Shown here: positions 1 through 64,000 of the stretch, one piece after another
Position numbering within the stretch: the stretch's first letter is position 1
Layout: every line of letters starts with the position of its first letter
Origin: Raillietiella orientalis
Taxonomy: Eukaryota
DNA length: 64,000 bases
Direction of reading: 5' to 3'
Assembly: GCA_036172245.1 (NCBI GenBank)
Contig: JAYWIR010000025.1
Span: 1,364,001 to 1,428,000, forward strand
Made by a program: the position numbers and the translations under genes
The notes under the pieces: generated by a model
Seen by the model: the letters and a program-made list of their open reading frames with translations, nothing else
Told to the model about the DNA's origin: nothing
The model's database searches: none

Positions 1-3000
1 TTGGCTACTCTGAACACTTCCATACGAGTTCAAGGTGCACCGATACCTCCGGAAGAGGTGAAGCGTGCAATCCCACCTCATTTTCTTGCTTACTGGCAGC
101 CAAGAGCTGCGAGTTCCAAACTCCCTCAGAACTTGCACCTTTTTCCTGTTCGCCGCTTTTCCAGCAACCGTTCACACCAGTGCAGAGTCTCTTCAGCACA
201 TTTGCCCATGCCTGAGCATCTGACGTTTGGAGGAGGAGCAATTGCTTTGCATTCCTGAAGCTCTGATCCATTTTCTGAGACATGCCTTTACTTCTTGCAG
301 CATGAAGTGTCTTCACCACAGAGCCACAGGGGATAGAAAATTCTTCTTCGCGAAGCGGGCATTTCGTGTGCAACAGGTTGAGGTCCCACTGTCACTCACC
401 ACCCTTCGCCACGACCCTTGGGAGCTTATAGATTTGCGAAGAGTCACAGAACCCACGGTTCTTCCCGGCTGGCTGAGTGATGAGAGTTTCAAGCCCTCAT
501 CCTGCTGGAAGGACTCATGGCATGCTTTCCTTTAAATGCAGATATCGAGAGGAAGAAAACTGAAAATTGCAGATCTCGATGCTGGAGGGAAGCTCCCTGC
601 AGCTGCTCACAAAAGAACGTTTGTCTGTGGCACAATCAATTGTGGAGAGTTAAAAATGAAGACTGAAATGAAATATATCCAGAGGGCTGGATTAAATGCT
701 CATAAGCAGGTTTGTAGCTCCGAATTCAGTGTATATGGGAACATCACTACCCCAGGATGCATGCTCACAGGACACAGCAGAAAATCAAAAGTCCTAAGCA
801 TCAACAGCCACCGATCTTCGAGACAATCGTCGCTCCCATCTCAGAAGAACTGCTCGATAGCATTCACCGATGATGGATCTCTGGATACGCAGTTTCTACC
901 GTAACAAATAACGGACGGTTGTGCATACAATCAACTACTTTGTAGCAACTGACGAGCGTAGAGGCTTCTCTGACGAAGACCAAGAAGTACTGAGGGTTGC
1001 ATTTGGCATTCATCATGCAAAATGAAGGGAATACTCTTGAAGCAATGGTACATCGCGTGGGAAATCAGCCAAATACTTTCTTTGAGACTCATACTGCTTG
1101 CCTTTGATTGGCTCGACGTACTTTATGGCTCATGTTTTGTCGATTCCACGGCTCAGCTGTCCTGTTAGCCCCACTGCCAGAGCGTGTATTCTTTCATCGC
1201 TTGCATTCTATACAGTTCGCGCCGAATTTGTTGCCCCGTGACTTACGACCCCTGATGGTAATGTGAGCAATTTGTTTCAAGGAACAGAAATGCAAGGAGA
1301 GTTTCATCTTAAACGAACAGCTGACTCGGATGCATCAAACTTGAAAGCAATCAGGTTTATTTTTAGACAGCCCGTGCATGCTCAGGACGAAAGTAATCTC
1401 CGGAATATGTTAACAAATTTTCAGCGATTGGGATAAACGTATTTTCCTATCAGCAAGTACAGTCACTGGCGCAGCCTCAATGCCAATTTCTATTTATCAT
1501 AGAGTGAAATACGATCCCCACTGATGGTTCTTTATAATGGTCCTAACGTCAAAGGTCGAAAATCCGAATGCTACAGGTATTTCGATAAAAACAAGAGGGA
1601 ACTGCAAGGGATGGAATTCATCGCATGCCTGAGACAAAGGTTCCTTCCAAAAAGGCATCTCGTCGAAGAGAGATGATACGAAAGTATAACTTCTACTCCT
1701 TTGGAGCTTAGTCTGTTCTGGCAGTGCTTTCAACTACTTATTTTGCAACAGAACATTTCAATAGGTCCGAAAACAAAAAGTAAGATGGTCTTGTGCGTAG
1801 TAAAAACACAATTTGGAATCCAAAATTTTTTGCTGAATTTCTGGAATAGTTGAGCAAATTCTGCTAAATAAGGGGTAAGCGAAGGAAGCGAACTCCATGA
1901 TGGTTTGGAGTCACCACGCAGCACGGACGTTTGCATTCGACATCTGCGATTGACAGTCGAATTTATCCATGAAAGGAAACCATGAAGGCTTTAATCCATG
2001 AAGGGAAAGAATGGCGATGCTTAAACTGCATTGATACATTAGGAGGTATATAAGAAGTTGTCCTCAGCTAGTATCGTACGCTGATCAATAAAATATGAAG
2101 TGTTGGCAATAAAAGAGCTGAAAACGTATGGCCGGTGTTTTAAGTTGTGTCTTATTTATCTAACATTATTTATGTATAATTCGATGCTATCAACTCAACA
2201 AAAGACGTTATGTCTATACCAATTTTGCCTAAGGGACTGACAAACTGGATTATCAATTCTATTGGGATTCGAATCTGGTACTAGATGGAGAGCATCCTGG
2301 ATTAAAGTAATCAGTGGAAATATAAGAAACTGGAAAAGAGAAGTATGGTGCATGAATATTGCACGGCATCTGTCAATAAACAAACTATGGATATCCGGTT
2401 ACTACGTGTCTTCCGCTCCGATCCAATTCTAAGGTATAAATTTCTACTGACAGCCTTTGGACGTTTAAGAAGACTAGCGATTGCATGAAAAAAAATAAGG
2501 TAAGATAGAAGACAAGAAAATGTAGAATGAGAGAAATGAAATTCCAGCTAAAGTAAGTACGTTTGAAAAATACTGGTCCATGGTTTGAAACTTCTAGGAG
2601 AAGGAAAGGAGGTTCACGCAGTCCTCATTAATTGTGGTCACCATTTCTAGAGCAGCTTTCAAGACTACAGAAAGACAGCACCTAACGATATGCATGGCCG
2701 GAAGGTCGAAGACAAATTACTTTGAGTGCTATCGGATGTACCATTGAGGCGTGGAAACTTGGAATGATGGACAAAAAGCAAGCAACGAGAGCCTTGATGG
2801 CGAGATTGCACTTCCTAGAAATAAGACTTCCTTACAAACTTAATCTTCAAATTCATTCACTTGGTACAACTGAATTATGAGACTTGGCAGGTTCTTCAGT
2901 AGAAAATTAGATGATGTTTTTCTTGTCTCTCATTAAAATATCACATCTTTGTTTCAAAACACGAACACTGGTCCTGCAAGTTCCAATAACCTCATGGCCA

Positions 3001-4855
3001 CAATGCCTTAGTCAAAAAAGTATGCAAGAGATACCACTTCCAGAAGATGAAAAAGATGTCGAAAAGCACTCTCCACATCAGGGGAGAACCAAACCATGCG
3101 TTGAACAGCATTAGCTACTTCTGGTATACCAGAGATCAACTGAGTCTTGTCTCATGATGCTTCATGAACGATGCCTGGCTAGATTACCTCCCGTGCGAGC
3201 AGAGCCTACAAGAAGCGACGAGGACTGCACGTGCAAGAGGAACTCGGCAGAGAGATCTAGAGAGATTGCAAGATGTCAAGCTCTTCGGCAAGAGGAAAGA
3301 CCGCCTGGCCAACGCAACCAAGGCTCAGAGGAAACGGGGCAGCCAACACCGGGAATCGACTCAAGAACTTCGCATGAGTCTGGAGCGCCAGTCGAGTCGT
3401 GGCGCACCCCATGCTCCCTCTCAGCCATGTTGAGAACTCTGAAACAGCTCAGGTAGAAGCACTGCAAAGGGAAGAAGGCAAGCGTCTGGAACTGTGCCTC
3501 TTTTTTTTGCCTACAATGTGATGGGATAGGGAGAAATCATCCAGAACACATGCTCTGAGCACGAAATTCGAATAAGAGTTGCGTATGTATCATCATCCTT
3601 GTCATTTGAACTCAAGCGCGTGAGCGATGATGCGCGCCATCCAGATATGTACTTTTACAAACATCAGTCATCTATCGGTCTATCGTTTTCGAAGATAATT
3701 TTCTACAAGGAGTGGCGAATTCTTCAAAACTGGGAGAAGAAACACATCTGGCACCTGGTAGAAGGCAACGTTGCCATGAAAGCAGCGGGCGAGAATGCGA
3801 AACCGTCGCTTTGGATTCCTCGAAAGTGAAAGTGCCCCATCACTCTTCCGGCAGGGTGACCGACTGGTGCCAGTTCGGCAGCATGTGACAAATGGCGGAC
3901 GGATTCGAAGGTGGAACCATATTGGTTATGTCCATCAAGCGGTTTCATATTGCTAGCAAACGAAGAAAAGATCAGCCATCCACCTGCACCGGTTTGCTCT
4001 GATGAGACTGGGAGTGCATGTTCGGGAATGGCGTCACAGGAAATGTAAGCTCATTTAGCATAAAGATTCAGTTTATGCAGAAACAGAGATTGCTGTTGTG
4101 CGCACGAACTGAGTCCATGTAAGTGTTTTGGATTCCCGGGTTCACCAAACGCACTCATAAAACCTCTAATTGCCCCTTACACTCCATTGTCTTCCGAACT
4201 TTGGCATTTGCAAGAGGCACGTTTCCAATTCTACAGAGGAGAGCAGCTCGTATAAAAGCTCCTCTCAGAATAGGTTCAAGATTTTCTTGCCCCTCCCTCC
4301 CTCTTAAAAACATCATCAGAATTCTTATCTGTGTTTTCGAATCCCTTCGTGCTTCTTGTCCCTTGTATCTCTGTGGATATCTCTTTCGATGCATTTTTCA
4401 AGTCGCCTGCTCTTCTTTCGTGCGGTGTTTTTTTCGATTACATCCATTCACGTGACCACGTGTGTTTCAAGATGGGGACATTCTCAATGTTGGAACAAGA
4501 GTCCCGAGTCCTCCCGGTACAGAATTCACTCGGGCCAAGGGTGGACACAGGTTGCCTTGCCTTTTCGAACATCCGACTTTCCATTCCAAAACTCAACCCT
4601 CTTTCTGGAAACACAAATTCTTTGCTACTTTGGCTTACTTCATTTGAACCTCAGACATCTTGTATTTAGCATTCCACTTCACTAAGAGATGCCTTTTCTT
4701 ATTTATTTTTGATCGAGGACCTTACGTATCTACGAAAGCAAAAATCGACCTTACAGAATGAGGGGGGAAACTGCTGTATCAGACAGCATGTAGGCAAGTA
4801 CTGTACAAGCTTTCAAATAAACTTCTAAAGGAATCAGCCGTTTTCCGCAGATTAC

Positions 4856-4966
4856 CTGATGTGGGTGCACAGTGCAAAACGAACCCAAGCAGTCAATCAT
4901 CTTCCGTACAACGGCTCCTGCTTCTTCACACATCGGTTTATCGTAATTCCTTGTCAGAGTGCAGAG
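4856..4966 (-). CDS. Candidate internal exon of an unassigned minus-strand gene (LCTLTRNYDKPMCEEAGAVVRKMIDCLGSFCTVHPHQ)
   Basis: TTTCAG acceptor, CAG|GTAATC donor, 111 nt (37 codons) open in phase 0-0. No family recognised. Confidence 0.45.
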
Positions 4967-6089
4967 CTGAAACGCACGGAAACCTGAGAGAACAGCGTCT
5001 GGTTCACAATCCCGAAGGATCATAAAAAGTAGATACGTGTGTGCTTTTCAATATTAAGAGCTTATCTTAATCTGCATAGTTATTCATATTTATTGGGACG
5101 CATATTGCTGCTGTTTACTGCTAATAATATGTACGTTGGTAAATATGAATAACTATATAAATGAAAGGAAATTGGTATATTAATCTATGTAGAATAAGCA
5201 CATCTGTATGATCTTCTTTCGATCTTTCGGGATTTCGATCGACACCGGAAAGCAATTGTTCACCCGCTCTTTGGTGCTTGCATGGAGCATCTCCTTCGAA
5301 GATCACAGCATCAGAAGATGAGTTACGGAAATTGAGTCCTCGCTTGAAGTGGACTGAAACGAGTGGTTTGCCGGCTGAAAACTACATGCGGGCTGCAGTG
5401 CTTGAAAGAGGTGAATCTGCAGCCGGTGGAAGGAGAAAGCAGTTGGCAAAAACCGGATCGGAAGTTGAAGATGTCCCAAGATTGCCTCCAGTTCCTCTTC
5501 CGGCTTGTTTCATTTTCTCTTAAATCCTTGGAAGGAAGCATAAATTCATTAGTGAAACGAAATTCCTTGATGTCTGTGCTACTTTTATGGAAGATTAATT
5601 CCAGGAGAAGGAAAGAAAGATATTTCTCCTAAAGCTCATCAGGATAGAAGGTCCCGACTTCACCCGGCAATAATTCCTTTAATTTTACACATCCACTCAC
5701 CGGGGGTTTCTTCCTCCACTGAAAAAAGATTTTTCAGACGACAGAGTCATGAACTTTTTTTTTCTTTTCTTTGAAAAAAAAAAAAAGAAAAAAAGAAGCA
5801 ACTATGCTCAAGATGGATTTTGAGGGCGCGGTTGTCTTTTCTTACTATGTAAATTTCTCTTTGCGAAGGCGAAATCCAGACTTGTTTAGAAGGCGCGCGC
5901 GTTCCATGGTGCCACAAGCGTGGGCATCTCTAACGCAGGTCCGAATATCTAAAAGTTCACACCATTAGTGATAATTACGTATGCTACTGTTAGCGTTGAG
6001 TGGCGATTTGTAGGTAGTGATTTCGAAATGGGAAATGCACCGATCGACCTACGAAACAAAGCACTTGAGCGGATGCCCGAATTTCTTAC

Positions 6090-6228
6090 CCGTTTTTTCT
6101 GGCAATGGAGGAACCTGTCCTTGCCGCTCCTTCAGAAAGACACGATTCTCCTGTGCGAGTGTGTGAGCGTTAAGACCAGCGAAACGGTGGAGATTATTAG
6201 TACCACCACGAGAAAGTTCGCCCATCGG
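6090..6228 (-). CDS. Candidate exon just downstream of structured element copy A
   Basis: CCTCAG acceptor, strong G|GTAAGA donor, one open frame (PMGELSRGGTNNLHRFAGLNAHTLAQENRVFLKERQGQVPPLPEKT). The 5' boundary is uncertain. Confidence 0.3.
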
Positions 6229-6259
6229 CTGAGGACTCATATCATGGAATTTTACCGAC

Positions 6260-6263
6260 AAAA
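6260..6263 (-). terminator. Candidate Pol III T4 terminator of copy A
   Basis: First run of four T on the sense strand, a few nt after the terminal ATAGGG...CCCTAT hairpin. Confidence 0.4.
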
Positions 6264-6966
6264 TGCCAAGATAGGGGGCACCCCCGAAGGGGTCCGCCCT
6301 ATGAATCCAGAAAGGCTCGGAGTCCGTTCCTCTCACTTTTGGGGAGAGGGATCGCGCCTCCCACCCTAGTTGTCTCCGAAGGGGAACAAAGAAGGGAATC
6401 TCCTTCCTCATTCTCTCCGGAGGGTCCCCTCAGGAAGGAGGGGTCCTCTCCATTTCAACTTCTCTCGGAAAGGATCCGCTATTAGGAATTTCTTTTACGG
6501 AGGGAACCTGCAAGGGAACCGCTCCTGTTCACTCCTCTGAAGAGAACCCCGAAGGGACGCTTCCGAAACTCAGAAGGGGCGCTGCAGCCACCCGCAGGGG
6601 AATCACTCTCTCTTGCTTCCTTGCACTTCTCTCGAAGAGGCGAAGACTCGGAGGGTCCCCCCCCGCAATAGGGGAGGTCCTCTCCTTCGAACAGCTGGAG
6701 AGGTGCTCGTGAAGGTTCCTGCTCCATCTTGAAACCGAAGGGGTCCCCCGGTGGGGGGGGTCCGCTCTCCGTTGCACGACAGGAAGGGGAACTCCCCACT
6801 CCTTTATTCCCGGGGGGACCCGAAGGTCGACTCCCATTGTTCCGGCCTTCATCGGGGACCTCCGGCTTAATTCACCACCGGTGCCACGCCCGAATGTTTC
6901 GGCCAGCCAGCGCCATTGCAGGAGAAACTCGGAGCCCAACGACGCAGTGGCTCAGTTTCTTCCGGA

Positions 6967-7021
6967 GTATTCGAACCCGCGACGCATGGTGCCACGCGGG
7001 GAAGCCTTAACCACAGAGCCT
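6967..7021 (-). promoter_or_regulatory. Type-2 Pol III internal promoter of copy A (A box 7021-7011, B box 6977-6967)
   Basis: AGGCTCTGTGG resembles TRGCNNARYGG and GGTTCGAATAC resembles GGTTCGANNCC, at tRNA-like spacing. Confidence 0.65.
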
Positions 7022-7622
7022 CCGACGCGGGCAAGGGTGGTGGCTGTTTGATCGTGTCAACTGACTACTGAATTTCCGTAAATAGATATCTGCTGCGAGG
7101 AATACTCTGGAAGTTTCGAAAGTGAAATCATAAAAGAATTGAAATATGAAATAGCGAGAAAACCAAGGAGTGACAGTTCTCAAGAGTTCCTGGATCAAGG
7201 AAAACTTCATTAATTGAATCACTTAAGAGTAATATATATAGAAAGGAGTTTTCATTATTGGAAAGCAAAGAAGGGAATGGAGTGAATAGCCTGAAAGCAA
7301 TGGAGTCCATTTTGATCGGATTCTGTCGTGAACCAATTTCTTACTACGAGGACCCAGAGACATTTTATAGATCTTCAGACCTTAGCTTAGCACCCAACGT
7401 AATAATAAAACCAACACTTGTGTTTCTCCTCATATCAAAAGACACATGAGGAGAAACACCAGATTGTATTTATTAACATATATACTAAACCATAAGCACG
7501 CAATGCAGGGGAGCTCATCATTCGTTGTCTATGCAGTGATCTCGTTCTTAATCTGCCCGTTGGATTTTACTGGTGCTTCCCTATCCTGGTAGAAGCCTAT
7601 CGCTTTTCCCGCTCCCACTTAC

Positions 7623-7767
7623 GGACTTGATGGTGACCACTGTTCGCGATGCCTTTGAATGATTCCCAAGTATGCGGAAGAGGTTCTGATGTCAATTCTG
7701 ATGTTAAGAAGCGGGTCTGATAGGGAACTGCTACGCCTCCTAGCAACCATGGTGAACATCCAAGGTT
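7623..7767 (-). CDS. Candidate internal exon of an unassigned minus-strand gene
   Basis: Canonical TTTCAG acceptor and GTAAGT donor, 145 nt. Two frames are open, so the reading frame is undetermined. Confidence 0.5.
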
Positions 7768-7913
7768 CTGAAAGCTGAATCGATCCCTGCTACTCCGACT
7801 TGGCAAAAAATCATATCTGAAGAAGCCACAAGAAACCACTTGGTTTCCAGCCCAGCTTTCGTAAGAGGAACGCTGCCCTTTGGTATCGAATGGAAGGTTA
7901 AAAGCCAAACCCA

Positions 7914-8150
7914 GTTAATACTTAAAATATTTTAGGAATATATTGCCCCGATTAATTAATTCTAATATTCTTAATTAAAGGATAATGTATTATATACTAA
8001 TAATAAATGATTGTTATAACAAACATTTGGGGTTTAGTATAAATCGAAGAATATTTTAAATCTATTTTCAAGATTTTTTATAAATAACACAATGAAAATC
8101 AGGAATAAAATTAATATAAATATATAATGAATAAATAACAATTCTTTATC
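7914..8150. other. Very AT-rich island
   Basis: Abrupt shift to predominantly A/T sequence relative to both flanks. Confidence 0.7.
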
Positions 8151-11100
8151 TCTTTCTCAAATCTCCGCTGTATATTCTGAAACGACAGTCCTGCATCATG
8201 GAAGTTCCTCGAACTTACAATAGAGTTCCTTTGTGTAGAGAATCACTGCCTTTCCTGCTTGCTCTTCCTGTGGGAAAAAGTCCTTTCACAACTTTCGCAC
8301 GTCTCTCCATTCCCTCTGATTCCGTAAATTTGAATTCCTCGAAGAGGTCCTTGCTGCTCCTTTTTATTTAGGTTTCTTTCACAATCAGATTTGCTTGCAA
8401 TCTGATGGTAAAAACTTCCGAGTGTCAGCGTTCTTTTTATGTATCCTGTACCTTCTTATGCATCTTTATTTAGGGATTGCGGCTCTCCATGAAGTCCCGA
8501 ATCTTTCGTTGTGCAGATCGCATCCCAATAATCTCCAGATGCCGAGAAAGAATGCCGCCGTTTATGCTGGCGCCTAGCATCTTGCCAGCCGCTCTCGCCA
8601 GGTTCTTAAATTCCGTTCCAGCTATTTGCTGAGATGCAATTCCAGCAGTTTCCCGTTGTAGTGGCCCGGAACGGGCAACTGGACTTTTCGCTGATATTCC
8701 CGTTCGTATTCCTAAAAGTTTCTTCATAGGGCAGAAAACAGCACACTGAGGAACGAGTCGCATCTACCAAACGTGCCGAGGGAACCAGGGACTCCAGGAA
8801 CGAAGTGAGTCCTTATGTCCTTGGGCGGTTGTATGCATATGTATCGCGACGCGCGGTTCCTAAAAGCCCAGATTGAAAGAACGGTTCTCTGAAAACATTT
8901 GGTTACGTGCATAAAATTATTCTTAAGTACTTTGATTTATTCAATGTCTTGCAGCCTGCATCAAGGAGATGGACACTTCACTTCGTTTTTCCCCATAAAG
9001 CAGCAAACTCCGGATGGCGTTGACCCCTGTGGTGGTTTAATTCCAGCTTATGCAAATTTCTTTGAAATTCGGTCCAATTCGCTTCGGATTTCCAGTCGGA
9101 TAGAAGTTTGACTGCATCAGCTTGTGCTCGATTAGACAGCGTTCTCTGCCGCGGCGCGACGATTCCCGTCGGGCAATGAGGGCACTCCAAGAAAGCCCAC
9201 GGAACGTGCATCGCCTCATCTGAATCCATGCGGAATATGAGATTGCCACATATGCATACGTGGATTCTTTGCAACTCTTCGCACATCCATCTGTCGTATG
9301 CAGAGATGCGGTTCACAAATGCAGTGAAACACCCATGGCCGTGCACATAGAAGCTTTCCTTCTCATTAGTGTTATTTAGAGTAGGTCTATAAGCTTTCCT
9401 GGGTGCGCATTTGCAAATTATCGAACATACTCGCATAATTCTAAATACGATTCTGATGTCGCACTGCATCTCTGTACATCCTGCTTTGCAATGTCGAGGT
9501 GGAATAATATGGAATTATTATAAAGTTCCCTTACTCCGATAGAGAATCCTCCGAAGCAAATGATGGTATGCCAACCCATGGGAACCCCCTTTTTTTTCCC
9601 TTTTCATTTCATTTATGCGGCAAACTTGCAGAATGACGCACATGAAAAGCACGTGTGCCACAATCCAAGTCCAAGAGCACGCTTTCCTCAAAGGTTGCTG
9701 CTGCAGTTTGGATGAGCATGTCGTGCGGTGCTCGAAGCAGGGCGATCCACAGAAGTCCGGGAATCTCTTCTCTTCTGGTCGCATGACCCCCTTGCACGCA
9801 CGACCCGCGGGGCGCGCATCTTGATGGTCCTTTAGAGCGTGCTGTTTCCGGTGTGGTCGCAAAGCCGGCCTTTCTTCGCCGTGATTGGAACGGAAACCTG
9901 GCTGTGACTCCTTTTCAGACGGGTGCCGCCACCGCCGTCCTGATGCCTTCACAGCGTCTCCCGTGGCGCACGGAGTGTGAAGTCTGATAAACTTTCCCCC
10001 CACTTCCTGATGCTCGTCCTGACTAGCCGCCTTAGCGTTTGGTGGCGGCGGCGGCGCGCCTATTACAATGCGCGAACACGTAAGATAGCTGATTTTCGAA
10101 AGCATAGCATTTCGAAGGCATCCTCGGTGGGATGCCAGGACAACCCGTTGCCCTGACCAAGCCACGTGTCCAACGGTGTTCGAACCCCTTGTTCCCTAGC
10201 GCGAGGTGACTTTCGCGACCTTGGATCTTAAGGTGCGTTCTTTCTTTATGAGCTACGAGGTTCACCACAGCATCCACCATTTGTGCGCTCCAAAGGCCGA
10301 ATTAAGAGTGGGATGCGAGGAGAGGAAAAACTCCCTAACAGTGAATCACGTGGATGAAGATATTCGGGATTCTGAAGCGGCAAGGATCATCACTTTGCAC
10401 CTTCGTAAGCTTTGTAGCTTTCTGAAGGAGGTCAATACCCGGAGAACTGAACGCGTCACGGTTTACTGAACTCTTGATGCAAGTCGGGCTCAGCTTACGG
10501 CGCAGTATAGGCTTCTCTTTGCCCGAGCGGATGGGATACTTTGCGTCCCAGAATCATTCTGTCTTCAGGATGCATATCGAAGATCTCAGATGCTGCGAGA
10601 TCCGATAGGCGGGCAGACAGATTATCATAACTAAACAGATGAATTAGCTGAACTGGCACATCTGGAAACGGGAGGATGAATTACCCCCCTCCCCCCCCCA
10701 AAAAAAAAAATGCACACTGAAAGTCAGAACTGCCGCGAGATGATACCTCTGGTAGACGTCATACGCTAGTAGTGCGTGCATCCCGGAAGATCTGCGTTGA
10801 AGCCAGCGGCCACACGCATCTGGTCGGCGAGCTGTTCTTGCAATATCCGGTTGCACCGGCCGGCTTGTTTCTTGCAGCTAGCGACAAGGACGCGTATAAA
10901 TAAATAAATAATGCGAAAATGCGGTGTGGGCCATCAGCTCCTACCAAATTCTGGAGGGTTCTGGACGAGCTGGCCAGAAGTCATCTGACTTGCTAGTGAG
11001 GCCCGCCTCGGAAAAGGAGGGGAAAAAGGTAACAAGTAAACAAATGCAGAAAAAAAGTGCATATAACTTTTTATAGGAGGGAGAGGCGCCGGTAACCTCC

Positions 11101-11409
11101 TGGGCCCCGCATGTATGATGCCGCAGGTTGCTGCTCAAATCCTCCAGGCGCGGCGATCTCATTCTACTCAGGAATGAGGTCACGACGAGGAAGGCGCTTC
11201 CCTGACGCTTCGTGCCGCGGAGGCAGCAGGGAGTTGAGATCGCCGGCAGGCAGGAAGCATTGCTCTGCGCACGAGGAGGCACCTCGACACATCTCTGGGG
11301 TGGGTTGTTGTCCTCCTCCGGGAGTGTCAGGATCGTCGAGAAACGCTCCCACGCCCGTCGGAGGGAGGCGCGATCCACAAGCACGAGCAGGAAAGATATC
11401 CACTTCCAG

Positions 11410-11679
11410 GATCACGTTTGGAACCTCCACTGTTGATGTGCACTGGGAAATAAAACTGCATCCAGCCTCTGCATCTCCGAGCTCAAGGCAGCCCGGATGT
11501 CTCTTGCAAAACATCCGGATCGAGGGAAAATCATGCCCTGCGTTGGTCAGCATTGGGCTTCCGGGCATTTTCGGTCAGCATGCTTACAACGACTTGATCC
11601 TCTCTGCCTGTGCGAGCATCACCCGCTGTGCAGAAGGGTGCAGGAGATGGGAATGGTCGCTAGGTTACATCCACCGCAG
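11410..11679 (+). CDS. Candidate plus-strand exon (ITFGTSTVDVHWEIKLHP...WSLGYIHR)
   Basis: TTCCAG acceptor, CAG|GTGAGC donor, 270 nt open, same phase at both ends. No family recognised. Confidence 0.4.
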
Positions 11680-14600
11680 GTGAGCCAAAAGGACGGTCAC
11701 AGAGAGGCATCAGACGCTAACAGAAGCAGGCGAGCACGCGTCCAGGGAACTGGCTCCTCCATTCCCCGCTAAAGGAGTGCCCGATGTGCATGGCAACTGT
11801 TTCAGGATCTCTGGGGACCCAAGAGACGGCTAACTGTCAAGGAAAGTGAAAGTTACCGGAAAGAAGTAGGAGCACATCAGGAAAGAAACGATGTGCTCAA
11901 ACACGCAGTGTTTCCCGGGACGCCTACTGGAAAAATCGGATTGAGACACCGCCTGTGATGGAGGGACTTTGAGAAGTCTCGGAAAAGATTGAAGAGAAGA
12001 AGCAGACGAAGCAAATATCTTCTCCTCTTCTTTTTTTTTTTTTTTTACATTATTGCATCTTTTTTTTTTTTTACTAATTGCATGTGCAAAATTTCTTTAA
12101 AAAGCATTTCGTGGTCCACCGTAGGATACTGCTTTGATGTTTCGTGGAAAACACCATCACATCGATCGTCTGTTATTGTTAAACTTTGGAGGAAAGGGGA
12201 GGATTCGTTCCTTTGAGAATCTTTGTTAGGGAAGGCAGGTCCAGCGAAGAGTCAAATGATTCACATTGTACCACTGAGGTCTCCTCGGGGCACGACTTAA
12301 CTTGGCACGACCCAACGGGTATGCGACTTTCAGTATGAGGTCAATACATCGGAACTTCAAGAAGGTATTCCCTCGGACAACGTGACGTCACAACATCACA
12401 TTACGAAGAACCCCGCATATGCAAAGGAAGCTCCCGCGATTCAAGCTGCCCAGAAACGAAGTTACGAGTTGAGTTTCCTAGAGAAAAGTGTGTTAGAAAG
12501 TGGAAATATTCTGAGCTCTCTGATGTGCGCCAACTGGGTGGTGTGGAGAGATTTACTCCTTCCAGCAGACTACACTCGGGTGGACTGAGGGTGGGCAAAG
12601 ATTTTCAAACCACGTTTTTATTTGGGCACTTCAGTTGGACTCCAGCGTCACGACAACCCGTGCCATGTGACACCCGGAAGGAGCAGGAAAGAAAAGGATG
12701 GAGTGGATGGAGTCGTGCACTTGACTTGAGGCATTTGGGTTCTCGCGGTGGTGCTTCGATGGTTAATGATAGTGTCACATTGGGGTCTTTCAAAAGTTCA
12801 GTTTCCAATGACTTTGATCTGGATGAGATGTTTTACTCGAAGGAGTGTCCGATGCTGCATGGCCAACCATAGTGACATAGCATCGCTATCTGGTGCTATG
12901 GCACCACAGCTGCACATGCAGCAACAGGACCAGCATAAAGTGCATCGATATGGATTATATGAGCACAGCATCACTCAGAGGGTTATGTAACATTTCATTA
13001 CCATGTGTAATACATCACAATTCGCTTTGATTGCTCTTTGTACAATGATATGTAATCTCAGCAACAGATATCAGTAGCTGAATACCATTTAATGGATGAC
13101 AAACTTTTAGTTAATTAATCATCAATTTAATAAGTCATACCGTTCAGTCATTGCTAAAACACAATTTATGCTATTTGTTCAATCCCATCTCCTCTCTTTG
13201 GTTCGCAGTATCGCTTCAGTTATCCACAATCACTTTGTCCGGTGAATGGATAAATTTTTAATGGGAAGCCCCAGGAGGAAACGGCCCCTTTAATAATTTG
13301 CAAACTAGTTCATCCCTGAAGATTCATGTTGTCGCGTCATAACACCAGTGCCCGGTACCCTGGGCAAAAGGACAGTGGAGTTCTATCTTCGGAACGTTGC
13401 TAGGATATTTCGAGAGAATTCGATCATTGACTCAGTTCCGTCGCAGTTTTCTCGCATGGTTATGGATGCAGCTCCTTCATTTCCGTTCTTCGGATTCCGT
13501 TGCAGCTCGCAACTTCCGTTCGTATCACCTGAGAGCCTGGAATGATTTCACAAATAGAGAGTTTCTGTCATTCCCCCAAAGAGACAGTCAGCTCTGCTAC
13601 TAGAGGGCCAACCGGGCCACGACCCGACCACCTATTCCTTCACTACGACCTGTGCCCATGGGTCGGGAAACGAGAGAGATTTCCATCGACCCTGCTGGAA
13701 TTCGCGGTATGCCCACGCGACGAGGGACCTCCGTCTAAGGCGTGGCGTCTTCCAGGAGACTGTACGAAGCCTCCCAGCTGCGGCGCAACATCTCTGCCAA
13801 TTCCTGAAGCCTCTCAGGAATGAGTCCAGGGAGAACCTCACATCGGTGATAAACGCAAACTCATTCGTGGCTATAAGTCACCAAGTGCAAATATGTGACT
13901 TTTGCATACTTTTCTGATCAAAAGAAAATAGGTAACAAAAATCTCATTGGACCTCACGAAAGGAATAAAAAAAAAAAAAAAAAAAAACCCTCAATGAGGA
14001 ATTTTGAGAAGATGCTTTGAAATGTCGGCAGCACCGCACCTTTCAGTAGGAAAATTGGCAAAGCATACGGATATCGGAAAATCAAAGTTCTTGAAACCTG
14101 TTTCTTGCATGCCATCTAACGCACATGACAAACGAAAGAGCTCGCATGCCGACACCTTGGCAACACGAGGATGGTTTGAGGTACGCGAATGCACATCTGC
14201 TCATGTTTTTTGTGACGAAGCTGCCCAGACGATGCTTGCGATGTAATTCTTTCGCTGTTGAGGAACCAAGTCACTTTGCTGTTACGACCGAGCAGCCGCA
14301 TTCTGACACTTCTTTGCGTGGCGACACTGAGAAGTAGAATTTAGGGTTACACACCACAATCCTCCGTTGTTTTAGGACATTACCCACATGCCTGTCAAGT
14401 TTATTATTTTGTTGGGCAGTGAACAATTTCTTTCGACAGCTACTTATTCTCGGGACCTATGGAGTCACGCAAGCATGGATGAATGCTGATCCTGCATCTC
14501 TCACCCAGTGAGAAACAAACCGAAGAATGGCCACGGTCGGTGTCGTCTCTTCGGTTTCTTACGTCGCCTGTTGAACACGCATCGGGAAGTACAAGCGGTA

Positions 14601-17600
14601 CGTTCGAAAGCTCGGAAAGTTCCTCACCTTCCTTTCAGTAAAAACGGGGCTTCAAGAGGTGCTCCAACTTTGGAAGACATATCGGATTCATCTCATTGGA
14701 CTATTAGAAAAATCACATTCGAGCATACACTTGGCTAAAAAAAAATGCGACGTGTTCATAGTTCCTGATGACACAAGAACTGACCATAATTTGAAATGAA
14801 ATAATGAAAGCTGGTTGAAACGAAAGCACCAACAGAGGTAAACCTTGTTATATCTTTCGCATAGTTTTTTTTTTTTTTTTTTTAAGAAAAGTCAACTTGG
14901 GAACAGTGCAACTGCTGTTTACTTGAGATGGAGCATTACGTCAGGTTCCTTCGATCACTCACGAGATACAAATATGCAGTACTCATGGTTGCACTTTGCT
15001 GCTAACTCATCTCCTTTCATCCATCGAAACTGGTAGATCGAAAATAGATTAAAGCAGACACAGGCATCTCTTAGATAAACTAATAATGTGGATTTCTCCA
15101 GGGATGACATCTTCATCAACGCTGCCTTGAATCATGAGCTTCACAAGATAGCAAGGTTCGAAGGCATTGCCTAGGTCGAAAAATTTTGTGCGTCTGCTGA
15201 TACCGAATATCTGAAACATTATTTAAGAAATCCAGTTTATCTCAGTAAATTTGCCACTAATAAGATTCTGTCACGAAAGATTCAGACAAAAGTTCGTTTT
15301 CCGACCATGGTCCCTTGCTTTTGGAACTTGGAACCTCAGCAATTGGGACTTCAGCATTTCTTAGGTGTCAAGAGTTCACTTGTACTGAATGCTAATTTGA
15401 GAAGAACAAATTAATAAATAAACATAGATCCATGCGCAGATTATCTAAAGACGATCATCTAAAATCACCAGCTCCAGGATGCTGCCACCTTTTGCGAATA
15501 GACCAAACAAAGTGCCACAGCGTACTTGGAAATGTGGTCATAATTAATGTTAAGAAGAACTATGTTCATGAAACCGAGCACAGAATAATTTATTCGTCCG
15601 ATGCCATTAATTAACGTGTGTTTCCGTTAACGCTTGCAGAGTTCCCGAGAGCATTATTCTATTCACTTGGCTTTTAGATTGCCTGAAGCTTCTATCTGCT
15701 TCCTTTTGCGTCAAAAGTCGGTTGCGATGAAAAAGAACAATTGAATTCGACGAAAAGGAATCCCGTCGGTATGCCCTTCTCTCTCACGGACAAATTTGCT
15801 GCTTGGTCCAGATGTAAGCTTCATAGGAACGGTGTAAAATATGGATTTTTATTATTCTGTGCATTTTCAGTTGCTTTCCTCGTATGAGTGCGTTCAGGAT
15901 AATGATGACGGATTTACAGGAACAAACAACCACCAAATTAGAAAAATTTTCTTCTGCTTCCGAAACCAGACTCTGGTTTGCATAAATTCTGGATGGTTTC
16001 GGCTAGAGAGAGGCGGCTAAAAGGAGATGCGCGTCCCTGAATTGCATCATCTGATGAGTTCGACATTGTGTTTCGATTTCAGTAACTTCAGCGAACAGCA
16101 TACTGTTAGTTGACCACAGGTGAGCCACAGTTCTGGAATTTCTCCCTCAGTTTACGAATGCTGGTGGTTTATTGCATCCTCGACAAGCAAACCCAAAGCG
16201 GTTTGAGCCCTTTGTTTCATTGCCTGCATCAAATGAGTGACGGAGTCCCTTGGCTCAGGAAATATGTGAAACTGCAGGCCGGGAAAGGGGAAAAAAAAAA
16301 ATTCATGTTTATGGCCGTACACCGCTGTTGCGTGCGTGTGTCAAGTGACCACCGACCACTCAGCAAACTTCGGCCGAGTGGTCACTCCTTTCCTCAAAAG
16401 TGAAGTGCATTTTCACTCTCCTGCCGTTGATCAAACGAATATCGAAGGAGTGGTGATACACAGTGATGTTGAATTTGGGTTTGGAAATCAAGACTGCCGG
16501 TTCCTGCTTGGAGATGTGAATCAAAAAGTATGCAGCAGAAATATGTTCCCAAGAAAGGTACGACCACGAAGACATAGCTGAAGCAGCAGTGCAATAATTT
16601 AAAAATATGTAACGATGGCCTAAGGCCGTGGCAAAGCTAAAACTCACCAAAATATTATTTCGTATTTCATGCTTCCAAATAACACAATGAACCTTATAAA
16701 GGGAGAAGAAATGGAAGTTCAATTCCCGGAAGTCATGATTCAAATATCAGTGTGATTATTTGATAACATGATATCATCATTTAGAGACATCAGGCTTGCA
16801 GCGAGGCAGTTTCAGAGAATAATGTCCTCTGTCAATTTTTTTTTTTTTTTTTTTTTTTAAACTCCTCCTCCACCCCCGAAAAGCTGTTTTCTTTTTGGTC
16901 TATTAGAGTTATTCAAATTTAGAAGAACGAAAGATGAAAGGTGATTCGTTTTCTGAACACGTTACCTGCATGAAAGGAACTTGTCTTGCTTTGAACACTG
17001 GATCCAAAGTACCACCACGTGGCAGACGAAGAAGTAAACCGTACAAAATTCCAAGCTCCTCAACTGTGAAAGGAATCCATTTTGAGAAGACTTTTGAAGA
17101 AGAAGAAAAAAAGTGCATTTGTGAATGAAACTGAGACGGAAAAAGGCAGCATATGCAATGCACAGAATCTTCGGTTTCAGCAGCGACTAGAGAGGATTCA
17201 TCTTCTAAAATTCGCAGTGGGAAACTCCGAATTAATAATAAAATCTCCGAATGAAAGAATTTAACGATGCTCCGAGTTAGCAATGGGTGCCTTTTTGGAT
17301 TTCCTCTCAAATTTTCATCCGAAGGATGCAGGAAAGTTTCCCACTCATAGCTTTGCGGAGAAAGAATTAGGAATTTCCATTCAAAAGACGTTTCAAATGA
17401 GCACAATGCATCTCTGTGTGTTTATGGTAACCCTGAACGACCTTACACTTCATTGGGATTACTGCCTTCTGCCCATTTACTGCTCCGTTTGATTTAAATA
17501 ACGTCAGCATTTACTGGAAAAGAAAAACTCCGTTTCGAAATGTTGTAAGGCATCTTACTGACTAAAATGGTTCTCTTGGATGATGGGTATCTCGCAAAAA

Positions 17601-20600
17601 TCGCAATTAAAAGAGAACTGTCGTCAAGAATATCAGGAAAAGTCACCAACGGCTGGCATCAGCTGCATACTCTTATTCTGTGAGTGTGTGTGTCTATGTG
17701 GTTTTTTTTTTTTTAGGGCAAACCCATATATTACAGGCATGCCTGAAGAAAAAAGTCACTAAAATTGATTTTGATGCCGCCCGTCATCATAAATCAATGC
17801 GCTGATCAAAACTCGCATTTCATCTTACCTAGCATTCCAGATGCTCAAGAGCCGACTCGATTTCGAGGTTAAAAGTGTACTCTGAAATGCGAATGGAGCT
17901 AATTGTTTATCCGGAAGCCTCTGGACCAGTCAATCTTCCCTTTGAATACCCCTGCGTTTTCAATAAGCAAGTCTTCGTGCTACCACCATTACCGCGCGTG
18001 TTGCGCTGCAAGACTCGAAAGCGGGAATGCTATTTATTTTAGAGACATTCCGTGTTGTTCCATGGTGAAGCTGGAGGTCCATTCCATAACGGGACTCCTC
18101 GAGCAACTCGAAAAGCTCGTTGTGAAAAAACAATTTTTCAATGCTTACAATCACTTTGCAACCGTTGCGTTTCTGTTCTTATTCATCGACTTGCTATGCA
18201 CTCTTTTTTCTTTTTTTATGAATACGAAGCAAGCACCTTCTAGTTACATCTTGCACTTCAGTTGCTTTACATAGGGTAAGTCGGTAGTAGCAGTGTTCGA
18301 TAGACTTTCTGCGACCTCGATGTAATTCGTATGTTAAATTTGCCGTTTTGTCGTGGACCTTACTATTTTGTGCTCAACCCTTTTACTTTTTTTTTTATTG
18401 GACGTGATCCTTATCTGCACGAGCCCATCCACAACCTCCTCTAATGAAACTCTGAAACCAAAGCTCTTAACTCTCCCACATTGTCCAAGGTATTTTTTTA
18501 ATGGCAGAGAAATGTTCTCCTCTTGGATTTATTTGCTGGAACTCGGAACTAGCGTCAGGGGATCGAGATATACAACTTCGCTGGAGTGTCTAATGAGAAT
18601 TGGCTGCTTTTGACTACCTCGAGATCACGGGAGTTGTCGTGGAGGAATCTTGTCTTCGTCAGATTTGAGGCACTGGTACACTTTCCTGCTTCGTGAGGTA
18701 CGCCATGCCCCAGTGCAACCGATCTTCAGGATGTTACAAAAAAACAAGAGTTCTTGGTCGAAATTGTGGTTAGGGATTCGAACGAGAGCACCTGAGGGGG
18801 CTCATGGATGGATGAAGATGACCGCTGCCATCCTCCAGTACTACTGATCAACTTGAAAACTCAAAGAAGAAGCGAAATCCCCGTATCACAAACACACGCA
18901 AGCTAAGAGCATTCGTCCCGTGAAGGGGAATCCAACCGCCTTCAAGATGTTTTTAAAGCATTACAGTGAGGCCGATGCAAGAATTGTTTGAGATCGTGCT
19001 TCCCCAAGCTCTTCCATGGTAACGCTCTACCGAAAGGACCTTCACTGCTGGAAAATTTTGCTCGTCCCAGAAGGTGAACTTCCTCCAAAGTCTATTGGCA
19101 ATTAAGAAACAGTGAGGTGATGATCTCTTTGAGCCTTTTAGCAAGTAATCTTCGATCAGTGGAAAATGGAGTCCAAGTGGGTCTTTATCGAGAGTGCTTC
19201 ATTTCTCCAGGTGCATGCCGACGGATTTCTTCTCAGTCATTTAAAAATCCGACTGACAGTCAAGCAAACACGTTTTGAATGATCAGTTAAAGCCTTGTTC
19301 CTTGGTTATTTTTTGCTTTCATTGGATTTTCGAGTTTTAGTTTTCTTCATTTTTGTTTAAAATTGCTATTCTTTGCGGCCATCAACGCGATCAAGACAAC
19401 TTCGTATGGTCCCCATTTGAGAGAAAACACTTTCTTCACCGCTGTGTTTTTTCTTTTGCTAATATTTTTTCTTGATGCTGCCTTGGACACGCGCATTCAC
19501 TTAGAACACGGGAAGCAAAACTGTGGTGATGTGGTTTCATGACTAGTACCCAGTCAAGGTCACGTCTCATCACATGCGAAACTTCAAACGTGAGGCTGAA
19601 TGGCAGAAAGGCATTCCAAGAATCAGATAACCAGAGGAGAACTGGAAGAGCAAAAGCAAGGACAAAAGCACGAAGAATTGTGCGGAGACGCACCCGCGAC
19701 TTCGTGACGTCACGGGCATCCCAAGGCAAACATTTCCAGGACTCGCGGATGGGCCCCACGCAGCACAACTGTTCCCACCACGATTCCAAAATCTGGTAGC
19801 TTCAGGAATCCGCATGTACACAGTGGAATGATAATGAACGCTGCCGCATTCAAAAGCCGTATGTACGTTGTATTCCGTGTACAGGAAACATTCCATGGGC
19901 CTTTCAACCACACCCTTGTTTCCTGATAGGGGGAATGGTGTTGTGCTGCACGGTCTGCATTGTGGTGGTTTGATTTTCCGTGCGGAATCTCACCCTTCGA
20001 GCTCGCTGCTAAAATCTCGTCGGGAAATTCCGCCCAGAATTATCCATCTTTCACATTAAGGGACTTCTGTCAACACGTCCTCCTGCGATGTTTGCGAATG
20101 TTTCTTTAGATCGTGCTAATTTCGGAGGGGGAAAAAATCATTAAGGCCCAATCTTGTTAGCGTGTAAGTTATGTAAAACAGGAAAAGCGGTTTGAGCAAA
20201 TGGAAAAACACACACACGAAAAAAGTTCTTCCCGGGACATTTCATTTCAGCATTCCCTCCAGGCAAAAACGTACGGATGTGGAAGGAACGGGAACGAATT
20301 CACAAATTTGAGACCCTCTTAGTGGAATCGGAAATTCGCCTTCTGCTGGAACTGCATCTCATTAACCACCACGACATGAAATTACGAATGGGGGTGAATT
20401 TGCCCTCCCCAAGAAATGTTTAGAAACGAAATCCATTTGGAATGGCGAATTTCATTTGGGAAATTTGAGGGTGCCTCTCTTTTGATGCAAAGAGATGCGG
20501 AGGAGTCGAATGAACGAAATTATTCCATTTGCAGTGTAATTTCGAAGAAGATTTATTGCCTCTGGCTATTGATAGGAACCAGCAGCCCCCTTTCAAATGA

Positions 20601-21474
20601 CTGCTGGCATAGCAGCATTTGTCTATTTGTTAGCAGATGTAAAATTCTAACAGGAAAGTTGGTTTCCATCGCTGATGAGGTTGCTGAATCGAATTCTAGC
20701 CCTGAATTATGACACGAGCAATGAATCTTGTCAGCTGACTCAACGCAGGAAACTCGTATCCGTGTTTGCACGGGGTTTCACTTATTTCAGAGAATACTTC
20801 TGGCTGCAAAGATTCCGCCTGCTTCGAAAGGAGCTGCAGCATCCAGGCATCGGCAATGGTGCTTTCCCCAGAAGAGAAACTCCCATTCTTTTTATCGTGC
20901 TTCGCTTTTCCCGCAAGGGACGGTTTCTCCGAAAACTTGGAAAGATGTGTGAGCGCAAGACAAATTACTCTTAGCTTTGGCTTCCCCTCTCAGCTCACCG
21001 TTGAGGAGGATTGGCTTTTGTCGTTTTCGTGATCACTTTAGCTAATGAGAATCTCAACAGCTTACTACAAGACTGGAACCGACTCCGGCTTTACAAAAAG
21101 TCTTGGATTATTCACGAGTATATTTACGAAACCATCGAGGCAAATCCATGTCACCATCACCATCGTTGCTAGGAAACAAACCTCGCTTTTCAGCAGGATT
21201 CTAATCCTGACTAACGAGCTTCCCCAGTTCAGAGACCATCGGATCGTGATATTTTTTTTTGTGAAATAATAACACACCTCATCATGTCCTCCACTCAGTT
21301 GACTGGTGTCGGTGTCCACGTATCCGACACCGCCTTCAATACTAGAAGAGTAAGTGGATCCAGCTTGCAAATCCCAATGGCAGCCCGAAAACCCCGCCAG
21401 GAAAAAAAAGAAAAGGAACACCAGTCTGGTGTTCTCCAAGATAGCAGCTTGAGCAAACCTTACGGATAGCTCAC

Positions 21475-21611
21475 TTGTGGATCTTCGTTAGTTCAAGGAT
21501 GAAGTGATGCATCAAAGTTTCGCGGATCTGCGAGTAACAACACGTTTGTCGCTTCTCATCTTCCAGACCTGCGGGTTCGCAAGCAAACTCTTATGAAGCA
21601 GATCATCGCTG
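21475..21611 (-). CDS. Two candidate short exons (21611-21569, 21527-21475): SDDLLHKSLLANPQ/IRETLMHHFILELTKIH
   Basis: TTCAG and CGCAG acceptors, GT donors (the second is GTGAGC), in-frame join across a 41-nt intron. Confidence 0.3.
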
Positions 21612-24600
21612 CTGAATGGCCGTATCCTTACTTGAAAGAGAGAGTGATCGTATTCTGGAAAACCAAAGCTCGCATTTTCTGATTCGGGATCTCTTAAAAT
21701 GTACCGTGAATGTAAGGTATTCCCCTAGAATCAATACTTTGAATCGTGACGCACATCCAGCTAAATGTCTATCGGACGAATTGGGAGCTCACGGAGAAGA
21801 ATAGAAAACTTGACTGAAGTTGCTCCATTTTTAAGAGACACTCTAGCGAAGGTGCAAGGGAACCAAATTTCGAGAAGATTCCATCGATACTATTGGCAGA
21901 GGACTCAGTGAGTATTAACAGCAACTCATTCGAGATCTCGGACTACTAAAAAAATACAGACACAATAAATTGCAAACATTAGGAAACTTAATTTCATGAC
22001 GTGCAAATGAGAGAGAGAGAAAAAAAAAAGACTCATTTTTTTTTTTCCCTTATCTTTTTTGGAATATTGCTGTTGCCTTTCTAAGCTGAAGCAAAAGCTC
22101 GTTTCCACCTATGGAGCGGATCGTGTCAGTGGATGATATTACATGTTAATATGTGAATGCTGTGCTTTTAACTGATGGCAAGATGTTTCACTAGTTTTTG
22201 GCAGGAATCCTGTTAGTTTAGAAATGGCAGGAAGGGCAATTTGCCCATGTGCGTCACGTGAGTGAACGTGAATGGAGCGGATTTGTACGAATCATCTGGA
22301 CATCCCTCTTCGCGCTGAGCACGTGAGAAGACGGAGCTGAGCTACGAACAATCTGCTAGAGGTCTTCAATGGTTTTGAGACACGTGGACTTCCAGGAAGG
22401 CATTTGGTTTAGAAGGAATTCTGGATGGAAACGCAAGTCGAGAAATCCATAAGAGGCGGCTCGAATGGAAATACCGGAAAAGAAATCATAAACAACATCG
22501 GACTAAAAGTGAATTGAATTGAAAGTGAAGGTGAGGAGAAACAGTGGATGAATAGAAGGCCATCCAGCAGACAAAGAAGAGTTCTTGCAGGCTCATGGTA
22601 ATTTTTTCTAGTCGTTACAGGCATTGCAGACGTCTCGCAGCCAGCATTCATTCATCTTTGAGCTGATGGGATGCGATGGAATGCTGTTAGCAGAACGTCT
22701 TTCGCAGGAAGCTGCTTCGTCGGCTACCAGGCAGCGACGAAAACGGGCAGCAGTCCGATTTCCAACCACTCTCAGGTGTTAACCCGAGCCACTTTGAATA
22801 CCAGACGAAGAAAAAACAGTCCTTTCCGATTTCTTGCAGCAGACGATGCAATGTATGCATAATGAATCTGAATGAGGATGGCACGGGACGTCTAAATATA
22901 GCAGCCAATTAGCTGTCGAGAGAGCAGGTAACAGCTGAAAAGCAGGAAATCCTTCATTCACAAAGTCACGTTCCTTCTGGTGTTGAAGTTTGCTTTACAA
23001 ACGTTGAGTTTGGTTTGTGAAAGACCGCGAACATTCCATGGACGGAAGCACAGCAATCGCTTTGTGTGAACTGTCCCAACTTCCTTTCTCGGGAAACAAA
23101 TCTGGATGCATACTTTACGATGGCTGAATGGACATTTCCTTTCAGAGCATTTCGGGGACTAATTTGGCCAGCCTCGCAAGCACTCAAACACCATCTTTCT
23201 ATAGTGGAGTTGTGAAGGTACAGCAACCTGGATGGAAAAAAAAAAAAAAATGACCGTAGCAGAAGAAAGTGTCCTCAGTGCTTCTTCACATCCGCTTCTG
23301 TCCAGCAAAGGGAAATGGTTCAGAATGATGCCGCTTGGTTAAAGGCATGAGACATGAGCGGCTGCAATGATTCGAGGTTTAAGGAGTTCGAGGAATCACA
23401 CAGCAAAGGAATTCTGGGCGGGTGCGCTTACGGTGAATCGAAACCTTGGATTCTCAAACACAGCAAGAAGAACAGCATCTTGAATTTTCTATTCTAGGGA
23501 TCCCAACTTCCTCTACGCTGGTGAGAAAGAGTGTTCCAGTCTAATCTCGGAGTTTTATGGCTTTCGTCAGCTAGCGGCGAACCCGAGAGCATGCAGAGAG
23601 GGGAGAAATGTCAGTCTTCAGTCTGCAGCCCCTGAAACACAGTCACACGTGACGTAATTCAAATCTTCGACTCAGAAAGAGCCCAGATTTCCATTTGCAA
23701 GGGCCACATGCAAATTCTGGTGGTGGGAGAATCTACTGGATCATTGAACTGAATTCGTGTTGAGTGTGCTTCTCTGTGTGCTTTTTTTCTGCTAAGGAGG
23801 AAAGGTCTCTTGCGGATTCCAAAGTTCGTTCTGAAACTGAAGTAGCGCATGGAGTTCCTTGGGAAGATTTTGTGAAGCAAGCACCTGGGGAAGATGCACG
23901 TACAAAGCCCATGTCCTTCCTACTGCTTCTTCATTGTACCTCTGAAAATCGCCTCGAGCATCTTGCCGTATGAGATCCAAGATCATCTTCAGCAGGAAGT
24001 GAAATTTATTTCGACCGCGAGCACCCAGGAAACAAAATCGCATCTGTACCATTGGAACCCCATCCACACATTCTTGCATGCGTCATTTGCAAGAAGTGCA
24101 CATTTCTGGCAGAAGATTATTTTATTTTTTGTCTCGTGCTGCTTGTTGGATTGATCTCAGCTAAAGAGTCCTGACACTCAGATGCAAGAGCACCCGAATA
24201 TTTTTCAAGCAAGGAACTGTACTCAACCTGCTGTACGCATGCATGCGTGTACGTTTACGCGTTTGTACGCGTAGAGAAGTCAACTCTGCAGTTTCTCCTA
24301 CAAAAGTTTGTAAGCTGGAATAGAAATTTATCAGATAGTCCCAGAGGCTCTCATGAATAGGTGGCCTTGGCTACTGAAAAGGTTTTGTGTAAGGCCATTC
24401 TAAATGCTCTTTCAGCCCACGAATGAAAAACAAAGCATCCCGCACAGTTCGCAGAAGAGACCTTCAATGGTAAGATTCCATTATGAAGCCTGAAAACTCT
24501 TTTGAATTCAGGAACCAAAAAAACATTATTACTATCGGAGGATGCATTTTGCGTTATATTTCATAGTACATGGGACCTTGGGGATGTCATGCAATCGTTG

Positions 24601-25986
24601 AGGTCGGCATGGCGATTGCGAATTACCACATCGCGGAAGTTTGGTTTTCAGGAGCACAAAGATGCACGAGAGCGTGCTTGCGTGTGACGGAACGCAGGGC
24701 ATTCCAGAGATGCGGAACTTCTTGAAAGCAATCCCGATCGAGCTTTCAGAGGGAGTCAACAAGCAGGCTCCACCGAAGGAGACTGGACTTTTCCGGGACT
24801 CGGCGATCCGTAACCAGCTGCCAAGACCGAATTGTATACAAGGATGCTAAAGGCGGGTGGGTGCGGTTCGCAAGTGAAGACATCTAGGAAGCAGACACAG
24901 AAAGCATGAACACAGTGAGGGACGTCGTTATGCACCATGCGACTCGCCGAGATGTGGGTCCCACGGAAGCTGCCGACAGCAGCATTGGCTTCTCTGTAGG
25001 GTGTGGATTACGCAGGCCAGCTGTCATTTTGGTGTTTTCATACCTAAAATCTCTCAAGTGGAATTCTTCGATAAGAGAGCTTGACGATGTTTTCCGTTTT
25101 TTTGTAAATGTCTGCTTCCAGTTCTGAAATGCTCTTCCCCTTTTGTGTGGCATCGTTATTACGGTCATATGCAGACGGGCCGGCATAGAGGAGATAAAAC
25201 TGATGAATAAGTGGGTTTACTCTGTATCAACTCTCTCTCTCCCCCTTTTTTTTTCTTCAACTCGAAGCATTGTTTCCAGTCAACTTAATCGAGTAACCTA
25301 TGAGGAATGCCTATTGAGCTCTTTTGAGTGACGTTGCTCAAAGTGACCCCCTTTCAGACTTCGACAAAGTATTCAGGGAGAACTAATAGGTTGGTATAAA
25401 TCTTATACAAGGGCAAGAAAAGCCACTTTTCTTTTTTTTTCTCTTTTTTAAACAAAAAAACAACTTTATCTTTTTCACTTAGCTTTTCGTATTCTTAATG
25501 GAAAGGTAAACGTGCTTGAGCAAAGACCTAGAGAAGCTTTAATTCCTTCCTGTTCGAAGAACTTCCCGTGTCACCGTTAACCACAGAGTTGCACCGTTCA
25601 GGCCCTCCAAACAGTCAAACCTGGAGATCCGAAGCGTGGTACTGAATGAAGGACACGGGCACTCTTCCTTCTTTCACCGGTAATTTGCATCTGGGATATC
25701 GCGTTTTTGAACGCTTGCATCCAACTAGCAACGGGACGGCAGTTCCGGCTACTTTCGCCTGCTTCACTCTGGAGACACGCAAGTCCGTAAGGGTGGGATT
25801 ATCTGTGCAGCGCAGATGAGGAAACGGGGGAGCCGGAATGGGAATTCGGGACTATCAGCAAGGAGCATCTCTCTCCCCGGAAGAATCACGTGATCCTGTT
25901 GTCTCCTGGTTTTGTTTGGTTTACCATTAGTAGCCGTTTTAGGCGGGCGGCCGATCAAGTCGCGAAACCTGCAATCAAAAGCATGC

Positions 25987-26035
25987 TATATATATATATA
26001 CATATATATATATATACATACATACATATATATAT
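25987..26035. repeat. (TA)n/(TACA)n compound microsatellite
   Basis: Read directly from the sequence. Confidence 0.9.
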
Positions 26036-26038
26036 GGC

Positions 26039-26106
26039 ATCCTTAAGCAAAATACATACATACATATATATATGTATGTATGTATGTATGTATTTTGCTT
26101 AAGGAT
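26039..26106. repeat. Palindrome with microsatellite centre
   Basis: ATCCTTAAGCAAAATACATAC... is mirrored by ...GTATGTATTTTGCTTAAGGAT; the right arm has two extra TGTA units. Confidence 0.85.
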
Positions 26107-27721
26107 TAATTCATCACTCCCTATGCAGCTTGCATTGCTCTGTCTAAATGGAACAGATCAAAAGCGGTGGTCCTGGTCATCAAATCAGCGCGTGAAAGTA
26201 AGGTGTGTTGCGCACCGCCATTCGAAAGATTTGATGGCGCTGGCTTATTATGTTATCAAGAATAAAGTGAAAACGGGAAACAACCGGTGTACCTTGGGGA
26301 AGCAGAACGGCAATCGGGCGTTTCGGGAGCCATAAATCGTTACTTATTGATTAAATTCTCTGTTATTGCAAATTTTTAGCAGCCTTTTATGTTCCTCACA
26401 AGGAAAAGAGGCAACGGGCCGCGTATCCAATAGGGGTTCTGGTCGGTCCATTTTAGTGAAATAGCTGTTTTCTTATATTCTTTGTTGCATTGGGGTAACC
26501 TTTGTCAAGAATGGAAAATGAACCATCTCAATCAAGCCCTCAGCTTAGATAGCAATTTATCACAGCTTAGAAATCCCCGCACGGTTCTTAGAAGATAACC
26601 GTCGGCTTACAGCCGTGAAAAACGAGCTCCTTTAATGCTGACTGATGGTACGGCTGCAGACAAAAGAACTCATGAATACGCATTTAGTGCAACAGTTGCT
26701 GCTCTATGTGTCGGTGGGCAAAGGAGGCTAAACGGAATCACGCAATCGCTGGCAGCACGGACGTGCGTGTTCCGGCCTGCACGGCAGTGATAACGCTCAC
26801 TCGGTGTCTTGGAGAAACCTTTGGAGTTTTCCAGGAAGATTTGTGGACCGTCCGGAGAAGAAAGCCGCATTTTTCGGGGGACGGCCTTTTCTCCCATCCG
26901 GCGCAGAGGAAAATCCCTCTCGAGCTGCTGCAGCAGCTCGAAGCACTCTTCACGCGGGGTCTTCAGGTAAAACCAACTTGTTGTCGCGTTTTTTCCACCG
27001 CCTGCTCCGCCGCCGGGGTGTTCGGAACGTCCCTCTCCCCCATCCTCAGCTGCCCCAGTTTTAGGGAAACTTCTCAGAGATAAAAAATGAAATTCAGTTT
27101 CCTCATGAAACCAAAACGGGTCCGGAGATCCGTAGAGAATTTCCTCCCCAGCAAACGCGCTACCCGTAAATAATGATGATGAGAAGCAACGGGCACGATA
27201 AGCAAGAGACCAGAATTCGCTTCCCGTTCTGCAGCTGAGGGAAGAGATGGACTTGATGGTGGATCATGGAAACGGTTCTGGATGGTGCTGAGGAGAAAGC
27301 TCCGGTCAGAGCACGTCCTCGGGTTTCCTATATTTCACGAAAACATCTGGATTCGGAACGCTGTGGCAAGACATGCGGATGCACAAGAAGCCTCAGCACT
27401 CGCCTTGAAGACCCTAATTTGTTTTACGTGCCCACTGATGTATGAAAAAGCTTCCTCTTATGTAGCGCGTTTAGAGATCCAAGGGCTACACCGAGAAGTC
27501 CAGTGTGTTTTCGCATATTTTCATAGTTGACATGCTTAGGACTGATTTCCAACGGAAAGATGTTGATCGGTGCGTAATGCACGTTACGTATGTGTCAATG
27601 CTGAAAATAAATACACCGCTGATGGTAGACATTGTGTGACCTTCCTTGGAAGCTGCATGTACGGAGGCCAATGCAGCAAGAGCACCCACGCTGTTAGCAA
27701 TTCTGAGAGTCATTCTTTCAG

Positions 27722-27875
27722 GCGAGATGTTACGGGAAACAAAGAAGTAAGAAGGAATCCAAACTCTCATCTTATGTGCACGACGGATCCCCCAGGAGCA
27801 GTTTCTGATGTTCATCCTTCTTCTGCTTACTGCTGGCTGTCTAGCAGTTCGGAAACTGGTGGACCGCCAGCTTGC
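27722..27875 (+). CDS. Candidate plus-strand exon; alternatively a first exon from ATG 27808 encoding a signal-peptide-like MFILLLLTAGCLA
   Basis: TTTCAG acceptor ending at 27721, GTGAGT donor starting at 27876. Frame is ambiguous. Confidence 0.3.
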
Positions 27876-29860
27876 GTGAGTCCCTATGTTTTTGTTTTTA
27901 CTTGCATGGAATCAGAACCCCAGAATTTCATTTCGGAATTTCATATTTGGAAATCGTTCCTGGGCTCAAGTTATTCTTCTCCACCAGCTCATCTCTTGGA
28001 AGCACACTGGTCTCTCTGGACGAGTGTACTTTAGCACGTTTTTTTTTTTTTTTTTTTGGCATTTCCATCATCACGGTCACATGGCATGAGGATGCTCGCC
28101 TCCAGTTGGAGTGAAAAAGGCGGTCCTTCCGTGATAAATCAAAAGAACTGGATGCTTATAGATTTCATCTGTCAAGAAGTAGCTACTTGATAGCAATGAT
28201 CGAGTTAAAGGAACCAGCCAGTAAGCTACTACTCTTTCTGTTTGAAGTTTTTGGCAAAATTGGATGTCTCGTAAACGACCGCGTCAAAAAAATAAAGCCT
28301 AGGGGCATAAGGTAGAGAGTATGGCTACAAGGAAAATAAACACATCGGTGGTCTCAAGCGACGCCTCATGCCTGCGTGGCTTCTTTTCTTCCTCCTTCAA
28401 GATGTCAGAAAACGGAATTTTCCGAGCAACCGGAAATCAGTGTACCCGACCGGGGAACCACACGAAACGGAAACGCGGAGTCCTGGAAAACCACTTTTCC
28501 GATCCGCTCGTGTTGGTTGCCAGCATCTTCTGCCCAAGTAGCTCTTTCCAGCTTTCAGGCAGCGGGAAAACTGTTTTGCTGGTGGTGGCCAGTGCGAATG
28601 CAGAGATTTCCAAGGAAACTGGCGTTGATGTTTTTGTTTCTTAAGGAGGGCTTTCTGGGGAGCATCTGTCCGCAGGATCCATCGTTTCTGAATGAGTGCA
28701 AATGAGGTTGCGGTTTTCCGCATAACCACCACCAGGGATTCTTCTTGAAGTTTCGAGACGAAGTGCCACATGCTTGTCGAGAACAGTGCTTGCCAGGAAT
28801 GCCGAAGTCCAACGACCATGCAAAAAAAGCAGAAACAAGAAGTCGCTGGTTCACCTTTGCGATCATAGTGTCAGTTCCGTCATTTATTTATAGGGGTATT
28901 CTTCATCTTACATAGGAGTGGTGTAGTCGCTCTCCAAGAGGATTCGAACAGCGTGCCCATTTTAAACTCAGGGATCTGACTCTGGATTTGTAGAGAGGCG
29001 GAGCTGTCGGCGGCTTTTGTGCACCATCTCCAAGCAACAGTTCCCACTTGGATTTGGTGGGTCCAAAAAGACAACAGGTGGAAAAGCAGATGAAAGCGTG
29101 GTTTGCCTTTGAGCGGAGGAAAAGCGATCAAAAACCCGTCGGTACCCTCTCGAGGGAGCGAATGGTAACCAATCGGCATAATTTTTAATGAGATTCATTA
29201 CTGGGCCCTTCCCTCCAAGGAAAAAAAAAAAAAAAATGTCTTCATTGAGGACGAATTTTGAAATAAGGCATACCTTCCTAGCTGGTTGAAGCTCTTGGAT
29301 ACGTCCTTGATCACACTTTCTCTTCCGAGCCATCAAATAGTTCTTTTTATGCTTAACATCAGTGTCATTTTATAAGGGCATGAAATGATACTGACCAATG
29401 TCACTTTGCGCCACGTGGTATGGATCGATTGATTTGCCATTGGGTGCGTTTTTGTACTGTAAAGTGGGATCTTGCAAAGTTCTTATGCTGAAAGGATGGA
29501 AATATTTAAACGAAAAATGCAAAATCCATGCTTGATTTCTGAATTGAAATTTCCTTTGCTGAGGTCTCAGAAGATGACACTGAAAGCTTCTCTTCAAGAA
29601 TATCGATCTGTGATTGTAATGCTTTTGCAGGTACTTGGAAGTTTCATTGCCTCCCACCAGAGCTTTTACTCTAAGGATGAGGGATTTTTGAAGTCAATCA
29701 ATTTGCAGTTTCAAAACGGCTTGAATTCAAAGAGTTTATTTTTCTTTCATCTGTTCCTGCGTTTTATTTCTCCTCATCCTGCCTTCTGCTTCCGAGAGCC
29801 TTCTCTTTCTGTGTGCACAGCTTTTTTCCGATTCTTTCTCTCACTTGCGGGACCGCTTAC

Positions 29861-30031
29861 CGTTTTCGAAGTCCAGCAAGCTCAGTTCCGAACGAGATCG
29901 CTTTTGCTGGAGAAGAATTTCTGCTGCTTTCCGCGAGATTGAATGTCTTTCGCGACCTTTGGTTCCAACAACTACTCCGGATTTGTACGAACCACTAAGC
30001 GGAAGCTTCGTACGAAAACATTTCCAGTGCT
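29861..30031 (-). CDS. Candidate exon (HWKCFRTKLPLSGSYKSGVVVGTKGRERHSISRKAAEILLQQKRSRSELSLLDFEN)
   Basis: TTCTCAG acceptor, G|GTAAGC donor. Phase-compatible with a next segment starting at 29633 (VPAKALQSQIDILEEKLSVSSSETSAKE). Confidence 0.45.
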
Positions 30032-31660
30032 CTGAGAAGTTCAAAAGTCTCTCCTCAGAAGGGCAGAAACTGGTGCGTCCCCTGATTCCGTGTTGTCTTC
30101 TGGCTGCTTTCAGCAGAAAATCACTTAATGGCGGAAGCCTCTGCTATGGATTCTGGAACGCCCAACAGATTGTCGTGAAGGGTCGATATCTTTTTATAGC
30201 CAAGTGGGCATCCTTGATTTAAGCACGGCACATTTTCCCGATCTTGATCCCGGCAGACTTCAGAGAACTGCGGATTATTCAGACGATCCATCACTGCTCA
30301 CTCTCTGCCTTCGAACGGTGACAGAAACGACCTGCACTCGCAAACAGCGTTCTCTACGAGCACGCGAGACAACTACCGCCTGCTCTTGCCGCTTTCCCCA
30401 AACGGCTGCCTCGGGCACGACTTTTACCCTCAATCTTCGGAAGCTGCAAACATTTTTCACCCGCGGAGAACCTCGCATCCTATGCTCTCGTGCAGAAACC
30501 ACCGCCCTGGACTGATTCGTTCGTGTAAAACGTTCGTTTGTGTGTTTGTGCATGCGTGTGTGAAAGTGTTAAGCAGACTCCGCTTTCCGCCTTGTGTCTG
30601 CGTCCGCACTTTCCTGCCGATTGCTGCAATGGGATCCTCCATACCTCCGTAATCTCCTATTCATCTGCCTCACACATTACTGAAAGTGAACACCACCTCC
30701 TTTATGCCAGTTCCACTTTTCCCGGTTCCAGCAGCATTGTTCCAGCAGCTCCTTTGTGAGACTTCCCATTTTCTTTTTTGTTGCCTTTGCTGCCTTCTTT
30801 TTAAGGCAGCCTTTCGCGTCGATCCATTTGTCCCCGTGATAAGAATTCATCAGTCATTGCAAATTCTTAATGACTGATCGAAAGTAATTTCCCCGCATTG
30901 AGTTGTAATAATTTGAGCCACAATCCGTTTCCCTTGAGTCAAAGCTCAATTTATCTCTGATTTGCTCTGGACAATGCCTCCTTTTCACATGGGCAAAACG
31001 TTTGAAACACATCGACAAGAAGCCCGTCCTTCCGCTGCATAGGACTGCATCCATGCATGCCTTTCCGCACCTGACCCGAGCTGCGGCTGAAAGCCGAGTC
31101 TGTTTTCAGGTCCATAATCCCGAAAGAGTGTTCCCTCTCGTGCTGCGTGATTCACTCAAATCAAGCCAAGGTCCCCTCCCAAGCACGTCTCGAAAATTTC
31201 CCCGTGAAAAGGGAAACCAGCTCGATTTTCCTACGTCTGTTTGCACTGGAAATCTTGGAAGTTCTTTTAGAAATCCTGAGGGTTATCTTTGGCTTGAAGA
31301 CCTCAGTTCTTTCATTGCCAGCCAGGAAACTTTCGAATCCAAGGTATCCGGAAAAATTTGACCATTGCTCTTGACATTTCTCCTGAAAAAGGATGAGAAA
31401 AAGTTGCTACTTTCTTCTCCTGGGAACTCGGTGAATTCATATCCCATTCTCAGCCCCGTTCTTTCCTTCAAAAAGCAGATAGGCGATGCTTCCCTTGTGA
31501 GGGCAGTCTCCAGAGATGCATCAACCAGCAGGAACTCCAGTTTTCAATTTTGCCTCCTCGACGAAGCACTGGGACGTACGGCGTGAAAAAAAAAATAAAT
31601 AAAAAATCGCCATAACAAACAGTCGCTGTGAAGGAAGAAGAATCACAACAGCAAATTTAC

Positions 31661-31935
31661 CGACTGCTCATGAAACGGATGCTCCAACATAGGAAGATGA
31701 GCTGAGAACCGGAGGAGCCGCCTCGTTGAGCTTAACAGAGCGATGGGGGTGATCTGATGCAGTCCGTGTTCATCACCTCCGCACTCGCTCTTACTCTCCA
31801 TTTCCTTTGAGAATTTTGGCGGTCCTTTCTTCCTTCTTCTTCGCTCTTTCCAAAGCCTTCCCTCCGCACCAGAAGCGCTACAGCATTTTTCGAGTGAGGA
31901 TCGCACGTCTTGAAAGATTCGCGTCGGATCTCTCG
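31661..31935 (-). CDS. Candidate exon (DPTRIFQDVRSSLEKCC...LEHPFHEQS), 5' boundary uncertain
   Basis: Open frame within ORF 31643..31978 ending at a G|GTAAAT donor. Confidence 0.3.
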
Positions 31936-32325
31936 AACACGGCCGCCCAAAGTGCGCGTGGTGCGCTACACTCAACACAGTCCGAGAAAGGAGGACGAAG
32001 ATGGAAACGAGTGCGACTGAAAGTCCGTGGGAATCGTCGTTAATTTTCGCTCTGCCTACTTACATCCATCAACATGTGAGAAGTGAAGAACTGCCCCGAA
32101 GAGAGGCAGAGTTTTCGGATGAGACGCAATCCCTTTCTCAATCTCATTTAATGGGTTGCACGCAGAAGAATCTTCAGAGAAAATTCTAATGAATTCGTGC
32201 AAATTTTAAGGTTGGCTTTTGTGGTGGCTGCATGGATTCGCGTGCTGAAGCTGAATCGGGAGACGCAAAGCGCTTGTTTTTGCTTTTGCTTTTCCATTCC
32301 TCTTCTTTCTGAAGAAAAAATCCAC

Positions 32326-32555
32326 CTGCAAGCAGACGCCAAGCAATCTGGAGGAGATACTCTGCAAAAAATGCAGGCAGAAGATCACCCGGGAACTTCT
32401 CCACGATGACACAAAGCAAGCCAGCGGAGAGGTCATCAGAAGCTTTTTCTAGCATCCTCGCTAGTAGCCATGAGCAACGCCGCAGAAGTGGAAACGGGTC
32501 CAGTTTGCTTACGAGTCCCGATCTCGTCGTTCGTTTTTCCGTACCTGGGTTCCTC
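32326..32555 (-). CDS. Candidate exon encoding a helical, hydrophobic segment (LLRRCSWLLARMLEKASDDLSAGLLCVIVEKFPGDLLPAFFAEYLLQIAWRLLA)
   Basis: Open frame between a TAG acceptor and a CAG|GTGGAT donor; protein-like composition. Confidence 0.3.
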
Positions 32556-35500
32556 CTACGTGCAGTTTTTTTTTTTTTACTCTTTCATTTCTTGCCCTCG
32601 ACAAAAGTCAGTCCATCATTTTCCAAATAAAACCCAAAACCATAAGTGACATTTCTGCATTTCAGTAATTTGAACGTCAAGATAGCATGCTAAAGCGGTG
32701 ATTCGTCTCGTACAAGAGCCACAAGCGACGTCAAAAGTTAAAGGCGACTTGACTACCCCATCCAAGAATTTCTGAACTCAAAGAACGGAAATTTGGAGTG
32801 TAACCATCATAAACCCTTTTTTGAAAAAAAAAAGGAAAAGAAAAAACAGGGAAGCTCAGATCTTATTGGAGAGACAACTACCCACTCCTGTGCAAGCTAG
32901 AAAAAAATGGTTCCCAAATTTCGGTGATTGATTTTTTTTGCACGTAAGAACGCAAGGGACACGCTAGGTAAGGAATTCTTTCGTACTCTGGGAGCTCACG
33001 GCTTGTGCTGGCGCATCTCGGATGAGTGATCTCACAGGAACGTGGAACAGAGGCTTCTTCAGGGGATGCAGAAAGAAGTGGATGCGGCTTCTGATTCCAT
33101 TTGGAATGGAGACACCCGCGGTTCGCAGCACTTTGTTTTCAAAGTGGCCCGGTGTCTCCTCTAATTGAATGTGGACGCCTTTTCTCTTCTCTAAAGTTAA
33201 GAGAACATCCAGAGGTCTATGGATTCTTTCAAGAAGTAATGCATAAATCTGAGCACAGAAGAGGCGCTCGAACTCTTTAATCTTTGCGACGGATCTTTGA
33301 AGTACACTGATGCTGCGGAAGTCGAACGAACGAAAACGTTGAATTCCCGCTCCTTCTTCTCAATGCTACGACGAATCTTTCGACGGACAAATAAAGTTTC
33401 GATTAATTTTTTGTAGCCTTTCCAAATGGTTTACTTCAGCAGCAGCTTTTTTTTTTTTAAAAAAAAAAAAAATTTTCAGTGTTGAAAAATCCATCGTCGT
33501 CTTTGAGTGCGCTGCGTATAGATGCGTCTAGTGTCACCCGTTTTTTAGAGGGGGGTTTCTTCATTTCATCCTAAAGCTAGTTACAGGGATCCAAGTGGTT
33601 TCGAATATCTGATGCGAACTTGCTGCCTGGAAAACTTTGTGCAGATGTCGATCAACGAGCTAGGGTCGCGTCAAACCTCGCTGATTGCCTTTCGGGGGGT
33701 TACTCCTACGTTTGCATCTCTTTACGAGTCTTCGATTTCATTTCAAATAACGACTCTTTTTTTTTTCTCTCTCATTTTTTTTTCCCGAATTGTGCTGGTG
33801 CTCTTTCCTCACGGCTCAGGGAACCGTCACTGAAACCTCTCGGTGTTCCTTAACAAGAGCAATGGCTATCCGAACCTTTTCTGGTTCACGTAGCAAAGCT
33901 TTACGTCCACTCCCAACGACGGCTGCGTATTTTATTCCTTTCGGTTGTACTTTACCTTCCACTTTGCCGTCGCTGAATTTCTTGTTATTTTTAAACCGTC
34001 ACGTCTTGAACCAAAGAATCCTGGTTAAAGCAGTGCCTGGCCGTCCTGCTGTTTCAGTACCAAAATTCGCGTATCTTTTGAAGTCAGCCCACCTGGAGCC
34101 CAACGCTGGCAACTCATCCCTGTTGCACAACTGCCATCTTGCAGTGCCTTGCAGGTAGGCAATGCAATCCAAGGTTTAGGATCACTTATCGAGTGGATGA
34201 GGACGAAAAACGCTGCTCCAACTCTTTGAAATGAATCAGATGGATTCAGCCGTAGTTGTCTGCTGATGCTGCCTGTTTGCTCGTAGGTTTTCGTTTGATT
34301 GAGTTCTCGTCTTTCTGTTACGAGGAGACTCTTTTCAAAATTTGTCCGGAGGCGCAATGCTAATGCAGAGAGCCAAGTCCAAGAAGCAAGTCTAACATGA
34401 GGAGTATATCCATAGCCTTTCTTCCATTTCCAAGCACTCAGAACAGAGCACTGCGTGTCAAAGCAAACGCATCAAACGCTCGAACTCTTCATAGTTAGAA
34501 ATGTTGGTTGCATTCTCAATCTGAAACCCCCCAAATTTCTAATGAAAAAAATGAATAAATAAATAAATTTATGGTTTCTTTTACTTTCTCCAGTGAGAAT
34601 CTTTACTCAACTTGTCAAGTTTAATGACGAGAACCATCGATTTCTTTGGTACTGTCAAAATACCAGAGTTCACCACCAGAGCTGTTCGAATGATCTTTCA
34701 TTAGTTGGAGGCTCCTGAGTGGACCGTGGTGTCCACATAGGCTGGTGCCTACGTGCCGTATGGCAGAGGGCCCTCTTCTAAATGAACGACGGCTCTTCCG
34801 GAAGGGAAATCATTCTCGCGCGTTTACGTCGAAGCACATTCCTTGTATCCTGGATTTGATCCCTTGCTTTCTTCTTCCGCTTCTTCGGGGAAGGAAGACG
34901 GCTGCTTCGGTTAGGGTCACCCTTGATGCTGGTCACCCTCTTTGCTTTCTCTTCCGCTTTCCTTCTCGGAATGTGCATTGGTTACTTCAGTTTTCTCCAA
35001 AACAAGCTTTCATGATTTTGTTCACTGATTTTCGCGTTCACAAAACGGGATTTGCCGGTGATCTTCTGTTGATGGTTGGGTCCCTCTCGATCCACTAAAT
35101 TTCTTTAGCCTGCTTGAAAATCAGACCCGATAATTGGATGAATCTCTCGATGAAGCGACCTTTTCGGTTCGTTTCTGATGGTGGGTCTTTTCGGATGACC
35201 CACCCCACGTCCTCTCATAATTTATACATCAATCTTTTCTATCTGATTCCATAACTCACCGAGGGCTGTCAGACGGCACTTTCATTTACGGAAGAGGGTC
35301 TTTTCGATCGCGGTAGGTCGTTTCAAAACTTTTGCGTCTCCGTCTAGCACTGCTCTCTAGTCTGAAAACCTGCATAGAATTCTCTTTTGCTTTCCACGGA
35401 CGTCTTCTGCATCTCGAAATGAAGAGCGAATGATCAAAAAGGAAACACGCAAAAAGCGAAAAGTCAAGTATGTCTTCCTAAGGAAAGCAGAAGAAGCATC

Positions 35501-38500
35501 TGCAGACTTTGCCCAAGTGATCGTCTCAGCGGGTGCGGAGGCAGCACTTCACTTCTAGATGCTTCCCTGGACCTGTTGTCATAGCGTAGGAGCCACGTGA
35601 GAGGTGCAGAGAAACTTCCAAGTCTCCAGCTAAAGATTGCAAAGTTTCCTACATCTTTCGTGGGATTTCTTCCTGGGAACTTTAGATATCGCTGTTTTCC
35701 CAGCCTCCACAATGCTCGATGCGAGGTCTCAAGAGTCACGCTTTAATTGCAGGTCATTTAATTGTGGCCAGCTCCTTTCCCTGATGAGTTCTAAACTGTA
35801 CAGTACAGTTTTCTACAATGCAAAAAAAAAAAAAAAAAGGTGAGGACGTCACTAAAGTTACATACATATGCCACTAATACAAACAGGTATCTTTGAATGC
35901 ATTTTTGCTGTCGTGTAAAACAGTCATTCAGCACCGATAAATATCCAAAGGTCAGCGGAGTAATTTATTTCTCTGCTATACTTACTAATCTTCTAAATAT
36001 TCAATTAAGCGGATTATCAATAATTCTGCGCTAGAAATCAATGGAAATGTCACGGTCAGATTTCGCACCCGGAAGCCCTAGATGACAGCTTGCACGCATT
36101 TATCAGTCCGCATGTTCATTAAGATTTCTGCATGTCGTATGAACAATTAGAAGGTAGGCCGAGAAGTCAGCTGCCTTGGGCTCCAGTTTCCATATTGATT
36201 GAACTGGACCCGCTCCCACTTTTTAGAGCCTAGATGTCTTTCGGTGGGATTCTCTGTCGCCTTTGTTGTTCTGTTGTCTCATTTCTCAAAATTATGCACA
36301 CGAGGCTTCCAGGTTCCTCTGTACCGGGCTGTTGGGGGGCGTCAGAGATCACGTCTCAATCTTCTGCTGACGATGATTTGTTGTGTTAACGCGGCTGCTG
36401 GAAAACTCCTGTTTGCCTGCGCATCCCGGAAAGGTCCCGGTTTATTCCGCAGTCGGTTTCTGCAGAACGGTGGGGGGAAAGAAAGAACGAGCGAGTTCGT
36501 GGTAGCAAATTACCGAGTGACCTGCAGGGAAGCTGAAATAGCAAAGGAAGAAAGGGATCCGTTCGATCTCCCCGAACCTCTGGAATCCTCAAGAGGACTC
36601 GATTTTTGTGGGCATTCTGAAAGGAGTCATCGAATTTCTTCATTTCGTTTGATTTTCTATGACGAAGTCATTAAATTTTCCACTTGATAGTTTCTATGGT
36701 GAAGGAGAAGACATACCGAAAAACACGAAGAACAGAATACAGTAGGAGCCGCCCGCATAACGCAGGGAATGCGTTCCGCGCTGTACGAGTCCCATTGGTT
36801 TGCGTGGTATGTAGAAAAGATGGGAAATGTGTCTTTAGGGAAGGTGATGGGAAAGTTTATAATGGTAGAATATGTGTTATTCCACTTTGGAACGAAAGGA
36901 AAAAAAACTGAACGAATATTGTTCCACTTGAAGTAAAAAAAAAAACAATCAGAGTTTTCTCGATCCGCTCAAACCATCCAATCCTTTCCACTCTCGTTAT
37001 TGAGAAATGCATTTTCTTGAGCCGCTTCATTCACGAAAATTTGAAGAAAATAGAATGCAATCCATCCGGATCACGTGTTCGCATTCTTCTGGAAAGCAGA
37101 AGAATTTTACGACAAAATCAGAATTCATTCACAGCGCCGTGGAGGGCTGATTTACCGCTGTTGTACGAAGACTGTCGCCATTTTTTTTTCTGCATGATGC
37201 GAATCCGCGTTATGCGAAGGGTTTGCTGTACAGCAGAGAGAGAGGGAGGGAAGAAAAAATGCCCAGGGATATGCAAAAGAACGAATGCATCCCTTGATAA
37301 ATGACGTGGAGTTAGCTGATTGACTTTCTTTGTCGGGCGCTTCGCTCTTTCTTGTTGTCCTCATCCCTGGGAGAATCCATCCTAGGTGTGTCGTCTATGA
37401 CCCCCGAACGAGGGAGTCCTTTGTTCCTTGTGATTGACGCTCAGAGAAGTGCTGAGATTCAGTTCGGTTTTCCGATCACTTTGGCTCGCGCGGTGTAGGT
37501 GCGATCCGTATCGGAGGCTGCAGTACTTCCCCGAACCGGACAACGGTGGCACAATGAGATCCCACGTCGTGGTGAATTGCTTCCGAGAAAGGATGTAAGA
37601 CCACTTTCAAAGTGATGCTCCCCCATTTTTATGAGCGCAGTGGTCAAGGAAACGTATGGTGATATTCAGCGGTCCGTTTCTTTTTGGATCATTCACATTT
37701 GGGATAAGAGGGACACCAGACGGTGTCTGAAGGCACTGCGCACCCAGTCCTTAGGATTCCGACATCGTTTCTTTCCTCTCCGTTGGCATCCAAGTTGGAA
37801 GGGTTCCTATCTACAACATCATGAAGTGATCGAACTTAGCTTGACTGTTTCTTTGTCATCATTTATTGAGACTTGGTTTTGCCTTTCAGATGCGAAGCGG
37901 GCATTGTGAGGTCTTCCGCATTCGGGGGCACCGGCCCTCGCATCTGGAGTTTTTATCCATGCGCCTGTGTTGCAGATTCCTGTGTTGCAGAACATTTTCT
38001 CTCCAAGTTTTGAATAGCTCTTCTGTATCACACATCTTCCCTAATCATCATCCTTAGGGAAGATGCCAGTCATGGCCACGCCAATCTGTTTCGTTTCCAT
38101 TCATTTTATCTTTATTTATTTGATTTTTTTTTTCCATTTTCCAATATTGGAAAGTGGGTACGCTCCATGCACTTTATGGGCATATATCGTTGAGCTTTCG
38201 TACTTGGCTTTCATTCCTTCAATCCCTACTCGGTATGTCTGGAGCGGGCTCCCCATTAAGGGATTCTGGCGCATTGTTGCAAGGTTCATGGTACTTCCGC
38301 AACACAGGACGCAGATGCAAGAAGCTGCTATGCCACCGTTATAATATCTTTTAAGGTTATCTCTTCATAATCCCCTTTCCACCCGAACTTATACTGTCTA
38401 AGGATAATGCCCGGAGATAGGAAAGGCAGGAAAATTTATGACTTCATGAAAATGAAAGCACAGTTTGGTTTACGGAATATTAAAAACGGAACGCGCTGGA

Positions 38501-41500
38501 TATTTCCATGGAAATCATCGGCATCTTCAAATAACTGCTTTTTCTGGAATGAAAGAACCATCATTATTTGATCTCCTCGAAGTAGATGTGTTTACAACGC
38601 GATAAATCCCATGCGTCCATGTCATTGAACAGATGAAAGAAATAAATGACTTCTTGTTCATTTTTAATCCTAGTTGATGGAGCAACTGGACGACAGGAGA
38701 TAGCTATTTCATAAAAGCAAGACTCCTACCAAAGTCCAGAAAATCTCATGCTCCAAAATGGGATGCTCTCCTTAATTAAAAATTCCTCCGAGCTTGCGCA
38801 CAATGACTAACTTCACATTCATCATCATTGCTTCTTCTTCATCAATGCAGTGATTCAAATCCAGTATTCAACTTTGCGAATCTTCGACCTCGTTTCCAGG
38901 GGTTTCACTCTGCAAGCTTAGAAGATTGCTCCATGGCTCCATGATAGACTCGTGCTTAGCATCCGACAGATTTGTAGCAAATTCATAGTTAATAGTTAGT
39001 AACAGTGAACTAATCAAGTCAGTTCCAATACAAAAATATCCTACATAAATTTCAGATTCAAATACGAGCTTTTTGCGGGAAAATATGTACACATCTCATC
39101 ATTTTAAGGAATTACGAAAGAGAACTTGAAATGTGACGAAACAAAACTTTATAGAAATCGGGACTTTCCTTTGACCGACCCTTTTCTTCGATTCTGTCAT
39201 TCTACTGGTTTTCTAGGTTTGGCACAGTTCATCAGCGCCTCTATGGAGAGTACTTTCACTTTCATTTCACCCTGGTCGTATTCTTCCCTCCCAACTATTT
39301 CCCTACGGATGCGTGCGACATAAGCTCCCCGGCCCTAGCCATCCTTCTGAACTTTCTTCAACACTGGAGATGCTTTTGATTTTTTTCTTCCTAACTTACT
39401 TTGCAGCTCACTGGACGAGTCTTCCGGTGCAAGAATTCGTCTGAAGATACCAAGAGTTCACAGAAGCAGTAAGAGCAAATCTTCAAGACCATTTGTCGAT
39501 TCGACTTGAGCATCTAGTCAGCTTGCTGGATGGTACCCTCTATGCAAAGATTTTGTTTTTAATTCTTACTTCTCATAATTGAATATATATATATATATCA
39601 TTGCTTATCTAGAGGATATGTCGTACCTGAGCTGTTGAATAGTGAGTTCAAGCATGCACTCATACGTCTCATTCACCTGATATCAGCGGGTCTTTACTCT
39701 TATGCATCTGGAAAAGTGGTGATGTTGAGAACATATTTAAATTTTCTGTGTGGCTGTTGTTAGCGAACATTTCGACAACTAAAGCTCGAACTGAGCCGTA
39801 GACATCATAATTATGTAATGTCACAATTTGTCATACGTGATCATGTGGACACATGCTTATAAATTGCTTCAGAGTTTCTTCTTCGTACTAAAAGAGTTGA
39901 AAAATTAGTCTAGCCTTCATCTGTGAGCCATTCCATCTTATCTTTTGAGATTTTCTCCTTCACCCATTTGCCATCTTTGAGCACGAAACTTTTAATTGGA
40001 ATTTTCCCATAAATTCGCATCTCTTAATATCCACAGTAAGCCCGAAATCCCTCTTCCACCAGCAAAATCGAGAATTTCATTAAAAGACACTCTCTTCATC
40101 GGCGCTTCTCATTTAGAGTTAATTTTATTTTCGTTTATTAATTCTTCACTTATTAATACTCTCTAAATTAAAAGGATTTAACATCATCTGACTGCAGCAC
40201 CCTGTTAAGATACCATCGTCAGCCAAAACTATACCTACAGTGGTTAGGAAGGAATTGATCTTGAAAAGAGGAAAGTGTGAACGATTCCTCATCCCAGTAG
40301 CTTTCTGTGAGAACAACACGAGAAGTGTACATCCCTATCGCTATGAAATTTAATATATGATTCCAAAGTTTCATGAAGGTCAAAATAAACTCACACACAT
40401 GTTTGAATACAGATGTGTATACTGTATACGTATTTTCTTTTGTCTTGGAGCAATTGTGAAGCAGTGCATTTCTAAAATGGCTTCTTCGCTTTCTCCTTAA
40501 AAAAAAAGAACGCTAATTAGACAGTTGATTGAGAGGACTGGGAATCCATGAGAACGGATCTTCACATCATGAATTGCCATCGCCATTGCGGTCCTAAAAC
40601 TTCGAATCACAAGCGATGCAACATACAAAAATGATGTCTCCAGGCTCCTCAAGGTCTTTTTAATGATTCTTGAGTAATTTCGCGGAATCATCATAGCCAT
40701 AGGTGAAAAACAAAGGCAACAGCTCAAGGCACATGCCTTCATGTTTATAGCCTTGTTTGGCTCGACTTCCTGTTGCTCCTGAGCATTCTCCTTCTCTACA
40801 TTCTGCATCCTGAAATGAGCGCAAGCATGTACTGGTAAGTGAAACTAGGGTGGCAAGCTGCATAGATGGAATCGTGTCAGACCCCTTGCAGATCTGCAGA
40901 GTCCACACCGATCATGTCAGTGGTGGCAAAGCAATCCTCACGCCTGCGATGTTTTCCAGCAAAACCGCTTTTCGCGTGTTTTCTTTGATTCGAAAGATGG
41001 TGATCGGCACTCGCAAACTCTTTGGCGATCCACACGTCGAGAATTGGGAACTTCCAATTTCAGATTTGAAATTCCTCTGTATCTCCGCATCCGTTTACGA
41101 GAGGATTGTACGCCGCACTGATTTTAACAATCTTCTGGGAGCCTCCTGTTCTGTTCCCAAAACAGCTCCCAGGAAGCCCATGGGTGCGTATCACAAAGGA
41201 GCAAAGGTTTCGTGTGTGCATTTTTCATGTTTCTGTGGTCCCTTAGCGAACGACCGTTGAATTGCTCCCGACAGCCGCGCTTAGCGGCAACAGAGCACAG
41301 GATTATCTCTTTTAAAGACATTTCCACCTTTCCCTTGGAAGAAGAATGCGCCGTTCATAACTTTCATTAAAATTATGAACTCTAAAAATATTCCCGAGAT
41401 CATTAATGTGCTCGGCATCCCAGTTCTGACAGTAGGAAGTATCTTAATGTGAGACGATGCCACAAAGACCCAGAAGATTCCGTCGTAAACGTCATGCAGA

Positions 41501-42439
41501 ACTGTTTTCTGTTCTGAGAATAACAAGCCCGGGACTTGCTGGGACTCCCAGAGTTATGAGTTTCCAAGTTTTAATTTATATCCTTCAGCGACGCAGATTC
41601 AGAAGCGACTAATAAATTTCCAATCAGCTGTACGAAGCGGCGATGGACGTAGCAACAGACGACGTGCGCTTCTTCGCCCATAAAGTAGGGCTGGCCATTA
41701 AAATTCTCTGGAAGATGCAAATATCAAAGGCTTTGGTCTGAGAAAGAAAGATGTTTCGTGAGAGATGAAGGCTATGAAAATGTGGATTGAGGACGATGCC
41801 AGTGAAACAAGCACGTAGACGCATCGCGGAATCTGCCTCGAAACATCTGTATGTGCACAGAACACAACGCGGAGGTCCTTGAGATTTTCGGGATTGATGG
41901 ACGCGGCGTAGCAGGGCATGTCTGCTTTCTTAGCCACCATTCATGAGGAAGCTATGCTCCAGGGATTCCAGGAGTGACTGAGCTCAAGATGTAAACACCT
42001 CTGCAACGGAATGAATGACCAACTGGCGCGTTTCCCGAGATTTTTTCAGCATTTTTTCAACGTGGTCCATGCACACTGTGAAGACAGCACTCCTTTTTCA
42101 AAAAGGCTTTTTCTTTTTGGGTAATTTTTGCTCTGAATGACCACTGAGCCATGTCAGCTGCTTCCTAGAATTATCAATTCCTCCTATCCGTTATTTTGAA
42201 TACGATACTTTCAATATGATCATGAAATGATCATATTCAAAGTATCCGATGAGACGAGATGCCATCTGAAGATGAAATGATATTCATGTCCAGTCGGGAA
42301 GGATGTTTCCATATAACCTCACATAAGCAAAATTTCCAGTGTACAAGGCACATTTCAAAGGTAATGGCCGATCGGATGTAAAGAACGAATAAGAGAACCA
42401 AAAAAGTATCCGTGGTTCTAAGCACATGGCATCCCCATG

Positions 42440-42718
42440 TCATTTTTCTACTTAGTCCCCATTTTTCCCCAAACACGTTTGACCGCATGGAAGGAGTTTT
42501 TTTTCAACCCTCTGCATCGAATTCCGCCGCCTGGGCGTCCAGCCAGTTCAGCAGCACCGCAGTTTTCCACTCCCCACTTCCCCCTTCGAATCGCCGAGCC
42601 ACCTCTTTAGGTGCACGAAGACGTGGTAGTCACTGAGCGCGAGGTCAGGGCCGGGTGGTCAAAAACTTCATATTTGAATTTCCGAATTGTCTGGAATGTG
42701 CGGACAGCAGTGTGTGGG
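42440..42718 (-). pseudogene. Inverted duplicate of the mariner transposase 3' end (left arm of the fold-back)
   Basis: Reverse complement of 42877-43155 carrying the same frameshifts and stops. Confidence 0.88.
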
Positions 42719-43155
42719 ACCAAAAGGGTGTGCTTTCGGTGTACTTTGTGGAGCCTGGAACAACCATCATTTCGCAATTCTACTGTGTAGAGACTTTCAA
42801 CACGGCGGCGTGCCATTGAGAACCGACGTCGTGGAATGCTGACATCAGGAATTGGTCGCCCTCACGACAACGCGCGCCCACACGCTGCTGTCCGCACATT
42901 CCAGACAATTCGGAAATTCAAATATGAAGTTTTTGACCACCCGGCCCTGACCTCGCGCTCAGTGACTACCACGTCTTCGTGCACCTAAAGAGGTGGCTCG
43001 GCGATTCGAAGGGGGAAGTGGGGAGTGGAAAACTGCGGTGCTGCTGAACTGGCTGGACGCCCAGGCGGCGGAATTCGATGCAGAGGGTTGAAAAAAAACT
43101 CCTTCCATGCGGTCAAACGTGTTTGGGAAAAAATGGGGACTAAGTAGAAAAATGA
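42715..43155 (+). pseudogene. Mariner (Tc1/mariner superfamily, DD34D-type) transposase, C-terminal half, decayed
   Basis: Across frameshifts it reads WDQKGVLSVYFVEPGTTIISQFYC / RRAIENRRRGMLTSGIGRPHDNARPHAAVRTFQTIRKFKYEVFDHPA / PDLALSDYHVFVHLKRWL / RFE..KTAVLLNWLDAQAAEFDAEG* / CLGKNGD*VEK*. This matches the mariner HDNARPH, YSPDLAPSDY and GDYVEK motifs; the RRAI-NRRRGML segment resembles the irritans subfamily. Confidence 0.92.
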
Positions 43156-44747
43156 CATGGGGATGCCATGTGCTTAGAACCACGGATACTTTTTTGGTTC
43201 TCTTATTCGTTCTTTACATCCGATCGGCCATTACCTTTGAAATGTGCCTTTCAATATTCCATGCGTAGTATTCAGTGTTATTACTGTGATACTCCTTGAT
43301 ATTTTTGCTGTGAAGTCAAGGACGCATACCCGATAGTTTTGCTGCTTTCACCTTATTCTTAAAAAGATTTCGCAGTATTGAAAAAAGACAGTGGAGACCA
43401 CCACCAAAGAAAGAAACGTGTTTCAAACGAAAAGAATACGATGCTCCTCTTGGAGAAGCGTTCCTGGGATGAGTAAGGACAGAAACGAACGAATTGCTTG
43501 TCCAGCACCACTAGGACATTTATTGCTCAGCAAACGGACAGCAAAACCACGCCATGAGAATGCTTTCTTTTGCAATTTTCCCCAAATGGAGAGGAGAATA
43601 GGGACTTGATGAATCTTTTCTTGAAACCGTGTATTGGTCCACTCGACCCGTTTTGCTTGCGTGCCTCCATTTTTTGGTGCTGTTAATGGACTTGGAAGCC
43701 ATATTTCCGCTCCCGAAAATTCATCGATTAATTAAACTACATGGAACGATTTAACTACTGCAAGCAGCTTACTGCCATCCTTTTTCGGTCATCCTTTTTT
43801 TCCCCCGCTGTTCTGCAACACTAGTGACTTCCTTTCTCTTTCTGGAAGAGCTCTCATCCTCTCCCATCTGCTCCGAATCCTTTGGAAATTCGCTTTCATC
43901 TTCCGTCGCACGAACTTTTCCCCTAGATACGGACTTTCTTCTAAAATAAGTTTCCTGAGCATGCAATTAATCACCCTGCCTGATTACGCACGTAAAGCAA
44001 CGAGTTTCTCGACTTGATTCTTTCGCTGCTGGGTCATCAAACTTTTTAAATGATTAATCAGGTTATTTGAAAATTGTTATCTTTAGGAAAGATCCGTCCG
44101 CGTCTTCGTTGCGGGTTCGTTTGAGGGCAAAAGTCCCCACCCGAGCTTTCATGTTCTTCCTTGGAAGAGATGGTTGCAGTTCACGAGCTTCGATTACCCG
44201 CAAAGTTTCGAGGACACGTGCGGATGAATTTATTGATCTATTGTCCTTATTTCTCCGAAACTCATAGAGTCGCGCTCCTCCCTGCTTTGCATTTTATCCG
44301 ATTCATTTCTGATCATCAGTCCTCTCAGTGTAACTGCTGGGAACCCCCATCAGTTCTTGTTGGTGTTTTGCTACTCGTCCTACAAAAAAAGCAAATCGTC
44401 TCTCTCCATCCCTACATCCCTCCTTGCAGCGAAGTGGGCGAACTTTTCCGAAACGCCCCAAGGGATCAAATAGAAATCATCAAATCAGGTTTTTCTTTTT
44501 CTTCCCAGGATGGCATTCCAAAAATCTCCTCAACTGACATCTGTAGCTTCCAAAGCACAATTTCCTCCTAAGAATTCCGTAAGCCTTGAGTGCGTGTCGG
44601 TGAACCCACTGCTCTCTTCTACCTCCTTGCAGCCACCTTTTGGCATTGCGAGCGTTGGATATCGCGCTGAAATGAATAACAGTGGCAAAGTTTTCCAATT
44701 AAAAGTACTCTGTGTTCAAGCAAACACCTCATGAATAGAGACTTCAT

Positions 44748-45450
44748 GCGTCGGAGGCCGTGTGGTTACGGTGGTCTCCGCGCGTGGCGCCACCATGCGT
44801 CGTGGGTTCGAATACTCCGAAGAAATCGACTCAGTGCGTCGTGGGTCCCGAGTTCAACCCACAAGATGACGCTGGTTGGCCTACATTTATCCGGGTGCGG
44901 CACTAGCAGCGGCTGAAACCGGATGCCCCCCGATGAGAGCCGGGACAAATGGGAGTCGACCTCCGGGTACTTACAGGAATCGAGGAGTGGGAGCTCCCCT
45001 CTGGTTGTGAAGGAGTGGACCCTCATTCCGGGGGGGCATCCACGTCGTACTGATGGAGTAGGTGTTCGCCACCACCTCTGCAGAGAGTGCAGAGAAGGAA
45101 CCGATCCCTTCGTGGAAGCTGCGTCCTTCTGAATTTCGGAAACATCCCTTCCGGGTTCTCTTCAGAGGAGTAAAAACAGGATGGGATCCCTTCCGAGTTC
45201 CCTTCAGAGAAGAGAAACTGGAGCGGACCCCTCCAGGGGTCTCTTCGGAGAGAATAAGAAAGATTTCCCTTCGGGATTCCCCTTCGGAGACAACCAGGGT
45301 GGAGGTGATCCCCATTTCCGGGGATCCCTCCTCAGGCGTGAGAGGAACGGACTCCGAGTCCTTCCTGGATTCATAGGAGGACTCCTCCCGGGGTACTCCC
45401 TATATTGAAGACTACTCACCCTCGGGTGGCGTGGAACCGTGTCGATAAAC
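44748..45450 (+). ncRNA. tRNA-headed, GC-rich structured Pol III-type element, copy B (SINE-like or multicopy ncRNA)
   Basis: Begins GCGTCGGAGGCCGTGTGGTTACGG...GGGTTCGAATACTCC and is colinear with the reverse complement of 6250-7028. Hairpins include CTC-TTCG-GAG and TCCC-TTCG-GGA. No TTTT until 45492-45495. Confidence 0.7.
44755..44815 (+). promoter_or_regulatory. Type-2 Pol III internal promoter of copy B (A box 44755-44765, B box 44805-44815)
   Basis: AGGCCGTGTGG and GGTTCGAATAC; the B box is identical to that of copy A. Confidence 0.65.
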
Positions 45451-46090
45451 TGCGAAGACAGAAAAGGATTTCCATCATCAAAAGGATTCCGTTTTACTTA
45501 ACGTTGTCTTACTTTACTTGGCGGTATTTACTTATACTTCTTTGGGTTCCATATTTTCCGCAGCCGCACACAATCTAATACACGAAACCAAATGAAATTA
45601 CACGTGCGTAATATGTATTGTAAGTTACCATTTCTCACGTATTATGTGTTAAGGACGGATGATTCGCATCAGCACCTTGCGACATCATCTCGTAACGTTC
45701 CATATAAAGAGAGCCTTGATTCTGGTGTATTTCTCTATTTGCATGTCACCATGCGTCTCCTGCTTCTCCCTGTGTTATTTCAGGCAGATATTTTTTGCAT
45801 TCACAATCTGCCTGCACCACTGATTTGTTTTGAGTCTCTAAGTCGCTTTCTGACTTTCCCTATTTTTCAAGGAATGAGCGCTTCCGTGGTGTAAAAGGCG
45901 CGTTTCGACTACTCTGGAAGAAGCTCTGAATGCATAAAACCACATGAAGGGACTCCGGACAAGTACCCGTTATCAATCATTACCGGAAGAAACAATAATG
46001 ACTGAGGAATCATTACCAGATTGCATAATAACAATCCTTAATGTGCAAGTTTTTCAAGAAGGCTGCTCTTTGGGAAATGTTAGAGTTGTT

Positions 46091-46126
46091 TTTATCTCTT
46101 ATCTCTTATCTCTTCTTATCTCTTAT
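46091..46126. repeat. Short (TTATCTC)n tandem repeat
   Basis: About 4-5 imperfect units read directly from the sequence. Confidence 0.7.
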
Positions 46127-48492
46127 TTTGAATAAGAATAGGGAATATTTTGGTTTATGTTAGGATACGGATATTTTTCCCTACAGAAGAACGGTCACCA
46201 ATGCTCTGCTTGCTTTGCATCTCCGTAACCTTAGAAACCTTCCATAAAAACGTCCACGAACTTCAGAAGCTTCGCACAAACCATGGAAACTTTCATTTCT
46301 AGGAAGTCTTAATTGAGATTTCCCTTATTGGAAAGGTGCGTTTCTACTTGGGGATAGAGCATCATCAAACTCATTGAAGCTGATGACTTGGTTTAAACTT
46401 TCCATTGATAGTTCGTTTTCCGTCCCACAAAGTCATATCCTATGTAGTTCGTGCGTTTGTAGTTCGAAAACTGAGATTATCTTGATCCCCATCCTATCCT
46501 CAGTTGCTGAGCTTGCCAGCAGAGCCTGCATTCCGAAACAGTTTGCTCTTTGAAGGCTGCGGACGAAGAGCTTTAAAGGGAAACAATTTTCCACATTCGA
46601 CATTTTCCCTTTGATGATTCTGCATCCTGAATTTTCACCATTTACCAAGCAGTTCCCTAAAAGCTTCACCTTCAACGCTGCTTTTTTTTTTTTTTTTTAT
46701 TCCCCTTGATTTCTGTCCTGAGTGTTCGATGCGAATTTTGCAAAATGTAGCCCGGAAGGTTTTTCGCAATTTTCGTTTGGACACTTTGGGAAGCGAGGTT
46801 TCCGCTTCCGGAGTCCCTGCATCGAAAAGCAAGAAACGAATTCGGAAAAGTACATAAGAGCACGCTGATAAAGTGTACGCAAACAGATGCTATTGGTGCG
46901 TGTATGTGTATTCATATGTGTACGTTCCACATGGTTCTGTTCCTACAGATCAGGAAACCCCCCCACTCAGCTTTCGTGTTGACATAAATACGGGATTTCA
47001 TGTTCCAGAGACTCTTGGAACTTCTACACGCACTCTTCTTGTCTGTGGTGCACCTTTGGGTATTTGGCGCGCCACATCAAAAGCTGTTTATCCCCTGCGA
47101 GTCCTTCTTTTCCTGTGTAATTTGATTTTCTTATCCATGTTTGGGTCTTGATCACTTCCTAACCCGGAGAATGCAGCTCCTTCGGACATTCATTTCAATA
47201 ACACGGTGTTTCTGTGTGTTCCATGCAAGCGCGCGTTGCTGTAACTTGGCAACAGGTCTTACGAACTTGTCAGATGACGTGCAGAGTGCTATCGATTTTC
47301 CGTTTCATGAGTTTCTGTCAGTGGACATTCTTCTGAATCGAAGGCTGAAAGGAAATGCTCCCACCGCTTTCCAATAGGAAAGGGAAGAACGGATTTCAAG
47401 TAGAAGTCGGACCAGGAACTTCTATCCCTTCAAGAGGCACACCGGGGTGTGCAAACCCAAAGTCACTGAAATTTTTTTTTTTTTCCCCGCTCAGGGTACC
47501 CTCTGCTGCTCACACGAATCATTCAAAGTTGGGTTCCATCTTTGTTTTTGGTTTTCCCAGAATAATACATTATCCTCTCGATTTCCTCCTTCATCACGAA
47601 GTGGCAAAGCAGTGATCATGCAGAATCCACGAGGATTTCGGAGAATTCCGTGGAATTCATTTTCTAGAAATCCTGCCGGTTCACCGTGGTTTCCGCTATT
47701 TAAGGCTCTTTCCAACCTGTTGGACTCTCAGTTTGCCAGCTTGGAGTTTACCACCAGTTTACCAGACTGGGAGAAAACTGCCTGAAGATCTCGCTTTTCC
47801 CTGAATCGAGGGGTGAGCTCGGCGGCCACGGTGTGAATACCTTTCGTGAGCTTTTCCTCACCACACTGTCTATGAGCTGGCTAGAGAAGCTGAGCTTTTT
47901 TTTTTTTTTCCTCTCAAAGAGGAATCGTGCTGACCACTGAAGGTGCAATGTCGAGACGGCCTCCATCGTTTCAGTATGGGGAAAGCCCAAGCGAGAGTTC
48001 TGAACAGTGAAGGAAATTATGGAAATCAGCAACCTCTCTTGCTGGCTCCTCCTTTCCAACATTGAGAGCAAATTTTGTAATCCAGGTGCACGAAAGTGAG
48101 CAAAACTCAGCTGGATGCCAATGATAGGTAGATATAGTTCTTCACTCGATGCCTGGGATTTTTTTTCAAACCGATCTCCCCTTCCACTATCAAGCCCTAA
48201 GGTCAGTTTGATGCCGGAGCAACAGAGTGAGCGCACACTTCTTGGACAAAATCGCGCGATCCTGCAAAACGCTGCTCGAATGCGTAAACACGGAGAGCAA
48301 CAGTTTGAGGAGCACCGTGGTAACTGCAAGAAACGCCCGCCTCGGAGCGAGAGGAGCGTGTTGCCAAGGAGAGGGAAAGAGCAAAGATGAATGGACTTTG
48401 GAAAGCATCGAGATATGATCAAGATGTGTTCCGCTGTGTGTTCGCAGAGTTCCTCGAACGTCCTGTCCCCCATTTTGATTGGGAGCAAAGAT

Positions 48493-48518
48493 ACACACAC
48501 ACACACACACACACACAC
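48493..48518. repeat. (AC)13 microsatellite
   Basis: Read directly from the sequence. Confidence 0.95.
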
Positions 48519-51414
48519 CCGTAACTTGCCGCCTCGTGCACGCCTCCCGAGAGCGCCTGCTGCGGACAGAGTAGGAATTTGATGAGGGAACGCTGCAAAG
48601 CAAAGCAAACTGAAGCCTCTTACATTCTCTGGAATATAAATCAGCGGTGATCCATAAGTCGAGGAGCAACTTTCGGCCGGCAATCAAACACAAATGATTT
48701 ACCGATTGATTTAAACGCTGGCGCTTTGGGGAGATGCGCGGAACCCTTCCGTGGGTACGAATCCAGGCCCAGGGAGAAAGAATAAACAAATCGTAGATTA
48801 TGGACTGGACAAGCTTGCACTCTCGCGATGAGTTTTTTTTTTTTTCCCGCGCTTCCAAGTCACCACGAGAGAGAGATTCTCCAGCCTCGCGCTTTCCGAT
48901 GCCGACGGAGCTGCTCATGAATCCGAAAAATTTTGAAATTGGAAAGCTGAAAAATAATCTCTTGAATTTAGGGCTGTGTCATGACACTCCGCGTCCGCTT
49001 GGTTCCGAATCATTCCCGCGAAGAACTCCCACTAATGGGAATCTAATGACTAAATATTTTCCACTTCACAACATGGGAATTACGTTTAGGGAAACTGCCA
49101 TTTTAGAGAGAAAAGATTTGTTTTGCCAATCACGAATGCTGCAAGTCCGTAGCAGTTTTCGAGAGAGCGATTGGAACACCTCCGCACTTCTAAGGCTCGC
49201 AGGAAGCAGGGAAAACGAAGACAAAAGCGGAGGGGGGGGGGGACTGCCGGACTCGTGACTCGAAGTCCTCTGGCATCTGTTGCAAGCACCAGAGGCATCA
49301 GTGCTTATCAAGCCGGGCGAAAAGGAACTCACCAGACGAACGTGTTGTAATTTCATCCTTAATTCGTGTTCTCCAAAGCCGGAGAGACGCGCGGGAAAAA
49401 CTTCTGCATCTCGTGAAACGAGATGCTGAGGATGCTGAAGCAGCGCATGAAGCGAGCTGCGCCGAGGCGCCACGCTGTAAAAACCGGGTGCGAAGGAGTG
49501 CAATCTCGGAGCCATTAAAATTCATTGAGAATTTGGACGGAAAATTTCGAAGCGTTCGAGTTCGCAGTTGCTGGACTGCGAGCGTGGAACCCTAATCTGC
49601 CTAATGGGAGCTGAAATTCGCCAGCGCCATCAACGGCGACGTGGGTTGCGCTTGTGGTCCTCGCCCCCCCTGCTAACGGGACAGCGCTCGATGAGTAATG
49701 GATTATTTTTCATCCGAATGGGGAGGGGGGGCACCCGAAAACAACTAGGCTGGCATTTAAACCCGGCATCGAGATCTTTGTGACGAAACAAGTGGATGCA
49801 CCACCCTTTCGAGATGAAAGCCCGGGACTGGAGGTGGTTCAGCGTGGACCACGGAAGCGGATGGGTGCAGCCGCCGAGATCGCGCGTTTGTGAATTCCGA
49901 ACGACACCGTCGTGCCGGTGTTCCTGAAGAATTTTAACTCGCACCATTAATTCTGGAATCTTTGCTGAAACGACTTTCAAAGTGAATAAACTTGACAAAT
50001 TCGGAATTTATCGCTCCCGTGCGGAACCCATGCATCTAAAACGAAAAGTGCCGTTAGCGAAAATGCAAAAGGCATTCCTCCATCCACATTATACAAACCC
50101 ATTTCCTTCATTAGCAAGCATCGATCTTTTCTTGGCCTCTGACGATCTCAGTGTGGCTAATCCTGACTTTGCCATTCGTTTGCGTCGCTATCTTCAGCTA
50201 AACGGGAGCGACGTGCTCTCCTCAACATGTCCGTGAAAAAAATCGCCCTATTCCACGTGGAATGAAAGAGCCACAGGAAGAGGGATCCTCCAGATATGAG
50301 CCGGTATAAAAATCCTAGTCTTCTCAAGCAAGGATTTCCTTTTTTTCTTCCCGCTGTTCTTTTAGCAACTCATAACTGGAAACGGCTCCACCAAATTAAT
50401 CATCCTCGAAACTTATCTGTTGTCAAATCTTGTTAGCACACAGATACGGAAATCAGGGTTTGCGAAACTTTATAGTTCTTGGCACGTTTCAAAACAATCG
50501 CCATGAAGAATTTTTGCGCTTCCAGGATCCACCATGCCCTGGATTAGCCAACAGTCGAACATTTATCTCGGGAAACGGTATCCCTTGCAAGAGCTCCGAA
50601 TTCCATACAGCTCGGATGGAAATTCCAGAAAAAGCAGCAACTGCTAAGCGACTGCTCTTGGCACCTCACGATGCTATTTTTCTAGCCATGAAATAAATAA
50701 GCATGTAGCCCCCTCCACAATCAGCATAGAAGCTGCCTTGCATATTACCGCAAGCTTTGCATTTCGATTGGGATATGAAGATTCCAGATGCGCGCGCTCT
50801 TGAAGGTCCAGAGGTTTTCTGATCGGTCCCAATGAGGAAAGTTCTGCTCCGGCGTCTGCACTTCACAAAACTCCCTCTCTCCGCTGACGCACAAAACAAA
50901 GACATCCAAGACTTGACGAGTCACTTGAAAAGCATAGAGTACGTGACAATTTATATAGCTGGAAGAAATGTGGTTGAGATGGACGAAATGTGGGGAAGAC
51001 GCCGGCAAGCCACGAGTGAATGATTTTTTTCGATTCCTAGCAAACCGAGGAGATTGTTTTCCGTTCTTTCTTCCTTCCATCTCCTGGGATTAGGTAATTG
51101 GCTCTGCTCTTCTAGCGAGCTCAAGTAGTTGCTGAATCTGTTCCGACTCCTCGCGGATCTCACTTCACTTCTAGCTGGTACGAAAGCAGCGGCGGGCTTC
51201 TGAGTTGGCATCCTGCGGGCCATGGTGTTACGCAGCAAGTTTTCGGCCATAGGGTTCGGAAACACTCACACTCTTCGTGCGTCTGAATTTGCCTTCGAAG
51301 ACTTCGATCTCGTGTGATCCAAGGTGTGACTTTCTCATGACACTTTAAAGAGTTCAAACAAATCAGGAGACCGGAATAAGAAAGTCCTCAAAACAAGAAG
51401 AAAGGAAAAAAAAA

Positions 51415-51432
51415 TGTGTGTGTGTGTGTGTG
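51415..51432. repeat. (TG)9 microsatellite
   Basis: Read directly from the sequence. Confidence 0.9.
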
Positions 51433-53169
51433 TTTCTTTTTTTAGAACTGGCCTCTCGCAGGAATATTCCTCCACTGAAGAAATATCCTTAGATTCCGAA
51501 TGATCAAGGATTCGTTTTCCCAACCGCTGGATGAAGAAAATTTGCGACTTTACTTCAAGTAACTTCACTCTGTGGGACGGACCTATTAATTAAAAAATAA
51601 AAAAATAAGCGTCAGTGGCATGCTGGTTGCATACCTATAAAAAAGCAGCTGAGCAATGAATCTCTCTGCACTTTAAATCAGTGCAAACTTTATTGGATGA
51701 GGGCTACTACTATCTCCTCAGAATCTTTTATGGTTATGTACTTCTGTTGCCGAATCTAAAATGGCGGTGAATTTCATCTCCACTTACCAAGGAGCTTGCT
51801 TAGGCTGTTTGGTGTGTTTTTTTTTTTTTTTTTCAAGACGTATGCACTTACCTACTCGGAGAGTAAATAAGATAAGACAGGGCAGTCAGTTCTCTCTGCT
51901 TGTTTTACAGTGAAGTCAGCCCAACTCGTGGTTGGTTTCCTTCTCTTGAATGTTTGCATTCTTTGTGAACGATAATAACTACAGTGTCCAGCTATCATCT
52001 TGTTTGCTCATTAAAGTTCAGCTGAAAGTTCCTCGTCTTGAGAGGGCATGAAGAGAAAAGAAACGACAAATGAGTTCTTAGGAAATGGAAAACTCAATCT
52101 TCATAGTGAATTATTTAGAGGTGGAGTCCCTCCCCCCCCCCCCCAAGAGTTAGGGAACGTTCGTTCTTTGTGAACGAAAAAAAGCAAACGCTTGGTCCGA
52201 AGGGTGGGATCGAGAAGCTTTGTGTGCTCCCTGACCAATCGTGAGTCAAACTCATCTGCTGAAACAAAGCCAAAACACAAGCCGTTCCTTGAACTCAGTT
52301 CCTCGAGTCATCAACTCGAAAGCTTTTCCTCGAGTGCAATCCTTTGCTGCTCTTCTTGCTGCAACTATCAAGGGATCCTTTTTCGATGTCTTTGCTTTAA
52401 AGACCAGCTTAATGTTCACATGTGTGACGTGATCTTCACCAAATTTTCACTCTTCTTTCGGAACGGTTTCGATGGTCAGAATTCCTCTCCAGCCCATGAT
52501 AGTTTGCAGGCCGAAAGCGAATCAAAGAGGATGCTGTTATTCCTTCTTGAACGTATGCCTTTGGAGCAGCTCTTCTGCCCGCTGAAATATCAGATAGCAT
52601 GCGGAGCTTCAGGTGGATGCTAATTATTTTCTTCCTTTACAACACCAAAACTTCCAATGTATTCTAAGATGGTCTAGGGCAAGAGCGACTCTGATTTCAG
52701 TCCAAGAGAAACACGCCAAAACAACCTACAGCGTGGTCCAGCAGTTATCCCGTGAGGGTCCTACATCTCCTGTGGACCATGATCAACCAGCGGCTTCCAA
52801 ATCTCTTGCCCCTCTCCTCCGGCAAAGAGAAAAGCGCACCTTCCGTCTGCCGTACCCTGAGGCGGCGCTCTTGTAGCACAGCTGTGTCCCGAACTGCCAC
52901 GCAACGTTCGAGGAGGAGGATGCATCCTGGTGAGCGCTCCCCTCTCCCGGGAGAGACTCTCGAGCTTAGCCTTGCTCTTTTTCCTCACCCGGGAGTTCCA
53001 GGAGCATCTCCCAAAGTTCCGCCTGTGAAATTGCAACTGCCGCCACTGGCCGCCACCACCTGCAGAGTTCGCCTGCAGCCTGTATTCTCGACCCGGCGCC
53101 CAATGTGTCAGCAGGAGGGTAACGGGTGCTCCATGACGGGACAGAGCGAATTAATTCTCGTGGCAGTGT

Positions 53170-53224
53170 GACCGCTGCTCGGTGGAATACACCGAGCAGC
53201 GGTGTATTCCACCGAGCAGCGGTC
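53170..53224. repeat. Perfect 25-bp inverted repeat with 5-nt loop, containing a nested alternative hairpin
   Basis: GACCGCTGCTCGGTGGAATACACCG-AGCAG-CGGTGTATTCCACCGAGCAGCGGTC. Confidence 0.9.
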
Positions 53225-56200
53225 GGTATTCAAGCTTGTCGAGGAAACGGAAGGCTGCAACTTCGGGATCAAAGGACAATGGAGAATATGGAGGTGAAAC
53301 TGAGGGAGACGAGGCTTTCCGGAAACGCCAGCTGTCCCTCTTCATCTTGGGTGATTACTGCAGGAGGTAGGAGTTCTTCATCGGGAGACCAGGTCATACT
53401 GAACCAGGTGCACGACTACCTCGTGCTGATGACCAAGGTCTTCACTTGGTCTTCCTATACTGTGAACTCAGCAAGCTGAGGACTTCCATGAAGGACCAGG
53501 TGGAGATCGTCTTTGCCCTGATCCTCTAGAAGTTGCAAGTCACCATGAGGATGGAGGCAGGGATTTCGTCCAGTGGGGACCAGCAAGTACTGACTGCTTG
53601 ACTTCAAGAGAATGAAAGAGGCTCTGAAGGAACCGCAACAAAAGATTTCTAGAGAACAGGAGAAGTTAAAGGACTAACTGACCAGACTGAAGTACGGTTC
53701 CTCCTGAAGCACGATCCGGACCGTTCGACTGGAGGAAAGATGAGGCAGGAGATAGGAAGGGAGATGGAATTTCCGTGAGAGTGAAGCTGAGTCAAGATGC
53801 AACCTCATGTGCCTACTGGCCTCTTCTACACTGACCAAAGCCCCCTGACACCGCCAATATGAAATCACAGTATGGCGCTGGTGACCTGGAAACCGTGTTA
53901 CAAGCAGAAAAGTCCATCCGATGTTTACTGATTTCTTTGCTTTTCTTGTGCACTGGGAATGTGCGTCTCACTGAAAGGCTTCTTGGGATTATTGTAGGAA
54001 CTCTGAGAATTCCATCATCTGAAATGCTTGTCTGTCCATTTTTTCCTTTCAACACTTGGATTTTCAGATATTTAGTCTCGTATCAAAACTCAAGCGTCAT
54101 TTTGATGTTCACAGAATGCTCCTGCACATGGTTCGGTGAGTTTACTGACATAATCTAGGAAATTCTCAGCATCAATAGCTCCAAGGAAGAGATCTCTCAT
54201 GGCATCATCCGTGCAATCATATCTTTTCCAAACACGTCGTGAAACTCGCTGGTCCTGCAGCTATCAAACACGTGTTTGGAAAAGCTGGAAGCTCAAAGTA
54301 CCTATCCTGGACTTCCAGTTCTTGGTGACTCGAATCACGTGCAAACAGTGTCAACAAGGAATGGAGCATAATGATTGCCATTGTGCTCTAAAAGCCATAA
54401 AAGAAACAAATACAAAATAAATCCGGCGATGATGCCTGCAGTTTTCCAAGGGAATTGCAGTATTTCTGTACCCAAATCGGATACCAATATTGTGTAAGGT
54501 AAAACTACCAGCTCATGCTCAACTTTTGGCTTCAGCCTTTCTCTTGATTCTTATCGTTCTGCATAAGTCTTTCCTATTTGCATAATAAGCACCCTTACTG
54601 AATTCACTTCAGCCCTTGCAGTGGAAGAAATATGGGTAGATGCACTCGATTTACAGTTATGTGTTTACAAAATAATTTTCAAGCAGTAAATTCACTGGAG
54701 ATTAAAGGAAGACCTGTGTTTTAAACACCTAGTCAGCTTATAGTCCCAAGAAGACTCATGCCCTAAAGGAATTGAAAGAAATTTCAGGTTTTCGTGAAAT
54801 GAAGATATTTATCGGTGGTGGTGCAGTCTCTGGAAGTTGCATTTGCCTATCTTACCCAGAAGGATCCTCGAGATTTTTCCCTTGAAAATATTCCCCTTCC
54901 CGTGAAAAAAGCATGCTTGCTTTTTTCATTGGTCCAATAAGCGTCTCCTCGAGGCTCTGATGAGAAAAGTTACTTCCTGGGACTTCAAAGTCTAAAAGGA
55001 TAGCATTTGTCAGCTACCTCTGAAGATCGTTTTCTTTTCCTTGTTTCCGTTAGGGTAGCTTTGGCATGATTTCATGATGATTCTTGAAGTTTTTAGTCAA
55101 GTCATTCATGTTCTCATTTGTAAGGAACATACTATATAAACACAGATGAAGTTCTTTTTATACTTTTTTATTCAAAAAGCATGAAAAGGAACAAAAAAGT
55201 CTAAGCAGGAAACTTTCGGGCGAAAATTTATTTTATTTTATTTTTTTTAAAATGATTACAATGGAGAGCAATGAAATGAAGAGAGAGGGAAACAGCTGTT
55301 AGGAAGCAAGCTGGCATCACACCCTTGTGCGAAGAGGTTCTAGATGAAACGACGCTGTCGCAACATGCGCGTGCCCATCTCGAGAAATTGTATCAGCAAC
55401 ATTCTCAAGAGGTCCATAGGAAACAACTGATCCGAAGCCATCAGAGTTGAAGTGCCAAAGATTATGCACTCTTCCACTGAGAGGTGTCATCGGGACCGGA
55501 AGGTTTCCTTAGAAAGCGGTTTGCTGGAAGTGCCACTTTATTAAAAACTTCCCAGATTCTATCAGCCAAGTATTTCTCCAGCCTTTCTATGCTTTTTTCC
55601 AGATGGAATTTTAGGTAGACATCTTGGTCCACCGAAGAATGACAAAGCAAGAAGAAATTACCGCATAACTAATGCAAATATGACCTCCTTAGTGCTTGTG
55701 GAGGACTCTTAATCCAATCTTCATGAGAAGCAGAGCTCTGGAAATTATTTGATAGCCAGAAGCTGCATTTGTTCATTGGTTTTCTGAATAAATTTTCAAC
55801 CGTTGCCTGAAGAATGACCTATTTAAAGGGTCATCTGGAGCATAGGTTACAATGTCAGCATGCGAAGCATCCGAACACCTTCAGCTTTAATTAGGAATCA
55901 GAACATAGAGGAATATGTCTAATAAAGATAGAATAGATGAGCTGCAAATTGACTGAAATGTCTAAAAAGATGTGTTCATGTTGAAGTTATGTGCTGGTCT
56001 CATGTTTTTAGAATGCAGCATATTACAGGACCAAGAAGTCCGTGAGTAGGAGACTACGTAAAGAAGGAATACACAGGCAAAGGAGAATTTTACGCGCACT
56101 CCCTTCGGAGATCTCGGATTTGAGGAACGGACATTCTATTTGACTTCTCTTAAAGAGCATAAAGTGGTTGGAACGAAAGAGTTTTGCCTTCAGTGAGCAG

Positions 56201-59200
56201 ATTCGAAAAGTTATTTCAGTAAGGTAGGGTTATGGACGGATGAAGATTGGAATTCGTGTTGTAACGGGAGTTTAGACAGAGCAAAAACTGTGGATAGAGT
56301 AGAAATACGCGATGAATTGGTGTGGAAACAGGTGCAGCTGATAACAACAACAAACCGTAATTTAATATTGTGTATGTTTAGTCCACTTGTTCTGTCCCTA
56401 AGAAGCACTTCTGCTTTCGACATGCTAAGCAATATGTCTTGAGAATCACGGAAGAGATCAAGCAACTTGAAAGAAGAGATGCTACCAAACTCCGAAAGTT
56501 CCAGCCACCACAATAGGAATACATCCACATTATTTCGTACATTGTTCCTGTAAATTTCGTAACTGATGACAAGTGGATTAAACGTCAGGAACAGCGATAG
56601 TTGTAAGTGGCATTCATCGAGAACAACACGGTTGTGTATTTATGCGGTTACGAGCAAGGGATTGCAAATGGGAAAAAATGGTTCGAGACTAAAGGGAAAG
56701 TAACTGGGAAAGTGGATGCATATGGGAGAAGAGGAATACGTTTATGCATTACGCCCATCATGCATTAGGAATCAGCCTATCTTGCCCATGGTGTCCAGTC
56801 GAGCATGTGCAGAAGCCCAGCAAATGGTTAGGCGATGGTATTATCTCTGGATGCAGAGTTGATTAGCAAAAGCAAATACAAATATCCGATGGTTGAAGAA
56901 GATGATTACGTTTGAACCATGAAGTGTGTTTTCACACATGAGCGAAGCCACAAGGCTAGCTTTATCGGAAGAGGATCTACAAAACCGAGTCCTCTCATTG
57001 GTCGACAGGATGGACTTTCCTCGAATGTTCTTACCATTTCCACACAAATGGAGATTACGCATGGTCACTTTTGACACTGAAAAAGATAAGTTGGTCGTTT
57101 GTTCTTCACGACATGGATCTCAACAACTTTTTTCTGACGGCACCAGTCAATCATGGCTTATTCCTGTATTTGTTTTAACTTCTGTTCTCAATATCCTGCA
57201 GGAACAAAACATGAAGAAATCCTTTCACCTCCCATTCAATATGCTTCATTGTCAGGATGCTAGATTTTTAGAACTTTTGGTAGAATCAGGAGAGTATTGC
57301 TCTTAGAGAGTAGTTGCATCTCTGAGGAAGACAAGATGACAGCTGAACCATCAAGTTTTTCCTCGGAATTGCTGCGTGCAGCTGCAGTTTGACGAGCTTC
57401 ACGTGGTTTTCAATGGTTGTTACGCACAAATTTCTACAATAAGGAAATGAAGTCATTTATTTATTTATTTATTTTTCAAAAAAAAAAAAGAAAAATCATT
57501 TATTGGGTACTGAAGTGTATGTCTTATCCTGCAATGACTATGAGCAATCCAGCTCGATCATTTTTGCAAACCGCTGTTTGATTTACTCTGACTGATAATT
57601 ATGAATAATACACAACAGCTCTCCGCACAATGAAATTACCAATGAAATCATTTCAGTAAGATGTACTTTATTTCAGCACCAAGATCGTATTCGCTACATC
57701 CATTCAGTTATTACATTCAGACAACGAGTGCGAAGTGCTATCAAGAAGCGACTGTTGTGATTCTTCTGATTCTTTCAAGGGCCGATGTTAATCAGGAGGG
57801 CTGGTGATTTACTCTGCTAATTAAAGAATTATCTTCCTTTTTTTCTTCCTGTTGCGCTCTTGCTTGTAGCGGAATCTCTTTTCCATTCTCATCCTTGGCA
57901 TCCTCCCGTGCACCAGTGATGTGCTACTGCCATTGCGATTCGTTTTGAAATTCATAGAAGTGTGCATTCTGCCTGGCTGCTATCACCAGATACAAATTTG
58001 AAAATTACATTTACATAATTTTCGCACCACATTCAAATACTGAAGTTCAGTTTCCTCAGTTAGCTGAATTTTATTAACGATGGGAATATTTTGCACGCGA
58101 TTGTCCCTCTAAACGGAGGGAAAATGGAATTTAGCTCTCGATTTGCTACGAAATGACTATCATTAATCAATCGCTCAGTTATTCATCATGAAAATTTATC
58201 TGATTCTTGGAGAAGAGTTTTAAAAATTCCTTCGAATTATCTTTTTAGAATTACCTACTCAGGTCACGAGTTCGGAGGAATTTTTGAAGCTCTGGCATTT
58301 CATCACCTCGGAAGATTGTACAGTATCCGCAAAGTATGGATTTACTTGTGGCCCTAAAATTAATAATTCCATTCGAAGCATCTCGTCCGACATAGGGTTG
58401 CCTTAAGATGCTGCAAATAATTTATTTCTTCATTCGAAAAGCTTATTCTTCGTCAAGGGTTTCCTTTTCTATGGAAATTTTCAGTGCATCTTCCTGATTG
58501 CTCGTTCGTTGCAGGTCCTGAAACTTCACTGAAATCAAGCAGTGGATTTGCATACCTATGCTGTCAAAAGTGGCAGGATGCATCATACGTCATGAGCCAC
58601 TTGAATTACCGTGTTTATCCCTAGAAGTGCCCGAATGCATTTGCTGGTAAATTTCACACATGGATACATTGGCATTTTGCGTGTTGTGTTCCAAGAAATT
58701 TCACCCCCGCAATGTAGCAAATACCAAACGGAAGTTTCTCTTCCCCCTCCCAAATTCCCTTTCTGTAGGTCATGTGTGGATAAAAGGACCACGTTTTCTG
58801 CATCCTGTGAGAGGCATGAGGAAGCGGCAAAATCAATTGTGCCTGATGTCTGCTTATGGGTTGCCTCTTCCTCACATGACCGAATGCGAACACCAGCTAC
58901 ACCGTATCTCTGAAGTTGTCAAGTCTTGTCGAATCTAAGCTACAAGAAATACAGTACAATCACTTTTCCTCAAGTACAGTAGTGATTGCACTCGAGGAAA
59001 GGTCTTCTGCAGTCGTGGGGTTCACATGGGAGCTCATCCCCAGCCTCGCAAGCACCTGAAGATCACAGTCCCCATTTGATACGAAACGTGGGAGCAGCGG
59101 ACTCGCCGGCTTTCTATTAGGCATCTTACGTGATGATTTTCATCTTTGCTTATCTCCATCGAAAACGGGCACCATTTTCAGTTTTCAATTCTTCTGGATT

Positions 59201-61055
59201 TATCTTTTAATAGTCAGTCAGTATCACCCGAAGATTCTGGAATGAAATTGAAATTTCGTTCCTGTTTTGAATCAAGAGAATTTTTTTTGCAGCTTCGGAC
59301 AAAGAACTGTCTGGACCTATTTCCTTCCGCTTAGGTTTGCAGAATTCAATTTCAGGAGTTTGTTAATGGAAAGACCGTTTCTCAATTCAGGGTTCATTTG
59401 TTCCAGCACTCGTCCAGAGGAGGAAATCAGAATCATGTAGTGCTATTTACAAGCATCAGTACCTTTCATCGTCTGCATGTAGGTACTGAAACGAATACGC
59501 TTGTACGCTCCTTGGATTCCATCCGCTTATTTTTCAAGTCTGATTTTCCTTGGTATTCTTTATCTTGATTTTCCCTCTGCTTTTCTTCTAAGTCCAGAGA
59601 CCCACAAGACTGGGTTCTGAGCTCAATTCCTCTGACGTTTATTTTCTTCATTCTCAATACCATGGTCAGAGATTCAAGGGAACCGAGAAAGTGATCCATA
59701 GCGGTCATTAAGACTGCAGAGTTCCCGAAGAAATTTAAATAGAAAGAGACTGGTGATGGATGCACTGTGATCCCTTACAAACTAAAAATCCTTCAGAACT
59801 GTTTCTCAACTCTGATCTCAGAATCTGTTTCGGATTGAAATCTTAAAAACCAAGTGTTTGAAAAGAACATCATTTCGAGATTAAGAAAAGTCTAGAAGAG
59901 CAAAGTTTGAAGAAAAAAAAATCAAATACAATTACACTCATCTTTATAGACGTTTTTATAGACGTCCTTTCTTCCCAATCGATCATCATATGGGTTCATT
60001 TTCAATCGTATTATTTACAAAAAAATAAAGAACAAAAACAAATGCGGCTGTGAATGCTTACAGCAGTGTTCAAGTCTTTGAGGTTTAAAGAACTGCTAGA
60101 TTTTTTGAGCTAATGACTGATAGATGAGCTATAAGTCATTTACTTCTGAGATGGCGTTTGTTTAAAAGAGACTATGACTATGACACTATGACTCAGAAGA
60201 CGCAGAATGCATCAACCAATAACAACTGTCTTTTCCATCAGCTATGACACATCATTTTGTGATGCCGAAGCCTCGCATGTCTGGACACTCTTACCTCTGC
60301 CAGAACATGTTAATACCACTGTCCTGATTCGGTTTTTCTCTCTCGGAATAAGATGATCCTTAGCGAGATCAATGATTTCACTTTAAGGGGCTGTCCTTCG
60401 TTCAATTACTGGTGATCTCAGTCCACCACCGAGCTGCTTATTATCACACAAGGAGTAGACTTTCTCCATCTTCCCCAAATACGATGGTCTCGAAGGCATT
60501 TGAATTTGCATTTGTATTCACGTCACTGAGAAGTTCTCGCATTCTTATCTTCAGAGAAATGTCCTCTCGGATGGAATACTGGAATACTAGCATCCTCTTG
60601 CTTCGTTCGTTGAACTGAGGAAGCACTCCATCAAAACAAGATTACACACGCTATGGTCATTTCCGGAGTGCACACAAGTCCTAAATGGATGCTGGAGGCA
60701 GAGTCCGAGAAAGTTCATCGAAAGTTCTGCTCGGGTTTGGTTTTGCCCCGTTTACTTTCAATGGGATCGAACTGTTCATCTTTACCAGTCCCACTTGGAC
60801 AGACATCATTCCTCCTGAGCAAGATTCATCTCGTACACAACACGTTCTCCTCGTACGCACAATCAAAGCATAAATCATTCTCACAACTGGCTAATTACAG
60901 TCTCATCATTCCCGATGAAAAACGTTTTTCTTTTCGCTCGCCGAAGACACGCATTTCGCTGTGTACGCTCTTCGAGATGGACTCGCCTTTGTAACACGAG
61001 ATAAAAGATAAAAGACGTTATAGCAAATTCGGTTGAAATGGTAGGCATTGCTAAA

Positions 61056-61079
61056 ATATATATATATATATATATATAT
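61056..61079. repeat. (AT)12 microsatellite
   Basis: Read directly from the sequence. Confidence 0.9.
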
Positions 61080-64000
61080 CCAGCAATGCAACTAGGTGCT
61101 TTAAAGGGAATTGGGATATTTATTTGGAGGAACGGAAACGGACGCGTTTCCAGAATAGACGACTTTGATCTCCATACAAATTTGTGTCGATACTCAGTTG
61201 CGTGACAGAAAAATGGCGATGTCTTGTGCTGACCATGAAACTCCGGAGAAATCAGAGAATTTGGACATAGAACCGTAAACGAATAATAAAGAGACTGGAA
61301 GCTCCCTTGGAATGTGAAAAATGGAATTCACATATGAATAAACTGCTCACCATTACGGACGAATTACGTACTGTGGAATTCCATGGTGATTTCGGGTTAC
61401 CTGGCACACTGCGACCAAACTTCCTGAATCGAAATTCCCGCTTACCGTAGACCACATCCTCAGTCCTTCGCTGTGGGGGAATTCAGAGAATCTGAAACCA
61501 AAAAGGACTGGCTATTAATAAATATGGTACTCATTCTAGTAATGAGTCGTAATCTAAAACGTGGCATCCGATTCTGACGTTTACTGCTCTTCCCACCCCT
61601 CAATTTAGGTAGCATTTTTCGAAGAAATAAATTCATACTCATTATGCAAAATGCCACCTTAGGACGGATGGTACTCGAGCATCCACGTAAGCATCCTCTT
61701 AACATCTAAGCCTTCAGATGTTAAGGTCCTTGACGCTCTCATGCCGACATTTGTTCAACATCTCAGATAACTCAACATCCAACAGCAATATCCTGAATGG
61801 AAAAATATGCTGAAAAGGAAAATGGGATGTAATTTATAGCAAACATTAACTGTTTTAGATGCGGATGAAGGTCTCTTTTGAACCCCACAAAAAAAGAAGC
61901 CAAGACCTAATTCATCTGTCGTCAGTCAGACACATATATGAACCGCTGTCGTATATCCACGAACGTGTTGCAAAAGACAAAAAAAATAACTGAGCTGCAG
62001 CAGGGTTGGACCTCAACTCGAAATCTATTCAAAGAGATCTTCACATCGGTAACAACCGAGAAAGGTGAACGCAGAACAAGGAGCGTGCCCACCGTTCCTT
62101 GAGCACCGGAAAAAGCACAAAACACTGTTTTTCCTGGAAGTGTGGAATTATCTTAGCAGAACTGCCGCAGAGAGATAAACAGATATCCTCAGCATGAGGA
62201 TTTTTTTTTTCTTTGGTAAGGGAATTCAATTTTCAGGTTGAGCTCTCGATATCTCCTGCAAGGAATTCTCTTCCTATACGATTCCTAAGAGCAGTGTCTG
62301 GAACTCATCATGATGCTTTCTCTTGTTATCTTTTCGTGAATTAAAAGCTACTGACGTTTGCAAAGAGCATTATGCGTTCAGTTAATGCCTCAACAGCTCC
62401 GGAAATATCTGAATACTTTTATGGACTCTTCAGCTGGGAGAAAGCTAAAAATTGGCATGATGGATGAATAGCTACTACATGATATTTGTGAGCGGTAACG
62501 CTGCTATTTCTTTGATGTTGAGAGTGCTTTTTAACAGAAAGCATTCTAAATAAATTGAAGGTACATTTGATCAACGCCTGATAGATGCATTTTATTAAAC
62601 GCTTCATAGAGAACAAAGATGGCCGATGAACATTTCCTGCCCAAGTCTACGATATGCTCCCTGGCCAAAGCAGAATGTCGGGATGTTGCTTTGAAGAATC
62701 CATGCAATCGAATCCTCCGCTCTTTTAGTACTTACTGATTTTGGCAAAAGTATTTGGGATTCTGCGGAAAACAGAGTTCGGCCACATTTGCTTTTCCGTC
62801 GAATATTTATGGAATCTCTGAGATCACACAGCGTTACCAGGCGTTTCTCTTTCTCTCTCTCCTTTTCAGCAGGATTGCACTTTTTTTTGCCTCGGTGCCA
62901 AATACATGTGTTTCCTGGGGTGTTCGTTTTCGTCATTTCGAAGCGATGCGATTCCCGTGCGCGAACGCCTTCAGGCTCGTCTTGGCAAGAAGACTTCTTT
63001 CATGAAGTTGCGCGGAGGTCGGGTCACTTTTGCTAGAGTGCCTCCTGCTATCTCGAAATTGGGCGTCTTTTGTTTTGCTGCCTTTCGATCCCTCTGCTAA
63101 CTCTCCGGAAATGTTTCCAACAGTCGTGAACTCTCAGGTCGTGCATCATATAGCCTGAGCACATCAGCTTAACAGCTCCAAGCATTCGTAAACAAAGTCA
63201 TGAACTCTCAGGTCTTTCGTAGGAAGAATTTCTACGTTAAATGAATTATTAAGCGTTCAATCATTAACCTTTAATCACAACTCGATCACTTTTCCTATTT
63301 CTGCAAAGTTTCATGCCCAGTGGTATAGAGTGCGGCAACTCAAAGACCATCGATTTATGGAAGGGAAAAGTCAAGCAGCAAGGCAGAGCGATCGAATGGC
63401 AAAATCAAAGCACTTGATTTTGCCATCCAGATTCATTTATGCGCTTTGATAATAAGATTCAGGAAATCAGCCAGACTGACTTTTCCGTCTTTTCCGCAAA
63501 ACGCAACCCGATAGCTTGACGAATTTCATCACCATCCATTTACGGAGAATCGGGCAAACAGCTGAATAGGCCATAAAAGGCTAATTTTTAAAAAGTCATG
63601 AGAATTCCCACTAAAGATTTGCATAACATTTAGAAGATGGTTTTAATTTGGAGCACTCGGGGTCATTTAGAAAAAAAACTTTGCTCTAACCAACGGATCT
63701 TTAAACCGGCTTCAGAATTTGTCCTTAGCTACCCTGCAGTAAGTTCCGATAGTGAGGTGAATATATTCATCTCTCCAGTGGAAAGAACACAGAAGTGATC
63801 CTCCAAAATGATGTGGTAGGATCAAATTTTCCGATATCTCCAATTTGATCAACTATTTATGACTGTATATTACGTCGTGGCTGTATCTGTACGTACATGG
63901 TACGTGCAAGTTCTTCGAAAGTTTCTAAATTCAAGTAGCATTACTGGAGAAACGCAAAGCGAATCGCGTGCTTCGCTTATTTCGTTGGGAGCTGCGTTCT

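Follow-up and report, generated by a model that had tools for sequence, protein, structure and literature searches.

We found that the window, by which we mean the whole 64-kb stretch of DNA that was analyzed, contains two copies of a dispersed repeat. The copies are probably old, independently inserted and neutrally decaying members of a tRNA-derived, SINE-type family of non-autonomous retroposons, and both loci are most likely dead copies without a function of their own. Membership in the SINEs is provisional, and in adopting it we infer Pol III transcription, LINE-mediated insertion and a high copy number from the sequence. A first-pass annotation had proposed that the element is either an atypical SINE or a long Pol III noncoding RNA under selection. 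The first of these readings fits: the 5' edge is in the register of a tRNA, the copies are dispersed in opposite orientations, their flanks are unrelated, and no open reading frame is conserved. The limits of the two copies, determined with blastn and nhmmer, are as follows.

6267-7028, minus strand: repeat copy 1, 762 nt, from GCGTCGG to CCCTATCTTG
44748-45407, plus strand: repeat copy 2, 660 nt

The copies are colinear, 38 kb apart and in opposite orientation. Using blastn, we detected a head block of 256 nt at 74.6% identity and a tail block of 326 nt at 68.7% identity, separated by a middle that is poorly alignable. Alignment with MAFFT from the shared start to the shared 3' end gave 463 identical, 172 mismatched and 152 gap columns, or 72.9% identity (463/635 aligned columns), with 17 gap events that include gaps of 62, 33, 14 and 11 nt. 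The K2P distance between the copies is 0.345 (ts:tv = 104:68). These data bear out the earlier description of two colinear, diverged copies with large indels. The placement of the locus needs two corrections: the sense strand of copy 1 is the minus strand, and the outer limits given previously (6250 and 45450) lie beyond the shared homology, which stops at approximately 6267 and 45407 as judged by blastn and flank comparison.

When we compared 3 kb of flanking DNA on each side, homology began at the identical base (the first of GCGTCGG) in both copies, and the two copies have the opening sequence GCGTCGGAGGC in common. Homology ended in both at approximately CCCTAT[C/A]TTG, beyond which the sequence is unrelated and non-repetitive. 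The 3-kb flanks of the two copies are unrelated to each other, which rules out a segmental duplication. A third copy was not found within the 64-kb window (blastn, E<=1; two-sequence nhmmer profile). Because the two copies have shared edges and unrelated flanks, and there is no third match in 64 kb, we conclude that they represent a discrete dispersed repeat. Both are shorter than 1 kb (762 and 660 nt) and are interspersed rather than in tandem, which agrees with the size and dispersal that SINEBase expects of a SINE. The presence of two copies in a single 64-kb window suggests an abundant family.

The window is non-coding, eukaryote-like DNA, with approximately 44% GC and a CpG o/e of 0.86. 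None of the 309 open reading frames of at least 70 amino acids in the whole window (stop-to-stop; 22 + 148 + 139) reached the Pfam cut-off, and three had sub-threshold matches. ARAGORN found no tRNA genes in the 64-kb window, and no match to Rfam 15 at the gathering score was found there. At E<=10, there were 12 + 2 Rfam matches in the copies, all far below the gathering score and mutually unrelated.

Searches for relatives outside the window were similarly unproductive. Exact-pattern scans with four conserved blocks gave no matches in metagenome contigs and none in viral contigs; the single match in a prokaryote genome (L001) fell by chance in a bacterial coding region and was limited to 26 nt, without further similarity. 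In the full-text literature, the sequence blocks of the element matched solely unrelated primer or test strings. We also rejected a protein-coding reading, as the open reading frames of copies 1 and 2 are not conserved as protein. For the sense open reading frame at 6529-6951, none of 70 candidate homologues from the protein collections scored, and the two protein matches of the antisense open reading frame at 44971-45399 were both to unrelated tandem-repeat proteins.

The 5' end of the repeat is related to tRNA. The relevant features are listed here.

6949-7028, minus strand: copy 1 tRNA-related head, element nt 1-80, matching a bacterial tRNA-Asp(GTC)
44748-44833, plus strand: tRNA-related head of copy 2, carrying two 3-nt insertions that copy 1 lacks and matching a bacterial tRNA-Cys
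7011-7021, minus strand: copy 1 A-box-like motif AGGCTCTGTGG, element nt 8-18, read from the sequence
6967-6977, minus strand: copy 1 B-box-like motif GGTTCGAATAC, from a pattern search
44805-44815, plus strand: copy 2 B-box-like motif GGTTCGAATAC, from a pattern search

We compared the heads with 29 distinct tRNAs of one bacterial genome, which are stand-ins and not the host's own tRNAs. The copy 1 head and tRNA-Asp(GTC) were identical in 49 of 70 columns (70%), with 7 gap columns, and none of 300 shuffles reached this score. Nucleotides 4-68 of copy 1 align with nucleotides 4-71 of the tRNA, nearly its full length, in 1:1 register; because nucleotide 4 of the element corresponds to nucleotide 4 of the tRNA, position 1 of the tRNA coincides with the start of the repeat. 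Retroposing a Pol III transcript is expected to leave just such an edge at the 5' end of a tRNA. Over 78 columns, 18 of which are gap columns, the copy 2 head and tRNA-Cys were 62% identical (48 columns), and the score was borderline (reached by 10 of 300 shuffles). The formal tRNA criterion of SINEBase, in the portion of that paper available, is at least 60% identity over at least 60 nt (PMC3531059). With the bacterial stand-ins, copy 1 exceeds these values and copy 2 does so numerically. Sliding 80-nt windows along the remainder of both copies, on both strands, gave tRNA scores at background. The above-background score was confined to nt 1-80, and we rejected a second tRNA unit or a dimeric head. 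The tRNA model RF00005 did not match either copy even at E<=10, and a cloverleaf was recognized in neither head by ARAGORN or RF00005.

The consensus sequences used for the promoter boxes were TRGCNNAGTGG (A box) and GGTTCGANNCC (B box). The A-box-like motif lies at nt 8-18 and the B-box-like motif at approximately nt 52-62 in copy 1 and 58-68 in copy 2. In both copies, the A-box-like motif departs from the consensus at two specified positions and the B-box-like motif departs from it at the position of tRNA C61; the departures fall on the tRNA-invariant positions U8, A14 and C61. B-box-like motifs as a class occur in the window no more often than chance predicts (4 versus 4.83 expected). A D-loop-like GTGGTT combined with a GGTTCRA 20-48 nt further on was present solely in the two copies (2 versus 0.19 expected). 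The annotation had correctly noted that both copies share the start GCGTCGGAGGC and an identical B-box-like GGTTCGAATAC. An internal Pol III promoter in the head of the repeat is plausible, judging from these motifs, but would not be canonical. In the part of the SINEBase paper available, A and B boxes are treated as merely indicative (PMC3531059).

Downstream of the head, the body of the repeat contains an array of short hairpin units.

6361-6557, minus strand: copy 1 degenerate array of ~40-nt hairpin units, from matches to the copy 2 unit HMM and the unit listing
45144-45350, plus strand: copy 2 array of five ~40-nt hairpin units, from the unit listing and HMM; units 1 and 2 are closely alike

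Each ~40-nt unit is made up of two short hairpin halves of approximately 20 nt apiece. We built an HMM on the five copy 2 units that were clearest; it matched copy 1 at element positions 472, 512, 552, 592, 632, 681 and 736, mostly weakly, and its matches in the remainder of the window were scattered, all with E>0.4. The sequence CTTCGG occurs on the sense strand 5 times in copy 1 and 3 times in copy 2, compared to 0.52 and 0.30 in dinucleotide shuffles, and its complement CCGAAG occurs 0 times and once, respectively. These CTTCGG loops are located in the unit array. A 33-nt gap between the copies falls inside the array and the 62-nt gap falls just upstream of it. The tail of the repeat matches its own opposite strand (E 1.9e-6), as palindromic units would.

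We also looked for regular spacing of the units. Autocorrelation peaks were at 41, 82-84 and 118-119 nt with z of 2-3, compared to a 95th percentile of 3.39 for control segments of the window. A strict tandem periodicity was rejected, as the autocorrelation was not above that of random window segments, and TRF reported just a 13-nt x2 repeat within copy 2 (45262-45287). Because the autocorrelation did not exceed the controls, the unit structure rests on the unit HMM and inspection. We conclude that it is real and strongly degraded.

The 3' end of the repeat has a stem-loop, with the following features.

6271-6302, minus strand: terminal hairpin of copy 1, ATAGGG...CCCTAT, capped by a UUCG loop, -21 kcal/mol, z -3.05
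45373-45403, plus strand: copy 2 terminal hairpin, degraded, -12.5 kcal/mol, z -0.60
6260-6263, minus strand: first sense-strand TTTT of copy 1, a few nucleotides past the shared homology, in the flank

For copy 1, 3 of 200 shuffles folded as well as the terminal hairpin; for copy 2, 51 of 200 did, so this hairpin is no better than shuffles. The ATAGG...CCTAT hairpin described previously near the 3' end is thus present in both copies but has decayed in copy 2. The TTTT at 6260-6263 is a possible Pol III stop, as read from the sequence. There is no A-rich or microsatellite tail 3' of either copy by inspection of the sequence, and TRF found nothing there. The best boundary-anchored candidates for a target-site duplication were at the level of shuffles (P=0.26 and 0.92). 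The absence of a tail and of a target-site duplication had been noted before, and our results agree. A short target-site duplication could have been lost at a decay of approximately 17% per copy. A search for terminal inverted repeats gave a best end-to-end inverted match of 6-7 nt (P=0.84 and 0.38).

We analyzed several properties that might indicate selection on an RNA. The MFE z-scores were -0.86 (copy 1) and -3.87 (copy 2) for the sense strand, and -1.75 and -2.48 for the antisense strand. The sense strand of copy 1 folds no better than shuffles, and the characterization of the element as highly structured is not robust. Relative to column shuffles, the consensus fold of the tail had z of -5.4 for sense and -2.6 for antisense (SCI 0.55), and that of the head had z of -0.57. 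The consensus fold of the tail reflects inherited hairpins, not selection. To measure retention of pairs, a structure was predicted from one copy and scored against the substitutions in the other copy. Pairs that had undergone substitution were still paired in 35-38% of cases for sense versus 27-39% for antisense. Between 48 and 62 predicted pairs were broken versus 30-34 kept, with 3-8 double changes, a comparison that has low power with two sequences. This retention is about what transitions alone would give. Of the seven CTTCGG sites aligned between the copies, one is intact in both and six are mutated in one or the other.

Conservation in blocks had been taken as another sign of selection. 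The longest identical runs between the copies are 21, 19, 18, 15 and 15 nt, as expected from the earlier report of several identical blocks of 15-21 nt. The longest of these is expected at this level of identity (P=0.18). The number of runs of at least 15 nt is raised, with 5 found versus 1.4 expected under a uniform model (P=0.007), but the middle of the repeat, which hardly aligns, lowers the expectation under that model. As a cue for selection, blockwise conservation is statistically weak.

Neither copy contains TTTT on its sense strand, as had been claimed, and each contains two AAAA (antisense T4). The T4-free stretches that carry the element are 801 nt (copy 1) and 872 nt (copy 2), and rank fifth and second in length on their strands in the window. 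Dinucleotide shuffles of copy 1 lack TTTT with a probability of 0.029, and those of copy 2 with a probability of 0.268. With these ranks and probabilities, avoidance of T4 is statistically weak as a cue for selection. The count of 0 on the sense strand versus 2 on the antisense strand fits, weakly, a Pol III-transcribed ancestor.

Together, these analyses gave no sign of the proposed selection on an RNA: pairs on the sense strand are broken as often as those on the antisense strand, six of seven loops are mutated, and the terminal hairpin has decayed. The pattern of divergence looks neutral, given the K2P distance of 0.345, the retention of pairs, and the single intact CTTCGG site of seven. 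The identical blocks, the T4-free sense strand and the many hairpins are attributable to common descent from a hairpin-rich master and to the composition of the element.

We propose the following origin for the two copies. In a master copy elsewhere in the genome, the tRNA-derived head would provide an internal A/B-box promoter for Pol III. Transcription would continue across the T4-free body, in which the ~40-nt hairpin units vary in number (a "quasi-oligomer"), and would end after the 3' stem-loop. The resulting RNA would be reverse-transcribed and inserted by a "stringent" partner LINE that reads the 3' stem-loop and not poly(A). Such recognition of the stem-loop would account for the absence of a poly(A) tail. 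In the window, nhmmer found no other match to the tail of the repeat and hence no LINE resembling it.

Several features of the repeat are unusual for a SINE and count against the assignment. The copies are 660-762 nt long, have no tail and no target-site duplication, and have non-canonical boxes. The head is silent in ARAGORN and Rfam, the tRNA score of copy 2 is borderline, and the window contains no LINE match to the tail. Some of these features are shared with other types of dispersed repeats, and it is possible, although unlikely, that the element is a non-autonomous DNA transposon, a Helitron or Helentron derivative, or part of a larger composite element, with a tRNA-like end that is incidental or captured and a spread in which Pol III is not involved. 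DINE-1 and other Helentron-associated elements are non-coding and shorter than 1 kb, and have central tandem units, a 3' stem-loop and no obvious target-site duplication. Our repeat has all of these properties, and its internal short tandem units and 3' stem-loop are reminiscent of DINE-1. Unlike DINE-1, it has no subterminal inverted repeats, and its 5' end is tRNA-like and in tRNA register. Hairpins at both ends of the element, the match of the tail to its own opposite strand (E 1.9e-6) and the lack of both a tail and a target-site duplication are in keeping with a repeat that is not a SINE. However, terminal inverted repeats are lacking (P=0.84 and 0.38), and the ends are unlike those of Helitrons, which have the signature 5'-TC / CTRR-3'. 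A Helitron or an element with terminal inverted repeats was rejected, as the ends of our element do not fit. The promoter boxes depart from the consensus, which is in keeping with a non-SINE repeat, and in the available part of the SINEBase paper such boxes are merely indicative (PMC3531059); but an edge that falls exactly at tRNA position 1, with similarity over the full length of a tRNA, is hard to obtain by chance.

Two other explanations involve a functional RNA. Both loci could be retro-pseudogenes of a single gene elsewhere for a long, functional Pol III RNA, led by a tRNA and carrying an array of UUCG-capped hairpins; the family would in that case serve the cell, although the two copies here would be dead. 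We consider this quite improbable. The enrichment of CTTCGG on the sense strand alone (5 and 3 versus 0.52 and 0.30; CCGAAG 0 and 1), the stronger consensus fold of the tail in sense (z -5.4) than in antisense (z -2.6) and the T4-free sense strand are all compatible with it, but the inherited hairpin units of any master would give the same features. In addition, the SCI of the tail is just 0.55, no Rfam family matches, and two copies do not separate a functional master from a selfish one. That the two loci are themselves functional genes of an undescribed multi-copy family of long Pol III noncoding RNAs, the bolder of the two readings in the annotation, is extremely improbable. The start and the B-box-like motif are common to both copies, five identical runs of at least 15 nt were found versus 1.4 expected, and the probability of no TTTT in copy 1 is 0.029. 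However, 27% divergence and 17 indels (the 62- and 33-nt gaps among them) separate the copies, broken pairs (48-62) outnumber those kept (30-34) with sense no better than antisense, and at six of seven CTTCGG sites either copy 1 or copy 2 has lost the loop. The copy 2 terminal hairpin and the MFE z of copy 1 (-0.86) are both at the level of shuffles, and the head has no conserved fold (z -0.57).

Compared to known repeats, a tRNA-derived SINE remains our preferred reading. In the portions of the SINEBase paper available, 175 families are catalogued with consensus lengths of 75-662 nt, and a tRNA-derived head joined to a body of unknown origin is the commonest architecture (PMC3531059). Like the tRNA-derived SINEs described there, our repeat has a tRNA-related head with A- and B-box-like motifs at its extreme 5' end and a non-coding body, is shorter than 1 kb, and is dispersed in either orientation, and its copies are set apart by deletions or duplications inside the element. 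Unlike typical tRNA-derived SINEs in those portions, it has no simple or A-rich tail and no detectable target-site duplication, and its copies (660-762 nt) are at or beyond the range of 75-662 nt.

The nearest architectural analogue, compared by description, is CHRS/CHR-2. CHRS is described, in the part of the SINEBase paper available, as a quasi-oligomeric SINE in which a degenerate motif of approximately 20 nt is repeated more than 10 times (PMC3531059). As far as that description goes, the two are alike in having a body of tandem short degenerate motifs, with a number of units that differs among copies, and unlike in the length of the unit, which in our repeat is ~40 nt (two halves of ~20 nt). 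The settings also differ: mammalian genomes are CpG-depleted and the window is not (o/e 0.86).

The 3' end of the repeat resembles that of eel UnaSINE1, which, in the parts of the reports available, is mobilized by the stringent-type LINE UnaL2 via a shared 3' stem-loop (PMC1636434, PMC4176376). To the extent described there, a 3'-terminal stem-loop takes the place of a poly(A) tail in both systems. Unlike UnaSINE1/UnaL2, our repeat was not accompanied by a LINE with the same 3' end in the window. In addition, short tandem repeats close the UnaL2 tail, and our repeat has none.

It is very unlikely that the family derives from or includes a functional Pol III RNA of ~0.75 kb, with a tRNA-like leader, a UUCG-hairpin array and a terminal stem-loop, of which the two loci are retro-pseudogenes. 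If this were true, the functional ancestor would represent an unusually long, modular class of Pol III RNA; its role might be, for instance, that of a multivalent scaffold to which proteins bind. The element would be of wider interest solely if a conserved, expressed master locus existed. The practical outcome of our analysis is negative, in that cues resembling those of a selected RNA are explained without selection. If the repeat is a SINE, its description is a matter of routine repeat annotation, mildly notable for a length at or beyond that of the families catalogued in SINEBase in 2012, as given in the part of that catalogue available. Repeat masking would benefit from it, and it might also serve as a phylogenetic marker.

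Not one of the 309 ORFs of at least 70 aa in the 64-kb window reached a Pfam cut-off, and CpG was not depleted, with an observed/expected ratio of 0.86. The window has the appearance of a gene desert, or else of a very long intron, in a weakly methylated eukaryote. We noted the following features in it:

10001-12000, 48001-50000 and 52001-54000: three 2-kb stretches of raised GC
42345-43250: near-perfect foldback with 374-nt arms, 99% complementary, and a 158-nt spacer
13967-13987, 16836-16858 and 46680-46700: long homopolymer runs (A21, T23 and a T17)

The three GC-raised stretches had a GC content of 0.50-0.53, compared to ~0.44 elsewhere in the window, with a CpG observed/expected ratio of ~1. 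They hold long stop-free frames, the largest of 311 aa (47748-48683), in which Pfam detected no domain.

The repeat, a tRNA-headed SINE-like element, has a body of arrayed ~40-nt degenerate hairpin units with CTTCGG loops. In exact-pattern scans of prokaryote genome contigs with conserved blocks of the repeat, the sole match was to a 26-nt hairpin-unit block, located at positions 1201-1226 of a Lewinellaceae MAG contig (L001), within a bacterial ORF. Because no further similarity exists beyond these 26 nt, the match is due to chance. It illustrates that an exact pattern with 25 specified bases is not guaranteed to be specific in a database this large.

The foldback is located 1.5 kb upstream of copy 2 of the repeat. 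Short ORFs within and adjoining its right arm (42791-42988 and 42937-43047) read HDNARPH and PDLALSDYHVFVHLK, which are motifs of mariner/Tc1 transposases; the foldback may therefore represent a deletion derivative of a mariner element, young and with long TIRs. These short ORF fragments had no Pfam match.

The homopolymer runs could be poly(A)-type tails left by retroposed sequences. If so, they would show relaxed-type LINE machinery to have been active in this genome as well.
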